Under the pieces are notes generated by a model. That model was not told where the DNA came from and did no database searches. It worked only from the letters and a program-made list of their open reading frames with translations. Shown one piece after another: positions 1 through 64,000 of a DNA stretch of 64,000 bases. The position numbers and the translations under genes are program-made. Source of the stretch: a virus; IMG/VR virus record IMGVR_UViG_3300031965_000018, positions 1-64,000 of that record. The stretch is one strand, 5' to 3'. Within the stretch, counting starts at the first letter, position 1, and each line of letters begins with the position of its first letter.

Positions 1-383
1 TCGTGGACAATCAACGCCAAAGCTGTCAGTGGCCACACCAGTTGTAAGTCTAGTAACGCACCCGATTCAGAATGGTCTCCATCGACATGCGTCACATCGA
101 ATAGACGCGAGACAGAAGGCAGCTGCTCTTTAGACCGCCCGTCCAGCCACAGAATTGAACCCGTGTAACCAACTCGTAACAACTCTGACTCAACGTATCG
201 ATGATCTCCGCGATTGGTTCCTCCGTGGGGTAACCCCCAAGTGTCGCATAGCGCCAACTTGTTGATAGACCCACTCCGCAACGCCGCTAAGACAGAGTCC
301 CCGTCGCGCACTCCGACCTCAAGATAACTCTTGGCAGCTGTTTGCTCTACCACACTAGCTACAAGTGCTCGATGGGATAACAT
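1..383 (-). CDS. class I SAM-dependent methyltransferase (Methyltransf_24/O-methyltransferase-like), C-terminus cut by window edge
   Basis: Minus frame open from ATG 383..381 to position 1; absent from the ORF track because no stop lies in the window. Translation MLSHRALVASVVEQTAAKSYLEVGVRDGDSVLAALRSG...FDVTHVDGDHSESGALLDL. YLEVGVxxGxS SAM loop and DGDHS motif read by eye. Confidence 0.5.
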   Translation of the reverse strand, partial: MLSHRALVASVVEQTAAKSYLEVGVRDGDSVLAALRSGSINKLALCDTWGLPHGGTNRGDHRYVESELLRVGYTGSILWLDGRSKEQLPSVSRLFDVTHVDGDHSESGALLDLQLVWPLTALALIVH

Positions 384-388
384 AGCTC

Positions 389-1081
389 TCATGACAGCGA
401 CATCTCCCGGCGCCACTTCGGGTGCCACGGGACTCGTCCATCCCCCATATCTACAACGCTAGCCGTTCGATAGACCGCTTCTGGTAATGAGAACGCCGTC
501 ATCCCATTCCGATGCCATTGGCGCGCAATCTGCTCACGCTCGGCTCGGGACTTCACGAGAAACTTGTGATGCTCGATACAGACCGGCGCAGAATCTCCCA
601 TACCGAACGGAGACATCGCATGTAGCGTCGGACGGCCACCCGACATCTCTTTCAAACTCAGTCGAGTCTGATGGTCGGGGAATAGCTGCGACGTCATCAG
701 TGCGCTTGTCTCATCCGGCCACAAGTGCATCCGAGGGAAGTTCCAATGCGGCGATTCGAGATAAGCCTGAGACGCCAGCCAATCGACCATTGCCGGAGAT
801 GCCCGCTCATCGTCATCGAGACGTAGAACGTAACCGTCACGGCAAAACGATACGGCCTCATCAAGCACACTCTCGATGAAACCTTTCGACTCCACTTCCC
901 ATAGGTGAATCGGCTCGTATCCGGTCTCCAAAACCGGAACAGCCACTTGTGAGAATGCGTGCGGGCCATCAGCAACTACTACCAACTCCGCTCGGCACCG
1001 TTCTGCTAACTCCGCAAATGAACGCAGAAACGGGAGCGCATACGGCTGGCCCTGAGTGACGGTAAGAATCGAGAGGCTCAT
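389..1081 (-). CDS. GT-A fold (family 2-like) glycosyltransferase
   Basis: MSLSILTVTQGQPYALPFL opening and a DxD motif (VLRLDDDE), typical of GT2. ATG 1081 overlaps the upstream stop (ATGA coupling). Confidence 0.5.
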   Translation of the reverse strand: MSLSILTVTQGQPYALPFLRSFAELAERCRAELVVVADGPHAFSQVAVPVLETGYEPIHLWEVESKGFIESVLDEAVSFCRDGYVLRLDDDERASPAMVDWLASQAYLESPHWNFPRMHLWPDETSALMTSQLFPDHQTRLSLKEMSGGRPTLHAMSPFGMGDSAPVCIEHHKFLVKSRAEREQIARQWHRNGMTAFSLPEAVYRTASVVDMGDGRVPWHPKWRREMSLS

Positions 1082-1434
1082 CCCAACCACACATCCGTAA
1101 CGAATCCGAGGTCATTGCCAGGATCAACCGGCCCGCCGATCTGGAGAATGGGCCCGGTGCTTCCGTCTGAGAGCGTGAGCTTATCTTTCGTTGAGATAGC
1201 CACGGGCTCCAAGAACGTGATCTGCGCTCGACTCATCGTCAACTCCCCTTCAGGAGTGCGCACTTGCTGCTGGTGGAACGAAACAATCGCTCCACGCTTC
1301 ACGGCAGCCTTATACGTCTGCGCTCCACTCGTGGTCTGCTCTTTCCACGCGGCATGGAGCACCGTTGGCTGCAAGTCCTTTGTAACAGCCTTGGCCGTCT
1401 TGACCGCGCCACGAAGAATATCATCCAGGCCCAT
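1078..1434 (-). CDS. putative head-tail joining / head completion protein
   Basis: 118-aa ORF directly after the connector-like gene in the head module. Called from size and position only. Confidence 0.35.
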   Translation of the reverse strand: MGLDDILRGAVKTAKAVTKDLQPTVLHAAWKEQTTSGAQTYKAAVKRGAIVSFHQQQVRTPEGELTMSRAQITFLEPVAISTKDKLTLSDGSTGPILQIGGPVDPGNDLGFVTDVWLG

Positions 1435-1435
1435 G

Positions 1436-2017
1436 TTAGACCACCGAGAATCGTGCGCCTGTTACGTACTCAATAAGCTCCGACGTAAACCATGACGGAG
1501 GCAACATATTCAATACCGCATCGGGTAAAACCTTAGCCGTCACCATATCCTTGAACGTCAAGGCCACGGAACCTGCCTTGATACTCGTGATTCCCTGGAC
1601 AGAGATGTCGCTATCGAGCGTTCGATCCGTCGTTCCAAGCTGAAATGCAAGTTCGCCCGTACCTTCTTTCAAATCTTGTGGGATAACCGTCGGAGCAATT
1701 AGATTGCCATTACGATCATACATCCCAATGCGCGGCCATGAGAGCCGCTGCGTGGTCGTCGCCGGAGAGCCGGTCCACTGCGGGCGCGTCCGGTAGTGCG
1801 CGCGCTGGTCAAAAGCATTACCAGCCGGCACGTAGTATTTGTATGGCTGCGCCATCATATCCATGACGCGCGTTGCCATGATCAGCGCCACCACCGGGTC
1901 CGCTACGCTATCCCATGCCTCAGCGTGCAGGCGCGTCTCGATATACGCGGTCTGCTCAACCTCGGTCAAATAACTGTTCGCGTTTGCCGCGCCCGGAGTC
2001 GCTATCAAAGTCGCCAT
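1436..2017 (-). CDS. head-tail connector (gp6-like adaptor)
   Basis: The N-terminus ...NANSYLTEVEQTAYIETRL resembles the characteristic opening of gp6-like connector proteins. It lies immediately downstream of the capsid gene. Confidence 0.45.
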   Translation of the reverse strand: MATLIATPGAANANSYLTEVEQTAYIETRLHAEAWDSVADPVVALIMATRVMDMMAQPYKYYVPAGNAFDQRAHYRTRPQWTGSPATTTQRLSWPRIGMYDRNGNLIAPTVIPQDLKEGTGELAFQLGTTDRTLDSDISVQGITSIKAGSVALTFKDMVTAKVLPDAVLNMLPPSWFTSELIEYVTGARFSVV

Positions 2018-2062
2018 AAGGCACTAACCCTCTAGCCACGCGTAAATCACTAACCTCTGGTT

Positions 2063-2088
2063 CACGTGGCGCTCCACAACGCCACGTG
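2063..2088 (-). other. 9-bp GC-rich stem-loop just downstream of the capsid gene
   Basis: cacgtggcg-N8-cgccacgtg is a perfect inverted repeat. There is no clear U-tract, so it is more likely an mRNA-stabilising or attenuating hairpin than a strong terminator. Confidence 0.3.
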
Positions 2089-2101
2089 CCCTATAGAGTT
2101 G

Positions 2102-3169
2102 TTACGCGAGCGTTCCGATGCAGATGCCGCTGTCGCCGTTGGAGTCCGAACGGACGCGCGGGATCATGATCGCCATGACCAGGTTGTGGAACGTGAACCC
2201 GTCAACCGACGTCCACGGGATGACCGTTGGCTGCTGCCCGACGACCATGTCAACCACATCCGAAGTCATCTGGACCACGGCGACCTTCGTCGAGGGCATC
2301 AGATCCGCCGTCTTCACTGCACGGACTCCCTCGATCTGAAGGATACGATCCTTGATCGTATTCTGCCCCTTGCTCGATGAGTAGTCCGAGTCCAGCGACG
2401 CACCGACATCCGTATTCAGATAGATGTTGTACGGGCCGAACTTCTTGTTGGCGCGCAGCTTGGCGAGCATCAGCTGCACTTCCGCGAACACCGTGGACCC
2501 AACTGGAGCGGTCGTCCATGCCGCCAGCGTCAGCGCCTGTGTCTCCGCGTTCGGTGCGTTCAACAGGCCAGGTGCCGAATACCCAGCCACGACCAGATCC
2601 TGGCCGTCGAGGGTCTGTGCACCGTTGATCGCAGCGTCCTCGATCAACTCGTTGACTGAGCGCGTGCCCCACTTGATCTGCGCGGTGTCGATGGGCATCC
2701 CCAGACGCTGCGACTGCCGCAGCGTGCGGATGTCGATCTCGAAACCACTCAGCGTCAGGTAGACGGGCAAACGAGACGGGAGCATCGCCGGGATGAAGTT
2801 CTCGGTGCGAGCCGAGGGCGTCATTGACCGCTGCGCGTTCCCCGTCTTATTCGTGGCGTACCACTCCAGCTGTGTCACGCTGAGCGGATCTGCCAGGTTG
2901 TACGTCAGGCCTGCCGCGAGGATATCCGCAGCAAACGTCAGACGGTCCATCCCGACTTCGACCACCGCGTTGTCCAGCTGGATCTGCGCCCGCTCCGGCA
3001 GCGGTGCCGCCGTGCGGAGTGCCGGGTCCGCCAAAGCGGACTCCATGTTACGGAATCCGGGCGAGCGCATCGCAGCGACCGACCAATGACCCGTCTCCTG
3101 AATAGCCGTCATCACCAGATCCTTCAACGGATTCTGCTTTGAGGCTGCTGTAAATCGAGTTTCCTGCAT
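2102..3169 (-). CDS. major capsid protein (HK97-fold, DUF2184-like)
   Basis: 355-aa ORF in the canonical portal-MuF-scaffold-decoration-capsid order. Strong SD AGGAGGAAG sits 5 nt before ATG 3169. Sequence character matches the DUF2184-type capsid family by eye. Confidence 0.75.
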   Translation of the reverse strand: MQETRFTAASKQNPLKDLVMTAIQETGHWSVAAMRSPGFRNMESALADPALRTAAPLPERAQIQLDNAVVEVGMDRLTFAADILAAGLTYNLADPLSVTQLEWYATNKTGNAQRSMTPSARTENFIPAMLPSRLPVYLTLSGFEIDIRTLRQSQRLGMPIDTAQIKWGTRSVNELIEDAAINGAQTLDGQDLVVAGYSAPGLLNAPNAETQALTLAAWTTAPVGSTVFAEVQLMLAKLRANKKFGPYNIYLNTDVGASLDSDYSSSKGQNTIKDRILQIEGVRAVKTADLMPSTKVAVVQMTSDVVDMVVGQQPTVIPWTSVDGFTFHNLVMAIMIPRVRSDSNGDSGICIGTLA

Positions 3170-3202
3170 GACCACTTCCTCCTAGACGCTTAGCGTCAGA
3201 AT

Positions 3203-3643
3203 CTACACAACCTCAACGCGGATACGGGTGAGCGCCGTGACGGTGGGCTTGTTCTCCAACGCCGAGAACAGCGCCTTGCCGGAAGCCAGGATAGCCAGCG
3301 TTCCATTTCCGGCGGATTCGAGCAAATCACCCGCAGCAATGTCCTGCCCCGAGGCAATGAACATCCAGAAGTGCGCCCCAGCCTGACCGGCCGATACCTC
3401 CACGAGGTCATTGGCCGCGTAGTCATCATCGACGCCACGCCCCACCATGAGCTGCTCGGTTGCCACGAGCCGTGCCGTGTCGCCACCACCTGTCGTGTGC
3501 TTACGGAAGCGAATGACTCCGGCATTGTTGAACCGTTCCACCAAGTGGCCCGGGGTGACCGCCTCTGAGACTGCGAGATCGTTGATCTGAACTCGCTCAC
3601 CTCCCAGATAGATCGTGTTCGGATCGTTCTTTGTTACCGCCAT
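3203..3643 (-). CDS. DUF2190-like head decoration / scaffold-associated protein
   Basis: 146-aa ORF between the DUF2213-like gene and the capsid gene, the usual place for this family. SD GGAGAG precedes the ATG. Confidence 0.4.
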   Translation of the reverse strand: MAVTKNDPNTIYLGGERVQINDLAVSEAVTPGHLVERFNNAGVIRFRKHTTGGGDTARLVATEQLMVGRGVDDDYAANDLVEVSAGQAGAHFWMFIASGQDIAAGDLLESAGNGTLAILASGKALFSALENKPTVTALTRIRVEVV

Positions 3644-3678
3644 GTTTCTACTCTCCTAGCGAATGGGAAATGAATCCC

Positions 3679-5292
3679 TTAGTTAACGGCTGCGGGCTTC
3701 CGAGCCTTCAACGCCGCATCGTAGGGATTCGGCGGGGTGAACGTGTCCTTACCATCAGCGACCCGTGGCACGCCACGACCGCTGTAGTCGGCGGGCTGCT
3801 CGACGTGTGCCAGAGCGGCCACCTTCTCCAGCTGCTCCACGGGCATCGCGGTCAGTTCCGCTTCTGTGTAGACGGTCTGGGCAGTCTTCAGAGACGCGAC
3901 CAGTTCGTTGCGCTTCTTCGTCTCAGCCGCGCGCTGTCGCTCGATCAACGTGCGCAACGACTCGGGAGCCGCCTTCATGAACTCCTCTTCCAACTGCGCC
4001 TCGGTCTTCTGAACCGGCGCAGCGGCCGCTGCCTTTGGCTCATCAACTGGCTCGGGCGTTGCTGCCGGAGTCGCTACCGGCGTGGGGACTGCCGGAGTTG
4101 CTGCGGGCTTGACTTCCGTCGCCGGAACGGGCGTCAGCGCCGCCAATCGATCCGCTGGGACATTCTCCAGCCACGTGGCATCCGCGTCCGTAAACCGACC
4201 AGCCGATCCTTCGATGATCTTCTTCACTTCCTCTTTCATGTTCTCTGCTCCCTTGATGGTCGTGGTCTTACCGCAGCCGCATGCGGTGCTGGGCGCGGGA
4301 GCACCCTCCGCAGTCTTCACGGCTTGATAGCTCACGATTGGTTCAACTTCTTCTGCGTTATCCTTGAGAGTCACTGCGCCGTCTTTGTTTGTGGAATACC
4401 CACGGCGCATGGTCTGCCACTTGTCCGTCGGATTCACCGAGTAGATAACTTGGCTCTCGGCCGGAAATACTTCATCTACACCCATGAACCCTGGCTCGAT
4501 TGCTCGCAACGCGGCATCAAGGGACCGCCGGAGATCGCGATCACTGACACCTTCTGTAGCCTTGTTCTCACGGAATACACCCAGAATCCGGCTGAGGAGC
4601 CCACGCTTCTCCTCCGGGTCTAGGGTGATCCGCAGTTTTTCTGCCATTACGCGATCCTCCCTTGCGATCCCCTCCGCTGTAATTAGATGCCGAACCGCTG
4701 TCCGAGGCGCACCGCACCCCGCAGCAATCGAGCAGGCACCCTCCGTCCCGACTGGCAGAAACGCATTGTGATCGCTCACGAGATTCCGCCAGATACCGTG
4801 AAACTCTTTGCCCTGGAACTCGCCGTCCTTCTGTTCCACTTCAACAAACGTTCCAATACTGACTTCTACTGCTTCCCCGGCCCGAAGCCGACGAATCACA
4901 TCCACAGCATCCGGCCCAACGGCCTCCGCGCGGACAGGATCCAGCCACGCCTCGAACTCCAAGCGCCGGGTTTTCAGAATACGCTCGGATGTCGTTGTAT
5001 TGAAAATGACTCCGAAACTCTTCTCAAGAATGTCCGGTGTATTCGCCGTGACCTGCGAGCCTTTGACCTCCGGGTGCCCGGCAAAGCAGGCACGACCGTT
5101 CCACTGCTGCGGTGTCTCGGCTAACTCCTCTGCTGGGATGAACTCGGGCACCTCGCTATTGATCGCCCAGACGACACCCTCGACCATCGCCACGACGGGC
5201 ACGACCAAGTGCTCCGCATTGTTGAATGTCGAGGTGCGGAGCTTTGAGCCCGTTGCGCCGACGAGGTGGAGGTGGCGATACTCTTGGATCAC
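3679..5292 (-). CDS. DUF2213-like prohead protease/scaffolding protein
   Basis: The N-terminal half (NAEHLVVPVVAMVEGV...GHPE...) resembles DUF2213. The C-terminal half is Ala/Pro/Glu-rich and coiled-coil-like, as scaffolds are. It lies upstream of the capsid gene. Confidence 0.55.
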   Translation of the reverse strand: MIQEYRHLHLVGATGSKLRTSTFNNAEHLVVPVVAMVEGVVWAINSEVPEFIPAEELAETPQQWNGRACFAGHPEVKGSQVTANTPDILEKSFGVIFNTTTSERILKTRRLEFEAWLDPVRAEAVGPDAVDVIRRLRAGEAVEVSIGTFVEVEQKDGEFQGKEFHGIWRNLVSDHNAFLPVGTEGACSIAAGCGAPRTAVRHLITAEGIAREDRVMAEKLRITLDPEEKRGLLSRILGVFRENKATEGVSDRDLRRSLDAALRAIEPGFMGVDEVFPAESQVIYSVNPTDKWQTMRRGYSTNKDGAVTLKDNAEEVEPIVSYQAVKTAEGAPAPSTACGCGKTTTIKGAENMKEEVKKIIEGSAGRFTDADATWLENVPADRLAALTPVPATEVKPAATPAVPTPVATPAATPEPVDEPKAAAAAPVQKTEAQLEEEFMKAAPESLRTLIERQRAAETKKRNELVASLKTAQTVYTEAELTAMPVEQLEKVAALAHVEQPADYSGRGVPRVADGKDTFTPPNPYDAALKARKPAAVN

Positions 5293-5468
5293 TCCAGCTC
5301 CTTCACGCGACGACCAAGGCGGCCGTCTGGATACGTGAGATACTTGCGACCCTTATAGGGACCGTTCTTAATCGTGGTAACCTTGACCTGCCCAATCTGC
5401 GTCGGGTCTTCACCTGCCGCAAGCGCCGCCTCGCGACTTGGATAAACACGCCCGGTTTCCATGTTCAT
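5289..5468 (-). CDS. hypothetical small protein
   Basis: MNMETGRVYPSREAALAAGEDP... ATG 5468 overlaps the MuF stop (ATGA), and its own stop overlaps the next start. Confidence 0.4.
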   Translation of the reverse strand: MNMETGRVYPSREAALAAGEDPTQIGQVKVTTIKNGPYKGRKYLTYPDGRLGRRVKELE

Positions 5469-6034
5469 TGCAACAACCCCACAGTGCATCGGCAGTTCGG
5501 GTGCGCGGGAGGACCGCTAATGCTAAACTCTTCGTTCAGCTTCACCGTCTTCCCTTCCATCGGTGCGCAAATCGGGCAAGGATCGGCCGTGATCCAAACT
5601 TTCTTCTCTTTGCCCGTCAAGTGCCCGGCCTCTTGCGCCTGCTTCCACAGCTGGACTTGCCCTTCATTCGCGGCGGTCATCGTCTCCGTTCGTGCAATGG
5701 CCAAGGCCCGCGAGCGCCTGAGCTTCGCGGCGTATTTCGCTGCGGCCTTATCGGCTGCCGCTTCCGAACTCCCGCGCGCAATCAACTTGGCTCGGTGCTT
5801 CACGACGGCACCGGCGTGCCGCTCGGTGAGGCCAATCGTGTCGTGGATGAGTCGTGCCGTGGCCCGAGGGCCAATGCCCGTCTCGAATCCTTCGACCACG
5901 ACGGCACGAATCGTCGCCCGAGCCTCGGCAGAAATCTGCTGCACGAGACGAGCCGCGTGCTGCTGGGCCCACACCTGCGCCTCAACAGCCGAGGCATCGA
6001 AGCGCATCACAATCTGTCCCCGCCCGCAAGCCAT
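5465..6034 (-). CDS. head morphogenesis protein, SPP1 gp7 / Mu F family
   Basis: Hallmark motifs LAIARTETMTAANEGQ and HPNCRCT near the C-terminus. ATG 6034 shares one nucleotide with the upstream TAA (TAATG). Confidence 0.8.
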   Translation of the reverse strand: MACGRGQIVMRFDASAVEAQVWAQQHAARLVQQISAEARATIRAVVVEGFETGIGPRATARLIHDTIGLTERHAGAVVKHRAKLIARGSSEAAADKAAAKYAAKLRRSRALAIARTETMTAANEGQVQLWKQAQEAGHLTGKEKKVWITADPCPICAPMEGKTVKLNEEFSISGPPAHPNCRCTVGLLQ

Positions 6035-7056
6035 TAGCGCCCCTGAAGTAACGACAGCCATGAATCAGAGTTTCTGATCGTCTTCAAGCGCCCTCGAATC
6101 TGATCCAACTCTGAATTCGACACGCCTGCCCCTCGCAAGTCCTCGAATAACGTCTTGGTATCAATGTCTTTGACCATTTCCTTTGGTTTCAAGAGCCACG
6201 ACGGGCGCGCAATCTCATTAGCTGAGACTTGGTCCTCTAGCTCCGCCATATGTTCGATGAACCCCGCGCGTGCCCGTTGTGCAAATAAAGTGTCATGGTC
6301 GAGTAGCTTGAGGCGACCCGAATCTGTAACAAGCCAATTATTTGCATTACGGTCAGCGTTCCCTAGAAGAAAGTCTAGAGTGGCTGCGCGCTGCTGCCCG
6401 TCTCCAGTACCAAATCGGACCTTGGATACCAAGTCAGCTGCCCGTGTGCCCTCCGCAAGTTCAAACAAAACACCCTTCTGATCATTAATGGTTCGACTCA
6501 CCATCTTAGGAAGTAAGTCGAGGGCTCCCATTTCCTTCGCCACAATCCGTACGGATGTCTCATTCACAAGATTCGAGGCGGGTTTGAAAAACGCTTTTGA
6601 ACCGTCAGCGAACGTAACAACCGAATTTTGTCCAGTAGATGTAACGCTAGCGACTGTCTTCGTTGAGAGCGCCCGATCCTGCGTCGCGCTATTTCCTACG
6701 ACACAAAGCCCTGTCGCATCCGCTCCGGCTGCGAGGGTCGCACCAAAAGCATTAGACAACCCATCCCCGGCTGCAGCCGTGCGCAGCGGAGACTCCAACT
6801 TACGACCCACCAGCTCCACTTCGAGTCGCGCCACGACGTCATCGAGCACAAAGATCGCTGCACCCGGAACACCGAATGCAAGCGCCTGTTCCAACTCATC
6901 AAGCGGCATCGCTGCCTGCGTCTCCGCAATCGCATCGAGGATAATGCGGCGTACGCGTGGGGTCATCCGCTCCGCTGCTCGGGAAATAGGTGTCTCGTTC
7001 CGAGCGAGCCGGACTACGGCCGCAGCGACGACGCGTGGGGAGACGGTGAGCAGCAT
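6034..7056 (-). CDS. head-module protein with C-terminal PI3/PI4-kinase-like (HipA/SCO1664-type) domain
   Basis: FFKPAS...E...LDFLLGNADRNANNWLV...LKLLDHDTLF matches the K / GNxDRxxxN / DHD catalytic-loop pattern of atypical kinases. It sits between portal and MuF and is coupled at both ends. Confidence 0.5.
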   Translation of the reverse strand: MLLTVSPRVVAAAVVRLARNETPISRAAERMTPRVRRIILDAIAETQAAMPLDELEQALAFGVPGAAIFVLDDVVARLEVELVGRKLESPLRTAAAGDGLSNAFGATLAAGADATGLCVVGNSATQDRALSTKTVASVTSTGQNSVVTFADGSKAFFKPASNLVNETSVRIVAKEMGALDLLPKMVSRTINDQKGVLFELAEGTRAADLVSKVRFGTGDGQQRAATLDFLLGNADRNANNWLVTDSGRLKLLDHDTLFAQRARAGFIEHMAELEDQVSANEIARPSWLLKPKEMVKDIDTKTLFEDLRGAGVSNSELDQIRGRLKTIRNSDSWLSLLQGR

Positions 7057-8420
7057 TACTTAACGACCAAGTTCATGACGCCGCCCTTGCGGAGCGCAGC
7101 CGCAAGCTGTTCGATCTGCTCGTCTTCGTCGGGCGCGTCGATGTTATCGGCGTCTAGCTCGGGCAGCGCTTCATAGCCAACCGTCTCGCGTACCTCGTTG
7201 GGCTGGATCACCGTCTGCCCAGGGAAATACGTATTGAGCTTGGCGAGCTTCTCAGCCCGATCAACTTGCTCCGTCTCGGTCATGTCCGTCGTGGGTGGCC
7301 AGTTGACGTTATACGGTGCGGCTGGCTTCGGCAAGTAATTGAACTCAATGAGTCGGTCCACGAACGGACGAACCACATGCTGCTCGGCAAATCCCTGGCG
7401 ACGATCAGCGACTTGCGTATTCCAGTTGTCGCGATCTGTTGACGAAGCCAACTCACCGCGCTCCGAGCCCACCAGCATACGCATTGGAATACCGATAGCG
7501 CCCGCAATCTGCGAGAGGATGGCTTCCGCTGGCCCCTTGAAATCCGCCACCTCAGACCCGAGGGTGTTCACCTCGACGGCACGAGTGCGCATGACGCGGC
7601 GGATGTTATGGGCGTATTCGTCCACCTCATCGCTCAGCGCAGCTTCGTCTTCGGCCGACAAGTCCGCATCCTTATCGACGTTGACATTCAATCCCTGATT
7701 CGCTCGGAGCCAGAACGCTTCAGCCCCGCCACCCGTGACCTTTTCAAGATCGTCCAGTAGATTCCACACACGGTCTAGACGCGGCTGCCCGAACACATCG
7801 TTGTCCGTGATGTTATCCGCCACGTGAATAATGCGCGTCCAGTGCACTGGCTTGGCAAACGAGGACGACGCAACGTCAATACGCTTGAGCGTGTAGAACT
7901 TCGGCCACGCGAATCGCGGGCTCTGGTGGTCGGTCTCCCACTCGTGAACGGCCGCGTCTTCCTCGTTGAAGACGGACAGATACAGTAAGTCTTCGGGCCT
8001 ATTGCCGCGTGGTAATGGCGTGTTCATCTCGCCAGCCGCACCCAAAAGCATGACACCGTATCGGCCTTTTCCAGCCACGATATCGAGGCGCTGGAACATA
8101 TTCCAAATCTTGAGCCGCGCGTCCAAAGCCTGCCACGCGAGTTCCAGTGCCGTATCTACATCAGGACTCTCATCCTCATAGACGTAGCCACCGCCACGCC
8201 ACGTAGCCTTTGGGAAGACCTCAACAACGCGCCCGGCAACCCCGCCACGCATATACCGCTCTCGATAATCGCGTGGGACAAGATTGCGCTCATAGCCAAG
8301 AGCGTTGTACAGATCGCGCTTCCCTAAGAACGTGATACCGGCTTGGTTGAGAAACTGCAGACGTTGGAGCAAGGCGGTGGTCGCTGTGCGTAACGTGCCG
8401 GGTTTCTTCGCGTCAGTCAT
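7056..8420 (-). CDS. portal protein (DUF1073-like)
   Basis: 454-aa ORF directly downstream of the large terminase and upstream of MuF. The N-terminal region (LNQAGITFLGKRDLYNALGY...) resembles DUF1073 portals. Confidence 0.75.
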   Translation of the reverse strand: MTDAKKPGTLRTATTALLQRLQFLNQAGITFLGKRDLYNALGYERNLVPRDYRERYMRGGVAGRVVEVFPKATWRGGGYVYEDESPDVDTALELAWQALDARLKIWNMFQRLDIVAGKGRYGVMLLGAAGEMNTPLPRGNRPEDLLYLSVFNEEDAAVHEWETDHQSPRFAWPKFYTLKRIDVASSSFAKPVHWTRIIHVADNITDNDVFGQPRLDRVWNLLDDLEKVTGGGAEAFWLRANQGLNVNVDKDADLSAEDEAALSDEVDEYAHNIRRVMRTRAVEVNTLGSEVADFKGPAEAILSQIAGAIGIPMRMLVGSERGELASSTDRDNWNTQVADRRQGFAEQHVVRPFVDRLIEFNYLPKPAAPYNVNWPPTTDMTETEQVDRAEKLAKLNTYFPGQTVIQPNEVRETVGYEALPELDADNIDAPDEDEQIEQLAAALRKGGVMNLVVK

Positions 8421-8508
8421 TAGCGAGGCTCACAATGGCATCTAACAGCCATAGGAAGAAGCAGAAGAACGCTAACCACATCGCCGACATAAGGACCCAC
8501 TTGATCAT
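8413..8508 (-). CDS. possible 31-aa hydrophobic peptide between terminase and portal
   Basis: MIKWVLMSAMWLAFFCFFLWLLDAIVSLAND. ATG overlaps the TerL stop (ATGA) and the 3' end overlaps the portal start. Too short for the ORF track. Confidence 0.3.
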   Translation of the reverse strand: MIKWVLMSAMWLAFFCFFLWLLDAIVSLAND

Positions 8509-10025
8509 CGCCGCCCCCACGCTATCGATGAGCGGCCCGGAGGAGTGATCCCTGCTGGTCGCGGTGTTCGACCCCATGTGCCCGCCGAGCTAGGCTTGGG
8601 TTCAAGCAGTACCGCGTTGAACGCGCAACTCGCGGCGTCCACTTGGTTATCCTCTTTGCCCACAGGGAAGTCACACAACTCACGGATAAAGGCTTCGTTC
8701 CAATCGCCACGGACCAGGTAGACGTTCTTAGCTTCTACCTGAGCGCGAAATGGTTTTGAGCGTGTAACTTTGTCGTGGCTGACTATGACTTCCCTGTAAT
8801 CAAAGCCTTTCAGCTGCTTGACCCGAGCGCTGGTGACTGTCTTCCCCGCACTACCACCCTCACGCTCCTCACGCTGCGAAACGGCAATGCCGTCGGCCTG
8901 TGCTGTTTGGAGCATGAGTGCCTCGACTCCAGCTGGGCTCAGATGGTCGAGGACAACATCCTCAACATAAAACAGGTCATCGGCTTCTGCCATGCGGCAG
9001 CCAACCGTTGCGTCCCCACCGCCCTCGGTCGCGCCCGTATCCCAGCCACGCACGCGCCTGGCTTTCACTGGCGCGGCACCAACAAACTGGAACCACTCTC
9101 GCTTAAAGAGCCCACCGCCCTCAGGCGCTGGTCGCTGCTGTAGCTGACCGGCGGTGCCATAGGGACCAAGGTCTAGCTCAAGTCGGCGTACCGTCTCTGG
9201 CGTAAAGATCGAGGGCCACAGCAACTCCCCAACCTCACGTCGGGGATCGCGAGGGTCAGCCGCATGGCCCGCGTCCTGCTCTGTCCGTGGCCGCGAGGGC
9301 TCATAACGCATCGGGAAGCAAATATGCCGATACCCGCCACGAGTGAGAAGATGCCCACTGAGGTCATCCTCATGGAGCCGCTGCATGATAATAATGACGT
9401 TGACACCGCGCACAATACCGCGTGAACTAATCGTACGGTCATACCACGCGTTCGCTTCCGCTCGCTCGGTATCGGATCGTGACTGCGCCTCGGTGAGGGG
9501 GTCGTCTATGAGGATATAGTCGGGGTGCTCGCCGGTGCCTACGCCACCCACTGACGAAGCAATGCACCAGCCACCCTGGTCGGTATTGAACCGCGTCTTG
9601 GCATTCTGGTCGTCAGCAAGAGTTACCGCGTAGTGTTCCTGGTACCAATCCGACTCGACGATGCGGCGCAACTTACTGGCGGCGTCGATAGTGCGGTGGC
9701 TTCCGTAAGACGCGGTAAGAAAACGCAGGCCCGGTTTACTCGCCCAAAGCCACGCAGGAAACATGACGCTAATCAGTAGCGTCTTCATCGTCCCTGGCGG
9801 GACGTTCACGATAGTGCGGCTATCGCTTCCTGCGGCGATGGTCTCTAGCTCGGAGCAAAGAGCATCAATGTGCCAGTTACTACTGAACGCGCGATCCGGC
9901 TCGATGATGGGCCAGACCTTCTCGACAAACAAACGCAATGATCGACGGCAAAGCTCTGCCTCCAGGGCATCGCGCCGCGCTAAGACCGCGCCGAGATCAA
10001 TGCTTTGTGTCTGAGGCTCTAACAC
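8505..10025 (-). CDS. terL: terminase large subunit
   Basis: Walker A-like NVPPGTMKT, Walker B YILIDDP and coupling motif MQRLHEDD, plus a C-terminal nuclease-type region. 506 aa. Confidence 0.9.
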   Translation of the reverse strand: MLEPQTQSIDLGAVLARRDALEAELCRRSLRLFVEKVWPIIEPDRAFSSNWHIDALCSELETIAAGSDSRTIVNVPPGTMKTLLISVMFPAWLWASKPGLRFLTASYGSHRTIDAASKLRRIVESDWYQEHYAVTLADDQNAKTRFNTDQGGWCIASSVGGVGTGEHPDYILIDDPLTEAQSRSDTERAEANAWYDRTISSRGIVRGVNVIIIMQRLHEDDLSGHLLTRGGYRHICFPMRYEPSRPRTEQDAGHAADPRDPRREVGELLWPSIFTPETVRRLELDLGPYGTAGQLQQRPAPEGGGLFKREWFQFVGAAPVKARRVRGWDTGATEGGGDATVGCRMAEADDLFYVEDVVLDHLSPAGVEALMLQTAQADGIAVSQREEREGGSAGKTVTSARVKQLKGFDYREVIVSHDKVTRSKPFRAQVEAKNVYLVRGDWNEAFIRELCDFPVGKEDNQVDAASCAFNAVLLEPKPSSAGTWGRTPRPAGITPPGRSSIAWGRR

Positions 10026-10458
10026 TATTCTTGGTCATCATAGCCTCATTCATACGTCGGCGGTTGAGTTCGTCCTTCGCTCGCTTGGTGAGCCCGTCTA
10101 GCTCTGCGGCGATGGATTCTAGTGGGAGGTCTCTCAAATCGTCTGATTTCTCGACCGTAATAGTGCTCTTGGGCCCGAGGCCCGTGCGATCTAGGATGGC
10201 TACGACTGCCGCGAGGCGCGTCTTATCGTCATAACCACTGACGAGGATGTCCTCTAGCACAGCGACAGACTTCTCTTGTAACGCGACCATGCGCCGCTGT
10301 ACCTGGTCCTTTGCGAGTGCAACTGACGCGCCGTGTAGGACACACGTCTCCTCTCCCTCGACGGGTATGCGAGTGCACGGAGTGCCGGCCTTGGACACGT
10401 AGGCGCAACCAATGGCCTTTGGTGCGTCTGGGTTCAGGCTCTCGTATAAGGAAGGCAT
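9997..10458 (-). CDS. putative terminase small subunit
   Basis: 153-aa ORF immediately upstream of and overlapping terL. First gene after the iteron field. Positional call only. Confidence 0.4.
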   Translation of the reverse strand: MPSLYESLNPDAPKAIGCAYVSKAGTPCTRIPVEGEETCVLHGASVALAKDQVQRRMVALQEKSVAVLEDILVSGYDDKTRLAAVVAILDRTGLGPKSTITVEKSDDLRDLPLESIAAELDGLTKRAKDELNRRRMNEAMMTKNSVRASDTKH

Positions 10459-10525
10459 AGATCGCGTCGGGCGTGACTATACGCGCGGCCCGAGGCGAAA
10501 GTAAAGATGGAAACGGTGCTTCCGA

Positions 10526-10924
10526 GGGTAAGCCCGAGTAAGGTGAGGTAAGGTGGAATTTCCCGAGCCTTTCTTATATACCTTACCTACCTTACCTACC
10601 TTACTCTTGTATATCTTCTAATAGGAGAGGTAGCGGGATTGGACGGTTAAGCGAAGATTAAGGGGAGACGGATTTTCCGTAATTCGGGAAGTGCGTAGGC
10701 AAAATGGGTAATTCCCGGTAAGGCGGTAAGGCGCTCAAATTTCCTAACGATTTTCACCACCCGCCTTACCCAAACTTTCACCTTACCTACCTTACCTACC
10801 TTACCCTTCTTTCTAAACATTTCCGACCTTACCTACCTTACCGACCTTACCCTCGCCGCGAAACATTTCGCCCGCGACCACCTTACCTACCTTACCTACC
10901 TTACCCTTCTTTCTGAACATTTCC
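10526..10924. repeat. iteron field built on GGTAAGG/CCTTACC (9-bp unit CCTTACCTA)
   Basis: Arrays at 10581-10604, 10781-10807, 10827-10852 and 10881-10907. Inverted copies at 10538-10555 and 10717-10733. A 46-bp direct repeat at 10779-10824 and 10879-10924 is spaced exactly 100 bp apart with 1 mismatch. Confidence 0.85.
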
Positions 10925-12997
10925 CGTCTCGCCTTTCGCTTCCCGCTCCTCCGTCTTCGACTCCAGCGGTAACACCCCAGTGGGCGCCGGTCCCTCATAC
11001 CCAACCACTGTCTTCCCTTGAGTACTACCCTCCCATACTCTGGTCCTCGTAAACCCAAATCGTTGCATAATCTCTGAGATACGCATAGAGCCAGACCGTT
11101 CACGTCTAGCCACTTCGATGCCTAGTACATCCCAAATGACATTTGTTGTCACCTTACGCCGCCCATTTAATGAAACAGGCAGATTCTCCACCAATTCCCC
11201 AATAATCTCCTCCCACGCATCCATCTCTCGACGTTCATCTTGCTGCTCACCAGCAATGGCCCACAGTGCCTCAGGGAGTCGTATACTCTCACCTTTGTCT
11301 TCTCTCGCATTAGCCTCGGCCCAAAGCTGGTCACGGAGGGCTCGGATCTTCCCCACGTTAAATCGTTTCACGCGCACCGGCCAGAACCGTCGTGCGCCTG
11401 TCGGGTCGGCCAGATACCCTCCACCAGCTGGATTCGTCGTCCCTATGATGATGAATTGCCTCGCACGCTCCACGGGCAGCCTCGCATAGGCCATACGAGC
11501 GGGTCCATCTACCTGCCTCGATAGCGTGGCCTTGAGTTGCTCAGAGTCGGCCTTGCGTTTCCCGGCCAGGTCTGATGCCTCGACAATCCACTTTCCAATG
11601 GTGCCCTCGATGAGTTGCTGGCTTCGGACGTGCAACGGTAGGTCATCCGAGAACCACTCGGGTTTCGGGCACAGCGCACTGAGCGCACTCGACTTTTCCA
11701 TACCCTGCCCGCTCTCAAGGACAAGCATCTCATCGAACTTACAGCCAGGTGATCGGATACGGCGGACAGCGGCCACCAGCACCATGGCACTGACGGTCCT
11801 CGTATACTCGTTGTCCTCGGCTCCGGCATAGTCAATCAACCACGTATCGATGCGCGGCTCGCCATCCCAGGTCAGTGTATTGAGATACTCCTTGACCGGG
11901 TGGAAGCCATTCTCCCAGGCCAGGTGGCGTATGACCTTATCGAAGAATTCAAAGCTGGGGCGAAAATGAAACTCAGTATCGACGCGCAGCCATAAGGCTG
12001 TGAGCACTCGGTCTTCCAGTGGCTCGCCATTGACGATCAGTTTGTCGGAGAACTCGTTATAGGCCAGACGCACCTCTAGAGCCTCGATGGCGTGCTTGAT
12101 GTTCTCTTGGTCGTCCTTGACGATGTTACCGTCTTTGGTGCGGCGGAAGTCGCTGTCTCGGCCAAGCCACTCGAAGATTCGGGCCAGGACTCGCTTCCCA
12201 TTGTCACCTAAGTACTTGGCTAGTGATGGGCCACCCTTCGACCGCACCTGGGCGTTTTCGAGACGCGCGGCCGTCGATTCGAGCACCAGGCGAATGTCCG
12301 ATACCTCGGTATTCTGGCAATAGATGGAGATCGCTTCGCCCATCAACTGACACTCGTCTTTGGTGAAGCCGAGCTTGAGCATGAAGCCAGCCCAGGCGAG
12401 CCGTGGCTCATGACCAAAGCCGAATACACCGAGGTACTTCGATAGGATCATGGAGATGGCGGATAGAGCGACCGATTGACGTAACTGCCCGGCCTCTAGA
12501 TGGGCTGGGGTGTCGTGACGACGAAACTTGAGTTGCTCCTTATGTCTCGGGTCGTTCTTATCTACCCACATCGATGGCGGGACCATCGACTGGAACCCCA
12601 ATGTGCCATCGTTCTTTGTCCCTCGAATCTCGATGAGGGTCGTGCCGTCGATGTCATCGTAGCGATAAGTGGGTATTGCCTCGTTGGCGGTATAGAGACA
12701 GTGGGAGACGAACTTACTGTCACGGCCATAGACGAATCCGGTGGAGGGGAGGATCTTCTGGGCGACCTTCGTGCCGTCGGCCCAATCAATATCTATGTCG
12801 TGCAGAAACTTGCCCGGCTCTACTTCAATGCCAAGCAGCAGACCCACTCGATGTGTGTCTTCCTTATATTGCCCTGCCGTATAGGTCTTCGTGGGCCAAT
12901 CCTTCTCTTTCGGCCCTTTGCTGCTGCCCTCGGCCTTCCATAGAACAATACGGTAGTGATTGTCAAGATAGCGCTGAACGATGTTAGCGCCCGTCAT
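10901..12997 (-). CDS. bifunctional primase-polymerase / VirE-type (SF3-like) NTPase
   Basis: The N-terminal prim-pol region has LHDIDIDW. The C-terminal VirE-like region has LVLESGQGMEKSSAL (variant Walker A) and FIIIGTTN. The likely start is ATG 12997 (MTGANIVQRYL). Confidence 0.7.
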   Translation of the reverse strand: MTGANIVQRYLDNHYRIVLWKAEGSSKGPKEKDWPTKTYTAGQYKEDTHRVGLLLGIEVEPGKFLHDIDIDWADGTKVAQKILPSTGFVYGRDSKFVSHCLYTANEAIPTYRYDDIDGTTLIEIRGTKNDGTLGFQSMVPPSMWVDKNDPRHKEQLKFRRHDTPAHLEAGQLRQSVALSAISMILSKYLGVFGFGHEPRLAWAGFMLKLGFTKDECQLMGEAISIYCQNTEVSDIRLVLESTAARLENAQVRSKGGPSLAKYLGDNGKRVLARIFEWLGRDSDFRRTKDGNIVKDDQENIKHAIEALEVRLAYNEFSDKLIVNGEPLEDRVLTALWLRVDTEFHFRPSFEFFDKVIRHLAWENGFHPVKEYLNTLTWDGEPRIDTWLIDYAGAEDNEYTRTVSAMVLVAAVRRIRSPGCKFDEMLVLESGQGMEKSSALSALCPKPEWFSDDLPLHVRSQQLIEGTIGKWIVEASDLAGKRKADSEQLKATLSRQVDGPARMAYARLPVERARQFIIIGTTNPAGGGYLADPTGARRFWPVRVKRFNVGKIRALRDQLWAEANAREDKGESIRLPEALWAIAGEQQDERREMDAWEEIIGELVENLPVSLNGRRKVTTNVIWDVLGIEVARRERSGSMRISEIMQRFGFTRTRVWEGSTQGKTVVGYEGPAPTGVLPLESKTEEREAKGETGNVQKEG

Positions 12998-13135
12998 CTC
13001 TTGGCTGTCCACGAAATAGATATAGACACGGCTAGTCCTCCGTTGAAAGATGCTTGGGCCCCACCACCCATTGGGACTAGCAATGAGCAATAGGCGAGGT
13101 GCCTGGCCTTGGCACGCCCAAGCTGCTTGCCTCAT

Positions 13136-13454
13136 TCTGTCGGGGTGGACTGAACGCGGAAGCGCGGGTTAGTATACGCGAAAACCCAGTGGAAATAAAG
13201 GTGTTTCTGGTGAATCGTCGCGTGAATGCGGTGGTGAATTATTTCGCGGCGGAGTAGGAAACGCGCGGCGGAAGTTATTACGGAAGTTAGTAACGCGCGG
13301 GCGCGAGGCGCGGTGGAAATAATTTTGCGGACGCGTGAGATTTGACTTTCGTTTCCGTGCGCGCGGGTTTAGACTTCGGTTCGTTGAGATTTTCGGATTG
13401 AGTCTTTCGGATCGTCGGTATTGGACCGGCGTCCGTTTCCCTCGGAGAGATACG
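13136..13454. promoter_or_regulatory. divergent control region between primase (-) and early (+) genes
   Basis: About 320 bp noncoding, with repeated GTGGAAATAA (13189-13198, 13313-13322), GGTGAAT(C/T) and ACGCGCGG motifs. I could not place promoter hexamers with confidence. Confidence 0.4.
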
Positions 13455-13841
13455 ATGCAATTCAAAAAGTTCAAGCAGACGGCTCACCGCGTCCTGTACC
13501 GGCGCAACGGTTCCACGAAGTCGGTGCGCATGGATGCACGCGAGTTTGAAGGTGGCACCGCACCTGACGTGCTCGATATCGGTGACGCCAGCGTGAAGTT
13601 CGCAGCGGCATCGGCCGGTGCGTCGAGCGTGCCGATGCCTGCCGACGTGGCGGAAGCGAAGGCAAAGCTGGATGCCTTCCGCAAGGCGCAGAAGGATGCC
13701 CGTGAGGCCCGGCTCACCCCGGAGCAGCGTGCGAAGCGTGAGCAGAAGGTGCGCGAGAACAAGGCAGCCAAGGCCGCAACGAAGACCGCGCCTCCGCAAA
13801 AGGCCACGCCTCAGGCTCCGCAGAAGGTGGCTGCGCGGTAA
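13455..13841 (+). CDS. hypothetical protein, Lys/Ala-rich C-terminus
   Basis: SD GGAGAG 6 nt before ATG 13455 (MQFKKFKQTAHRV...). Followed by a strong terminator-like hairpin. Confidence 0.5.
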   Translation: MQFKKFKQTAHRVLYRRNGSTKSVRMDAREFEGGTAPDVLDIGDASVKFAAASAGASSVPMPADVAEAKAKLDAFRKAQKDAREARLTPEQRAKREQKVRENKAAKAATKTAPPQKATPQAPQKVAAR

Positions 13842-13917
13842 CGGGTAACACATCTGTCCGCGTCGCAAGTAGGTTTGGCTTCATCTCCCGCCTAGCGTTG
13901 CGAGCCGACAGCCGCAA

Positions 13918-13962
13918 GGCGACCATCTCTAGCCCACCTGGAGATGGTCGCCGTTTCGTTGT
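13918..13962 (+). terminator. intrinsic terminator-like hairpin
   Basis: Perfect 12-bp stem ggcgaccatctc / gagatggtcgcc with an 11-nt loop, followed by gtttcgttgt. Confidence 0.6.
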
Positions 13963-13986
13963 CCTTAGTGTATGTATGGAGGACAG

Positions 13987-16158
13987 ATGAGTGCAAAGCA
14001 ACCAACTCCCGTCCCACCCGGTGCGGTGAAACCACCGCCACCTCCTGCTCCACCGAAACCAAGAGATGGCACCATGCGCAGCCCTAGTCTCTTTGATGAT
14101 CTCGAAGATGAGCGGCGCGCGACGGAGGGCTGGGTGCCCGACGAACCGCCACAAATTGCGAGTCGTGGCGTCAAGCACATCGTCCTAAACTTTGAGACCA
14201 CTGGCCTGCGATGGTGGGACCGGGATCGGCCACTCGCGGCATCGGTTTGTTTCCCTGACGGCACGGCTCGCTACATCTCATGGGGTCACCGTGGTGGGAA
14301 CATCGCAGAAGAGACGGCCCGCCGATGGGCTCAACGCGAGTTGCGCGATCTGCATATCGAGAACATCAATACGCGCTTCGACGTGCACCAAGGCAAGACC
14401 TGGGGTATTGATCTTGAGGCGCAGAATTGCACCGTCTCAGATATTAGTCATTACGCGGCCCTGCTCGATGACCACCGCAAGACATTCAGCCTGGACCAGT
14501 TGATTCGAGACTTACTGGGTGAAGAGCCGATGGCGAGGCTAGACGAGTCTCGCATGGTAGACTATCACGCAGAGGAGGCCGCGCCTAGAGCGAAATACAA
14601 TGCTCAGATAGTGCGGCGACTGCATGAGGTAATGTGGCCGCGCATAGTGGCGGAGGATTTAGAGCGGGTCGTGGCACTCGAATCCAAGGTCATTTACCCG
14701 GTTTGCGAGATGGAGCGCAATGGCGTGCCCATAGACCTTGAACTCCTCGACCACTATCTCAAGGCATCAAAAGCCGCCTATGAGCGTTGTCTCTATGACC
14801 TCATCAAGCTCGTAGGGTTTCAGGTCGATCCAGGCAGCCCCACACACCGCAAGCGATTGTTCGAGCATCTCAAACTACCGTTGAGCTATTTAGGCTCGGG
14901 TCGCGCGTCCTTCACCGACGCGATCACGAAGGAACACGAGCACATCCCAGCCATCGCCCTACTGCGACAGGCCACGAAGATTGCGAGTATCCGCTCGAAA
15001 TACCTCTTGAAATATCAGAAGAACGCCGACAGCAACGGGATCATTCGCTACGCACTCCACCAGCTACGGGCGCAGAAGGATGAGCTCAGCGACTACGATA
15101 CTGGTGGCACCGTTACGGGCCGGTTCTCGTCTAGTGCCTTGACGACGGACCCGGATGGTGGGATAAACATCCAGCAAGTAATGAAAGCCTCAAAGCAACG
15201 CGTGGCGTTTGGCTATGAGGAAGATGACAACTCGCATGACGATGAGATTTACATTATTCGTCGGCTACACGTCCCGCCAAGCGGGCGTCAGTGGATGGCG
15301 TCGGATGCGATGCAAGAAGAATATCGCATCTTTGCGAGCTACGTCGGTAATCCAGCCATACTGGCAGCGTATCGAGAGAATCCCTTGATGAGCTTCCATA
15401 AGTATATGTGGGCGCGCGTCAAACGGTTCAAGCCGGACCAGACGTATCGGCAGCAGAAGGATCTCAACTTCGCCTACATCTATGGCGCAGGGATGCTCAA
15501 ACAGGCTCTAATGCTCGGGCATATCACGAAGTCCGAGTACGACGACATTAAGAAGACCCGGCGCTACGACCGGCGCTACGACCACCCCAGGTTGGAAGAG
15601 ACGCGGGAGGTTCGCCGCATCTATGAGCAGGAGATTCCCGAGGTCAAGAACCTGCTTGCTCTAGCGGCGCACATTGCGAAACCTGTTTGCGACAAGGACT
15701 GTTTCGACCCGCGCAACGCGGCCCTCATGCGTAGGCTGCACGACTCCGAGGAGCATCGTGGCTATGTGCGCACGATTCTCGGCCGACGCAGTCGGTTCCC
15801 GAATGGGAATCGGTTACACAAAGCCTTCAACTCGATTGATCAAGGCTCGGGCGCGGATATCATGAAGCAGAAGATCATAGAGCTTCACGAGGATCGACAT
15901 CGCACTGGGTTGACGCTTCGCTATACGGTCCATGATGAGCTAGATGGGGATATTCCGCAGGGAGCGGATGGGGAAGAGTCGTTGCGGTTGATTCATACTG
16001 TTTTGAACCAACAGTCGTTCCCACAATTGAAGGTGCCGATCCTGTGGGAAGTGTCGAGTGGGCCGACGTGGGCGGACTGTAAGGAAACGGAGTCGGAGTT
16101 TGCATCGTCGGATGCAGTGAAGTCGCTACTCGGTATTCACGATTCGCAGGATGAGTAA
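13987..16158 (+). CDS. family A DNA polymerase with 3'-5' exonuclease domain
   Basis: Exo I VLNFETTGL; motif A DAMQEEYRIFA; motif B KDLNFAYIYGAG; motif C YTVHDELDGD. SD GGAGGA precedes ATG 13987. Confidence 0.9.
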   Translation: MSAKQPTPVPPGAVKPPPPPAPPKPRDGTMRSPSLFDDLEDERRATEGWVPDEPPQIASRGVKHIVLNFETTGLRWWDRDRPLAASVCFPDGTARYISWGHRGGNIAEETARRWAQRELRDLHIENINTRFDVHQGKTWGIDLEAQNCTVSDISHYAALLDDHRKTFSLDQLIRDLLGEEPMARLDESRMVDYHAEEAAPRAKYNAQIVRRLHEVMWPRIVAEDLERVVALESKVIYPVCEMERNGVPIDLELLDHYLKASKAAYERCLYDLIKLVGFQVDPGSPTHRKRLFEHLKLPLSYLGSGRASFTDAITKEHEHIPAIALLRQATKIASIRSKYLLKYQKNADSNGIIRYALHQLRAQKDELSDYDTGGTVTGRFSSSALTTDPDGGINIQQVMKASKQRVAFGYEEDDNSHDDEIYIIRRLHVPPSGRQWMASDAMQEEYRIFASYVGNPAILAAYRENPLMSFHKYMWARVKRFKPDQTYRQQKDLNFAYIYGAGMLKQALMLGHITKSEYDDIKKTRRYDRRYDHPRLEETREVRRIYEQEIPEVKNLLALAAHIAKPVCDKDCFDPRNAALMRRLHDSEEHRGYVRTILGRRSRFPNGNRLHKAFNSIDQGSGADIMKQKIIELHEDRHRTGLTLRYTVHDELDGDIPQGADGEESLRLIHTVLNQQSFPQLKVPILWEVSSGPTWADCKETESEFASSDAVKSLLGIHDSQDE

Positions 16159-16303
16159 GACATCTTCATTCATATGGTTGCTCATTGGGCTATGGGCTGT
16201 TTGGGCTCTAATCTTTGGTGACGTGGTTCATTGGATGACCGCTGTATTGGCGTTAGTGGTCGTATCGGTTCTATTGTTCGCCTTTTACTTTGAGGAACGA
16301 TGA
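16151..16303 (+). CDS. possible 50-aa two-TM membrane peptide
   Basis: MSKTSSFIWLLIGLWAVWALIFGDVVHWMTAVLALVVVSVLLFAFYFEER. Overlaps the polymerase stop and is ATGA-coupled to the next ORF. Below the ORF-track size cutoff. Confidence 0.35.
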   Translation: MSKTSSFIWLLIGLWAVWALIFGDVVHWMTAVLALVVVSVLLFAFYFEER

Positions 16304-16478
16304 CCAGTACAGCCTTCACTGCACGTAGTCTCGTACTTCGAGCCATACCGCCCGAAGACCGGCCGCGCTGCCCGATCTCATGCCTGATGATCATCGTGGA
16401 CCTCGACCCGCCGACGTGGCGATGTGAACGGTGTCTCCGTTATTACACTGGAAAGCAGAAGCAATGCACACTATTCTG
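16299..16478 (+). CDS. possible 59-aa zinc-ribbon protein
   Basis: MTSTAFTARSLVLRAIPPEDRPRCPISC...WRCERCLRYY has CxxxC...CxxC. ATGA-coupled to the upstream micro-ORF. Confidence 0.35.
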
Positions 16479-16667
16479 ACCCGCGAGCAGATTGAGCAGG
16501 CGTTGACGCCCTTCCGTGAATGGCTGGAGCGTGCCAAGCGATCTCCGTCGCTGGCGGACGAAAGCGACTGGAGTAGAGGCTTCGGGAGCGCCCTGGTTGC
16601 AGTGGAGGTTGAGTTAGACGTGTCCCTCCTGGCGCACGGCGCACCGACCGCCCCCAAGGAGCAGTAG
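16464..16667 (+). CDS. hypothetical protein
   Basis: MHTILTREQIEQALTPFREWLERAK... is the internal ATG of track ORF 16431..16667. Confidence 0.4.
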   Translation: MHTILTREQIEQALTPFREWLERAKRSPSLADESDWSRGFGSALVAVEVELDVSLLAHGAPTAPKEQ

Positions 16668-16671
16668 AGAG

Positions 16672-16953
16672 ATGGCGCGGCGCTTTCAAGCTAGACGCGG
16701 CAATGGCCGATTCACGCGGAACACGGTGGAGAACACGTTCGGCCTGCACGTCCATATCCATGAATGGAAGGCTGATGGTTCGTGGTGCGGCGCGTTCAAT
16801 ACGTGTCCAGTCGGTGAGCCCAAGCCCAATACCTGCCATGCGTGCGGCGAACCGTTGTCTGCCGGATCGGCCGCACCGATTGCCCTCAACCCGCTGTGTG
16901 ACTGCGAGGTCTATCAAACATGCAGCACGTGCCGTCCCAAGGAGCAGCCATGA
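16672..16953 (+). CDS. hypothetical Cys-rich protein
   Basis: 93-aa track ORF with several CxxC-like pairs (CHACG, CDCEVYQTCSTC). Confidence 0.45.
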   Translation: MARRFQARRGNGRFTRNTVENTFGLHVHIHEWKADGSWCGAFNTCPVGEPKPNTCHACGEPLSAGSAAPIALNPLCDCEVYQTCSTCRPKEQP

Positions 16954-17504
16954 CTGACATCCTCACGCCGGAGCAGATTGCGAACCTGGCCCAAAGAGCT
17001 AAGTGGGCAAAGGGCCTCAGCCCCGCAGCGGACAACTTGTGCGCGATTGCCGACTCTCACGAATCTCTCCGCGCCCAAGTGCAGGCGCTCACCGAGGAGC
17101 GGGACCGGGAACGCGAGCACCGAATACAGAACTTGCGTCAGACCGTCACGAACCTTGAGCGTGCCGAAGCCGCCGAACGTCTCGCCGCTGAACTCCATGA
17201 GCGCGTCACCGAGTGGCAACCAATCGTAAACGCCTACAACGCGAACCGCTGCGCCGAAGCCGATCCCGAAGGTGAAGCCCATCAGCAACGCAAGCGGGCT
17301 GAGAAGGCCGAACGTCTCGCCGCCGAGCGGGAGGCTGAGAACACCCGACTGCGCGAAGTGCTGGAGCAGCTCGTGTCGCGCGTTGCGAATGGGCGTGTCT
17401 CTTCGATCGGCTCGCTCGACAATACCCTCACGGTCCAGTTCGGACGAGACGAGCTTGAACGCTTGCGAGCTGCCCTGTCCCCCACCCCCGCTGCCGGCGA
17501 TTGA
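16950..17504 (+). CDS. hypothetical coiled-coil protein
   Basis: MTDILTPEQIANLAQRAK... with repeated AERLAAE heptad-like segments. SD AAGGAG precedes the ATG. Confidence 0.5.
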   Translation: MTDILTPEQIANLAQRAKWAKGLSPAADNLCAIADSHESLRAQVQALTEERDREREHRIQNLRQTVTNLERAEAAERLAAELHERVTEWQPIVNAYNANRCAEADPEGEAHQQRKRAEKAERLAAEREAENTRLREVLEQLVSRVANGRVSSIGSLDNTLTVQFGRDELERLRAALSPTPAAGD

Positions 17505-17737
17505 GCATGAGCTACGACCTTGAAATCGAGCCGTGCGAGAACGGGCGATTCGGTTACGGTCGCGACATGGGCGTCATGAGCGGCAGGTTTTGGGCTGTGT
17601 TCGCGTGGGAATCCTCGTCGCGGTCCTGGCGAGCTGTTGCTCACTATCACGCGATGGAAACGGCTCGAAGCGAAGCGAGGCGACGAGACGCCAAGCGGGC
17701 CACCCCCGCTGCAGGAGAGGAGCCGACCAATGGCTGA
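17501..17737 (+). CDS. hypothetical protein
   Basis: 78-aa track ORF, 4-nt overlap with the upstream gene. Confidence 0.45.
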   Translation: MSMSYDLEIEPCENGRFGYGRDMGVMSGRFWAVFAWESSSRSWRAVAHYHAMETARSEARRRDAKRATPAAGEEPTNG

Positions 17738-17993
17738 CCACGAACGTCACCACGAGCAATGCTCCGCTTCTCGGCCACGCTGGGCCATATGCGGGTGCCC
17801 GCCGGGATGGCCTCAACCGTTATTCACCCGCGCCCAGCTCGCCGCCCGGTTGACGCAACAGAAGTTGCTGGATGCGTATCAGGCTGCGACCCGAGCTTCG
17901 TGGCCGCCGAATAACGTGCAAGCTGCGGTTACGGCATCTATGGACGCCATGCGCCAAAGCCTCCTCGATACCTTGACCGGCGAGGGGGAGTGA
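17730..17993 (+). CDS. hypothetical protein
   Basis: MADHERHHEQCSASRPRWAICGCPPGW... is the internal ATG of track ORF 17637..17993 and overlaps the upstream stop. Confidence 0.4.
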   Translation: MADHERHHEQCSASRPRWAICGCPPGWPQPLFTRAQLAARLTQQKLLDAYQAATRASWPPNNVQAAVTASMDAMRQSLLDTLTGEGE

Positions 17994-18223
17994 TGAGCCG
18001 CTTGCTACTGACGGAGCAGGAACGTCACCGATTTGCGGACTGGCTGGAAATGGAAGCTGCTTCATCCGAAGGGCTGGCGCTGGAGCTGGACAAGCTGTTC
18101 GGTGGATCGGTTGCCGCGATTGCCAAGCAACACCGGATGGAGGCCGCTGCGTCTCGGCTGATCGCGAAGAAGTTGCGGTCGATTGAGTCCATGACGATTG
18201 GGAGAGCCTCAGAGGGCGAGTGA
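17990..18223 (+). CDS. hypothetical protein
   Basis: 77-aa track ORF, ATGA-coupled. Confidence 0.45.
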   Translation: MMSRLLLTEQERHRFADWLEMEAASSEGLALELDKLFGGSVAAIAKQHRMEAAASRLIAKKLRSIESMTIGRASEGE

Positions 18224-18399
18224 TGCGTTTTCGTATCGGCTGGCGTGAGCGCCTGTTCGTCTGCCGTTTGTGTCGTCACCGGATGGTCCGCTTCGCACGA
18301 CACGATGCCGACGACGGCGGCGATCTCTGCTGGGGATGCCAGGAGCGCCAGAAATGGGCATCTCGCGAGGCCCCAGAAGCCAAGGTGAACCGTGGGTGA
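18223..18399 (+). CDS. possible 58-aa zinc-ribbon protein
   Basis: MRFRIGWRERLFVCRLCRHRMV...DLCWGCQERQ has CxxC...CxxC. TGATG-coupled. Below the ORF-track cutoff. Confidence 0.35.
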   Translation: MRFRIGWRERLFVCRLCRHRMVRFARHDADDGGDLCWGCQERQKWASREAPEAKVNRG

Positions 18400-18607
18400 G
18401 TGGCAACCGATTGCGGAGCACGTCGGGCCGGAGATGCGCGTCCTCGTGAGCGATGGCCGCTACGTCGAGGTGGCTGAGGTCTGGGCGGATGAAAACGGCG
18501 AGTATCGGGTGTGGTGCGACGAAGCCGGCCGGAAGATTCACCCCGAGCCCACGCATTTCCAACCCTTGCCACCCGCGCCAGCCGTCACCGCAGGAGAGGA
18601 GGAGTAA
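18392..18607 (+). CDS. DUF551-like phage protein
   Basis: GEWQPIAEHVGPEMRVLVSDGRYVEVAEVW...THFQPLPPAP follows the W-x-P ... W ... PLP pattern of DUF551. GTG start. Confidence 0.4.
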   Translation: MGEWQPIAEHVGPEMRVLVSDGRYVEVAEVWADENGEYRVWCDEAGRKIHPEPTHFQPLPPAPAVTAGEEE

Positions 18608-18610
18608 CCG

Positions 18611-18805
18611 ATGTTCGCAGGAGAAATGGGTAAGCAGATGATGATTCAACAGGGCTACGTGCCGAAGACCTGCACGCTGCCAGCCGAGATCGCCGGCCCG
18701 CTGATCTACGCCGAAGTATCGGCAGGCCGTGACGTGTGCGCCGGGTGCAATGATGACCGCACCGTCTGCCACGGGCGCCCGAGACGCAAGGAGCCCCACC
18801 GATGA
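18611..18805 (+). CDS. hypothetical protein
   Basis: 64-aa track ORF in a coupled gene chain. Confidence 0.4.
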   Translation: MFAGEMGKQMMIQQGYVPKTCTLPAEIAGPLIYAEVSAGRDVCAGCNDDRTVCHGRPRRKEPHR

Positions 18806-19257
18806 CCGATGACCTCCGCGCCCTAGTGGAGCACCTACGCGACTGCGTGGATGTGAAACGTATCGAGGCCAGCGAGCATCCCGATTTGACGCGACGGCAT
18901 TACGTCGATGGGCAGGTGCACGGCCTCACGTATGCCGCCAACGCGCTCGAAGCCCTGCTCGCCACCAGCCCCGTGAGCCCGAGCGAGGAGACGCCCCAGC
19001 CGAGGCGACAGGACTACCCGACTGCTGCGGCCTGGACCAGCGCCTATGGCGTCTGGCTGCGCCGCTACCAGCCCGAGCCCAGCCCCGCGATCCCGAGCGA
19101 GGACGATCTCGGTATTCGAGTTGTGCGGTGGGCCAGGGAGAATGACATCCATTGCACGCTGGGTCAGTTAAAGGATCTGGTTGACAGTCTCACCCTGCGC
19201 CAGCCCGAGCCCCGCCCCGTGAGCGAGCCGCCGCTGCAGGAGGATGTCAATGGGTAG
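18802..19257 (+). CDS. hypothetical protein
   Basis: 151-aa track ORF, ATGA-coupled. Confidence 0.5.
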   Translation: MTDDLRALVEHLRDCVDVKRIEASEHPDLTRRHYVDGQVHGLTYAANALEALLATSPVSPSEETPQPRRQDYPTAAAWTSAYGVWLRRYQPEPSPAIPSEDDLGIRVVRWARENDIHCTLGQLKDLVDSLTLRQPEPRPVSEPPLQEDVNG

Positions 19258-19582
19258 CGAAGCGTCTATTACGGCGACAAAGTGGCCGAAGCAAGGGCGG
19301 TATCTGGGATACCGAGCCCGAGTCATGTTCCACTATGTCGGACCTGAGGTGATGGGCACAATCGTCCGCAACGATGTGGAAGCGCCGCATCAGACGCTGA
19401 TTCAGCTAGATGACGGCCGGATCGTGCGCGCAGCCGAGTGCCAGTATTCGCCGGAGCCCGCCCCTCCCGTACACCGGGACGCGCCCGAGCCGCTGGACTG
19501 TTTCGGAGGGCTCCACCTGTTTCCACTGAACCCGTCACAGGGCGATATGTGCAAGTGCGGGATCGCACGATGGTCGAAATGA
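19244..19582 (+). CDS. hypothetical protein
   Basis: 112-aa track ORF. Confidence 0.45.
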   Translation: MSMGSEASITATKWPKQGRYLGYRARVMFHYVGPEVMGTIVRNDVEAPHQTLIQLDDGRIVRAAECQYSPEPAPPVHRDAPEPLDCFGGLHLFPLNPSQGDMCKCGIARWSK

Positions 19583-19971
19583 CCGAACATGAACTCTTAG
19601 CCGAGTGTCTCAAATCACTAACTCCACTAGTCGAGTCAAACGGTGGGGTAGTGATCAAGCATGCCGACGCTAGCACGGCCGGTATACCAGACGTATCAGT
19701 AACGGTCAATGGCCGCACCTCATGGTGGGAGTTCAAACATGCGAATCCGAGGGTCAAAGGCACCGAGCTACAGCGACTCACGGCCCGACGTTTGGCCAAT
19801 GCGGGTATCTGCTGGTACGTAGTCTATCAGACGCTACCCTCCGGTACCACGACCCATCTCGTGCGTCCATCCGCTGTGGGCGTGAACGGACATTTCCAGT
19901 CCGATCACTCGCACGCCGGGATCGACCACCGTTTTGTCGTTAATTTCATTTTGGAGCGTCATGCCGCCTAA
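19570..19971 (+). CDS. VRR-NUC domain nuclease (PD-(D/E)xK)
   Basis: GIPDVSV...SWWEFKH...ELQRLTARRLANAG matches the VRR-NUC D...ExK...Q pattern. It pairs with the SNF2 helicase further downstream, as in many phages. Confidence 0.6.
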   Translation: MVEMTEHELLAECLKSLTPLVESNGGVVIKHADASTAGIPDVSVTVNGRTSWWEFKHANPRVKGTELQRLTARRLANAGICWYVVYQTLPSGTTTHLVRPSAVGVNGHFQSDHSHAGIDHRFVVNFILERHAA

Positions 19972-20704
19972 AGTCCCATCCTACCTCCCGCGTCCGCTAC
20001 GGCGGGCGACTCCGGCCCGCCCGAGGGTTTACCCTACTCCGGCCGCGAACGGCCCGCCTACGGGCGCTCCGGCCGTTTCTCGGGCCTCTCCGGCTCGGCC
20101 CGTCTCGGCGTTCCGGCCCGCTCCGACGACGGCGGAAACGGGCGGGATCTTTACCTATACCGGCCGGCACATTTCGCCGCTCCGACTGCGCACGGAGGAC
20201 GTCTGTATCGAGGATATTGCCCACGGCCTGGCCTTGATGAATCGGTTCGTCGGTCAGACGCCACGGCCCATCTCCGTCGCACAGCACTCGGTCTACGTCA
20301 GTCGTCTTTGCGAGTCACACGGCCCACGAGTCGCCCTTCAAGCCTTACTCCATGACGCCAGCGAAGCATATCTGGGCGATATGTCGAAGTGGGTGAAGGG
20401 GATGCCGGAGATGGAAGGGTTTCGGAAGGCGGAAGCGCAAGCTCAGATGACTATCTATGAGTCGTTTGGACTATCGTGTCTAGAGCATGAGAGTATCGAG
20501 GAAGCAGACCGGCTCATGGTACGCTATGAGGCGTACGCGAGTTGGGGCGCGAAGATGCCGCTGTTCCTCCGGCCGCGCTATCCGGTGCCGACGAAGGAAG
20601 AATGCGAGCGCGTGGGGATGTGGCGACCGTGGACGTGGCTCATCTCAGAGGAAAGTTTTCTGAACCAGTTCAACGCACTCGTTTCGGACTTAGAAGACCG
20701 ATGA
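19961..20704 (+). CDS. HD-domain phosphohydrolase (YfbR-like 5'-deoxynucleotidase type) with Pro/Ala-rich N-terminal extension
   Basis: VAQHSVYV ... LLHDASEAYLGD is an H...HD...D metal motif. No alternative in-frame start lies between the GC-rich insert and the HD core. Confidence 0.6.
   Translation: MPPKVPSYLPRPLRRATPARPRVYPTPAANGPPTGAPAVSRASPARPVSAFRPAPTTAETGGIFTYTGRHISPLRLRTEDVCIEDIAHGLALMNRFVGQTPRPISVAQHSVYVSRLCESHGPRVALQALLHDASEAYLGDMSKWVKGMPEMEGFRKAEAQAQMTIYESFGLSCLEHESIEEADRLMVRYEAYASWGAKMPLFLRPRYPVPTKEECERVGMWRPWTWLISEESFLNQFNALVSDLEDR
19988..20150. repeat. GC-rich hairpin element, copy C (inside the HD gene 5' region)
   Basis: Shares 17 identical nt cgaacggcccgcctacg (20046-20062) with 62259-62275. 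Also has the same CCGCCTACGGGC-type modules as the 41.2-kb and 62.2-kb loci. Confidence 0.6.
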
Positions 20705-20709
20705 TTGCC

Positions 20710-20739
20710 GTTTATTTGAACGCGGGTTTCGCGTATACT
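20710..20739 (+). promoter_or_regulatory. conserved promoter-like box P1 upstream of the modification operon
   Basis: gtttatttgaacgcgggtttcgcgtatact is nearly the same box as 32791-32821 (gtttatttgacggtcggtttcggtttataat). TTGAAC to TATACT spacing is only 12 nt, so the true -35 may be the TTTATT part. Confidence 0.4.
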
Positions 20740-20765
20740 TTACGTTCGGTTTGCGAGGTGAATGA

Positions 20766-21890
20766 ATGAGAATCGCAGTCCTCTATTGGCCCACGACGTC
20801 TGTCGGCGGGATCGCTTCAGACCTTCTCAATTTGCGGTCGTGCGCTCTACGGAAGGGGCATACGTTCGATGTCTATCGGAGCGGTGACCTCTCGACGATT
20901 GAGCCGAGAAAGTTCAGAGAGCGGAAGCTGATTCGTGGCGGTGACAGCTTCATCCATATCGACGGAGAGGCATCGCACGCCAGTCGGCAGGTGCGCTACT
21001 CGGCCGATATGCTCAACCGTAACTACGACATCGTCATCCTGGGTTTCCTCTGCCCACATCCCAAGAAAGAGATACCTGAGCCGCGATTTTTGGAGTTACT
21101 CACGCGGCTGAAGATGCCGATTGTCGGCCGCGTGACAGATGGCTACTTCGATACGTATGCCGAGTGGGGCAAGCAGACACTCGCCCTATGCCAGCGCTCA
21201 ACGGTCGTCGTCCCGTCCTATGCGAAGCCACTGACGGATCGTGAGATCACGAACTTTGAAATCTACCGCGCGCCATTCGACGCCGAGGCATACGGGATCG
21301 ACTTAGAGGCAAAGCGCTCACCGACTGAGCTTACCATCTGGCCCAGCCAGCAGAAGAACATCAAAGGTTGGAACCCATTCCTGGAGATGCTCGCGGAGAT
21401 ACCCGGTGACGTAGAGATTTACAACTGCGGTATCCGCTACTACCAGACGCGCACATCAGACGAGTGGATTCGCGGCATCGGCAAGAATAACTTCCACCCG
21501 GAGTTCGGCGGCCTTGGGCGCCATACGTATTTCGGCTGGCAGACGCTCGACCATATGCGCAGTGAGGTCTACCCGCGAGCGTGGTTCATGGTAGACTTTC
21601 AAGGCATGGGAAAGCCACGCTATGAGGCGTATCGTCTTGGGTCCTACAACCACACGACGGTCGAAGCTCTTTGGTATGGGATGCTGCCGGTTCTGTATCA
21701 TACGTCGATGAACGCGGGATTGCCGCCTGAGGTATTCTTCGCGGTTGAGGAAGCGAGGGACTTCATCACGGACCATGACCGTGCCCTCGAACAATTCCAC
21801 GACGCGACACGACTAGCCCAGGCCCGTCAGTTCGTGCTCGATCACCACTCGGCCGATCATCAATTGGCCTATCTCTTGGGTGATCTGTGA
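20766..21890 (+). CDS. GT-B fold glycosyltransferase (GT1/GT4-like)
   Basis: The MRIAVLYWPTTSVGGIASDL opening and a C-terminal E...EALWYGMLPV block fit GT4-type enzymes. First gene of the coupled operon. Confidence 0.55.
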   Translation: MRIAVLYWPTTSVGGIASDLLNLRSCALRKGHTFDVYRSGDLSTIEPRKFRERKLIRGGDSFIHIDGEASHASRQVRYSADMLNRNYDIVILGFLCPHPKKEIPEPRFLELLTRLKMPIVGRVTDGYFDTYAEWGKQTLALCQRSTVVVPSYAKPLTDREITNFEIYRAPFDAEAYGIDLEAKRSPTELTIWPSQQKNIKGWNPFLEMLAEIPGDVEIYNCGIRYYQTRTSDEWIRGIGKNNFHPEFGGLGRHTYFGWQTLDHMRSEVYPRAWFMVDFQGMGKPRYEAYRLGSYNHTTVEALWYGMLPVLYHTSMNAGLPPEVFFAVEEARDFITDHDRALEQFHDATRLAQARQFVLDHHSADHQLAYLLGDL

Positions 21891-22618
21891 AAGTCTATAT
21901 CCCAACCATTGGTCGAGTGGACCGACAAGTAACGCTTGCAGCGTTGCCAGAGCGATGGAAAGAACGCACATGGCTCATTCAGCAGAATAGTGAGTCTCAT
22001 ACTCACCAGTATTTTTCTTGCCCAGTAACTCGCATTGCCCAGGTTCGTCAGTGGGTGGTAGAAGAAACTGAAGGCGAGAAGCTCTTGATGCTGGACGATG
22101 ATCTTCAGTTCTTTACACGAACAATCGAAGATCCAAGGCTACGTCGGGCGACTCCCGAGGAAGTAGGGATAGCGCTGGATATGCTCGACTCGTGGTTAGA
22201 TGAACGGGCTATGGTTGGGTTTGGCCCGGTCTTTATGAACCAGCAATATCGAGTGCCGTATATTGAATGCGCGAGAGTAGCGCACTCTTTCGGATTCCAG
22301 CGGAGTGTGTTACGTTCTGAAGGCATTCGTTTCACTGACGTCGTCTTTTCCGAAGACTTCCACGTCACGCTCTCTTTACTAGAGCGAGGTTATGCGAACC
22401 GAATAAGTACACTCAATGTAGTCAAACAGGTGAAGGAAGGTGCAAGTGGTGGCATTTCGACTTACGCTACCACAGAAATCCGAGAGGAAGCTAAGCAACA
22501 ATTTGCCGCTCTCCACCCGAAGACCGTTACACTTTACCATCGAGACGTGCCCGATCAATTCGGGATGACTCTTTCGTGTCGAATTGCTTGGAAGCGAGCG
22601 TTTGGAGTTGAACGATGA
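21887..22618 (+). CDS. GT-A-like glycosyltransferase (DxD)
   Basis: MKVYIPTIGRVDR... then LLMLDDDLQFF (DxD). Any relation to base-J/TET-associated DNA glycosyltransferases needs a profile search. Confidence 0.4.
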   Translation: MKVYIPTIGRVDRQVTLAALPERWKERTWLIQQNSESHTHQYFSCPVTRIAQVRQWVVEETEGEKLLMLDDDLQFFTRTIEDPRLRRATPEEVGIALDMLDSWLDERAMVGFGPVFMNQQYRVPYIECARVAHSFGFQRSVLRSEGIRFTDVVFSEDFHVTLSLLERGYANRISTLNVVKQVKEGASGGISTYATTEIREEAKQQFAALHPKTVTLYHRDVPDQFGMTLSCRIAWKRAFGVER

Positions 22619-23298
22619 TCGACCGTGAACTGTTGGTCTTAGCTTGCGGCCGTTCCGGCACGCTCTATACGTCAAAGGTCTTTCGCGCGGCGGGTTTCGA
22701 CCTACGGCACGAGCAGATCGGCGCATTCGGTTCTTCATCCATGTATATGGTACCGAGGGTCACGGATTGCTCCATTGTCAATGCGGGGCAGAAGGTGCCA
22801 ATTCACGCCGGGGAGAATCGAGCCGACTACCGTTTTAAACACGTCTGGCACCAGACGCGCCACCCGCTTCGCGCCATCGACTCCCTCGCAAAGTCATTCA
22901 CTCGGAAGGTTCGCCTTTGGACCGGGGAGCAGATTCGCTTTGCGATGCCTGGCCGCTCCACTGAACTCCAGTGCCCTATCGAGGATAAGATCCACTGGGC
23001 GATGCGCTATTGGTTCTACAACAATGCGTTTTGTGGGGTACAAGCCGAGTGGCGCTACCAGTTGGAGAACTTTCCATGGGGTGAGATGCTGGAGCGACTC
23101 GGGTATCAGTCAGGTCACCCGCTCCCGGTTATCCCAGCGACGACCAACCGCAACCTCCGCTTCGCATTCAAGAGCGCCGAGCAGGCTGCAATGATTCGAG
23201 AGACGATCTACGACACGACGTGGGAGACACTCGAACGAATCAACCCCTATCTAACAGATACGATTCGTAGGATGGCTCGGAGGTATGGCTATGAGTAA
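22615..23298 (+). CDS. sulfotransferase-like protein (P-loop-kinase-related fold)
   Basis: LVLACGRSGTLYTSKVF resembles the 5'-PSB loop and WHQTRHPLRAIDSL resembles the 3'-PB motif. There is no Walker lysine. A kinase cannot be excluded by eye. Confidence 0.4.
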   Translation: MIDRELLVLACGRSGTLYTSKVFRAAGFDLRHEQIGAFGSSSMYMVPRVTDCSIVNAGQKVPIHAGENRADYRFKHVWHQTRHPLRAIDSLAKSFTRKVRLWTGEQIRFAMPGRSTELQCPIEDKIHWAMRYWFYNNAFCGVQAEWRYQLENFPWGEMLERLGYQSGHPLPVIPATTNRNLRFAFKSAEQAAMIRETIYDTTWETLERINPYLTDTIRRMARRYGYE

Positions 23299-23860
23299 GA
23301 TTCTCGCCATCGAGCCGCACGCCGACGATCTGTTCATCTCGGTCGGATGGACACTTGACGCAATGATTAAGGCCGGGCACGAAGTGACGACCTTGACCGT
23401 CTTTGGAGACGAGCGACGACAGAAGGAGGCGCAAGAATACGCGCGACTGCTTGGGGCCGAGCACCGAGCCTTACAACTGCCGGAGTCTGGGTCCATGGAT
23501 GGCGAAGTTGACAAGCGAGCATTACACGACGCCATAGTCGCACTCGATTCTAGCTTTAGCCAGATCTTTGACCAGGTTTGGTGTCCGCTCGGTATCTACC
23601 ACGAAGAGCATAAAGCTGTACGTCGAGCGGTAGACACCTTATTCAAGAATCCGATCTATTACCTCGACATGCCGTATGCGGTGAAAGAGAAGAACCGCAT
23701 CGAGGCAAATGAAGCCATAAGGAAGCGACACGTGATCTCTCTCATCGCACCCACGCCGCGCAAGTGGAAGGGCGCGGAGTTGATCTTCAAGTCACAATCC
23801 GCGTTCTTTCACTTCGAGCGGGATAACCTATTGCGCTGTTGGGAGATGTTGGTGCGATGA
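23291..23860 (+). CDS. PIG-L / LmbE family N-acetylglucosaminyl deacetylase
   Basis: ILAIEPHADDLFISVGWTL, GHEVTTLTVFGD and YHEEHKAV correspond to the family's AHPDD, G-x-x-V and HxDH motifs. SD GGAGG lies 7 nt before ATG 23291. Confidence 0.6.
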   Translation: MSKILAIEPHADDLFISVGWTLDAMIKAGHEVTTLTVFGDERRQKEAQEYARLLGAEHRALQLPESGSMDGEVDKRALHDAIVALDSSFSQIFDQVWCPLGIYHEEHKAVRRAVDTLFKNPIYYLDMPYAVKEKNRIEANEAIRKRHVISLIAPTPRKWKGAELIFKSQSAFFHFERDNLLRCWEMLVR

Positions 23861-24033
23861 TCAACATCTATCTCCGCTGCCCGAGTTGCGCTTACGTCTG
23901 GCACGCCACGTCGGTTGTTGAGGGCGCGTGGTGGGCGCCGAAATACCCGGAGGTTGACGCGAGATTCCAGTGCTACTGCCCGAAGTGTAGTGCCGCGCCG
24001 CCGATGGAACTTGAACGGACGGAGAATCAATGA
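23857..24033 (+). CDS. small zinc-ribbon protein
   Basis: MINIYLRCPSCAYVW...QCYCPKCSA has CxxC...CxxC. ATGA-coupled at both ends. Confidence 0.4.
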   Translation: MINIYLRCPSCAYVWHATSVVEGAWWAPKYPEVDARFQCYCPKCSAAPPMELERTENQ

Positions 24034-24614
24034 CCGTAGCAGACCGCATCGAGAACTACCATGCCGTGACCGGGTTTCCCGAGTCGTTGTTTGCCTCTGG
24101 TGACGGGCGCATCTGCGGCGTGTGGATCATGGGTAATGACTATCGCGTGAAGTCCACGTTCTATGGAGGATACCCGGCCGGTTACTTGCGGCGCGTTCGC
24201 GCTCTATTCCCTGAGAAGCAGGCCGTCTTGCACTTATTCTCGGGTCGAGTGGACACAGAAACGATGCCTGGCAAGACGGTCGATATCAATAGTGACTTGG
24301 CGCCGGACTACGTCGATGACGCGCAGACGCTCACACAAGTGCCTCTTGAAGATTTTGACCTCGTGTTAGCCGATCCTCCCTATTCGGTCGAGGACGCTGA
24401 TCATTATCAAACGACGATGGTGAAACGGAACGTCGTGATGCGCGTTCTCGGGCAACGGTTGCGACCAGGCTCTCACGTAGTTTGGCTCGACCAAGTACTC
24501 CCGATGTATCGCAAGGACAGTCTTAGCTTATACGGCGTCATTGGAATGGTGAAGTCCACGAATCATCGTTTCCGCGTCGTATCGATTTTTGAGCGAATTG
24601 GAGAGACATGTTAA
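24030..24614 (+). CDS. DNA methyltransferase (N6-adenine/N4-cytosine type, DPPY)
   Basis: Motif IV LVLADPPYS and motif I-like VLHLFSG. Compact, 194 aa. Confidence 0.6.
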   Translation: MTVADRIENYHAVTGFPESLFASGDGRICGVWIMGNDYRVKSTFYGGYPAGYLRRVRALFPEKQAVLHLFSGRVDTETMPGKTVDINSDLAPDYVDDAQTLTQVPLEDFDLVLADPPYSVEDADHYQTTMVKRNVVMRVLGQRLRPGSHVVWLDQVLPMYRKDSLSLYGVIGMVKSTNHRFRVVSIFERIGETC

Positions 24615-25582
24615 CCGAAGCACCAGAGTCACTGTTCTGGTATTGGATAAGTGAGAGACATTCCATCTACCTCCGGCGCGCGGCCGGGTTGCCGAAGCCA
24701 TGGACCGACGATCCGATCTTGCAGCAGTACAAGTTCACCAATCCGTTTCGTGAGAACGACCGAGGGACGGTGTGGTTGCGCGAGAACTTTCTGGAGCCGC
24801 ATCGTATACCCGACGAGACGTGGAGCGAGCTTGTTAAGATCGAAACGATGCAGCACGGTCGATTGAGTCACTACTCGAAATCAGAATGGCTATCCTTACT
24901 TGCCTTCAACATCGCATGGTACAGAATGTTCAACTGGTGGGGCACCGGCCGTCTCCTCGGGTGGCAGACCGATTGGGATCCGGCAGCGGTCATCGAGACA
25001 CTGACCCAAGCAAGTCTTCGCGGCGAGCAGGTTTTCACCGGCGCGCATATCGTCTACAGCCCGCCAGGACGGCCGAAGATCGACGCCATCGTGGACGTCT
25101 GCTCGGCACTCTATGATCTAACAGTTACGCAACGAGAGCTAGTCATCGACCCGCCGCACCATCGCTCGTTTGTCGAAGCGTGTCGCGCGTATCGATCCTT
25201 GGAGCGAGCCTTCTATTGGCTTCAATCCGTCTATTGCGTCGGCGGGTTCATGGCTTATGAGATGGTCACCGATATGCGGCATACGCGGCTCCTTGAGGAC
25301 GCGACGGACATCATGACGTGGGCCAATATGGGGCCGGGTGCGAAGCGTGGCTTGACGAGACTTGGACTCCCGGCGCGGAACCAAGATGAGGGGTGCGAGT
25401 CGATGCGTGGCCTCTTATCGAGGGCAAATACACAGCTTCCGGTGAATCATCCGGCAGCTGATTGGCCTACTCCCGAGATGCGCGATATCGAACACAGCCT
25501 GTGTGAATTCGATAAGTATTGCCGCGTGAAGTTCGGAGAAGGCAAGCCACGGTCAATGTACCCTGGGAGGAAGAATGACTAG
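24608..25582 (+). CDS. aGPT-Pplase-like protein (alpha-glutamyl/putrescinyl thymine pyrophosphorylase family)
   Basis: I recognise WYWISERHSIYLRRAAGLPKPWTDDPILQQYKFTNPFRENDRGTVWL as the characteristic N-terminal signature of this thymidine-hypermodification family. Needs HMM confirmation. Confidence 0.5.
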   Translation: MLTEAPESLFWYWISERHSIYLRRAAGLPKPWTDDPILQQYKFTNPFRENDRGTVWLRENFLEPHRIPDETWSELVKIETMQHGRLSHYSKSEWLSLLAFNIAWYRMFNWWGTGRLLGWQTDWDPAAVIETLTQASLRGEQVFTGAHIVYSPPGRPKIDAIVDVCSALYDLTVTQRELVIDPPHHRSFVEACRAYRSLERAFYWLQSVYCVGGFMAYEMVTDMRHTRLLEDATDIMTWANMGPGAKRGLTRLGLPARNQDEGCESMRGLLSRANTQLPVNHPAADWPTPEMRDIEHSLCEFDKYCRVKFGEGKPRSMYPGRKND

Positions 25583-26651
25583 TCGTATTGTCGCCGTTGA
25601 TGTGAGGGATATTCTCCCTAATCCCTATCGTAATCTTGATAAGTATGTTTTAGACGCCACGAAGATCGATGCGCTTAAGCAGAGTTATGAGACTAGTGGC
25701 TTCTGGGATGGGTCAATTCAAGCACGGCCAAGTCCGACGATTCCAGATAAGTATGAGATTGCCTTTGGACATCACCGTATTGAGGCCGCTCGGATCAAAG
25801 GTATCACTCCAGTTGGGCTCGTCGTGTCTCAACGCTCGAATGCCGATATGCTCCGCATGATGGCCCACGAGAACAGCACCGACTTCCGCAACGACATGCG
25901 CCCGACGATTGAAACCATCCGCGCCGTCATCGAGGCATATGGCCGTGGGGAGATTGAGTTGGAGGTAATTACGGGACACGGAGCTAACCAGCAACAATAT
26001 AGTTTACCGAGCGGTAAACATTACTCCCTCGCAACCGTCGCCCGCTTCCTCAATTGGGTAAAAAATAGTGACAACCAGGCCACCACCGCATGCCGCGTGG
26101 CGTTTGATGCCTATCGGGAGGAAGCGGCGTCGGCGGAGGCGATTGAGCAGTTGGGTGGGAAGGAAGCCACTGAGACCGCGATCCTCGCCATTAACACGGC
26201 CATTCGCGCGGCGCGAGTGTCGGCACATGAGAAGGGATTGACTCCCTCACAAACCCGACAAGCTGAAAAAGCGGCAGCAGAAGCAACAGCGAACGCTATA
26301 CATAACTATGGAGCTGCCCGAGGTCGCGGTGAAGCCGTCTCGGCGGGTAAGGCGGCGGTAGATGCTATCGTTGGAAAGAAGAAACCGAAGACGGTGCCGG
26401 TTGAATTCTACATCGCTACCGTCAATAGTAAGAGTCTCGCCTATAACGCCTATGGAGAATTCTTGAAGCAGTGCGACGTGTTGTTACCCGTGTTAGAGCA
26501 CGTCCGACCGGAGGCCAAAGAAGCCCTAGCAGCGGCACTAGAGAGAATGCTTGAGCGCACGACTCAACCCGTATCTGCCCTCATCCGTGCCCTGCGTGCA
26601 GAAGACGTAGAGCAATTAACAAGGTTGCTTTCCAAGGAGACTTCGTCATGA
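25575..26651 (+). CDS. ParB/sulfiredoxin-like N-terminal domain protein
   Basis: ILPNPYRNL and YEIAFGHHRIEAARIKG form a GxxR-type ParB box. The long helical, Ala-rich C-terminus overlaps both neighbouring genes. Confidence 0.6.
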   Translation: MTSRIVAVDVRDILPNPYRNLDKYVLDATKIDALKQSYETSGFWDGSIQARPSPTIPDKYEIAFGHHRIEAARIKGITPVGLVVSQRSNADMLRMMAHENSTDFRNDMRPTIETIRAVIEAYGRGEIELEVITGHGANQQQYSLPSGKHYSLATVARFLNWVKNSDNQATTACRVAFDAYREEAASAEAIEQLGGKEATETAILAINTAIRAARVSAHEKGLTPSQTRQAEKAAAEATANAIHNYGAARGRGEAVSAGKAAVDAIVGKKKPKTVPVEFYIATVNSKSLAYNAYGEFLKQCDVLLPVLEHVRPEAKEALAAALERMLERTTQPVSALIRALRAEDVEQLTRLLSKETSS

Positions 26652-27283
26652 GAGAATCTATGCGATCGATTGGTGATATTGCTCAGAGAACCAGAGAGAC
26701 ACGAGATATCATCGATTACCCCGACGGTACTATTGCGTGGGGGGAGCTTACTCGTGTAGGTACATACTACTTCCGTACTACGAAAGGTCGAGACAGACTT
26801 TTGCTCCCGCTCGATGACCATAACCCGTGGCGCGACCGTGGAGATCAAGGCCATCGGGTTTCCAATATAGACTTAGCTGTCTTGATTGTAAACTCTCACC
26901 GAAAGTCAGACCACCTGAGTTACGAGGAAGATTTGCGAGTCGTTAAAAAGGTATTACATGACGCTTATAAATCGGTGATTGAAGTCGTTACTAACCTAGG
27001 AAATACCGTCATTGCCGTAGATGCTGAAGGTATGGCGTTAGGAGTCGAGGGCAATACTAACCCACAAGCAGGATTTGACCTAGCAGATTCTCCTGCGGGA
27101 CGGGCGCTTAAAATGCAAAAGATTGCCTCACTCGGAGGATCAGCGAAACGTGTGAATCGCGACATCGAAAGTCTGCGTGCACCAGAACCAAAGCTAGACG
27201 AACTCTATGGGGTAAATCAACTCGTATCGGGGGCAGCAGCTCAAGTATTGTACAACGAGAACAGATATGAGGATGACTTGTGA
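26648..27283 (+). CDS. hypothetical protein within modification operon
   Basis: 211-aa track ORF, ATGA/GTGA-coupled. No motif recognised. Confidence 0.5.
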   Translation: MRESMRSIGDIAQRTRETRDIIDYPDGTIAWGELTRVGTYYFRTTKGRDRLLLPLDDHNPWRDRGDQGHRVSNIDLAVLIVNSHRKSDHLSYEEDLRVVKKVLHDAYKSVIEVVTNLGNTVIAVDAEGMALGVEGNTNPQAGFDLADSPAGRALKMQKIASLGGSAKRVNRDIESLRAPEPKLDELYGVNQLVSGAAAQVLYNENRYEDDL

Positions 27284-28293
27284 TCACCCTCCGCGTCCGC
27301 AACGTCCACGAGGCACTCCCCGTCGCCATCGAGTTACTCCATCGCATCGGCATCCGGCGCGAGTCTCGCAACGGGCCAGTTCTCCAGTCGCCCGAGCCGG
27401 TCGCCACGGTATATGAGCATCCGACTGAGCGCGTCATCTTCTGGCCCGAGCGGGATGCGAATCCATTCTTGCATTTGTACGAGAGCCTGTGGATGCTCGC
27501 CGGGCATAATGACCTCGCACCATTGCTCCGGTATACAAAACGGTTCGCAGAGTTTTCCGACGACGGCGAGACGCTGCACGGAGCGTATGGGTATCGGTGG
27601 CGGAACCATTTTCGTATCCAGGCAGTGAAGAGCGAGTACCATAAGACGGACCAACTCTCCGTCATAGCCGAGCAGCTCAAAGCGAATCCCGAGGATCGCC
27701 GGTGCGTTCTGGGCATGTGGGACCCGGAAGCCGATCTTGGCCGCCAGGGCAAGGATCTGCCCTGTAACGACACCGCCACGTTCCAGATCGGCCCAGACGG
27801 GCGTTTGAACATGGTCGTCTTCTGCCGCTCCAACGACATCGTCTGGGGTGCCTACGGCGCGAATGCCGTCCACTTCAGCTATCTCCTCGAATACATGGCC
27901 GCGTGGATCGGCGTCCCGGTCGGCACGTATACGCAGGTCAGCGTCAACTGGCACGCGTATCTAAAGACGCTAGAGCCGGTGCGGAAGTTGAATCTGGCGT
28001 ATGGTGACCCGTATGGAAGTGGGCGCGTCCTCTCGCACTCGTTACCGTCAGCTGCTTTCGCCGGAGGTATCGAGGTCATCGACCGTGACATCTCCGAGAT
28101 TTTGCGGCAAGCTGATAGCGGTGAATGGAATGAGTGGACGGTGAAACTCAGCTGGTCCGCAAGCGTGATCTACATTCTTCATATGCACCATAACTGGAAA
28201 ACCAGAGGGCGTGCCTGGACTCTCAAATACGCCATACCCGTCGATGATTGGTCACTAGCCGCTATCGAGTGGCTGGAACGGAGGAAGGCGTGA
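27280..28293 (+). CDS. thymidylate synthase (ThyA) family enzyme, candidate deoxypyrimidylate hydroxymethylase
   Basis: ESLWMLAGHNDL, HGAYGYRWRNHF, DQLSVIAEQLKANPEDRRCVLGMWDP, catalytic DLPCN, FCRSNDIVWGAYGAN and NWHAY. There is about 70 aa of extra C-terminal sequence. Confidence 0.8.
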   Translation: MITLRVRNVHEALPVAIELLHRIGIRRESRNGPVLQSPEPVATVYEHPTERVIFWPERDANPFLHLYESLWMLAGHNDLAPLLRYTKRFAEFSDDGETLHGAYGYRWRNHFRIQAVKSEYHKTDQLSVIAEQLKANPEDRRCVLGMWDPEADLGRQGKDLPCNDTATFQIGPDGRLNMVVFCRSNDIVWGAYGANAVHFSYLLEYMAAWIGVPVGTYTQVSVNWHAYLKTLEPVRKLNLAYGDPYGSGRVLSHSLPSAAFAGGIEVIDRDISEILRQADSGEWNEWTVKLSWSASVIYILHMHHNWKTRGRAWTLKYAIPVDDWSLAAIEWLERRKA

Positions 28294-28541
28294 TGGCCAA
28301 GAAACGCGATCCATTCAATGGCACCATCCACGATTGGGCCGCTCGCGCGGCGGAACGGATTGCCGATGACCGAGAGGCATCGGTATCTCGCATCGCCGCG
28401 ATCATCGAGACATACGCCCAGCCCTGGCTCAAGCTACTCCGCGAGTCGCGTCGAGGACACGAGTTCCAGTGCGAGGGCGACGACAACTGTGATTGCGAAG
28501 CCAAAGAGTGGAACGAGAAAGTTGATAAGGCGCTGCGATGA
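28293..28541 (+). CDS. hypothetical protein
   Basis: MAKKRDPFNGTIHDWAARAAE... is the internal ATG of the track ORF, sharing 1 nt with the upstream TGA. Confidence 0.45.
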   Translation: MAKKRDPFNGTIHDWAARAAERIADDREASVSRIAAIIETYAQPWLKLLRESRRGHEFQCEGDDNCDCEAKEWNEKVDKALR

Positions 28542-28621
28542 CTAAGCAAGATGTCTACCGATGGTTATTCGTGTTAGGTGTGCTCTTACTCGTCTGGCTT
28601 ATGCGAGACACGCGCCGATGA
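28538..28621 (+). CDS. possible 27-aa membrane peptide
   Basis: MTKQDVYRWLFVLGVLLLVWLMRDTRR. ATGA-coupled on both sides. Confidence 0.3.
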   Translation: MTKQDVYRWLFVLGVLLLVWLMRDTRR

Positions 28622-28845
28622 CTATCGAAGAACTGGCTGAGAAACTGACGCCCATCACACTCGAAGCGTTAGAGTGTGATCCGGGCACCGACGTCAACGC
28701 CGCGGCGATTGTTCTTTGCGCGCTCATGGGCGCCATCGAACAGAATCGGGAGGCTCTATTCCCGTTGGCATTCATTTGTGGCCAAGTCACTCGGCACTTC
28801 GAGTCCCATGACCCGAACGTGAAAGGCTATAAGGAACCCAATTGA
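28618..28845 (+). CDS. hypothetical protein
   Basis: MTIEELAEKLTPITLEALE... is an internal start of track ORF 28561..28845. Confidence 0.4.
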   Translation: MTIEELAEKLTPITLEALECDPGTDVNAAAIVLCALMGAIEQNREALFPLAFICGQVTRHFESHDPNVKGYKEPN

Positions 28846-29005
28846 GAATCAATCGCGGGCAGCTTCGACGTCAAAGACAGTGGTTGTCCGGGCCAGGCAA
28901 GATGTCACCTTCACGGGCGCGATTTCGACGTAGACACTTATTAGACGCACTGTCTATCCTGATCGCGCGGTTACGCCGTATGGGCAACCTAACGGATCGA
29001 AGACC

Positions 29006-29662
29006 ATGAGAATCTCTTCCAAACGCCAATTCTTCGCCCTTTGGCGCGAGGGAGTCCTGGGGAACCGGACGTTGCTCTGGGATACGGTCGAGGAAGCCCT
29101 TGCCTACCGGCCTTCGGTCGCGCGTATCGGTTTCCGCGAACTGGGGAAGGCGGGCGGTGGGGCGTGGGAACTGGCGGCCCGTAGCGAGGCCCGTAGCGTC
29201 TCGGATCGGTGGCGCGCGGAAGGCCGGACGTTTATCCTGGACGGCTCGGTGCCGAACGATAAGAGCACGATGCAAGGCGAAGTCTGTCGGACGACGCGCG
29301 GGTTGGAAGGCTATCTGTGTTTTCGCAACTTCTTCCGAGTGCAATTCCCAGATCGCGGAGTCTGCGAGTTCAGTGGAGTCTATACGAACTTGAAACCTGG
29401 CGAGGGAGTAACGGTCCAACCGCTCACAGAACCGGGACTCCCGCCTATGCGCCAGACACTAGCACGAGGGCTCCATCGTCACTTCAGCTACGTCATGACG
29501 CGCTATCTCTTGGAGCGATACATGGACCCGTCTAGCCGCGATGACCTCGATATGCTTCTGGAGCAATACCCGGATGCGACCGTCGAGTTCACGTGCTTCA
29601 GCGTCAACGTCGGATTGTTTCCGAGGCGCAATACCATATTTTGGGAAGTGAGATCGTATTGA
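29006..29662 (+). CDS. hypothetical protein
   Basis: 218-aa track ORF after a 160-nt noncoding gap. No motif recognised. Confidence 0.5.
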   Translation: MRISSKRQFFALWREGVLGNRTLLWDTVEEALAYRPSVARIGFRELGKAGGGAWELAARSEARSVSDRWRAEGRTFILDGSVPNDKSTMQGEVCRTTRGLEGYLCFRNFFRVQFPDRGVCEFSGVYTNLKPGEGVTVQPLTEPGLPPMRQTLARGLHRHFSYVMTRYLLERYMDPSSRDDLDMLLEQYPDATVEFTCFSVNVGLFPRRNTIFWEVRSY

Positions 29663-29877
29663 TGACCGGAACAATCATTCGTATCCTCCACGTCAAGGGT
29701 TTCGGATTTCTCCTGGATGAAGAGGGCGCGGAACGATTCATCCACGTGGCCGACCTACTCGATGAGACCGCATGGGCGACGTTGCGCGGCGGGATTCGCG
29801 TCGAGTTCAAACCTATTCATCGACCCAACGGCAGCGGCAACCAGCTGGGTGTTGCGGATTTGAGAGTAACAGAATAA
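29662..29877 (+). CDS. cold-shock domain (CspA-like) protein
   Basis: GTIIRILHVKGFGFLLDEEGAERFIHV carries the RNP1/RNP2-like KGFGF and FxH motifs. Confidence 0.7.
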   Translation: MTGTIIRILHVKGFGFLLDEEGAERFIHVADLLDETAWATLRGGIRVEFKPIHRPNGSGNQLGVADLRVTE

Positions 29878-30677
29878 TGAGCGTCAACCTCGCCCAATCA
29901 CTCCAGCTACTCCGGCCCTTGACGGTTTTCGATGTCGAGACGACGGGCGTCTCGTGGGACAACGACCGCATCATACAGATCAGCGTCACGAAGCATTCTC
30001 CCTCGAAAGATCCGATCCGTTGGACGTCACTCGTCAACCCCAGCATCCCGGTGCCCGTGGAGATACAGCGCATACACGGCATCACGGACGAGGCACTTGC
30101 CGGTGCGCCTACGTTCAAGAGTCTCGCGGCGGATCTGGCGCGCACCGCATTTACGGGCGTGGACTTCGCGGGCCATGGCGTGACGTTCGACTTGAAGATG
30201 TTCCGAGCCGAGTGTCGGCGCGCGGGCGTCGAGTGGGATTGGGAGAAGACGGACGCAAAGGTCATCGATACGTTACGCATCCGCCAGATCACGATGCCCA
30301 ACGACCTATCGACCGTCTATGAGGACATCACCGGCCAGAAGCTCACCAACGCGCACGACGCCGGTGCCGATGTCATAGCGACGGAGATTGTTCTAGCCGG
30401 ACAGTTATCCCGCCACACGAAGCTCCCGCGCACGGTCACGGCCTTGGCGGACTTTTGCTGGCCGAAGAAAACGGACGCGGTAGACGCGGCCGGGAAGTTC
30501 GTATGGCGGAACGGTAAGGCGTGTCTTGCCTTCGGAAAGTTCAGCGGCCGACCACTGGATGACCCGAGCGTGAAGGATTATCTCGCGTGGATGCTGAGGG
30601 GCGACTTCCCGCCCGAGACGAAAGATATTGTGAAACGTGCCCTGTCGGGTGAGATGCCGGTGAAGGAGACTCAATGA
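29877..30677 (+). CDS. DnaQ-like DEDDh 3'-5' exonuclease
   Basis: Exo I VFDVETTG, Exo II HGVTFDLKMF and Exo III NAHDAGADV, plus an extra C-terminal domain of about 90 aa. Confidence 0.75.
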   Translation: MSVNLAQSLQLLRPLTVFDVETTGVSWDNDRIIQISVTKHSPSKDPIRWTSLVNPSIPVPVEIQRIHGITDEALAGAPTFKSLAADLARTAFTGVDFAGHGVTFDLKMFRAECRRAGVEWDWEKTDAKVIDTLRIRQITMPNDLSTVYEDITGQKLTNAHDAGADVIATEIVLAGQLSRHTKLPRTVTALADFCWPKKTDAVDAAGKFVWRNGKACLAFGKFSGRPLDDPSVKDYLAWMLRGDFPPETKDIVKRALSGEMPVKETQ

Positions 30678-30922
30678 ATCTGCGGCCTTTCGGTTCGGTC
30701 AAGAATTGCGCACTTTGTGGTACAAGACTAACGGGTATACCAGGTGTAGTATCAATTCGCGCATGCGTCGCTGAGTGTATGCGGATAGGTAAGAGTGATT
30801 TTACAGACACTACATCGCTTGCAAGCGAGCGAGAGCCTCATAGTCACGTTACGTGCGATAGGTGCGGATTCACGTGGCTAGAGTTACCCTATGACCAATC
30901 ACTAGTGAAAGACCTATGGTAG
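30674..30922 (+). CDS. hypothetical zinc-finger protein
   Basis: CALCG ... CDRCG pairs. ATGA-coupled. Confidence 0.45.
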   Translation: MNLRPFGSVKNCALCGTRLTGIPGVVSIRACVAECMRIGKSDFTDTTSLASEREPHSHVTCDRCGFTWLELPYDQSLVKDLW

Positions 30923-32517
30923 CCATCCCAGAACTCCGCGAGTGGTACGGGTTACATCGATGCCCCGTTCGACCTTACGACCATCAGGTAATCGGCATCG
31001 ACGCGCTCGTCAAGCGCCCATTCTTTCTACTAGCAGACGAAATGGGCGCGGGGAAGACGATTCAAACCATCGTGGCCGCGCAACTCTTATTCGAGGCCGG
31101 GACAATAGATCGTCTGCTCGTCATTGCACCGGCCGGTGTACGTGCCGTATGGTTCGATCAGGAGATGGGCGAACTCCGGCGGCATCTATTTGTCCCCGCT
31201 CGCATTACGGAGTTTCACGCGAGGCTCCGACAGTGGACCGTCCAACCCACCACCACGCCGAGCGACCGGGTGCTCGACATCTACATCACGAACTACGATT
31301 TCATTCGCGCCAAGGCTCGTCTCCACCAGCTGCTCCCATTCTGCTCGCCCAAGACGATGCTTGTTCTCGATGAGTCGAGTGCGGTCAAGAACGCGCAGGC
31401 GCAACAGACCAAAGCCGTATTACAACTACGGCGGGCGTGTGGCCGCGTGGTGCTATTGAACGGAACGCCGATTGCGAATCATCCGGGTGATATGTATAGT
31501 CAGGGCAACATCATGAGCTCTCGAATACTCAACTGCCCGTCCTATACGCAATTCTGCCATCGGTTCGCGTCGATGAAGCCGATTCTGGGGCCTGGCGGAC
31601 GGCCGGTGGTGAGCCCGAGGACGGGACGGCCTATCTTCGCCCCGGACTCGTGGACAGGCATCGAGGTCATTCAAAAGTCATTTGGCCCCTATGTCCTCCG
31701 GCGGCTGAAGAAAGATTGTCTGGACCTGCCCGATAAACTCTCACCCGTCATTTGGACGGTCCCGCTCGATGACCGGACGTGGAAGGTCTACAAGGCAATG
31801 CGAGACGATCTTGTGGCGTGGATCTCGGATGCCTCGATGAGCATGGCGCCACAGATCATTACGAAGATTATGCGCTTGGCGCAAATCACGAGCGGGTTTC
31901 TCGGCGGCATTGAGACACTATCCTTGGACGACGGTGCAGAGAATCCCGTGCTCGATATCGACGCGCCACCCACAGAGACGGCGGTGCAAGAGGTGGGCCG
32001 TGAGAAACTGGATTTACTTTTGGAACGGTTGGATGCGTTCCTTGGTGAAGACCCGAATCTCAAAGTTGTCATTTGGAGTCGCTTCACCCCCGAGCTACAG
32101 CGAGCAGTATCGGAGGCCCGCGCTCGGTGGCCGAGCATCCCCATGGGCGTCGTCGCAGGCGGGCAGAAGAAAGTAGATCGGGAGGAAGCCCTCAGGCTCC
32201 TACATCCAGATACCGCGCCCGCAGGTCCAGCGTTCATCTTCGGTAATCCGCAGAGCGGCGGTCTAGGCGTCAACTTCACCGCTGCCGATAAGATGATCTA
32301 CATCAGTCGTGACTACAGCCTCTATCGTCGGCTCCAGGCAGATGATCGTATCCATCGGCCCGGGCAACGACGCCCGGCCGGATACTTCGACATCCTCGCC
32401 ACGGGACCACGAGGGCAGAAGACGGTTGATCACGACATCTATACGGCGCTGGTCGTGAAAGAGAACCTTGCGGAGCGAACCACGAGTGCATGGGTAAAAT
32501 CACTGCGAACGGAGTGA
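30916..32517 (+). CDS. SNF2/Rad54-family helicase
   Basis: Motif I LADEMGAGKT, motif II LVLDESSAVKN and motif VI DDRIHRPGQ. Confidence 0.8.
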   Translation: MVAIPELREWYGLHRCPVRPYDHQVIGIDALVKRPFFLLADEMGAGKTIQTIVAAQLLFEAGTIDRLLVIAPAGVRAVWFDQEMGELRRHLFVPARITEFHARLRQWTVQPTTTPSDRVLDIYITNYDFIRAKARLHQLLPFCSPKTMLVLDESSAVKNAQAQQTKAVLQLRRACGRVVLLNGTPIANHPGDMYSQGNIMSSRILNCPSYTQFCHRFASMKPILGPGGRPVVSPRTGRPIFAPDSWTGIEVIQKSFGPYVLRRLKKDCLDLPDKLSPVIWTVPLDDRTWKVYKAMRDDLVAWISDASMSMAPQIITKIMRLAQITSGFLGGIETLSLDDGAENPVLDIDAPPTETAVQEVGREKLDLLLERLDAFLGEDPNLKVVIWSRFTPELQRAVSEARARWPSIPMGVVAGGQKKVDREEALRLLHPDTAPAGPAFIFGNPQSGGLGVNFTAADKMIYISRDYSLYRRLQADDRIHRPGQRRPAGYFDILATGPRGQKTVDHDIYTALVVKENLAERTTSAWVKSLRTE

Positions 32518-32528
32518 TAGGTGGCGCG

Positions 32529-32783
32529 ATGAAGCATCCCCGAGAGTTTCGTGTGGTATTCAACGGCTCGTTGTTCCGCGTGCAGTATCGGAGGCGTTTC
32601 TTCATGTTTGGAATTCGGTTCTATGGCCGATGGCACACCCACGGCTACGAGCAAAGCACACCTTACGGTGGCGGGTGTGATGGTCATAATTACGAGACGT
32701 TGGATGAAGCCAAAGAGGAGTCTCGACGGCTATTGTGTCAAGACGTGCGCCATATTGATTCATGGAAACCGTTAGATACATAA
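32529..32783 (+). CDS. hypothetical protein
   Basis: MKHPREFRVVFNGSLFRVQYRR... is an internal ATG of the track ORF. Confidence 0.4.
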   Translation: MKHPREFRVVFNGSLFRVQYRRRFFMFGIRFYGRWHTHGYEQSTPYGGGCDGHNYETLDEAKEESRRLLCQDVRHIDSWKPLDT

Positions 32784-32790
32784 GTTTATC

Positions 32791-32821
32791 GTTTATTTGA
32801 CGGTCGGTTTCGGTTTATAAT
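32791..32821 (+). promoter_or_regulatory. conserved promoter-like box P2
   Basis: gtttatttgacggtcggtttcggtttataat contains TATAAT at 32816-32821 and lies in an AT-rich gap. It is a near-duplicate of box P1 at 20710-20739. Confidence 0.45.
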
Positions 32822-32870
32822 TCTCGTGCTTTCAGCGTCCCGCCGATGAAGCGTTTCCGAAAGGGAAGCA

Positions 32871-33221
32871 ATGGCCCGCCACTTAGTCAAGTCCCTCAGC
32901 CAACTCCGATCCGAGAACCATCCACGTCTCCATTGGCTCACAATCAAGAACAAGCGATTCTGTGAACTGACGATGAGCCCGAGTCCTGAAGAGGCGCAGG
33001 CACTCGATACCTACTTCCATCAGTTCGCATCGGAACAGGCTTACTGCTTGAGGTGTGGCGGCGAGTCGTTTGTGGAATGGGGAATCGCGCACGGCGAGAC
33101 TCAGTGCACCACGTGCGGCTACCCTTCACGACTCTACCACAAGGGACTCCCACTTGCCAATAATTTATGTCTTGTTTTGCAGTATCACCCGGATGAAGTG
33201 AAAGAGGTCATCGATGCGTAA
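32871..33221 (+). CDS. hypothetical zinc-ribbon protein
   Basis: CLRCGG...CTTCGY; 116 aa. Confidence 0.45.
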   Translation: MARHLVKSLSQLRSENHPRLHWLTIKNKRFCELTMSPSPEEAQALDTYFHQFASEQAYCLRCGGESFVEWGIAHGETQCTTCGYPSRLYHKGLPLANNLCLVLQYHPDEVKEVIDA

Positions 33222-33444
33222 AGCCAAGATGGCCGCGCAGCAGCGCGGTCGAAGCAAGCCCAAACGATTCACGAAGACGGAGCGCGAGCGATTGCGACAG
33301 TTGCGGCGGAAGCAAGGACCATCTGCTCAACGGAGAGCCGCCTACCGACACGAGGTCATCGAGACGCTTGCGTGTGGGTGCAAGAAAACGCGAGTGGGAA
33401 TGCTTCTTTGCCTCGAACACGGCTTAGTGGAGGAAACGAAATGA
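33214..33444 (+). CDS. hypothetical basic protein
   Basis: 76-aa Arg/Lys-rich track ORF. Confidence 0.4.
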   Translation: MRKAKMAAQQRGRSKPKRFTKTERERLRQLRRKQGPSAQRRAAYRHEVIETLACGCKKTRVGMLLCLEHGLVEETK

Positions 33445-33656
33445 AACCCACCAAGCGCCAGAAGCCATTCAAAGGCGGTCGCCTCGCACTTCCCTCGTGC
33501 GTCCTGCCAAAGATTCGCGCGGTCGTGGAGCGTGAGGCTCGGTTCTTTGGCGTCTCAAAGTCATTTGTGATTGCTGTTGCGCTGGCAGATATCTTCGGTA
33601 TCTCTGAGCAAGAGCACTATGCAGAGTCGAAGCCGAAGTTGAGGAGGGTGAAGTGA
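33441..33656 (+). CDS. ribbon-helix-helix (CopG/Arc-like) protein
   Basis: The GVSKSFVIAVALADIFG pattern fits a beta-strand plus helix RHH fold. ATGA-coupled. Confidence 0.4.
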   Translation: MKPTKRQKPFKGGRLALPSCVLPKIRAVVEREARFFGVSKSFVIAVALADIFGISEQEHYAESKPKLRRVK

Positions 33657-34129
33657 ATATCTACGGAGAGAACCACATCGAGTATCGTCACGATGAACAC
33701 GAGCGAGCTGAACTGGGACCTGGGCCGTGGCAAGATGAGCCAGACAAGGTTCAGTGGATCGACCGAGAGACGGGGCTGAATTGCCTCATCAAGCGAAATC
33801 CAATCGGAGCGTTGTGCGGCTACGTCGGAGTCGAAGCAACGCACCCACTACACGGCGTGAATTATGGCGATATGGACGACATTGAGGTTCATGGCGGACT
33901 GACCTACTCTAGCGCCTGCGATGGTGACGAGCAAACTGGCATTTGCCATGTTCCGGTTCAGGGTCGCGGCGAGGTCTGGTGGTTTGGCTTTGACTGTGCC
34001 CATGCTTTTGACTTGGCACCGTCAAGGAGATTGCGCAATTGGCTCTCAAAAGATGATATCTACCGCGACATTAACTACGTGAAGAGCGAAGTGGAGAAGC
34101 TCGCGCTCCAGCTGAAAGCGAGGGCATAG
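33653..34129 (+). CDS. conserved phage protein of unknown function
   Basis: GPWQDEPDKVQWIDRETGLNCLIKRNPIGALCGYVGV...HGGLTY...WWFGFDCAH is a pattern I recognise as recurrent in phages. It has no assigned function. Confidence 0.5.
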   Translation: MNIYGENHIEYRHDEHERAELGPGPWQDEPDKVQWIDRETGLNCLIKRNPIGALCGYVGVEATHPLHGVNYGDMDDIEVHGGLTYSSACDGDEQTGICHVPVQGRGEVWWFGFDCAHAFDLAPSRRLRNWLSKDDIYRDINYVKSEVEKLALQLKARA

Positions 34130-34725
34130 TGGCCAGCAAATACGCCAAGCTCAAGGGCAAGCTCCCCGACGCGCCCATCGATGACATCAGCCGGCAGGAG
34201 AAGATCGATGCCATCAAGGACGCCATCCGCAGTGAAGAGACGCATACGCCTGAGTCTCTGGCCCGTGCGTATCACATGGCGAGGTTCGGGCGACAACCCG
34301 GACTCTTTTCAACCATGGAACGGCAAGCCTTCATCTCGGCACTCGGCGTCGAGGGCATCGATGAGTTGCTCTCGGAAGCGCAGCGAATTCTCGAAGCGCA
34401 TGAGCAGCTACTCATCGAGAGTTACGAGACGGACGAACGCGGGTGGGGTGAATACGGCGCATCCGAGTCCACGGTGCGTCTCCCGTCCGGCTCCTCCGTC
34501 TCGGCACAGTGGGAGCCGTATCCGAAGGTGGAAGACAAGGAGCGATTCCGCCAGTGGTGCGTGAAGAACGGTCTGGAGCAATCGCTTCAATTGTGGCCCT
34601 CGACCATGGCCTCCATCACCAAACAGTATCTCATGGCCGGGCAACCGGAACCCGATGGCGTTGTGGCCTATGGGCGCTACAAGATCGTGTACCGGAAGGC
34701 TGGGGCGCGAGCGGCGGATGAATAG
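34129..34725 (+). CDS. hypothetical protein
   Basis: 198-aa track ORF with a non-ATG start. Confidence 0.45.
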   Translation: MASKYAKLKGKLPDAPIDDISRQEKIDAIKDAIRSEETHTPESLARAYHMARFGRQPGLFSTMERQAFISALGVEGIDELLSEAQRILEAHEQLLIESYETDERGWGEYGASESTVRLPSGSSVSAQWEPYPKVEDKERFRQWCVKNGLEQSLQLWPSTMASITKQYLMAGQPEPDGVVAYGRYKIVYRKAGARAADE

Positions 34726-34734
34726 GATGTAATC

Positions 34735-34905
34735 ATGACCGAAGACGAACTCGTGAAACTCTGTCAACGATTGGATCGAATTGAAGCCGAGATGCGGAGA
34801 CATGAGAACGCACTCTATTCGATCCGTGCTCAGTTACGGGCTAAAGTGAGCCCTCACCGACGTGACGAATGCGGGTTTGAAGAACCTGCCGCTGAATCAA
34901 CGTAA
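34735..34905 (+). CDS. possible 56-aa coiled-coil protein
   Basis: MTEDELVKLCQRLDRIEAEMRRHENALYSIRAQLRAKV... Below the ORF-track cutoff. Confidence 0.3.
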   Translation: MTEDELVKLCQRLDRIEAEMRRHENALYSIRAQLRAKVSPHRRDECGFEEPAAEST

Positions 34906-34991
34906 CCAGCTCGACCGCGACCTGTTGGCCCGAGGGTTGCGGCGGTTTCAGCTTCGGGCCATTACCGATCAACGACCAATAGGAGACGATC

Positions 34992-35855
34992 ATGGCAAAA
35001 AGCAAAGTAGAGAAGACAGAAGAGAAGACGGACAACGGCACGACCGAGTTGACCACGCGCAACGAAACGGCGCTAACGTCCGCGCGGGAAGACTTCATTG
35101 AGAAGGGCGACCTCAGCGGCACCGAAGACATCACGGCCGATGACCTGCGACTGCCTCGTCTGGCCTTCGCGCAGGGTCTGTCCGAGCAAATGCAGGAGGG
35201 CAACTCCAATTACATCGCGGAGCTTCGGATGGCGGAGATGTTCAACGATCTGACGAGCGAGATTTACGGCAAAGGGCCGATGACGTTTGTGCCCGTGAAG
35301 CGCGAGGTGCGCTACATCGAGTTCGCGCCGCGTGAGGACGGCGGCGGGCTGCTCGACCCGGACGTGCCGCCTGGCGACCCGAGGACAAAATGGAGCGTGG
35401 TGGACGGGAGACGAGTGCCGCCAGCGGCAACGAAGTTCGTGGAGTTTGTCGTCCTGCTTCTGAAGGGCGAGGACCCGCCCGAGCCCATCGTGCTCTCGAT
35501 CAAGGACACGAATAAGTTCAATCGACGCGCGGCGGAACGCCTCACCGGGTTCATCAAGCTCCGGCAGAAGCCGATCTATGCCGGACTCTACACCATCCAG
35601 TCCAAGAACGAAAAGAACGACAAGGGCACGTTTGCGGTGCCCGTTATTGGCAACGCCGGGAATCTGGACGACAAGAACGTGCCCGATGAGATGTGGGAGC
35701 GGCACAAGAGGCTCTACGCCTACGCGCAGCAGTTCGCCGCGTCCCTCCAGGGCAAGACCATCCACGTCAACCGCGACACGACGGAGGATGACTCGTTTGA
35801 TACGGACGCCTACGATGCCGCAGTGACGGGAGCGGCAACTCGACCGGATATGTAG
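34992..35855 (+). CDS. hypothetical protein (possible ssDNA-binding/recombination-associated)
   Basis: 287-aa ORF with an acidic tail (EDDSFDTDAYD), as SSB-like proteins have, within the replication arm. The functional call is weak. Confidence 0.35.
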   Translation: MAKSKVEKTEEKTDNGTTELTTRNETALTSAREDFIEKGDLSGTEDITADDLRLPRLAFAQGLSEQMQEGNSNYIAELRMAEMFNDLTSEIYGKGPMTFVPVKREVRYIEFAPREDGGGLLDPDVPPGDPRTKWSVVDGRRVPPAATKFVEFVVLLLKGEDPPEPIVLSIKDTNKFNRRAAERLTGFIKLRQKPIYAGLYTIQSKNEKNDKGTFAVPVIGNAGNLDDKNVPDEMWERHKRLYAYAQQFAASLQGKTIHVNRDTTEDDSFDTDAYDAAVTGAATRPDM

Positions 35856-35946
35856 ACTAGCGTGGATGGGAGTCTCTGCTAGTGATGCTGCCGCCCGGAG
35901 TGAGAATGGCGCGCTCCGGGCGGTGTGGTGGTTGGAGTAACGAAAT

Positions 35947-36558
35947 ATGGCAACGCGTAAGCGACCGTTCAAGTTGGCCCCGCCGCTGAAACCTAAACCG
36001 CCATCTCAACTGCAAGAGGGTCGTCTTGTCTGGCGAAATGGATATGCGTACGTATGTAAACCCGGTTATATACGGCACGGGCGAAAACCTTCTGGTTACG
36101 TTAAACGAGCAGATCTCGTACTTGAAGAGAAACTCGGGCGTAAACTTGAAGCCAATGAAATTGCCCATCACAAAAATCATGTACGTTCCGACGATCATCC
36201 GGACAATTTAGAAGCAAAAGACTTTCGTCTGCATACGAGCGACCACTATTTGGAAACTGTCGTATACCGCTCTGATTCAAAGCTGATGGCAGAGATTGCC
36301 TTGCAACTTGGGCGTGCAGGATACGTTCGACGCTATGAAGTTCGTATGCCGAGAGACCGTGGCGGGAAGGCGTTACGCATCGCGTTTGCGCACCCCACTA
36401 AGCAAATCGCTCTATTGACAAACTCGAATACGAGGAAAGCGAAAATCCTGCGCGAAATGGGGTGGACGGTGTACGATCTAGAGACGGGCGATTTTCTTCC
36501 GAAAATCGGCCGTCCTTACGGCTCTAGGCAAGGCGATTCCGAGGTCGATAAAGGGTAA
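35947..36558 (+). mobile_element. HNH homing endonuclease gene
   Basis: IAHHKNHVRSDDHPDNLE is an HNH motif. The segment is visibly more AT-rich than its neighbours and is free-standing between gene blocks. Confidence 0.7.
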
Positions 36559-36656
36559 GTTTGGGCCGTTTCTCAGGCGTATTACAAATAAAGACGGCCG
36601 TAAGTCCTTTAAACGGAGTGAGATGCAAAATATATCGACGAATGGTGATTTAGTGC

Positions 36657-36685
36657 TTTACTTGGTTGGTGCCCTCGCGTAATAT
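36657..36685 (+). promoter_or_regulatory. sigma70-like promoter for the hammerhead operon
   Basis: TTTACT-N17-TAATAT. It is followed by about 250 nt of purine-rich leader with no ORF. Confidence 0.45.
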
Positions 36686-36933
36686 CTCGTTGTTGGTTGT
36701 CGTGGAAACCGACCGGGACGGTGACGAGCCGAGATTACCGAGGCGAGGGAAACTCGCGTAGGGTCGAAGCTAGAAAACTCCGAAACCGAAGATAGGCCGA
36801 TAGGCGCCAGGGATGAAAGTTCAGTCCAAGCCCGGACGTAGGCGCGAATCGAGGATCGACGGGAACGACGGACGGTAGCTGAGGTGTTACGCGGAAGAGG
36901 CCGAGGCTACTCGGAAGTCGGGAAAGTCGAATC

Positions 36934-37017
36934 GAGGAATACGAAACGATATGCGAGCGGTTCACTAGAACGGTTCGCGTATCGTCGCCCGACGAAACGG
37001 GCCTGATGAGGTTCCTC
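36934..37017 (+). ncRNA. type II hammerhead ribozyme motif, copy 1
   Basis: GAGGAAU-AC-GAAA, a 12-bp stem III hairpin, UC, GCCCG-ACGAAA-CGGGC, then CUGAUGAG-GUUCCUC. Predicted cleavage after C36986. Confidence 0.8.
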
Positions 37018-37019
37018 AA

Positions 37020-37364
37020 ATGGCTAACGCACGAACAATGCGACTTCAAGCGGCAGAACGGAAGCAACAGGACGCCGCCAAGAATCTTTCTCACCGCTAC
37101 TCCGTCGTCATTGTTCGGTTGAACGGGATGGTGATCTCGGGCGAAGTCGATGGCTTCTGGAAAGACGCGGTAGCGCGGGCGGAGGAAATGCTGAACGATA
37201 CGTTCTACTTCGACGCCCATGGTTACAAGACGGAAGGCGACCCGCGTGCGAATCCTTTCCGTGTGATCGTGGCGATGAGCGACGGTAGGACGACTGAAAC
37301 CGCGTCGTGCTATGAAGTCGGTTGGGATAACGGCCGGAGGATGTTAATGTCCGGTCGTCGGTAG
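37020..37364 (+). CDS. hypothetical protein (cassette 1)
   Basis: 114-aa track ORF. ATG lies 3 nt after ribozyme copy 1, and the stop TAG is embedded in copy 2. Confidence 0.55.
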   Translation: MANARTMRLQAAERKQQDAAKNLSHRYSVVIVRLNGMVISGEVDGFWKDAVARAEEMLNDTFYFDAHGYKTEGDPRANPFRVIVAMSDGRTTETASCYEVGWDNGRRMLMSGRR

Positions 37365-37433
37365 GCATACGAAACTCCGATGGGCCCTGACGGGATCGGA
37401 GTCGCCGGACTTAACCGGCCTGATGAGGTGCCT
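37363..37433 (+). ncRNA. type II hammerhead ribozyme motif, copy 2
   Basis: AGGCAU-AC-GAAA, CUCCGAU...AUCGGAG, UC, GCCGG-ACUUAA-CCGGC, then CUGAUGAG-GUGCCU. Cleavage after C37403. Confidence 0.85.
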
Positions 37434-37434
37434 T

Positions 37435-37632
37435 ATGTGGAAATGGAAGCTGGTAGTAAAGAAGACCGGACGAACGTGGGGTGTTTTTGACGAAGTGTCT
37501 GGTGACCTCGTTGAGGGCGGTTTCTTTCGACGCAGTGCGGCCGAGCAGTCTTTGCGCGATTGGGAAAAACAACTTTCGCAGGAAACAGCGGAAGACGCCG
37601 AGCGCGCGGCCGGTTGGGACCCCAACCCGTAG
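37435..37632 (+). CDS. hypothetical protein (cassette 2)
   Basis: MWKWKLVVKKTGRTWGVFDE... I take ATG 37435, not the track's ATG 37423, which is the AUG inside CUGAUGAG. Confidence 0.5.
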   Translation: MWKWKLVVKKTGRTWGVFDEVSGDLVEGGFFRRSAAEQSLRDWEKQLSQETAEDAERAAGWDPNP

Positions 37633-37692
37633 GCATACGAAATGGCGGAACAGTCCGCCATCGCCGGACTTAACCGGCCTGATGAGGTGCCT
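37631..37692 (+). ncRNA. type II hammerhead ribozyme motif, copy 3
   Basis: AGGCAU-AC-GAAA, UGGCGGA-ACAG-UCCGCCA, UC, GCCGG-ACUUAA-CCGGC, then CUGAUGAG-GUGCCU. Cleavage after C37662. Confidence 0.85.
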
Positions 37693-37693
37693 T

Positions 37694-37900
37694 ATGACTT
37701 TGATTAACACGACAACTCGCAACGCTTTCTGGCGCATCTCGCGCAAAGGTTCTACCGTCTACGTCATGTGGGGTCGAATCGGAACGCGCGGGCAGACCCG
37801 GCAGATCCGGTTCGCCAACGAGACTTCCGCCCGGACGTTCGTAGAGACTCGGATCGACTCCAAGATCGAGGATCGAGACTACGTGCCCGTGAGCCGGTAG
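37694..37900 (+). CDS. WGR domain protein (cassette 3)
   Basis: MTLINTTTRNAFWRISRKGSTVYVMWGRIGTRGQTRQIRFANETSARTFVETRIDSKIEDRDYVPV contains the WGRIG-x-GQ signature. Confidence 0.6.
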   Translation: MTLINTTTRNAFWRISRKGSTVYVMWGRIGTRGQTRQIRFANETSARTFVETRIDSKIEDRDYVPVSR

Positions 37901-37960
37901 GCATACGAAACTCCGCGATAGCGCGGAGTCGCCCGAATGGACGGGCCTGATGAGGTGCCT
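37899..37960 (+). ncRNA. type II hammerhead ribozyme motif, copy 4
   Basis: AGGCAU-AC-GAAA, CUCCGCG-AUAG-CGCGGAG, UC, GCCCG-AAUGGA-CGGGC, then CUGAUGAG-GUGCCU. Cleavage after C37930. Confidence 0.85.
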
Positions 37961-37961
37961 T

Positions 37962-38171
37962 GTGAATTTGAACTCGATCTCCTCCGATCTCCATCGTTAC
38001 AAGCAGGCGACGTTCCGAGTCGCATCTAGCGTCTACGCCGTAACCGGATCGGTGCGACTCGGTTATTCGCTTTGGCTCCTCTCGGAAGGTCGCTTCGGTC
38101 CAAAGCGTGATTTGATCGCAACATTTTCAACCCTCCACGCACTGGCCGGTTACGTCGAGGATAATTCATAG
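37962..38171 (+). CDS. hypothetical protein (cassette 4)
   Basis: GTG 37962 lies 1 nt after the ribozyme (VNLNSISSDLHRYKQ...). The stop TAG is fused to copy 5. Confidence 0.45.
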   Translation: MNLNSISSDLHRYKQATFRVASSVYAVTGSVRLGYSLWLLSEGRFGPKRDLIATFSTLHALAGYVEDNS

Positions 38172-38229
38172 GAACTAGAAACGGGCCGCTCTGGCCCGTC
38201 GCCGGAATAAACCGGCCTGATGAGGTTCC
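38171..38229 (+). ncRNA. type II hammerhead ribozyme motif, copy 5 (variant subclass)
   Basis: GGAAC-UA-GAAA, CGGGCC-GCUCU-GGCCCG, UC, GCCGG-AAUAAA-CCGGC, then CUGAUGAG-GUUCC. Position 11.1 is not the usual C. Cleavage after C38200. Confidence 0.65.
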
Positions 38230-38232
38230 AGC

Positions 38233-38625
38233 TTGACCCTCTTGAATGAGAGACTCCCAATGAACAAGCAGACGATTCGTTTCAACAACAACGGTGCTTC
38301 CCTCGACGTGCTGGCGCGGAACGGCAAGACCGGGATCAGCGTTTTCCTCCGGGTCAAGTCGCCCGGCCAGCGGGCGGTCATCGGGTGCCGTAACGTCTTC
38401 CTGCCGGCCAATGAGAAAACGGCGCAGGAGACGTTCGACCGTCTCGTGGCGGATGCCGAGTCGAAGGGCTGGACCCGAAAGACGGCCGGCACCGGCGCCA
38501 CCGCGTCGCAGTTCTCGGAAGTGCCCCTGCCGACGGCGCTGCCCGCGTCGGTGCCGCTCGCGCCGAAGGTGGTGAAGGCAAAGGTGGCCGAGGCTCCGAA
38601 GGCGAAGCTGGTGAGCCGGAAGTAA
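38233..38625 (+). CDS. hypothetical protein (cassette 5), Lys/Ala/Pro-rich tail
   Basis: 130-aa track ORF starting at TTG 38233, 7 nt after GAGG. The alternative ATG 38260 has its own GAGAG. Confidence 0.5.
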   Translation: MTLLNERLPMNKQTIRFNNNGASLDVLARNGKTGISVFLRVKSPGQRAVIGCRNVFLPANEKTAQETFDRLVADAESKGWTRKTAGTGATASQFSEVPLPTALPASVPLAPKVVKAKVAEAPKAKLVSRK

Positions 38626-38681
38626 GAGCGGACGGTAGAGCGGACGTGCACGAGTGGCGGTAGCGCACGAGTGGCGTGGGC

Positions 38682-38717
38682 GGTTCCGAGCGCAGGCAGA
38701 TGATCGCGCTCGGAACC
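38682..38717 (+). other. 12-bp perfect stem-loop between cassette 5 and ribozyme 6
   Basis: ggttccgagcgc-N12-gcgctcggaacc. No U-tract follows. Confidence 0.4.
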
Positions 38718-38724
38718 TAACGCC

Positions 38725-38786
38725 AGGCATACGAAATGGCGGACTGTTCCGCCATCGCCGGAATAGACCGGCCTGATGAGGTGCCT
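38725..38786 (+). ncRNA. type II hammerhead ribozyme motif, copy 6
   Basis: AGGCAU-AC-GAAA, UGGCGGA-CUGU-UCCGCCA, UC, GCCGG-AAUAGA-CCGGC, then CUGAUGAG-GUGCCU. Cleavage after C38756. Confidence 0.85.
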
Positions 38787-38789
38787 AGG

Positions 38790-39107
38790 ATGAAAGTCAA
38801 GATTGGATTCGACACCGTCGTGCTCGGAACCGAAGTGTGCATCGAGTTCACCCGCGTCACCGAGGGACACCGCGAAAACTACGGCGCAGATGCGGATGGG
38901 AACCGTGGGATGATGGTTGGGATGATCGACTCCGACGACGCGGAAGACATCGTTGTGACGATGCCGTCAGGAACGGAGCGCCCGTTTGAGACGCTACCGG
39001 ACGCGGCGCAGCGGGCGGTGAGACGTGAAGTGGACCGCTACCTGGAGGAGAATGAGCCGGAAGCGGAAGACGAGCCGGAGCGGGACTGGGATGAGGAGAC
39101 GTCATGA
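38790..39107 (+). CDS. hypothetical acidic protein (cassette 6)
   Basis: MKVKIGFDTVVLGTEVCIEF... starts 3 nt after the ribozyme, at an internal ATG of the track ORF. Confidence 0.5.
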   Translation: MKVKIGFDTVVLGTEVCIEFTRVTEGHRENYGADADGNRGMMVGMIDSDDAEDIVVTMPSGTERPFETLPDAAQRAVRREVDRYLEENEPEAEDEPERDWDEETS

Positions 39108-39277
39108 AACTGACCGTTGAGATTCGACGCGGGCCGGGTAAGAAACCGATGCGGGTAGAGTCGCCGCTGGACCAGGGAGTCACCCTCGCCCAGCTACGCG
39201 GGTTGTTGATGGCGGAGATTGCCCTCAATGAGCTACCCTCGAAACTCCGGTTTCACTTTCACGTGGTGGAGGACTGA
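39104..39277 (+). CDS. possible 57-aa protein
   Basis: MKLTVEIRRGPGKKPMRVESPLDQGVTLAQLRGLL... ATGA-coupled. Below the track cutoff. Confidence 0.35.
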   Translation: MKLTVEIRRGPGKKPMRVESPLDQGVTLAQLRGLLMAEIALNELPSKLRFHFHVVED

Positions 39278-39361
39278 ATGGATTCAATCTGGACATCGTT
39301 TATACTTGGAGGTATCTGGGCACTACTCTTGATGATCTACATTCGACTCGGAAAGCGCTGA
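39278..39361 (+). CDS. possible 27-aa membrane peptide
   Basis: MDSIWTSFILGGIWALLLMIYIRLGKR. The stop TGA is fused to ribozyme copy 7. Confidence 0.3.
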   Translation: MDSIWTSFILGGIWALLLMIYIRLGKR

Positions 39362-39419
39362 GGAACTAGAAACGGGCCGCTGGGCCCGTCGCCAGAATGA
39401 ACTGGCCTGAGGAGGTTCC
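39362..39419 (+). ncRNA. type II hammerhead ribozyme motif, copy 7 (variant subclass)
   Basis: GGAAC-UA-GAAA, CGGGCC-GCUG-GGCCCG, UC, GCCAG-AAUGAA-CUGGC, then CUGAGGAG-GUUCC, where N7 is G. Cleavage after C39390. Confidence 0.65.
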
Positions 39420-39420
39420 C

Positions 39421-39636
39421 GTGAAGTTTTTCGTAACAGCTATTCAACGCAGTCGCTCGACGCGCCGACGATGCGGCAAGGCGCACTCGTTCATCGCAGA
39501 GGCCCGAGGTAACGACTTGAGCGCTATCGAGGGCATCATTGAGCAGCGCTGGGATGACGAGCATCCCGGCTCGCATACCTTTCTGGAGATCATCGATCTG
39601 CGAGAGGCGAGAGAAGCGAGTGAGGTGACGTCATGA
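39421..39636 (+). CDS. hypothetical protein (cassette 7)
   Basis: GTG 39421 lies 1 nt after the ribozyme (VKFFVTAIQRSRSTRRRCGKAH...). Confidence 0.45.
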   Translation: MKFFVTAIQRSRSTRRRCGKAHSFIAEARGNDLSAIEGIIEQRWDDEHPGSHTFLEIIDLREAREASEVTS

Positions 39637-40103
39637 TGCGCGTCAAACTATTCGAGGTTCGGGACCGCGCGACGTTCATCGCGGTCTTGGCGGTGAAGCT
39701 CACCGCAGATGTACAACTCACGACAGACGATCTGGAGTTGGTCGGAGACGAGCGAATCGGGTCTCGCAACCCAGAGCACTTCCTACTCCGTCGCGCAGGC
39801 TATGCGAGTGCAGCCATTGCACCGTCATGGACCGGCGAGCCTTACGTGCTCGTGGCGAAGCTGGAACGCGCGCACTACGATCCCTTCAGCTGGGACTCGA
39901 TGACGATGGTTGGGGCCCACCGACATATCCGCGACAATTGGGACAAGCTATCGAGTGGTGATGTCATTGACGTCGAGTTTCTGCGCGGCGAGACGGACCA
40001 ACCGAAGGCATCCGAGTGGGTCACGGTATGGAACCGCTACACTACAATGCCTGACCCTCGACTCCCTGACCCGAACGACGTCAGAGAAACGGATGGAGAC
40101 TGA
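39633..40103 (+). CDS. hypothetical protein
   Basis: 156-aa track ORF, ATGA-coupled to its neighbours. Confidence 0.5.
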   Translation: MMRVKLFEVRDRATFIAVLAVKLTADVQLTTDDLELVGDERIGSRNPEHFLLRRAGYASAAIAPSWTGEPYVLVAKLERAHYDPFSWDSMTMVGAHRHIRDNWDKLSSGDVIDVEFLRGETDQPKASEWVTVWNRYTTMPDPRLPDPNDVRETDGD

Positions 40104-40993
40104 TGTTCATCACCCCAATGCTCGCGGCATCGATGCCGAAGACGCCCGTCACGATTCACCCGGGCGTCTTCTTGGTCGAAGAAAAGTATGATGGCCACCG
40201 ACTCGTCACTCACGTCGATAGCGACCACAGGGTTGCGGCGTGGAGTCGCTACGGGCTAGAGCGCGTTCTGCCCGTTCACGTCGTCAACGCCATTGCTCGG
40301 CTCTCGCCGGGCATCTACGATGGCGAACTGATCGTGCCGGGCAAACGATCCTACGGCGTCACTGAACTGGTCAATGGCTCCGAACTCGTCTATACCGTAT
40401 TCGACGTTCTGGAACTGCTCGGAACCTCGACCATCGCGAGCACTTACATGCAACGTCGGGCCTACCTAGAGGAGATGTCGAGGCATCGGCTCTTCAACGC
40501 CGACGGGATCCAACTGGCCGAGGTCACACCCGTTGACTCGGCAGACGACGTGCGGCGCTATCTGGATGCCGTCTGGAAGCGGGATGGCGAGGGACTAATC
40601 CTCAAGCGACTCGGGGCGCGCTACGTGCCCGGCAAGCGCCCGAAGGACGCCTGGATCAAGATAAAGGCATTGCGCTCGGCGGTCCTGACCGTCATCGGGT
40701 TCATTCCCTCGAAAGGACAAATCAATAACCGTGGGCCCTATGCGACGGTGGCGCTGCGTGATGACGAGGGCCATGAGACGACCGTCAAGACGCTCAACGA
40801 TGCGGAGTGTCGGAGGTTTGAGGAGGAAGCACCAAGGCTCCCAGAGATTGATGAGTTCTCACTCGGTCGGGTTTGCCCCGATCACCCCGCCATCGGCCGG
40901 AAGCTACGTATCGAGTATCAAGAAAGAACACCGGATGGGAATTATCGCCACCCTAGGTGGGATCGCTGGCACACCACAGATGATGAAGAGTAA
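40103..40993 (+). CDS. ATP-dependent DNA ligase
   Basis: Motif I EEKYDGHR, motif III YDGELIV, motif IV EGLILKRL and motif V AWIKIKA. Confidence 0.85.
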   Translation: MFITPMLAASMPKTPVTIHPGVFLVEEKYDGHRLVTHVDSDHRVAAWSRYGLERVLPVHVVNAIARLSPGIYDGELIVPGKRSYGVTELVNGSELVYTVFDVLELLGTSTIASTYMQRRAYLEEMSRHRLFNADGIQLAEVTPVDSADDVRRYLDAVWKRDGEGLILKRLGARYVPGKRPKDAWIKIKALRSAVLTVIGFIPSKGQINNRGPYATVALRDDEGHETTVKTLNDAECRRFEEEAPRLPEIDEFSLGRVCPDHPAIGRKLRIEYQERTPDGNYRHPRWDRWHTTDDEE

Positions 40994-41105
40994 AGAGTTC
41001 TATGCTTACGTGCCCTCGCCAGAAGAGTTGAGCTTGAACCGCACGGATCGCTTCCTCATCGACCCCGACGACATCACCATCGTCAAGACCGACTCGGAGC
41101 GGTAG
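40980..41105 (+). CDS. possible 41-aa protein
   Basis: MMKSKEFYAYVPSPEELSLNRTDRFLIDPDDITIVKTDSER. It overlaps the ligase stop and is the last + strand ORF before the terminator. Confidence 0.3.
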   Translation: MMKSKEFYAYVPSPEELSLNRTDRFLIDPDDITIVKTDSER

Positions 41106-41118
41106 ACTCCGACCACCT

Positions 41119-41160
41119 AACCCGGCCTGGGCCTACCCGCTCAGCGCCGGGTTTCTTTGT
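41119..41160 (+). terminator. intrinsic terminator of the + strand arm
   Basis: aacccggc-N19-gccgggtt followed by tctttgt. Confidence 0.55.
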
Positions 41161-41195
41161 GCCCGGTGGAACCCTAGGTCGAACGACCTAACCAG

Positions 41196-41413
41196 CCCGC
41201 TACGCGGCCCGTAGGCGGGCGCGGGCGGGCCGGGAGGGTAAAGGGTCTAGGGCGGGTCGGAACGCGCCCGTAGGGCCGTCTAGCCCGGTTCCGGGCGGGT
41301 CCGGGCGCTGCCGCGACTCGCCGGAGGCCGCTACCGGCCCGTAGGCGGGCGCTCGGGAAGGCCCGGAGGGTAACGGGCCGACCGGCCCGGAACGCACCCC
41401 GTAGGGCCTACCG
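41196..41413. repeat. GC-rich hairpin element, locus A (two ~80-bp direct sub-copies)
   Basis: Sub-copies at 41206-41285 and 41335-41413 both open with cggcccgtaggcgggcgc. 41204-41229 is the exact reverse complement of 62197-62222. It lies between the convergent + and - arms. Confidence 0.75.
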
Positions 41414-41818
41414 CGCCGTCGCCCGTTCCGGCCCGAAGTCTCCGTAGGCCAGGATCGTCTCCACGTCGGCGTCCATGCGCTTGAACGAGTAGCGGTAAGG
41501 CTCTGCGAGGACTTTGAACAGGTTGAGCTGATCGTCGGTCAGATCGATGTAGCCGAACTGTTTGTTGAGGGTCGCTGACGCGTTATGCACGCCCTCGAAT
41601 CCGTCGATTGGTTCGTCAATGATCGCATCGCCCGGCGAGCCATCGCGTTTGCGGACGACGAAGTTCACGACCCACGCTTCTGTAGACATATTCGGGACCG
41701 AGTACACCCCGTCAATATCCTCATCCCAATTGCGCGGCGTCCCAAGCTTGAAGCGCAACCGCTTGTCCTCTCCTATGAAGAGGAGTCCGTCACTACCCAA
41801 TGTCGTCTCAATTGCCAT
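41408..41818 (-). CDS. hypothetical protein, last gene of tail arm
   Basis: MAIETTLGSDGLLFIGEDKRLRF... SD GAGGAG lies 6 nt before ATG 41818. Confidence 0.5.
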   Translation of the reverse strand: MAIETTLGSDGLLFIGEDKRLRFKLGTPRNWDEDIDGVYSVPNMSTEAWVVNFVVRKRDGSPGDAIIDEPIDGFEGVHNASATLNKQFGYIDLTDDQLNLFKVLAEPYRYSFKRMDADVETILAYGDFGPERATAR

Positions 41819-41919
41819 CTCAGACTCCTCATAAAGAGCGGACACGGAGCATGCGCCAACTCCGTGCCCGCCCAGCGGCGCATCTAGAGCAGGATTGCTC
41901 TAGCTCTGCGCCACGTCTC

Positions 41920-42063
41920 TTACTTGCGACTACCAACACGCCCGTCGAGTACCATATCCATCCACAGCTCCCGATTGGCGCGGAAGGTCTTGAGAGCTTC
42001 GAGCTGAGCCGCTTTGTCACCCTCATTGACCAGTAGCGTCACATCTGCCTCCAGCTCGTCCAT
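41920..42063 (-). CDS. possible small coiled-coil protein (start uncertain)
   Basis: MDELEADVTLLVNEGDKAAQLEALKTFRANRELWMDMVLDGRVGSRK. The same frame stays open about 40 codons further upstream without ATG, GTG or TTG. Confidence 0.3.
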   Translation of the reverse strand: MDELEADVTLLVNEGDKAAQLEALKTFRANRELWMDMVLDGRVGSRK

Positions 42064-42222
42064 CGCAATAGTCAGTCGAGCGCGCAGATCAGGTGCCGCT
42101 ACGACCTTGTCATGCGTCTCGACAATGCGATCATCGAACCTTCCACGAGCCGGTACACCTTCTAGAAGTTCTTCCCGTGACTGCTTTTACCATTCATACG
42201 TCACTCCATTGTTTGATAGAAA

Positions 42223-42894
42223 CTAGCTCCCAGCCGTCAGCGTCAACTCATACGTCGCCTGCAGCGAGTCCTGACTGGCGACGATATTCACTGCCGCGAA
42301 GACGGTGCGGTCTAGAAGCACGCCGCTTCCAACCGCCGCATCACTCAGTACGCCGTGCTCGGTGACGGCGATGGTGCCGCCAGAGTCAGGTGACAAGGTC
42401 GCAACCGTGCGATAGATGTTCGCGCTCGCACCTTCCGTTGTCGTGCCCGTTGGTCGGACGTTGTCCGATGCGTACTGTGTTGTCAGTTCTGTCTCGATGT
42501 CCGTATCCGCGACGTTCTCCCCCGTTGTGCCCGTGCCGAAGCCGTGGAACTTCATGTCTTCCGGTTCCACGAGTCCCTGGAACGCATCGACAATAAAGCC
42601 CACTCCGACCGTCGTCACGACCTTCCGCCCGACCAACCCGAGGTCAGTGAAAGTGCCGTCTGCATGAAGCACCTTCAGGTACAGGCGCGACTCCAGCCAG
42701 ACGTGTCCTGTGATTCGCCCGAAGAATCGGAAGACCGTGAGCTTGAGGTCTTGACTCCAGCGATTGCGCAGCCAGTTGTGCAGTCGCCACGCTCTTGCCG
42801 GTGACCGCATTGTGAGGACGCCCAGGTCACGCTCGACGCTCATTGCGAGCGCCCCGCTCGGCGCCATCTCTCCTACACTATGTTCCTGCTTCAT
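42223..42894 (-). CDS. hypothetical tail-associated structural protein
   Basis: 223-aa track ORF with SD GAGGAG before the ATG, inside the tail fibre gene block. Confidence 0.5.
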   Translation of the reverse strand: MKQEHSVGEMAPSGALAMSVERDLGVLTMRSPARAWRLHNWLRNRWSQDLKLTVFRFFGRITGHVWLESRLYLKVLHADGTFTDLGLVGRKVVTTVGVGFIVDAFQGLVEPEDMKFHGFGTGTTGENVADTDIETELTTQYASDNVRPTGTTTEGASANIYRTVATLSPDSGGTIAVTEHGVLSDAAVGSGVLLDRTVFAAVNIVASQDSLQATYELTLTAGS

Positions 42895-42928
42895 CTGAAT
42901 CTCCTCTGCCGAATTGTGATGGCGTCAT

Positions 42929-43171
42929 CTACTTTGCGAGACGCGCTTCCAGGTTGTCGAGCAGTTCTGCTCGCGTTGCGCCCACCACGCCGATGCGATC
43001 TTCCGTCTCGGGATTCGTGATGGTGAGGCGCTGCTTCCCGTCCCGCGTCGTTGAGAACGCATAGGGCGCACCCGCCGTTCCCCATTCTCCCGTCTTGATC
43101 TGCTCGGCCTGCTCCGGCAGCGCCTTCTCCAGCAGCGTGTTCAATCTCTCTGCGTTCGTGACCTTAGGCAT
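42929..43171 (-). CDS. hypothetical protein
   Basis: 80-aa track ORF between fibre-like genes. Confidence 0.45.
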   Translation of the reverse strand: MPKVTNAERLNTLLEKALPEQAEQIKTGEWGTAGAPYAFSTTRDGKQRLTITNPETEDRIGVVGATRAELLDNLEARLAK

Positions 43172-43179
43172 GACTTCTC

Positions 43180-44559
43180 CTATTCTCCGTGGTACTCTGC
43201 GTCGATGTCGATGCGAGTGACGTACTCCGCTTCGACGGTGATTCGTGGGGCATACTCGGCGCTCAAGGTGAGGCGCGTGACGTATTCGGCGTCAATATCT
43301 ACGCGTGTCGGAACCGCTGCAAGACCGAGCACCTGCGCCAGCGAGCCCGCGAGGCCAATGACCCCAGCGTAGAACTTCAACGCTATACGCGTGAGTGTGC
43401 CAGATAGTGCGACGGACCCGGAAAATGTTCTATCGAAACTCCGAGTCAACACGCCGCTCGGCACGAGTGCACCGCTGAGTGCTTTTGCGGCTGAACGGCT
43501 GAGTGCACCACTCGGGACGACAGACCCAGTAGCAGTGATAAAGTTGAGTGTGATGGTCGTGAGCACACCCGCAAGGCTAAGTGACCCACTCATTAGCTTC
43601 GCGGTCGTGCGGCTCAGTGCGCCAATGGGCGTTAGAGCGCCGGTGAAAACTCGCTGCGAGCTTCGAGCAAGAGAACCGCTCAACGCAAGGGTGCCCACAA
43701 GACCCTTGTTAGTGAGCCGCGAGATCGAGCCGATAGGCGTAAGCGTTCCCGCCACGTCGAGCAGTCGCGTGCTGATGCTCGTAAAAGCACCAGACGGCGT
43801 GATTGCGCCAGCAAGACTCTTGGAAATAAATCGCGCGACCGTACCGGTGACCGCGAGACTCCCGGTCAGCGTCTTGCTTGAAACCCTCGTGAGAGAGCCA
43901 GCAAGTGCAATGCTGCCGCTTGCAGTCTTAGCTACCGCTCGGGACAATGCACCGGATAGCGCGAGCGCTCCGCTGACATCAAGGATCTTTGTTGCTACGG
44001 ATGAAAATGTTCCGGTAGGTGTAAGACTCCCGGTAAGCGCCTTACTGATAAGACGCGAGACGGACCCGAGTAGAGCTGTAGAGCCGTCAAGAGTCTTGCC
44101 TACTACGCGGCTCAGCACACCCGTAGGTGTGAGCGTACCGCTTACACCAAGGAACTTCGTTGCTACGGAGTCGAGTGTACCTATCGGCGTCAGCTCCCCG
44201 GTAAGTAGCTTGCTGACGAAACGGGAGACAGAGCCAACAGGTGTAATGGACCCTGCGACGGCAAGAGTCTTGAGAACAGATGTAGTGAGTGCTCCGGCTA
44301 ATCCGATACTCCCTACTACGACCTTATCCACCAAACGAATGACTGAACCAATAGGGGTAACACTTCCACTTACAGCTTTAGCCGCAGATTTAGTTAGAAT
44401 ACCTGAGAAGGCGATTAAGCCTGATGGCGTAATCTCAAACGTTGTGCCTCCTCCGGCCACGGCCTCCGTATTTATAAACCCGTAGGTCGTCTGATACTGA
44501 CGCTGGGCGTCGGAGGGCTCGTTGACGAATCCGCCGATAGACTGGTACTGCTTCGCCAC
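43180..44559 (-). CDS. tandem-repeat tail fibre-like protein
   Basis: About 19 consecutive 18-19-aa repeats of the type G(S/T)LTPxGxLSRxxxKxLx. The C-terminus has four xIxxxAEYVTR units. Confidence 0.65.
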   Translation of the reverse strand: MAKQYQSIGGFVNEPSDAQRQYQTTYGFINTEAVAGGGTTFEITPSGLIAFSGILTKSAAKAVSGSVTPIGSVIRLVDKVVVGSIGLAGALTTSVLKTLAVAGSITPVGSVSRFVSKLLTGELTPIGTLDSVATKFLGVSGTLTPTGVLSRVVGKTLDGSTALLGSVSRLISKALTGSLTPTGTFSSVATKILDVSGALALSGALSRAVAKTASGSIALAGSLTRVSSKTLTGSLAVTGTVARFISKSLAGAITPSGAFTSISTRLLDVAGTLTPIGSISRLTNKGLVGTLALSGSLARSSQRVFTGALTPIGALSRTTAKLMSGSLSLAGVLTTITLNFITATGSVVPSGALSRSAAKALSGALVPSGVLTRSFDRTFSGSVALSGTLTRIALKFYAGVIGLAGSLAQVLGLAAVPTRVDIDAEYVTRLTLSAEYAPRITVEAEYVTRIDIDAEYHGE

Positions 44560-44562
44560 GGG

Positions 44563-45891
44563 CTAGCTTACCTCGACCTTGGGACAGTAATAGACCGTCG
44601 TCGAGGCCTTCGCCACGCACACGCGGCACCTGACGATGCCCTTCTCTTGCGGGGTGAAGGTGACCGAGAGCTTCTGCTTGACCGGCGTCGTCAGGCCGGT
44701 GGTGGCCCAGGTCTCACTGCTGCTGGTTTGGTTCGCAGGCGTGCCGAAGATCGAATCGGCCACACGGTCAGAGGCAAGCAGCCCCAGTGGAAAGCCCGAC
44801 GTGCCAAGGTATTCCACTTCCAGCCACGCTTCTGCGTCCGTCAGCGTGACGTTATCGGTCACGCACTCGATGGTAGCCGTGATCGCACTACCTACAGTCT
44901 CGTTCCAGAACTCCACGGGCATCGATTCATAGGGCGCGAAAATGAGTGGCGTCGAGAGGGTCACGATCTTACGAGCGATAGCTGTCGTCCCGTCGGACGC
45001 TCCACCCGTTCGGACGACCGTCGTTTCGTGTACCTCGGAGCCCTGATACCAGAACCGCGCAAAGCGGTAATTCGTGTCGGCCGAATCGCAGTTGACCAAC
45101 ATCACGCGCGTGCCGCCCTGTCCTGGACAGGTACCCGTCGTAAAGGCGACACCCGATCCGAGCTTGCAGGCCCGTATATTGATCTCGTTGAATCCGGCCG
45201 CTGACACGTCCACAAGGGCCGACGACGTAGAGGAGGTCAGGGCGCTTAAGTCCACCCCGACAATGTCTACCACACCTGGGTCACCACCCCTCGCTTCGAT
45301 CAGCGCGTCAGGGAAATTGCTACTCGTCGGATCGAACGACCCACCCTCCCACTTGAACCGCTGCGACACGCCGATGCCGCGCCTGTTCACACTACTCATC
45401 ACGCAATCTAGCCACGACACGATTATGTCATCGGTGTTATTACCAGCCGATCCGATATTGACCAGACTCGATGATCCCAGCTGGAAATGGCATTGCGAAA
45501 GAAACAAGGCTCCAGGGTTCGTCGTGGTGCACAAGGCGATCGCGCCGTTTCCGCTGGCGGTGAACTTGATCCCGTGGACGTACGCAAACCCGTTGATCTG
45601 CACTGCGCCGTTGCCGCCCGGGATCGTGATTGTAGCCGTTGCCGCCCGAGCCGTTGGGGGTTCGGCGCCGTCGTTCACGCAGATCACAGGAATAGGTGAG
45701 GCCGCCGTTCCGCTGATCGTATAGACCAGATGGGTGCCACTCGCTCCTACCTCTGCATGCTGATGAGAGACGTAGACGGTATCGCCCACCGATGCGGCCG
45801 TGATCGCCGCCCCTAGAGTGGTATAGGCGTCGGCCCAGGTGGTGCCGTCAGCCGCGCCAGCCGCGCCGGATTTCACATATCGAATGGCCAC
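44563..45891 (-). CDS. tailspike-like protein with right-handed beta-helix (pectate-lyase-fold) features
   Basis: The opening YVKSGAAGAADGTTWADAYTTLGAAITAASVGDTVYV is typical of pectate-lyase-fold proteins. Confidence 0.55.
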   Translation of the reverse strand: MAIRYVKSGAAGAADGTTWADAYTTLGAAITAASVGDTVYVSHQHAEVGASGTHLVYTISGTAASPIPVICVNDGAEPPTARAATATITIPGGNGAVQINGFAYVHGIKFTASGNGAIALCTTTNPGALFLSQCHFQLGSSSLVNIGSAGNNTDDIIVSWLDCVMSSVNRRGIGVSQRFKWEGGSFDPTSSNFPDALIEARGGDPGVVDIVGVDLSALTSSTSSALVDVSAAGFNEINIRACKLGSGVAFTTGTCPGQGGTRVMLVNCDSADTNYRFARFWYQGSEVHETTVVRTGGASDGTTAIARKIVTLSTPLIFAPYESMPVEFWNETVGSAITATIECVTDNVTLTDAEAWLEVEYLGTSGFPLGLLASDRVADSIFGTPANQTSSSETWATTGLTTPVKQKLSVTFTPQEKGIVRCRVCVAKASTTVYYCPKVEVS

Positions 45892-45892
45892 G

Positions 45893-46360
45893 TCACTCTC
45901 CCGTCATCGTCAGCGACGTGTTCAGCGCATCGAACTTCGCCTGCATCCGTGTCTTTAATTGGTTCACCTGCGCCTGAGTCATGCTGAAGAGGGCGCGGAG
46001 CACGGCGTCCGTCTGGGTCAGTAGGAACCCCGCGAGCCTACCGATGATCTCGCCGCTCTCGGTCTGGTAGAGCGCTCGGATGGTCGCGCGTGCATCAGAG
46101 ACGGTGATGTACTCGGTTGTGATGCGGTCGTATTCGCCGACCACGATGAAGGCGATATTGCGCGTCATCTCGCGGTCGGCCGCCTGCTGCTCCAATCGGG
46201 TGACACGCGTGGCCATCACAGCCGCCGCGTCATCCTCCGCTTCGGCCAGATAGGAAACCTCTTCCACGGCACCCAGATGGTCAGTGTGGCGCTCCCGCAC
46301 AGAGCGCCGTCCGTCCACCTGGGCGCGGTCCTCCGCAATCACTGACGAGACGATGGACAT
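45893..46360 (-). CDS. hypothetical protein
   Basis: 155-aa track ORF, coupled to the upstream gene. Confidence 0.45.
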   Translation of the reverse strand: MSIVSSVIAEDRAQVDGRRSVRERHTDHLGAVEEVSYLAEAEDDAAAVMATRVTRLEQQAADREMTRNIAFIVVGEYDRITTEYITVSDARATIRALYQTESGEIIGRLAGFLLTQTDAVLRALFSMTQAQVNQLKTRMQAKFDALNTSLTMTGE

Positions 46361-49101
46361 TACTCGATGACCTTGAAGGTGCCGTCCGGGCGCACCACTC
46401 GCACCCGGTCATCAGCTGAAAGCTGCACGTTCACGTCATCCCACGGCATCGGCTGCGTTTCGATGGTAGTCTCCGCTTTCTCGGAGGGGCCGCAGGCTGT
46501 GCCACCGGGCTCAGGCTCGGTGAGTGTCACCCGTGCGTAGGTGGTGACAACCTCGCGCTCCTGGTGGTCGCCCACGTTCACCCACGGACCCTCGGACACC
46601 GTCTGGACGTCCCACTCGCCCTGGGCGCAGTGGACCGGCTCGGGGTCGTCAGGGTCAGGCTCAGGGTCAGGATTAGGTATCGCACCGACGCCGAACCGGA
46701 AGGTCATCTCCGACTCGGGAATCTTCACGCCGTCAAGTCCCTCGCGCCACGCGACAACCTCGTGCGTGCCCGGCTCCACGCCCGCCAGCCTGTAGAGGCG
46801 GTCATACGGGCCTTGCTTCTGGCCGCCGCTGAGACGCACCGGAGCCCCTCCGTCCACGGAGATGACAGCCGTGCCGTTGGCTTGGGTATAGTCGCCCGTG
46901 AGCACGAGGCGAAGCGTCACCGACGCCACGCCATTCTTGTCCACGTCCACCTGGGCCGGACTGAGCATGTTCGGATAGGTCATCACCGCACGCGGCACCC
47001 CGAGTGCCGGCGCTTCTCCCGGCTCCACCAGGAACGCCCCGATCCCTTCCAGCGTCTCGCCGGATGCCACGTCTCCGCCGAACGCCATGCCGTACTTGGC
47101 CCACGCCTGCGCCATCGTCAACCCGGCTTCTGGGACAAAGAACCAGTGATCGGCGTCCAATGCGGGCCACGCGGCCAGCGACCCGAGCTGCCACGGATGT
47201 AGCAACCGATAGGACTGGCCGGTCCCTTGCCAATTACGAAGCACCCAGGGTGACCCTCGCTGCGACAGCCATTGACCATTGAACTGCACGTACGGCAACG
47301 GCATCCCCGGCTCCCATGCCGGCTCAGAGAGCCCCGCGTCGAAGTAGCGCGGCGGCAGGCCCGGCATGGGTTCGTGCATCACATCGATGTAGGAGAACTC
47401 TTTGAACAACCGCTCGACTCCTGAGATCGAGATGTCCACGACGTTCTGGAGCACGAGTCCACCGAGGAGCTGCATGATCTTCGCGCCACCATTCGAGACC
47501 GCCTTCGCACAGCCGCGAATCTCGCCGCCGTCGATGATGAGGTGGAACGTATAGGCGATCGATGAACTCACCCCCTCTGCCCGACACGCAGCACCCCCGA
47601 TGATACGAGGGTGCACGAGATGTAGCTTGTTGTTGCCGCTGTTGACCGCCCACGCATTCCGCACGCCGTTGTGGACCGAGACGTGATTCTCAATAGGGAA
47701 AATGTTCTGCGATGACCAAACCGCCAGCCCGATGACCTCGTTGCTGCCGGTCACGTTGCCTTCCACGCGAATCGGGATCATCTCCTTGGCGACGGCCGCT
47801 GTGTAGGGCAGGTCAGGCTCGCCGTTGATGCCTGGAATCGTCACCGCGCCGATCCCGACCTGATCGCGATTAAAGAAGCTGATTCCCTCTTGGTTGTTCC
47901 ACGACTCGTTGCGAATGAAGCTGTTGCCGACACCTCGGAACCAGCAGCCCACGCCCTCACCACCAGGCGCGTTGAATCCGTTCGGGTCGGCGTTCGCGCC
48001 CGCGCTCTTGCCGTTACTGAGTGAGTAAGCTGCGAGGTTGCCGCTGAACGTGTTGCGGACCTCCCAGCCGTCCTCGGTGACGAACGCGCCACCTTGGAAG
48101 TCCACGCCGACGCAGTCCTGCACGAACACGTCATGCGTGCCGTGGACCACCTTGGCCCACTTACTGCCGCCCGTGCCCTGGTAGCTGTTGCCGATCGACT
48201 GACGAGTCAGGTCTGGCCGCGAGCCGCAGTGGTGATCGTGATCCGCGTACTTGCCGATCTGGTTCGTGCCGGGCACGATCACGCCGTTGACAGTCTGTGT
48301 GTTGTTAAGCGACAAGAAGGTCGTGCGGCCGACGCCGACGAACTGGTTGTACTGCACATCCCACGACGCGACGTGCCCTACGTTGGCCGTATGAGCACGG
48401 GTGCCCGCCGGGTTCTCCGATCGGATGACGACGTTGTGGGTCAGGTTCGCCACGCGCGGGAAGTCGGAGATCGAGCCGTCCGGGCGGCGGATGCATTCGT
48501 GCTCAAAGTCGAGCGGCTTCGACAAGGTGACGACGTTGCCGGAGATGGCCGCGATGGTGACGGTCGATTCCCGACGAATACGGATGGGGTCTTTGAATTT
48601 CTGATTCTGCTGCCGCGTGTCCGGGATGAGCAGCTCATCACCAACGTGCCAGCCGATAGGCGCGGGCGACAAGGTGAGGGTAGTCGCCCCAGCTTCGATG
48701 TCACCAACGGACATGACGAAGGGCGTCTTCCCCTGTCCGACGCGCGACTGGTAGCCCAGGTTCAGGAGCCCATTACCCCACTGCCACGGATCACGCGCGA
48801 GGTCCAGTGGTGCTTCGAGAAAAATCACTTCCGCTCGACCAGTGATAGGTGCCTCGGCAGTACCCAACTCGAAGCGCCCTGTCGGAAGATTCAGCAAGTG
48901 AATCGTTTCGAGTACAGTCTGTTGCCCAGGGGGTGCAGTGAGCAAGCCAGCGTTCTCGACGGCATCGAAGCGTTGATGCGGATCGAGCGTCACGGTCTCG
49001 CCCTCCTCGACCACCAGCACATTCGGCAGCAGCCGAGCGAACCGAGGAACGATCTCACCGTTGTGTAAAAGAACGTGGTCGGCATTCACTGTGTCATGCA
49101 T
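46360..49101 (-). CDS. large tailspike / putative polysaccharide depolymerase
   Basis: 913 aa from ATG 49101 (MHDTVNADHVLLHNG). Beta-helix-like segments include NVVIRSENPAGTRAHT and GKYADHDHHCG. Confidence 0.5.
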   Translation of the reverse strand: MHDTVNADHVLLHNGEIVPRFARLLPNVLVVEEGETVTLDPHQRFDAVENAGLLTAPPGQQTVLETIHLLNLPTGRFELGTAEAPITGRAEVIFLEAPLDLARDPWQWGNGLLNLGYQSRVGQGKTPFVMSVGDIEAGATTLTLSPAPIGWHVGDELLIPDTRQQNQKFKDPIRIRRESTVTIAAISGNVVTLSKPLDFEHECIRRPDGSISDFPRVANLTHNVVIRSENPAGTRAHTANVGHVASWDVQYNQFVGVGRTTFLSLNNTQTVNGVIVPGTNQIGKYADHDHHCGSRPDLTRQSIGNSYQGTGGSKWAKVVHGTHDVFVQDCVGVDFQGGAFVTEDGWEVRNTFSGNLAAYSLSNGKSAGANADPNGFNAPGGEGVGCWFRGVGNSFIRNESWNNQEGISFFNRDQVGIGAVTIPGINGEPDLPYTAAVAKEMIPIRVEGNVTGSNEVIGLAVWSSQNIFPIENHVSVHNGVRNAWAVNSGNNKLHLVHPRIIGGAACRAEGVSSSIAYTFHLIIDGGEIRGCAKAVSNGGAKIMQLLGGLVLQNVVDISISGVERLFKEFSYIDVMHEPMPGLPPRYFDAGLSEPAWEPGMPLPYVQFNGQWLSQRGSPWVLRNWQGTGQSYRLLHPWQLGSLAAWPALDADHWFFVPEAGLTMAQAWAKYGMAFGGDVASGETLEGIGAFLVEPGEAPALGVPRAVMTYPNMLSPAQVDVDKNGVASVTLRLVLTGDYTQANGTAVISVDGGAPVRLSGGQKQGPYDRLYRLAGVEPGTHEVVAWREGLDGVKIPESEMTFRFGVGAIPNPDPEPDPDDPEPVHCAQGEWDVQTVSEGPWVNVGDHQEREVVTTYARVTLTEPEPGGTACGPSEKAETTIETQPMPWDDVNVQLSADDRVRVVRPDGTFKVIE

Positions 49102-49103
49102 GA

Positions 49104-49403
49104 CTATTTCCCTTCTGCCATCACCTTCAGTCGGCCGTACCCGTGAAACCACACGGGCGGCATAATCCGACGCCGCTTCGGGGCCGTCGGTTGAAACTCA
49201 CAGAACGACCGCAAGTCTGGGCTCCACAGAAAATGCGGCCCCCACCAGAACTTCGACTTCGTGACGATGACGAAGCCGCCCCTGGTCCACCACAGCCGGA
49301 GTGCGTAGAACAAGCAGTTGCTCATCGAGTGGTCACGCACAGGTGCCAGCGAGTGACCACAGGACAGGAAGACGACTGGCTCCAGGTGGCTGCTCAATCT
49401 CAT
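49104..49403 (-). CDS. hypothetical protein
   Basis: 99-aa track ORF, ATGA-coupled (...NCLFYALRLWWTRGGFVIV...). Confidence 0.4.
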   Translation of the reverse strand: MRLSSHLEPVVFLSCGHSLAPVRDHSMSNCLFYALRLWWTRGGFVIVTKSKFWWGPHFLWSPDLRSFCEFQPTAPKRRRIMPPVWFHGYGRLKVMAEGK

Positions 49404-49615
49404 GGGTTCTTGCTTCCCTTATAGATCCGCGCCCACGTGTAAAACCGTACTTCCACGTCCGCACCATCCGCGCGCAGCTCGTAGGCTTCGATGCCGTGGT
49501 CGTGCACCCGCAGCACGAATACTTGCCTCGTAAACTCACGCGAGCTGTAGCCTGGCTGGTAGACTCTGACGGCGTCTCCAGGCGCGGGCTTCACGCTCAC
49601 CGCCCGATCCTCCAC
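49400..49615 (-). CDS. hypothetical protein
   Basis: 71-aa track ORF. Confidence 0.4.
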   Translation of the reverse strand: MEDRAVSVKPAPGDAVRVYQPGYSSREFTRQVFVLRVHDHGIEAYELRADGADVEVRFYTWARIYKGSKNP

Positions 49616-52461
49616 ACCTTCACTTCCGGTCTATCTACCAAAGTTTCCCGAGGTGACCATCCGTTCTTCCACACGATCTTCGGATCACCCGAGATGCCGA
49701 TGGCGATCGTCAGACCCTCGGTGCCCGACACGCCGCTCGGCACGCGCACCACCTTCTCAAAATCCGCACCACCAACGGGAGAGTCTTCCCAATTAGCATT
49801 CTTCCGTACAAGCACAACATCATCGGGCATGAACCTCGTGCCCCGGATAAACGCCTCTGCACACTCGCGCTGCACGGGGCCGGGAACATCCGACTGCAGG
49901 CCAGCTTGGCAATGAAATGTCATACCCGTAGCCGTGATACGATGCAGCACGCCAAAGGCCAGGGCGTAGTCGGGGTTGTTGAACCGCTGTCGCCCAGTCT
50001 CACGCCCATCGCGCTCATCAAAACCCATCGGCTCATCACTGATCGTAGGCTTATCCGTCTCCTCCTGAACGTAGGCAATATCCCACACGCGTCGAATGTT
50101 CTGCCAACCTTCACGCCCACGATCTAAATGCCGCACAACGTAAGCACCAAGCGGATTGCCATTTGCCTCGTCACTTTCAGCAGGACCGGCGGTCCAGAGC
50201 ATAGAAAGCCCTGATACTGACTCCTCTGCATATCGCTGGACATTGTCTGGATGGTGCAAGTCCTCATGCTGCGTACCATGCAGCGGTTCGTTGGCAAACT
50301 CGTAGATCGCCACAGGCTGATGAGCGGCACAGATACGGGCAACCTCCATCGCGTGATGCTGAAAGTCGTAGTCACGACTGGCCGAGTCCGCAACGGCCAC
50401 AACCTCAGCATATAGCCCATACTCGGCACACAGTTCCAACGCGCGCGGCAGAGCGTCCCGACCGTCCTCGGGCGACAAGTCGAACATGTGGACGACGGTC
50501 GAGAACACGCGCACCAGATTGAAGCCCGTCACCTGCGCCCAGGCGAGGAACTCACGCGCGTGAGCTTCATCACCGCGTGCGACGTCATAGACTAGCCGAA
50601 ATGCCGATACGCCCCGCCAGACAAACGGAGAGCCATCCTCACGTACTAGGCCGCGACCATCCACGTGCAATCTGGTTAACGCGACAGACGTGGGAGGTGG
50701 CATCACCACATCCGGCTCTTGCGGCTGTTCTTCGGCGGTATTAGTCGCCCAGATCGGCACGCCATCCGAGTACAGGACCGCGTTGCCGTCGTCCTGCAGC
50801 GACAAGTCAGGGTTGGTCCCGGCACTGCCCGAGGCCCACACCGCACGCCCCTCAGGGCCATACAGGACGAGATTACCATCAGGATGCAGCACGAGATCCA
50901 CAGTGATCTGGCCTGACGTCTGAGAGGCCCATAGCGGCGTGCCGTCACGACGATACAGAACTACGTTGCCGTCGTGCTGGTGGACGAGGTCGAAGCGGCC
51001 ATTCTGTGATACTAGTCCCTCGCCCGGCAGCAGTCGCTCCTCAGGCACGAGACGATGACGGGGTAGAGACGGTAATGGTGGCATAGGGGGCTCCGGCTCG
51101 TCGGGCTCATCAGGCTCGGGCTGAGGCTTCGAGGCGCGCAGGTCCAGGCGTGGCGAGGCGTCGGCTGCTGCGTACAATCGGCGATGCGATTCGCGTAGTT
51201 CCGGGAGACTCACCATGCCGTCACGGCCGTCGGCTCGCGTGTAGGGCCAGCACCAGACCAGGTCGATCTGCTCTTCGCGCACGAGCTGCCACAGCGCGCC
51301 CTGCTGATCAAGTACATGTTGCCGTGGCCAGTTGTAAGTCAGCAAATCGCCATGGATCTGGCGATAATAGGCCATTACGACCCCGACGCGGCGTGGACGC
51401 AGACGGCGCACCGCTTCCCGAATGCGCACCATGCTGAGAGGAATTGATTCCAATAGGCCATCACGCTTGACCGGATAACCGAAGATCAGCGGGATAACTT
51501 CAATGCCGTCCAGATCCACACCCGCAAAGGCCGTCTCAATATAGGGATACCCTGGCTCATCGTGGTAGGCCGCGAGCGGGACCCCATGCTGCCGACAGAG
51601 TTTCAATGCGGCGGGCAGATCGTCACGACCCAGTGTGTGAAACACAGCCACGATACTGGGATCAACCTGTGCTGCGTTTTCCGACACCTCAACAAGACGA
51701 GCAATCGGATTCGGCTCACCACTCGTGCAGACTAGGACCGGATGCAAGGTTGGCGCGAATGTCGGGACGCGCACCAATGTCATTGGTGCTACGTAAGGCG
51801 TAAAGTCCAATGAGTGAATAAACAACGCGTCTGCGATCCCATGCGGTATCTGCACGGGAATCGTACAGGTCCCATCCGCATGCGCGACCATCTGTGCCGG
51901 TAGTGATGAATAACCCGTCCAGACATGACGACAGGTCTCACCGTGCTTGCGGGCATACAGGCGCGTCACACCATTCGGTGCTGTCACGTCCTCACCCGAA
52001 ACCCAATCCCCGTCACGCACAACGCGTGTAATTATTACTGGCCCAAGATTCTCTCGGGAAAGAGCATCCGGCGACAGCGGGTGCGAGGTATCCCGCGACA
52101 CCCCCACCCGTCCGTCGAGATGCTCAAGTGTGTATGGCGCTTTAGCCGGCACCCAACTAACATCGCCGGCAGATGTCACCCAAACGGCGTATGGACCATG
52201 AACCTTGCCCGTGCCTAGTACCGTCACGCTGCGATCATGCCGCTTGATAAGATACCCACGGTCATCAGCTACACCGATACAAACAGCCCAATGGTCGCCA
52301 TCAGTGGTCTGTCGTGCGGCTACTAAACTGATCCCCTGTCCCGCCTCAACAGGCAGAAAGACCGGTGCGTCTTGCCCAAACGTAATCGGGCAAGGCACGA
52401 CGCGCTCGGGCATCGTGACTTCGAGTCGGTCGTCGGTGATCGAGGTAAAATAGCCCATCAC
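49597..52461 (-). CDS. multidomain tail-associated enzyme: N-terminal domains + bulb-type (B) lectin + GH5-like TIM-barrel
   Basis: Three lectin subdomain motifs (HQHDGNVVLY, LHPDGNLVLY, LQDDGNAVLY) are flanked by Pro/Glu linkers. A downstream YEFANEP resembles the GH5 NEP acid/base motif. Confidence 0.55.
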   Translation of the reverse strand: MMGYFTSITDDRLEVTMPERVVPCPITFGQDAPVFLPVEAGQGISLVAARQTTDGDHWAVCIGVADDRGYLIKRHDRSVTVLGTGKVHGPYAVWVTSAGDVSWVPAKAPYTLEHLDGRVGVSRDTSHPLSPDALSRENLGPVIITRVVRDGDWVSGEDVTAPNGVTRLYARKHGETCRHVWTGYSSLPAQMVAHADGTCTIPVQIPHGIADALFIHSLDFTPYVAPMTLVRVPTFAPTLHPVLVCTSGEPNPIARLVEVSENAAQVDPSIVAVFHTLGRDDLPAALKLCRQHGVPLAAYHDEPGYPYIETAFAGVDLDGIEVIPLIFGYPVKRDGLLESIPLSMVRIREAVRRLRPRRVGVVMAYYRQIHGDLLTYNWPRQHVLDQQGALWQLVREEQIDLVWCWPYTRADGRDGMVSLPELRESHRRLYAAADASPRLDLRASKPQPEPDEPDEPEPPMPPLPSLPRHRLVPEERLLPGEGLVSQNGRFDLVHQHDGNVVLYRRDGTPLWASQTSGQITVDLVLHPDGNLVLYGPEGRAVWASGSAGTNPDLSLQDDGNAVLYSDGVPIWATNTAEEQPQEPDVVMPPPTSVALTRLHVDGRGLVREDGSPFVWRGVSAFRLVYDVARGDEAHAREFLAWAQVTGFNLVRVFSTVVHMFDLSPEDGRDALPRALELCAEYGLYAEVVAVADSASRDYDFQHHAMEVARICAAHQPVAIYEFANEPLHGTQHEDLHHPDNVQRYAEESVSGLSMLWTAGPAESDEANGNPLGAYVVRHLDRGREGWQNIRRVWDIAYVQEETDKPTISDEPMGFDERDGRETGRQRFNNPDYALAFGVLHRITATGMTFHCQAGLQSDVPGPVQRECAEAFIRGTRFMPDDVVLVRKNANWEDSPVGGADFEKVVRVPSGVSGTEGLTIAIGISGDPKIVWKNGWSPRETLVDRPEVKVWRIGR

Positions 52462-52464
52462 AAA

Positions 52465-52749
52465 TCAGTTCTGGTCAGATTCATCCGCGCGTGCGTCGAT
52501 CCGCGCCTGCGCTTCGTCACCAGCGGCAAGAGCTTCAGCCTTTACTGCTTCGACCTTGGCGCGGAACTCTTCAATGGTCACGCCTTCACTGGCGTTCGCA
52601 TTGATATGTGCCTCGACCGCGTTGATAGCCGTCGTAGCCGCCTGCTCAGCCGCAGTAACTACCGCAACCGCGCCGTGCTGCTCACGCGCTCGAAAGACAG
52701 AAGCCAAGAGTTGCCCAATTCCTTGGGCCAAAATGAGTGTCAGGCTCAC
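52465..52749 (-). CDS. hypothetical protein, hydrophobic N-terminus (lysis-cassette neighbour)
   Basis: MSLTLILAQGIGQLLASVF... followed by an Ala/Glu-rich helix. Confidence 0.4.
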   Translation of the reverse strand: MSLTLILAQGIGQLLASVFRAREQHGAVAVVTAAEQAATTAINAVEAHINANASEGVTIEEFRAKVEAVKAEALAAGDEAQARIDARADESDQN

Positions 52750-53240
52750 TGCACACCTCCCTGCTGATTCACATAGTTACGAGCGAATGTCGTCGCTGCC
52801 CGTAGTGAGATACCAAACCCGGCAACACCGACATTCGTGTGCGTCTCTAATTGCACGATCAACGGGTCCACCAACGTGAATACCGTCGTGACCGTAGCGC
52901 GCAGACTAGCCTCGGATGTTACGTTCGCAAGGGCATCAAGTGCCGCCACAAGAGGACCAGGAGCCGCCGTGGTTCCGGTCGCCGCGACGATGGCCGAGTC
53001 GAATGCGTTCTTCTCCGCGTCAGATAACGGTAACGTATCAATGAACCGTCCAGCCGCGCGAGTGATTGCCAACCCGGTTCGTAGACCATCGGCCGCGCGA
53101 GCCGCAGCATCACGCACTTGCTGTTGCTCGGATACTCCAGGCGAGGTTTCAATGGCTGCGCGTGCTGCGCATCCGTACGCGCCTGGAAGGGCCAAGGCCA
53201 CAAGCACAATAGGAATAGCAACGTATCGTGTAAATCGCAT
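52746..53240 (-). CDS. secreted/lipoprotein-like protein (possible spanin component)
   Basis: Signal peptide MRFTRYVAIPIVLVALALPGAYGC with a lipobox-like AYGC. Confidence 0.45.
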   Translation of the reverse strand: MRFTRYVAIPIVLVALALPGAYGCAARAAIETSPGVSEQQQVRDAAARAADGLRTGLAITRAAGRFIDTLPLSDAEKNAFDSAIVAATGTTAAPGPLVAALDALANVTSEASLRATVTTVFTLVDPLIVQLETHTNVGVAGFGISLRAATTFARNYVNQQGGVQ

Positions 53241-53261
53241 GTTAGTCTCCTTGAAATACGG

Positions 53262-53615
53262 TTACTTACTTCCGTCCCCGGTTCCCGTGATGGCTGTGCC
53301 GATTGCGTGTCCCGCTGCCTTTGTGCTGTTGACCATCGCTCGGCCCGCCCCGCCGATATTGGTGATCTGCTGGGCGCCCTGGTTGATGAGTCCGAACACA
53401 CCCGCCGCGCTCGACAAGACCAGTCCGTAAGCCACAAAGTAATTCCAAGTGGTCTCACGCGCAAAATCATTGTGCGAATAAGCCCACAACCCGACACTAA
53501 CCAGCGCGAGCAAACCTGCGAGCGGCAAGGCCAACTTCTGGTTGATGAACCCCTTGAAAATCTGAGCCAGGGTCACGGTAGCCGCGCTCATGGCGGCGAT
53601 AGTCTCGGGTTCCAT
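53262..53615 (-). CDS. holin-like membrane protein
   Basis: Two or three hydrophobic segments (LALPLAGLLALVSVGLWAY; NYFVAYGLVLSSAAGVFGL), adjacent to the endolysin. Confidence 0.45.
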   Translation of the reverse strand: MEPETIAAMSAATVTLAQIFKGFINQKLALPLAGLLALVSVGLWAYSHNDFARETTWNYFVAYGLVLSSAAGVFGLINQGAQQITNIGGAGRAMVNSTKAAGHAIGTAITGTGDGSK

Positions 53616-53626
53616 CGGTTAGGTCC

Positions 53627-54088
53627 TCATCCTTCACACTCGCCTGTTTCCATTATCCGCGACAGCCGCTGCGCCCGTGCCGGTGTCTGCACGCGAGCCC
53701 ATTTCGATTGCAGCATTGCTGCTGCTCCTGCTTCGTACTCACCTCGACGGATTAGCGCCAAGGTGCGCGTGAACTTGGCGAGTCCAGCCACGCCCATCTG
53801 GTAGGCCATCTCGTAAATCACACTACGCCTAGTAGGGTCCAGAGATACCACCCATGGAAAACGCGCATCGGTCTCGACAATCTTCGCGTCCATGCGCGCG
53901 TCGAGCATGCGCCCAGCTTCCGCTTCCAGAATCGGCTCATCGACGCGGCACCCGTAGCCGATAGTCGGAAAACCTTTGACAACACTGCCCTTGGTGATCG
54001 GCTTACCAGTGGCATCGTCATAGACGGTCAAGCGCAGTCCCTCATTCACCTGGAGACGTGCACGAAGTAGTGATCTAGTATTCATCAC
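53627..54088 (-). CDS. endolysin, GH24 (T4 lysozyme-like)
   Basis: NEGLRLTVYDDATGKPI...PTIGYG is the catalytic Glu / D / TIGYG pattern. Confidence 0.8.
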   Translation of the reverse strand: MMNTRSLLRARLQVNEGLRLTVYDDATGKPITKGSVVKGFPTIGYGCRVDEPILEAEAGRMLDARMDAKIVETDARFPWVVSLDPTRRSVIYEMAYQMGVAGLAKFTRTLALIRRGEYEAGAAAMLQSKWARVQTPARAQRLSRIMETGECEG

Positions 54089-54117
54089 TTCGTCTCTTTC
54101 TTCGTATTCTTTGCGGT

Positions 54118-54516
54118 CTACTTGGTGTGTACTTCGATGTTCTCCAAACTTTGCCCAGCTGACTTGCGCTCATGTTGAGCGATTTCATCAGTCCGCAGAT
54201 CGGCCGCTTCCTTGCCCTGGACCCTGCCAGCCGCTTCCCCTTCCGCATAGGCGAGACGAGCCGCTTCACGCGCTGTCTTTTCGAGAGACAACTTAAACTC
54301 ATCCATGCGCGAGTTCACTGTTTTGTGCGTTTCATGCGACTTGGCGTACGTCAAAATGTTGCCTATCCCTAGCGCCACGAATCCGGTAACCAACCCAATC
54401 AAAGCGGTGCTATCCTCATCTGGGAGTAGCCCTACAATCATCACAATGGCCACCACGCCCAGGCCCATAAGCCCGGTGACGTACGCCAAGACAAAGCGGC
54501 CATTGTGCTCTGCCAT
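54118..54516 (-). CDS. membrane protein with two TM segments and coiled-coil tail (holin/spanin-like)
   Basis: FVLAYVTGLMGLGVVAIVMIVGLL and LIGLVTGFVALGIGNIL, followed by a charged helix. Confidence 0.4.
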   Translation of the reverse strand: MAEHNGRFVLAYVTGLMGLGVVAIVMIVGLLPDEDSTALIGLVTGFVALGIGNILTYAKSHETHKTVNSRMDEFKLSLEKTAREAARLAYAEGEAAGRVQGKEAADLRTDEIAQHERKSAGQSLENIEVHTK

Positions 54517-54666
54517 CTAGAGTACCTTCCTCCCTTGCATCAATCGCATAACGACGAGGATGAATACCACGATGAGCAGCACGTGGATGAGCTGACCGCC
54601 TATCGCCACCGAGCCGGTCAGCCAGAGCACTAGCAGTACGATGATCAGTAGAGTCAGAATACTCAT
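54517..54666 (-). CDS. lmo0937-family-like small membrane protein (49 aa)
   Basis: MSILTLLIIVLLVLWLTGSVAIGGQLIHVLLIVVFILVVMRLMQGRKVL. SD AGGAG lies 7 nt upstream. Below the ORF-track cutoff. Confidence 0.45.
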   Translation of the reverse strand: MSILTLLIIVLLVLWLTGSVAIGGQLIHVLLIVVFILVVMRLMQGRKVL

Positions 54667-54676
54667 GCGTTTTCTC

Positions 54677-54805
54677 CTACTGCCAGACCGACATCAACAA
54701 AGTCAAACTCACCAGTAGCAAAGGAATCCATAGTGGAACCTTGCCGGTAGCGGACACGACCGTAACCAGTAGTGCGAGTAGCGCAAGCAGTGGAAGCAAT
54801 CCCAT
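54677..54805 (-). CDS. possible 42-aa membrane peptide
   Basis: MGLLPLLALLALLVTVVSATGKVPLWIPLLLVSLTLLMSVWQ. SD AGGAG lies 6 nt upstream. Confidence 0.4.
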   Translation of the reverse strand: MGLLPLLALLALLVTVVSATGKVPLWIPLLLVSLTLLMSVWQ

Positions 54806-54813
54806 TTCGTCTC

Positions 54814-57513
54814 CTAAAGCGGGTTACAGATCCGAATCTTCGTCATCTGGCCGAACATTCCGAAGTAGCCGTACATCACGCCCGCGACCTTGTTCGCGTT
54901 AGCGAAACCACCGCGCCACTCACCGCTGAAACTGTTGAAGTTATGGACCAGCGCGACCGCACCAGAGTCATAGATTTCGGTGCGTGCACCGGCATCGGTG
55001 ACATTGGTCGCATAGACTCGAAAGTGACCATCAGCCGCGACACTCGTTGGCGCATCTCCCGTACCTGTTACGGTGCCTGGCTTGACTTCCACTTCGATCT
55101 TTATCCACTTATTCTCGCTATTCGCTCGCGTGAACATCGAGGCTGCAATACCGGCAGGGGCGACGACACCAGAAATCGTACGGAAGACAACACTGATGGT
55201 CGGAGACGCTGGCGTGAATAAGTTCAACGACACCGACGTATCAATATTCTCGGTCGTGTGAACCAACTGGACCAATGGATTGAACGAGAACGCTGATGGG
55301 GCATCGTGATAATCCCACGCAGCCGTATTAGGCCGATAGTAAGCCACAAACCTAAGCTCGGTACCCATCATGGTTAGATCGTGCTCAAACCAGAGCCCAG
55401 CAGTGCCATGATCTTCTGAGGTCTCATCTACATCGACGCCGTTCTCACCTCCAGGCCCGATGGCCGATGCAAACTTAATAGCCTCGGTAGACCGTAGCTC
55501 GGGATAGACTGTATCCTCGGGGTCGCTACCGTTGGGTACTTTTTCATAAAAGCCCGGTACAAACGCATCCGACGCATCGCCATCACCGAAGTCCTGCTCA
55601 TACTGCACGGTATCACATCCATCCGGGTCAACAACAGGAGGCAGAACCACGTCTTGCCAGACATACCAAACGTCTAGCCGAACACCGTTGTCGTCATGAC
55701 CACCGGTAAACGCTCCCGCACCGTTATTGTCGATGCTGAGATAGAGACTATCAATGTCCGCAACGTCCATCAACCCAGCGAGAGCCAGTGCCTCGATATC
55801 CGAGGTCACTTCGTCCATCGCCGGAATGGGCAAGTCAACTATCTTATCATGCGCCGTGCCGAACAGGTCATCGAAGCGCGTGCCGTGCACCCCACCGCTC
55901 ATCCGCCAACCGCTGCAGACTAGCTCAAGACGCGCGGCTGCGTCAATGTTCGTCCAAATACCGTCGGTAGACTTGACGCGAATCGCGGCACTCACAACCT
56001 TGATGCGGCGTAGTGCGGCTGGAACCTGCACGACGAGGACTTCAGTATCCGCAGCCGCCATGAACTCAGCGTTTGTCAACGACACCGATGCGTGCTCTAA
56101 GCGACAAAACGAACTTGCAGGACTAGCGGACCCTGGGCCTGTACCTACAGACCCGCCGCCTGTCTTGCCGCCTAGCCATGCGTCATACTTATCTCTGAAC
56201 GTCCCGAGGAATCGAGTGCCTCGAACGAGCACGATAGTGTAGCGAATCTCTGCGCCAGTGCCGCCCGTACCACCGGTTCCAGCCACACTACGGCCACGCA
56301 CTTCCGTGATTAGTAATTCCTCATCTATATTGCGGTCTGAGATCTCGACATTTTGCGTCATGCCGGGGCGCAGACCGGGAGTCCACGTATCATACGTAAC
56401 GCGCAAAACATCCTGCGAGTGCGCATCGAGGAGTGAATCCGCAATCTGCTGCAGGAATGCCTTATTCGTAACGTCTGGGTAGCTCGCTGAAAACTCCCAG
56501 GGACTGGCGTCGTATGCGGTCTGGTCTATTGCGGTGACGACAAACGGGAACTTCGCGTCATAGCGAATACGGAACTCATGCCCGTTACCCGGAGCGCCGC
56601 CAATCTCTCGCGTGATGGTAAGAGCGACGGGATCGTATCGCCAAACCGCCGCCCAAATAGAGTCCGGTCCACCGAGGGACTCGTAACCGTTCACACCAAA
56701 CACAAATGACCCGGTGCCGTCATAGTCTACTACACCGTAGCCTATGGCACTGTCCGCCAAATACGGGTAAATACCGTAGATGTGATGGTCGAGTTGAAAC
56801 GTCGTTGTTGTGCCATCGCCGGTAAAGTACTGCGTGTACTCGGAGACAACCGTATCGGGGCCACCCTTGAGGTAAATCTTATTGTAACGCGGCTGGCTTG
56901 ACGTCAGAACTTTCGCGTCACCGATTGTGATCCTAGGGTTGTCTACATCCGTAATATCGAACGGAGCGGCCACACCCCCAGGCAAAGCCATCGACAAAAC
57001 TTTCGTCGGGCTCATGAGCCACAAATAGCCCTCACTCCAATTCGAGAGATTATTGAGCACCGCTGAACCAAGCATCCCGTCAATCACCAACTCCTCGGTA
57101 AGAGCCGGGCCATCTACCTGCGAGCCACTCAGCGTGACGCCGTAAACGGCGAGGTAGTCATCAACGATCTTCGTCAGGATCTGCTTGAGTGTCGTGCCGG
57201 CCGCAAATGTCTCGGTGATAAAGCGCCGGTCAAGGAGCACGTCGTAACCAACGAATGAGATATGCAAGTGGAGGTTATTCGTAGCCTCTCGACCCGCTCC
57301 AGACTCCTCGACACGCGTAACATACCCACCAAACGCAGGAGTACCATTCTCGGAGAATAACGACTCAGCATCGACAGCAGGACGATACGCTGCAGCGGGA
57401 GAAATGATGTCGCAACTGAACGTGTTTTTCCCGTTCGCCACCCACGCAGGATTCCCCGAGCCGTTCAAGTAGCCAACGGTCACGCCGCCGATAACGAGGG
57501 TATAGGTGGCCAT
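54814..57513 (-). CDS. distal tail / tail-tip protein (Dit-Tal-like)
   Basis: 899-aa ORF starting 2 nt after the tape measure stop (MATYTLVIGGVTVGY...). Positional call. Confidence 0.55.
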   Translation of the reverse strand: MATYTLVIGGVTVGYLNGSGNPAWVANGKNTFSCDIISPAAAYRPAVDAESLFSENGTPAFGGYVTRVEESGAGREATNNLHLHISFVGYDVLLDRRFITETFAAGTTLKQILTKIVDDYLAVYGVTLSGSQVDGPALTEELVIDGMLGSAVLNNLSNWSEGYLWLMSPTKVLSMALPGGVAAPFDITDVDNPRITIGDAKVLTSSQPRYNKIYLKGGPDTVVSEYTQYFTGDGTTTTFQLDHHIYGIYPYLADSAIGYGVVDYDGTGSFVFGVNGYESLGGPDSIWAAVWRYDPVALTITREIGGAPGNGHEFRIRYDAKFPFVVTAIDQTAYDASPWEFSASYPDVTNKAFLQQIADSLLDAHSQDVLRVTYDTWTPGLRPGMTQNVEISDRNIDEELLITEVRGRSVAGTGGTGGTGAEIRYTIVLVRGTRFLGTFRDKYDAWLGGKTGGGSVGTGPGSASPASSFCRLEHASVSLTNAEFMAAADTEVLVVQVPAALRRIKVVSAAIRVKSTDGIWTNIDAAARLELVCSGWRMSGGVHGTRFDDLFGTAHDKIVDLPIPAMDEVTSDIEALALAGLMDVADIDSLYLSIDNNGAGAFTGGHDDNGVRLDVWYVWQDVVLPPVVDPDGCDTVQYEQDFGDGDASDAFVPGFYEKVPNGSDPEDTVYPELRSTEAIKFASAIGPGGENGVDVDETSEDHGTAGLWFEHDLTMMGTELRFVAYYRPNTAAWDYHDAPSAFSFNPLVQLVHTTENIDTSVSLNLFTPASPTISVVFRTISGVVAPAGIAASMFTRANSENKWIKIEVEVKPGTVTGTGDAPTSVAADGHFRVYATNVTDAGARTEIYDSGAVALVHNFNSFSGEWRGGFANANKVAGVMYGYFGMFGQMTKIRICNPL

Positions 57514-57515
57514 GA

Positions 57516-60500
57516 TTAGACGCCAGCGCCCCATCGTTCAAGCTCCTCTGGAATCTCGGGAAGAATGCTGCGTGTGAGTTTTGTCGCTCCTCCGCTATCT
57601 AGCCACTGATCGACGCTATCACCATCCCACGCAATGATCTCGATAGTGTTGTTAGTTGTTCGCGTCCCGCTACCACTGCTACCATTACCATCGGGAGCAG
57701 GAGCCGCCGCATCCGGTTCCGGCGCATCGCCAACGACTGGCTCGCGTGGTTGTGCGGTGCCGGTCGGTGGAATGCCCTCACCGATCTGGCGATAGGTATA
57801 GGGAATGATCACCGGCTTGATCTGAGTCAGACCTATGAGCTTGAACTCCTCGATGAGATCACCAATCTTGAGAATCAAGGCATCGATAGCGTCTACGAGC
57901 GGAGTCTTGAAGTCCAGGCGGCTTGTATCAACAAGCTTTTCGCCAAACTCGTCAGTCAAACCACCGGCGTCTATCAACTTGTCAATAATGGGTTCGAGAT
58001 TAGACGGCAGCGTGAGACCCATCGTCAGTGCGTCGGTCACAAGACCCTGGATCCGCTGCGCCATGCTTAATATCGCATCCTCGACGCCGCTATCTTCTAG
58101 GGCTGGACCCAAATCACCGAAGATCACGCCCAAATCATCGGAGGCACGAGACAGAATGTCGAAGTCTTTTACAATCTGAGCTGCAATTTCGTCAATCTGC
58201 AGCTGCTTGACTTTCGGACCAAGCTCGTCAAGCTTAATTCCGTAGCGGCCCGCCGCATCCTCTACCTCCTGTAGCGAGGGCACACCCACTTCCGCCAACC
58301 CGAGAAGCGCCGCAGCATTATCCTCCGTCAGCTGCTTCGACTCGATTAACGTCGTAAGGATCGGGCCCATCGCCGGTGGAATCTTCCCACCCGCATCGAG
58401 CGTAGCGGCTAGCCACGCATTGACGTCCGTCGCCATCCCGCGTGTAATCGACGAAGCACTGAAACCCGCGTCACGCATCCGCATAAACGAATCGACAATC
58501 GGCTGCGCGCCGTCCGCTGCCGCTTGCATGCGTAGCATCGGGTCTTCGATATCTGACCACGCTAACCCGTACTGTTCAACATCGGCCTTCAACGATTCGA
58601 CAGCCTTCTCTTGCTTCTCCAAAGCTAGCGTGATAGCATCGATAGCCTTCTTGGCGCCTTCCTTATCGCCGCGACCCGTGCGCTGCGTCAGATTGATCCA
58701 CAGCCGCTCGCCCTCATCTCCAAGGTCATTTAGCTTCTGGCGCAACTCGTCAAAGCCACTACCGGCTGCCGCCGTATCGAATGACTCGGCAAACTTTTCC
58801 ACCTCACGACGACCCGCGCTCATCGCTCGGATAAACCCGGTCACCGCTCCAACAACGCTACCAATTGCAATACCCCACGGGCCAAACGCTGCTCCGGCTT
58901 GCGCTCCGGCCATAGCGCCCTGAAACGCTCCGGCAGACTTTGACCCAGCTTCGGACGCAGCTTCCCAAACGTTGATCGCACCTTGATAGATGACAGCAGC
59001 TGCCTGCATTCCAGCCGCAGCCTTTTGCGCAGCTGATGCATCCTTACTCATCAAGACGCTAAGAGATCCGAAGCGCCCACCAATCTCGCGTGGGCCTCCC
59101 TCTTCTGCCGTGCGATTGAGATTCGTTTCGCTTCCACCGATTTGCCGCGTGAGACTCCGAGCCGTCCCCAACTGCACGATCATCTGGCCAATGGCCGACG
59201 CTATGCCGCCAATATTCTCACCCGCGATCTGACCAAGGCGCACAAAGCTATCCGACAGGATATTAAGCGACTCGTCAGCCAGATCGATCTTGAGTTGTTC
59301 GACTAGCGAATCCCGTTTTACTTTTGCCATGCGGTCAACGGAAGCATAATATGCCTCAGCATGCTTCCCGCTCTGCCCGTATGCGGCCTTCGTTGTCAAC
59401 GCCCACTGCTCAATCTCACGCTTCGCAAATCCAATGCTCGTCATCGTACGCTGCGCGACGGACGTTTCCAACTCCATTTCAATTTTGTTAAGCTCAGATG
59501 CGCTCGTGGATAGCCCCGTCCAACCGGGAATCATCCCAAGAGCCTTGCCGAGTTCCTTCGCAGGCGCAACTAGCGAGGCCCACTTAGACATCGCCCGAGC
59601 AATCTTCGTCTGCGTAATATCAACAGCTGGTCCCAAAGCTGCGAATATTGACGTGAGATTTTTCGCCGACGACGCAACCAGCGTAGCGTTAGCTGGCATA
59701 CGGTAGAATGCGGCCAAAACAGAATTGAGTACTGGCGTGAGTTTCGCACCGCTCTCCTGGAGGTCTATGAGTTCCTTGCCGATTTGCTTCAGCTGAATCG
59801 TCGTCAGTGGGCCGATAGCCGTCAGCTGCCGGACAACGGTATCGAGTAGCTTGATCTCCTCGGCAACCTTCTTACCCGACAACTCATCAAACTTACTCTG
59901 AACAATCTCGCTCATCTGCTCGGCAGCAGATTTTGCGTTTTCGTTCAAGACGATTGATGCCGCTACTTGCTTATTGAGTTCGTCGGTAATCTCCCCGAGG
60001 TTCGTCGGAATGGGAAGTGGCTTGACCGTAGCGGCCTGGTCAAACAACGTTGCAGGACCAACAGAATCAATAGGCGCGCCAGCAAGCAACCCAACTGAAC
60101 CGACAAATGATTGGACACGACCTAATTGAACCGAGTTAATCGTCCCAGTTATCAGAAAGAAAGTGCGCCACGCATCAACGCCGGCAAGGACATGCCCCTT
60201 CATTAGCGCTAGAGCGCTATTGATACCGATGAGCCCCATCTCCGTGAACGTTAACTCTGATGGGATATCTGCAAGTGTCCGAACAAAATCACCGACAGCC
60301 TTACCCGCGTCTTTAAACCCGGTAACAAACACAGCCTTCAACGTTGAGCCAGTTTCCCGAGCGACATCCTTGATCGCGGTTAGTCCCTTCGTTACTTCAT
60401 CTTTCGCAACTACTGCCAAGTCTTTCATCTCATCTCGCGCAAGTATGACAATGGATTTAACCCCATTAAGAGCATGCTTTGCGAGATCGCCTACTGCCGT

Positions 60501-62177
60501 CCACTTCAAGAGTGCGGCCCCGACGCCCGTGATTGCAAGAATCGTCGCGCTAATCGGGAGACTCACGCCAGTGGCGGCGACTCCCAGGGTGCGAAGCGCG
60601 TTTGTCGCAATCGATGCGCCAAATCCACGCGAGAACAAAGACCCTAGCGCCGTGCCTGCACGCGAAAGAAGTCCGACCTTTGTGGCTGCGGGTGTCGCGG
60701 CCGCGGCAACCTTATTTATATTGCCGCTAAGCGGCAGGAGCATCTGCGACCCAGACGCGGCCATGAAGTTAAATGCCAATTGTTCGCCAGCCGCGAACTT
60801 CACCGCCTTAGATACTGTTCCAACAGCAGCTGCATTAGCTATAAGAGCGCCAGTATTGATCGTCGCAGCGGTAGTCGACGATGTAAAGCCCTTTATCAAT
60901 AAGCCAAGTAATGGCGTTAATGTCTTGACTCCAGAGCCGATGCCCCCTATCGCCCAAAGAACCGGACCGGCCGCCGCCAATAGACCTAACAATGCAAAAC
61001 CAGTTAACTGGATAGGTAGGGGCAACTTCCCGAATCCTTCAACAAGTCGAAGGACGCCATTGAGCATCGGCTCAACGGCCTTCACAACATCCAAGAGAAT
61101 TGGTAGTAGGATATCGCCTAGCTTCTGGCCGATAACAACGATCTTCTGCTGAAGCTGTGCCCAGGCAAATCCTGCTTTGTTAACACCCTCGGTTTGCTCG
61201 ACAAATGCTTCCGCCGCCGACCCTGAAGCCTCCGACATCGCTGCCAGTTTCGTACTGAAGACATCGGCCTGGCCGCCCGAGAGCGCAAAGATCGCTGGGA
61301 GAGACTCGACGTTCGCAAACAGCTTACCAATAGCCTCGGTGCTACCGTCGGTAGTCCCGATAACCTTCTGAATCGACCCAACGAGACCATCTTGTTCAAT
61401 AGACGCAGCAGCTGACTCGACCCCGAGGGTCTTCAGCGCCTTCTGCATGTCATCGGTAGGCTTCAGTAGCGCAGCCATCGCGCCACGCATCTGCGTCGTG
61501 ACTTCACGAGCACTGCCGGTTACGCCAGTGAGGGTAGCGAAGCTTGCGAACAACTCCTCTTGCGTAACATTGAGCGCGGCTGCGATGGGCGTGACTTTAC
61601 CAATAGCTCCGGCAAGCTCAGGGAACGTCGTCTGGCCGAGCTTCACCGTAGCAAAGGCAAGATCTGCGGCCTTCTGGACGGCCGCTGCCGTCGTATCTCC
61701 GTAGCCCTTCGTGACTGCCGATGTGAGCTCGATAGCTTCCGTTGTTGACGCCAATCCGGCGGCTGCGGCCCGAGCGTTGATATCTACGATCTTGACCGTG
61801 TCTGCCGTATCACCAAACGCAGAGATAACTTGGTACAGACCATCGGCCAAGTCGCCAGTAGACTTCCCGGTCGCAACCGCCATCTCTTGGACAGCGGTCT
61901 TCAATTCATTGACACGATCTATGTTACCCGGGATCAGTGTGGCGACATTCGCCATACTCGCGTTGAATTGCGTCGCCATGACTACGGCCGCAGTTCCGAT
62001 CCCGATCAAAGGCAGCGTAACGCCTACGGTGAGGCTCTTACCGATTGAGGACAGCTGTGGGCCAAGGGTAGCAAAGCGCTGGCCGAAACCATCGAGTTTC
62101 TGCTGAGCAAGGTCCAGCCCGCTCGACAGTCTATCATCGAGTTCAATGGTCCCAAAGAGTGTGCCGATATCTAGCAC
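57516..62177 (-). CDS. tail tape measure protein
   Basis: 1553 aa, Ala/Gly/Leu-rich and helical. It has a TP901-type core (ATGKSTGDLADGLYQVISAFGD) and a GTG start with GGGAG SD. Confidence 0.9.
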   Translation of the reverse strand: MLDIGTLFGTIELDDRLSSGLDLAQQKLDGFGQRFATLGPQLSSIGKSLTVGVTLPLIGIGTAAVVMATQFNASMANVATLIPGNIDRVNELKTAVQEMAVATGKSTGDLADGLYQVISAFGDTADTVKIVDINARAAAAGLASTTEAIELTSAVTKGYGDTTAAAVQKAADLAFATVKLGQTTFPELAGAIGKVTPIAAALNVTQEELFASFATLTGVTGSAREVTTQMRGAMAALLKPTDDMQKALKTLGVESAAASIEQDGLVGSIQKVIGTTDGSTEAIGKLFANVESLPAIFALSGGQADVFSTKLAAMSEASGSAAEAFVEQTEGVNKAGFAWAQLQQKIVVIGQKLGDILLPILLDVVKAVEPMLNGVLRLVEGFGKLPLPIQLTGFALLGLLAAAGPVLWAIGGIGSGVKTLTPLLGLLIKGFTSSTTAATINTGALIANAAAVGTVSKAVKFAAGEQLAFNFMAASGSQMLLPLSGNINKVAAAATPAATKVGLLSRAGTALGSLFSRGFGASIATNALRTLGVAATGVSLPISATILAITGVGAALLKWTAVGDLAKHALNGVKSIVILARDEMKDLAVVAKDEVTKGLTAIKDVARETGSTLKAVFVTGFKDAGKAVGDFVRTLADIPSELTFTEMGLIGINSALALMKGHVLAGVDAWRTFFLITGTINSVQLGRVQSFVGSVGLLAGAPIDSVGPATLFDQAATVKPLPIPTNLGEITDELNKQVAASIVLNENAKSAAEQMSEIVQSKFDELSGKKVAEEIKLLDTVVRQLTAIGPLTTIQLKQIGKELIDLQESGAKLTPVLNSVLAAFYRMPANATLVASSAKNLTSIFAALGPAVDITQTKIARAMSKWASLVAPAKELGKALGMIPGWTGLSTSASELNKIEMELETSVAQRTMTSIGFAKREIEQWALTTKAAYGQSGKHAEAYYASVDRMAKVKRDSLVEQLKIDLADESLNILSDSFVRLGQIAGENIGGIASAIGQMIVQLGTARSLTRQIGGSETNLNRTAEEGGPREIGGRFGSLSVLMSKDASAAQKAAAGMQAAAVIYQGAINVWEAASEAGSKSAGAFQGAMAGAQAGAAFGPWGIAIGSVVGAVTGFIRAMSAGRREVEKFAESFDTAAAGSGFDELRQKLNDLGDEGERLWINLTQRTGRGDKEGAKKAIDAITLALEKQEKAVESLKADVEQYGLAWSDIEDPMLRMQAAADGAQPIVDSFMRMRDAGFSASSITRGMATDVNAWLAATLDAGGKIPPAMGPILTTLIESKQLTEDNAAALLGLAEVGVPSLQEVEDAAGRYGIKLDELGPKVKQLQIDEIAAQIVKDFDILSRASDDLGVIFGDLGPALEDSGVEDAILSMAQRIQGLVTDALTMGLTLPSNLEPIIDKLIDAGGLTDEFGEKLVDTSRLDFKTPLVDAIDALILKIGDLIEEFKLIGLTQIKPVIIPYTYRQIGEGIPPTGTAQPREPVVGDAPEPDAAAPAPDGNGSSGSGTRTTNNTIEIIAWDGDSVDQWLDSGGATKLTRSILPEIPEELERWGAGV

Positions 62178-62390
62178 AATACTCCCGTCCTATCCGCCCG
62201 CCCGCGCCCGCCTACGGGCCGCGAGCCGTCCGGGCGACCCTTACCCGCCCGAGCGACCCGAACGGCCCGCCTACGCCCGCTAGCCGGGCCGGTTCCCGGC
62301 CCGCCGCCGGGCCGGTTCCCGGCCCGCCGCCGAACGACTCCCGCCCACCTACGGCCCGATCCTCCCGGCCCGCGCCGAACCGGGAGGATC
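62178..62390. repeat. GC-rich hairpin element, locus B (between tail chaperone and tape measure)
   Basis: 62197-62222 is the reverse complement of 41204-41229. A 23-bp tandem ccgggccggttcccggcccgccg x2 lies at 62284-62329. An 11-bp stem gatcctcccgg/ccgggaggatc lies at 62358-62390. Confidence 0.75.
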
Positions 62391-63275
62391 ATGGCTTCAG
62401 TGACCCTGTCTTCTGGCCCAGCGAAGCGTTCTGCACGAAGCACCAATCGGTGATTAGCATCTCCATCTCGGCCACCGTCTGCTTCTTCGGTTCCACCTTT
62501 GGTTTCTTTTCCTCTGGGTCGAAGTTCAGTACGAAGTCGCTGATGGGTAGAGCCTCCGGGTGCTTCTTGGTATCTCGGTTGATGTTCCATAGCGTCTGCG
62601 TGATATACGCCAGCTGATACGTATCCCGTTCCAGTGGCTCCAACTCCACAAACGCCATCCATCTAAGAAACTCCTCCCACGAGATACCGCGCAGCATCCG
62701 ATGCACATCTGCTCGACGCATATGTGCCGCCAACCGAAAGGCGAAACGATCTAGGGCGCTTCGCCTGAACCGTTTTTTGCTTCTTCTCTCGCCTCCTCAG
62801 TCTCCGCCTTCTGAACGTCGTCCATGATCGCTTCGAGCTTCCTCTCGTCCACGCCCGCCGCGTCCACGGCATCCGCCAGTTTGCGAAGTTCAGCTGAGAG
62901 CTTCTGCAACTTCACTGGGTCGGTGCCCGCTTCCTTCAACTGCGTGGAAATGTCCACGGACTTCGATCCGAATCCGTTCAGCTTGAGGATGACGTTGTCC
63001 ACACAGTGACGAAGCACTGCCGCGTTTTTCTTCTTGAACGCTTCCAACTGATTCAAGTTCCCGATGCGATTACCGTTCTCGTCCACGAGGCTCTGGATAA
63101 AAATCCGCAGACCCGCCGTGTGCTTGCCCGGACCCTGGTTGTTCTTGATGAACTCCATCATCGTCCCAGCATCCAACGAACCGAAACGAACTGTCCCACC
63201 CCACGCTTCTGCCGTAGCAAATGTTACGTCATCAGCGTCGAGTATTTCCTTGATTGAGAGAATCTTTCCGCTCAC
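62389..63275 (-). CDS. tail assembly chaperone GT fusion (via -1 frameshift at 62772-62778)
   Basis: The -1 frame is open from the slippery site into track ORF 62389..62733 (…KKRFRRSALDRFAFRLAAHMRRADVH…). That ORF otherwise has only a TTG start and no SD. Confidence 0.6.
62751..63275 (-). CDS. tail assembly chaperone G
   Basis: 174-aa ORF between the major tail and tape measure genes. GTG start with SD GGAGGTG. Confidence 0.65.
   Translation of the reverse strand: MSGKILSIKEILDADDVTFATAEAWGGTVRFGSLDAGTMMEFIKNNQGPGKHTAGLRIFIQSLVDENGNRIGNLNQLEAFKKKNAAVLRHCVDNVILKLNGFGSKSVDISTQLKEAGTDPVKLQKLSAELRKLADAVDAAGVDERKLEAIMDDVQKAETEEAREEAKNGSGEAP
62772..62778 (-). promoter_or_regulatory. -1 programmed frameshift heptamer A_AAA_AAC
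   Basis: Minus-strand GCA AAA AAC lies in the G frame 21 nt before the G stop, a canonical X_XXY_YYZ site. Confidence 0.6.
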
Positions 63276-63306
63276 TATCCACCTCCAATAAGTGGTTGGT
63301 TAAATG

Positions 63307-63336
63307 CCCCGGAGTTCGTGTCGCGGGCCTCCGGGG
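63307..63336 (-). terminator. hairpin after major tail gene (attenuator/terminator-like)
   Basis: ccccggag-N14-ctccgggg. On the mRNA strand it is followed by CAUUUAAC, a weak U-tract. Confidence 0.35.
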
Positions 63337-63390
63337 CGATTCGCCCGCTTGGAAATCGGTGACTCGTGGACGGCCACCGACCTGACGTCA

Positions 63391-63810
63391 CTAGCTGGCC
63401 GCTTCCACGACCGCGCCCGCCCACGTAAGAACCACATCAGCGCTCTGCAGCCCGTCCACGGTCGCTTCCGCATACGCAAACTGCTGCACGTAGGCCGGAC
63501 CCGTTCGCGACACACCCGAGGGAAACAGAATCTGCCACTGATTCTTCTCGTTCGCCGCGAGATCCGCGAGCACGGCCACGTGCGTCGCATCCGAGCCAAC
63601 GTAGTTAATGCGAAACGCTGGGTCACTCTTACGAAGAATCCCGAGCACATGGCTCTCAGTTCCCTCGTTGTGTGACGATGTTTCGATCTTGTTCCGGCTC
63701 ATACCACCTGGTGTGACGTTCGTGATCTCACCGACGGTGGTAAACACGGTTGGACTCGCCAACAGCGCGCGCTTGACCAGGATTCCTGTTGCGGTAACTG
63801 CTTCACTCAT
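63391..63810 (-). CDS. major tail protein
   Basis: 139-aa ORF directly upstream of the G/GT chaperones. SD GGGAG precedes the ATG. Confidence 0.65.
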   Translation of the reverse strand: MSEAVTATGILVKRALLASPTVFTTVGEITNVTPGGMSRNKIETSSHNEGTESHVLGILRKSDPAFRINYVGSDATHVAVLADLAANEKNQWQILFPSGVSRTGPAYVQQFAYAEATVDGLQSADVVLTWAGAVVEAAS

Positions 63811-63821
63811 GCTCTTACTCC

Positions 63822-63992
63822 CTATGAGGGCTTCTTCATAGCCCTGATGTTGAACGCCACTCGTTCACGCCCGTTTGCGTCCAGCCCAACTGGATACGGT
63901 TCTTGATCCGGCTCGATATACACATACCGCACACCGTTGATGTCGGTGTCTCGAAGTACAACGGCAGAGTATGACGCTTGTGCCAAGTCCAT
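63822..63992 (-). CDS. possible 56-aa tail-module protein (may extend beyond window)
   Basis: MDLAQASYSAVVLRDTDINGVRYVYIEPDQEPYPVGLDANGRERVAFNIRAMKKPS. The frame is still open upstream at the window edge. Confidence 0.35.
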   Translation of the reverse strand: MDLAQASYSAVVLRDTDINGVRYVYIEPDQEPYPVGLDANGRERVAFNIRAMKKPS

Positions 63993-64000
63993 AGCTCGGT

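Follow-up and report, generated by a model that had tools for sequence, protein, structure and literature searches.

A genome-specific family of GC-rich dispersed repeats at three loci of an uncultivated tailed phage

What is the very GC-rich tract that separates the convergent early and late arms of this phage genome, and why do its building blocks recur at two other places? The window, by which we mean the whole 64-kb stretch of DNA analysed, belongs to a circularly assembled genome of ~69 kb from an uncultivated tailed phage with the gene content of a siphovirus. The Logan SRR9008719 assembly (locus L006) is 100% identical to the window and adds the missing 4.8 kb, in which no further copy of the element was found. 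Since these two assemblies of the sole module-bearing genome are 100% identical, population polymorphism is absent from the data.

Genes for the portal, the large terminase and a VapE-type primase/helicase are located on the - strand. The early/middle arm, on the + strand, encodes a family-A DNA polymerase, an HD/YfbR-like hydrolase, a 5-hmdU DNA kinase, a thymidylate-synthase homologue, a SNF2 helicase and an ATP-dependent ligase. The late arm, on the - strand, encodes chaperone T, a 1553-aa tape measure and the distal tail genes. Cultured phages are not close, as megablast and blastn against 50,697 phage records gave no nucleotide match to them and the polymerase is only ~25% identical to that of the nearest cultured phage record. 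RNA processing is clearly used by this phage, with seven hammerhead-like motifs found elsewhere in the genome than in the tracts discussed here.

A first-pass annotation had described three short tracts as far more GC-rich than their surroundings, lying in diverse contexts and built from the same modules. Their composition and their contexts are as it described:

19985-20145, + strand: locus C, inside the HD open reading frame (ORF); ~76% GC, C-rich on the sense strand
41196-41413, no strand assigned: locus A, between the convergent arms; 218 nt, 79% GC, G-rich on the + strand
62178-62388, no strand assigned: locus B, between chaperone T and the tape measure; ~81% GC, C-rich on the + strand

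The window as a whole has 57.8% GC. Third codon positions (GC3) reach 65% and the neutral proxy, four-fold degenerate sites (GC4), 66%, and the other intergenic DNA has between 47% and 60% GC. The tracts are far above all of these values, so their composition is neither that of the background nor that expected under neutrality. A drift of 5-hmdU phages to high GC in unconstrained DNA was considered separately and was rejected on the GC4 and intergenic values.

Exact matches between the tracts were then compared with those in 300 dinucleotide shuffles of the tracts, where the longest A-B match has a mean of 10.8 nt and a maximum of 15. The reverse complementarity reported between 41204-41229 and 62197-62222 holds and extends to 28 nt (41203-41230 against 62223-62196), within a 35-nt arm of 91% complementarity. 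The 17-nt identity between 62259-62275 and 20046-20062 was confirmed, against a shuffle maximum of 15, and the longest A-C match, of 14 nt, is by itself within chance. Within locus A, the two direct sub-copies of ~80 bp that had been noticed are 81% identical over 84 nt.

Aligning the copies in a single orientation reveals a three-box module of 64-66 nt, CTACGG-N19-24-TTACCC-N19-25-GCCCGCCTACG, in which the boxes are the only conserved columns. Searched for as CTACGG-N15-30-TTACCC-N15-30-GCCCGCCTACG, this module has four matches in the window, all within the three named tracts, and none in 100 dinucleotide-preserving shuffles:

19997-20062, + strand: module copy of locus C
41210-41273, - strand: module copy of locus A, sub-copy 1
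41340-41404, - strand: module copy of locus A, sub-copy 2
62212-62275, + strand: module copy of locus B, its left part equal to A (28 nt) and its right part equal to C (17 nt)

The palindrome proposed as common to the three loci is present at each of them and nowhere else in the 64 kb, with the 14-mer GCCCGTAGGCGGGC or its complement occurring four times and the invariant 11-mer GCCCGCCTACG five times. The GGGTAA and CCGG-TTC-CCGG modules proposed alongside it are present too, but they lack specificity when taken alone (there are 32 occurrences of GGGTAA in the window). Searched with a profile made from the four module copies, 2.8 Mb of retrieved DNA that covered all relatives yielded those copies only. 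We confirm that the tracts belong to a single genome-specific family of GC-rich dispersed repeats, and that this family is real beyond GC bias.

All tracts share an architecture of head-to-tail units, 59-71 nt apart, that begin with CCGTAGG on the G-rich strand; across A, B and C the spacings from box to box are 59, 60, 59 and 60 nt. The small palindrome that opens a unit, GCCCG-TAGG-CGGGC, forms a 5-bp hairpin. Units are of two types, with type a reading CCGTAGGCGGGC...GGGTAA...CGGAACGC and type b carrying CCGG-loop-CCGG hairpins. Relative to the genes, copies occur in both orientations: transcription yields the G-rich strand at B, but the C-rich strand at C and, in the 3' end of the late operon, at A.

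Locus A is found at the convergent junction behind the ligase, with the following features:

40103-40993, + strand: ATP-dependent DNA ligase, the last large gene of the + arm
40980-41105, + strand: 41-codon ORF after the ligase
41135-41162, + strand: terminator-like hairpin and T-run ending the + (early) arm, upstream of tract A and separate from it
41175-41190, no strand assigned: small hairpin TAGGTC-GAAC-GACCTA between the terminator and tract A, read directly
41197-41277, - strand: sub-copy 1, holding the module at 41210-41273
41328-41408, - strand: sub-copy 2, holding the module at 41340-41404
41408-41845, - strand: last ORF of the - (late) arm, 145 aa, without family match, whose stop abuts tract A

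The CCGTAGG boxes of this tract start at 41209, 41268, 41339 and 41399, and the order of its units is a-b-a-b. It lies outside any supported gene, and a 65-codon open frame covers it. The last ~12 codons of the neighbouring late ORF hold an extra CCTACGG box (41442). No homology of this ORF to the equivalent ORFs of the relatives was found, with identities of 19-24%. The TAGGTC/GACCTA hairpin motif that precedes the tract is present in the relative L092 as well (TAGGTCGCCCGACCTA).

Locus B occupies the entire 211-nt gap from the stop codon of T to the start codon of the tape measure:

57516-62177, - strand: tape-measure protein (PhageMin_Tail), 1553 aa, with a GTG start at 62177 and GGGAG 5 nt upstream
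62283-62328, no strand assigned: two exact tandem copies of the 23-nt unit GCCGGGCCGGTTCCCGGCCCGCC, each a GGGCCGG-GAA-CCGGCCC hairpin
62358-62390, no strand assigned: perfect 11-bp inverted repeat GATCCTCCCGG / CCGGGAGGATC, directly after the T stop codon
62389-62733, - strand: tail assembly chaperone T-domain ORF (Pfam Phage_tail_T)

Read on the - strand, the tract contains the 11-bp hairpin, a b-like unit with the 23-nt tandem repeats, an a unit and a partial a unit. This last unit ends in GGATAGGACGGGAG, which is the Shine-Dalgarno (SD) sequence of the tape-measure gene. The tract is chimeric, with 62196-62223 matching A in reverse complement and 62259-62275 matching C, and its two ends share a 17-nt direct repeat, 76% identical, around the SD-like GGGAG. 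An R/G-rich ORF of 73 codons also crosses it on the - strand, from an ATG at 62392, in an ATGA overlap with the T stop, to a stop at 62171, 4 nt past the tape-measure GTG. By chance alone, one of three frames would be open in DNA of this GC content, so this frame is weak evidence.

The same junction is tight in most relatives. In L007, whose T protein is 53% identical, the T and tape-measure genes are 1 nt apart (TAAcATG), and the distance ranges from -17 to +4 nt in five of six further T-bearing IMG/VR contigs; the sixth has a gap of 199 nt with ordinary GC content. With a tight junction in six of these seven relatives against 211 nt here, B is an insertion. The T/tape-measure junction is presumably translationally coupled under normal circumstances.

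Locus C lies at the 5' end of a gene of the early/middle arm:

19961-20704, + strand: HD / YfbR-like 5'-deoxynucleotidase homologue, with ATG at 19961 and GGAG 4 nt upstream

The tract encodes, in frame, most of a 62-residue N-terminal extension rich in P, A and R. A single a unit is accompanied by a partial unit, which ends in GGTAGGATGGGAC, and by a CCGG-rich part that is more degenerate. The conserved core of the protein starts at residue 63, within GGIFTY (residues 61-66). Most of the ~4,800 HD homologues have 180-190 aa and a start of the form M-x(1-3)-I-x-T-[YF], 2-4 residues before the core. The long P/A/R-rich extension, ending in (R)GGI, was found in the window and in a few relatives. 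Upstream of the core, the closest in-frame ATG, GTG or TTG is at least 42 codons away in the window and in four relatives, so tract C must be translated. The relative L090 retains the canonical HD ATG. The extension-bearing HD proteins group together in a neighbour-joining tree, which indicates that the extension was probably acquired once.

The relatives are syntenic metagenomic phages, with 60-65% identity in the ligase and 45-58% in the HD protein. GC-rich tracts are present at the HD 5' end in five of them (L004, L005, L088, L089 and L090), with 64-76% GC over the whole extension and 74-84% in the richest 100-nt windows. At the ligase convergent junction, such tracts were found in L091, L092 and L292, the last one having a junction tract though its HD gene has no extension. 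The presence of GC-rich tracts at the A and C positions of all close relatives examined indicates that both sites are old and inherited, not recent hops. At least one copy, B, is an insertion with respect to the relatives.

In terms of sequence, the tracts of the relatives share a vocabulary, being CCGG-rich and containing CGAACG, CTTACCC and C-TA-G/C boxes, and some strings of 15-17 nt recur from tract to tract. The 7-8-mers shared between phages are barely above the shuffled expectation, and a profile HMM of the module gave no significant match in the relatives' tracts. As these sequences do not align with the module, the module is specific to this genome. Tracts at different loci of this genome are far more alike than orthologous tracts of different genomes, as intragenomic copying or gene conversion would produce. 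The lineage keeps the position and the composition of the tract at two sites, and not its sequence.

A family of RNA processing or termination structures had been offered as one identity for the tracts, but conserved folding lends it no support. The consensus fold of the four modules, on both strands, has about -15 kcal/mol with covariation of ~0, and only the 5-bp box hairpin is kept; conserved RNA structure was rejected on this basis. Against GC-matched shuffles, whole-tract folding has z-scores of -3.9 for the B transcript, -2.0 for the + strand of A, -0.8 for its - strand and -1.1 for C. A and C thus fold mostly no better than the shuffles, and most of the folding energy is compositional. 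Inside the tracts, B included, no hairpin is followed by a T-run, and the only terminator-like site near A (41135-41152 plus its T-run) is outside the tract. No Rfam match was found in the tracts, at the gathering score or at E <= 1.

Three other candidates were rejected. Motifs of the form G3+N1-7 x4 are present in A (two), B (one), L004, L091 and L005 and missing from C, L092, L088, L292, L089 and L090, and a G-quadruplex was discarded as a common feature because the motif is not universal among the tracts. A shared coding module was excluded, since the copies are read on different strands and in different frames, the box being read as CCC GCC TAC in one covering ORF and as CCG CCT ACG in another. 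Localized nick sites of the phiKMV type have the form 5'-CGACxxxxxCCTA/CTCCGG-3' and all lie on one strand (PMC3517423). Only the 3' half of such a site, CCTACTCCGG, was found here, once (20033-20042), with AGGG at the position of CGAC; the other copies have CCCTCCCGG, CCCTCCGGG or CCCGCCCGA at the position of this half.

As for a possible origin outside the phage, the strict three-box pattern had 0 matches in the viral contigs of IMG/VR and 3 single matches in 185,579 bacterial and archaeal species genomes. The one examined of these three, L003, is inside a 904-aa ORF and appears chance-like. A relaxed pattern gave 58 single matches in JGI metagenomes, where only L136 is similar in style; this look-alike tract is on a phage-like contig with no proteins in common with this phage. 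The core of 16-17 bases, CGAACGGCC(N)GCCTACG, had only scattered single matches in GC-rich genomes. An origin from a host REP was rejected, given that the searches of bacterial genomes returned only chance-like single matches. No terminal inverted repeats or clear target duplications of the MITE type were found at the tract ends, and no RAYT, transposase or HUH protein was found among the Pfam matches listed for the phage and its relatives, or in the scanned ORFs.

The first-pass suggestion of a REP-like or small mobile element stands in part, as the tracts are REP/BIME-like mosaics and B is inserted, but the REP architecture is missing, and terminal inverted repeats, target duplications and bacterial copies were not found. 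In PMC3733652 (Di Nocera et al. 2013), a REP has an unpaired GTAG/CGTC tag at one end, beside a stem of 6-13 bp with a short loop. According to the same paper, REPs usually have more than 100 copies per bacterial chromosome, are often arranged as inverted dimers and are associated with RAYTs, and REP/BIME repeats are thought to work as RNA hairpins. The phage tracts resemble the elements described there in being GC-rich imperfect palindromes with GTAG, assembled into mosaics with other blocks, and in being located downstream of ORFs, between unidirectional or convergent genes and occasionally within genes. Unlike in a REP, the GTAG of the phage is in the loop of a 5-bp hairpin, and the GCGGGCGCGGGCGGG that follows is not self-complementary; with GTAG in a hairpin loop, the element is not a canonical REP. 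Further differences are the low number of copies (5 boxes at 3 loci of a 69-kb phage) and the head-to-tail units with a period of ~60 nt. The boxes within each tract, 59-71 nt apart, share one orientation and do not alternate in direction like the REPs of a BIME, which conserved linker motifs separate.

Other families of small repeats offer partial parallels. MITEs are small non-autonomous repeats with terminal inverted repeats and target-site duplications, and they occur in phages, including the mycobacteriophage mobile elements (MPME). The likeness here is that B is missing from the same site in six of seven relatives. Rickettsia palindromic elements (RPEs) are 100-150 bp long, follow a family consensus and are present in many copies in AT-rich bacterial genomes. 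As with RPEs, the repeat is found both in intergenic DNA and in frame in a protein gene, translated as a tolerated segment; we expect no sequence relation between the two.

Yeast mitochondrial GC clusters are units of 30-50 bp in an extreme AT background, both intergenic and in frame in var1, and their spread is attributed to recombination or gene conversion in the absence of a dedicated transposase. The phage tracts are comparable, being GC-rich modular islands in a less GC-rich compact genome with one of them in frame, whereas the yeast clusters sit in an organelle; we know of no homology between them. Intrinsic terminators and RNase III processing hairpins of phage operons share with the tracts a stable, GC-rich hairpin structure and a place at the end of operons or between late genes. 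They differ from the tracts, which have no U-tract, conserved stem or covariation and have one copy inside a translated region. The element resembles REP/BIME or "GC-cluster" repeats, and it fits no family tested.

Our preferred reading, which is tentative and to which we give a probability of about 40%, is that the repeat is conserved as DNA or RNA and not as protein, that it is copied between permissive junctions by recombination, and that it serves as a hairpin-rich spacer. The ancestral site would probably be the convergent junction behind the ligase (A), with the HD 5' extension (C) as a second old site. B would be a later insertion, a recombinational copy into the T/tape-measure junction. 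It resembles a chimera of A-like and C-like sequence, which points to spread and homogenisation of the tracts through recombination or gene conversion, for which the machinery may have come from the phage or its host. No transposase belonging to the element was seen.

In terms of function, the tracts would act by composition and bulk hairpin stability rather than by a specific fold. A may provide a structured, protected 3' end for the late operon and a buffer between the convergent transcription units. B would break the direct translational coupling from T to the tape measure and could lower or re-time tape-measure synthesis; its 73-codon open frame could restore the coupling. C may be merely tolerated, and translated into a disordered linker. 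A translated tract cannot serve as an RNA barrier, so one mechanism does not cover all three sites. Which way the copying went, how recombination achieved it and all functional roles of the tracts are inferred.

Several other explanations have to be weighed against this one. The tracts might be arrays of sites for a sequence-specific DNA- or RNA-binding protein, with the operator-like GCCCG-CCTA-CGGGC (GCCCGCCTACGGGC box) every ~60 nt and the rest as spacer, and with a putative role in genome organisation, replication termination, packaging or regulation. We hold this to be somewhat unlikely. An invariant box of 11-14 nt with a period of ~59-60 nt fits it at least as well as it fits the spacer reading; the five copies of the 11-mer are restricted to these loci, the boxes are the only conserved columns of the alignment, and function independent of orientation agrees with what is observed. 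Yet the relatives have kept the equivalent tracts without the box, no candidate binding protein was identified, and the rationale for such an array inside a coding region or between T and the tape measure is not obvious. It is also unlikely that the repeat is a genuine miniature mobile element (of MITE, REP or "GC-cluster" type) that depends on a transposase, a RAYT-like enzyme or a homing endonuclease acting in trans and that inserts, like RPEs and yeast GC clusters, at gene boundaries and in frame into genes. Such an element would account for the clean insertion of B into a junction tight in relatives, the direct repeat around GGGAG at its ends (17 nt, 76%), a composition foreign to the genome, the GTAG-containing palindrome and the in-frame genic copy. 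It would not be expected to occupy only three loci, two of them positionally conserved in relatives, without terminal inverted repeats or convincing target duplications, with neither transposase nor RAYT or HUH genes seen in what is annotated of the phage and its relatives, and with no copies found in the species genomes or viral contigs searched beyond the chance-like single matches.

Specific structured RNAs, be they terminators, RNase III/E processing sites or regulatory leaders, are likewise unlikely. The tracts do lie at operon ends or between genes, transcript B folds better than shuffles, B has an 11-bp perfect hairpin after the T stop and two identical 7-bp hairpins, and the hammerhead-like motifs elsewhere in the phage are in line with such a role. 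On the other hand, neither strand has a common fold or covariation, A and C are mostly no better than GC-matched shuffles, U-tracts and Rfam matches are missing, and the transcript strand differs between B (G-rich) and A and C (C-rich). Low-complexity GC-rich sequence arising from slippage or mutational bias, with no real element behind it, is very improbable. The near-chance level of the 7-8-mers shared across phages, the mostly compositional folding energy and the 14-nt A-C match would suit it, but the 28- and 17-nt matches and the fourfold module exceed all shuffles and the tracts have 76-81% GC against 66% at GC4. These statistics largely refute a low-complexity origin, and with it the GC bias that had been set out as the way for the repeat to prove spurious. 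Coding units for proline/arginine-rich disordered peptides common to three genes have just as little credibility: open frames do cover all three tracts (the C extension, 73 codons at B, 65 codons at A), but open frames are expected in 80% GC, the modules are on opposite strands (G-rich at B, C-rich at A and C) and in different frames, and none of the unit spacings (59, 71 and 43 nt) can be divided by three. For A and B these observations contradict a coding origin.

Returning to the recombinationally copied spacer that we prefer, the retention of GC-rich tracts of ~200-280 nt at two positions over ~60% protein identity could instead mean that they have a specific, unrecognised function. A broader and rather doubtful proposal is that thymidine-hypermodifying uncultivated siphoviruses keep GC-rich tracts at fixed junctions, their sequence turning over between genomes and being homogenised within each, or else that the tracts are a functional element encoded in composition. 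In the former case, they may be, by analogy, a phage counterpart of mitochondrial GC clusters or RPEs, colonising coupled genes and an ORF without a transposase. In the latter, they could be a composition-encoded barrier to transcription, replication or nucleases at the module boundaries of phages with modified DNA.

On the practical side, the GC-rich tracts mislead gene callers, through spurious ORFs of 65-73 aa and long N-terminal extensions, and they mark module boundaries in this uncultivated phage group. Their presence at two junctions over ~60% protein identity, despite complete sequence turnover, hints at selection on composition or structure rather than sequence. If the preferred reading is true, compact phage genomes can hold and internally copy GC-rich mosaic repeats of the REP/BIME-like kind, and such repeats can enter the space between translationally coupled tail genes, or a coding region, without destroying gene function. 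This would widen a class of repeats described so far mainly for bacterial chromosomes and organelles.

In the early arm of the window, we found seven dispersed copies of a hammerhead-like motif of 70-90 nt (36934-39428, + strand), recognised by their layout and folding:

36934-37024, + strand, hammerhead-like copy 1
37362-37441, + strand, hammerhead-like copy 2
37630-37700, + strand, hammerhead-like copy 3
37898-37968, + strand, hammerhead-like copy 4
38169-38238, + strand, hammerhead-like copy 5
38724-38794, + strand, hammerhead-like copy 6
39342-39428, + strand, hammerhead-like copy 7

All seven have the complete type II hammerhead layout, in the order CGAAA, stem III hairpin, (G/A)UC, stem I hairpin and CUGANGAG, with both ends closing stem II. 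The unconstrained fold is predicted to be a three-way junction in every copy; the sequences of stems I-III vary between copies, and pairing is kept in each fold. In terms of Rfam families, the search gave a single Hammerhead_II match among the seven, at 38178-38223, which is sub-threshold (25.4 bits, gathering score 37). At least in copies 2 and 3, the GAGG of the core plus stem II also serves as Shine-Dalgarno sequence for the small ORF that follows, which starts at 37423 and 37693, respectively. This suggests that the early polycistronic mRNA is processed by ribozymes.

Rfam also gave a weak match to skipping-rope RNA at 619-725 (- strand). At 23.6 bits (E = 0.48) it stays below the gathering score of 36.7 and is probably due to chance.

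As for other repeats, a 9-nt periodic repeat, (ACCTTACCT)n, occurs in clusters at 10570-10924, in the interval that separates the VapE gene from the putative small terminase ORF. Its family has six 46-nt members, and the clusters might represent iterons, a pac site or a promoter. Furthermore, the motif TTTATTTGAACGCGGGTTTCGCGTATACT, roughly 23-29 nt long, is found repeatedly where genes of the early/middle arm meet, with one copy directly 3' of the HD gene. It may act as a promoter or terminator of the phage:

20711-20739, + strand, TTTATTTGAACGCGGGTTTCGCGTATACT motif
13171-13199, inverted, TTTATTTGAACGCGGGTTTCGCGTATACT motif
32790-32812, + strand, TTTATTTGAACGCGGGTTTCGCGTATACT motif
13350-13372, TTTATTTGAACGCGGGTTTCGCGTATACT motif

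Regarding the GC-rich repeat tracts, CCTACTCCGG in tract C (20033-20042) corresponds to the 3' half of the phiKMV-group localized-nick consensus CGACxxxxxCCTA/CTCCGG (PMC3517423), nick position included, but lacks the CGAC half. Since this half is missing and the other module copies diverge from CCTACTCCGG at the half-site, the match is probably a coincidence. Among the T-bearing relatives compared, the only one with a long gap between the tail chaperone ORF (T) and the tape-measure gene is IMGVR_UViG_3300049856_000246 (199 nt, 3250-3448); this gap does not resemble tract B, and its GC content is ordinary (50%).

An intergenic tract with 72% GC lies directly 3' of an HNH gene in the metagenome contig JGI Ga0302324_100022535 (6745-6895), with boxes similar in style to those of the window (CCTACGG, GTTACCC and GGCCGAACGGCCGCCTACGG). 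The contig is phage-like (53% GC), with genes including Pol III alpha, HNH endonuclease and radical SAM; no protein is common to this contig and the window, and the two are unrelated.

Comparison of 1-3885 and 52389-64000 with L006, a second assembly of the same phage, reveals that the window and the assembled genome are circularly permuted relative to each other. In L006, 4.8 kb absent from the window connects position 64000 with position 1 and carries head-decoration, methyltransferase and glycosyltransferase genes.

Lastly, three genes in the window bear on the kind of phage lineage:

24608-25582, 5-hmdU DNA kinase (HMUDK_hel)
27280-28293, thymidylate-synthase homologue
19961-20704, HD 5'-deoxynucleotidase-like protein

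Together with the Dam and TAGT domains present in two related metagenomic phages (L005 and L088), these genes point to a phage lineage, without a cultured member, that hypermodifies thymidine.
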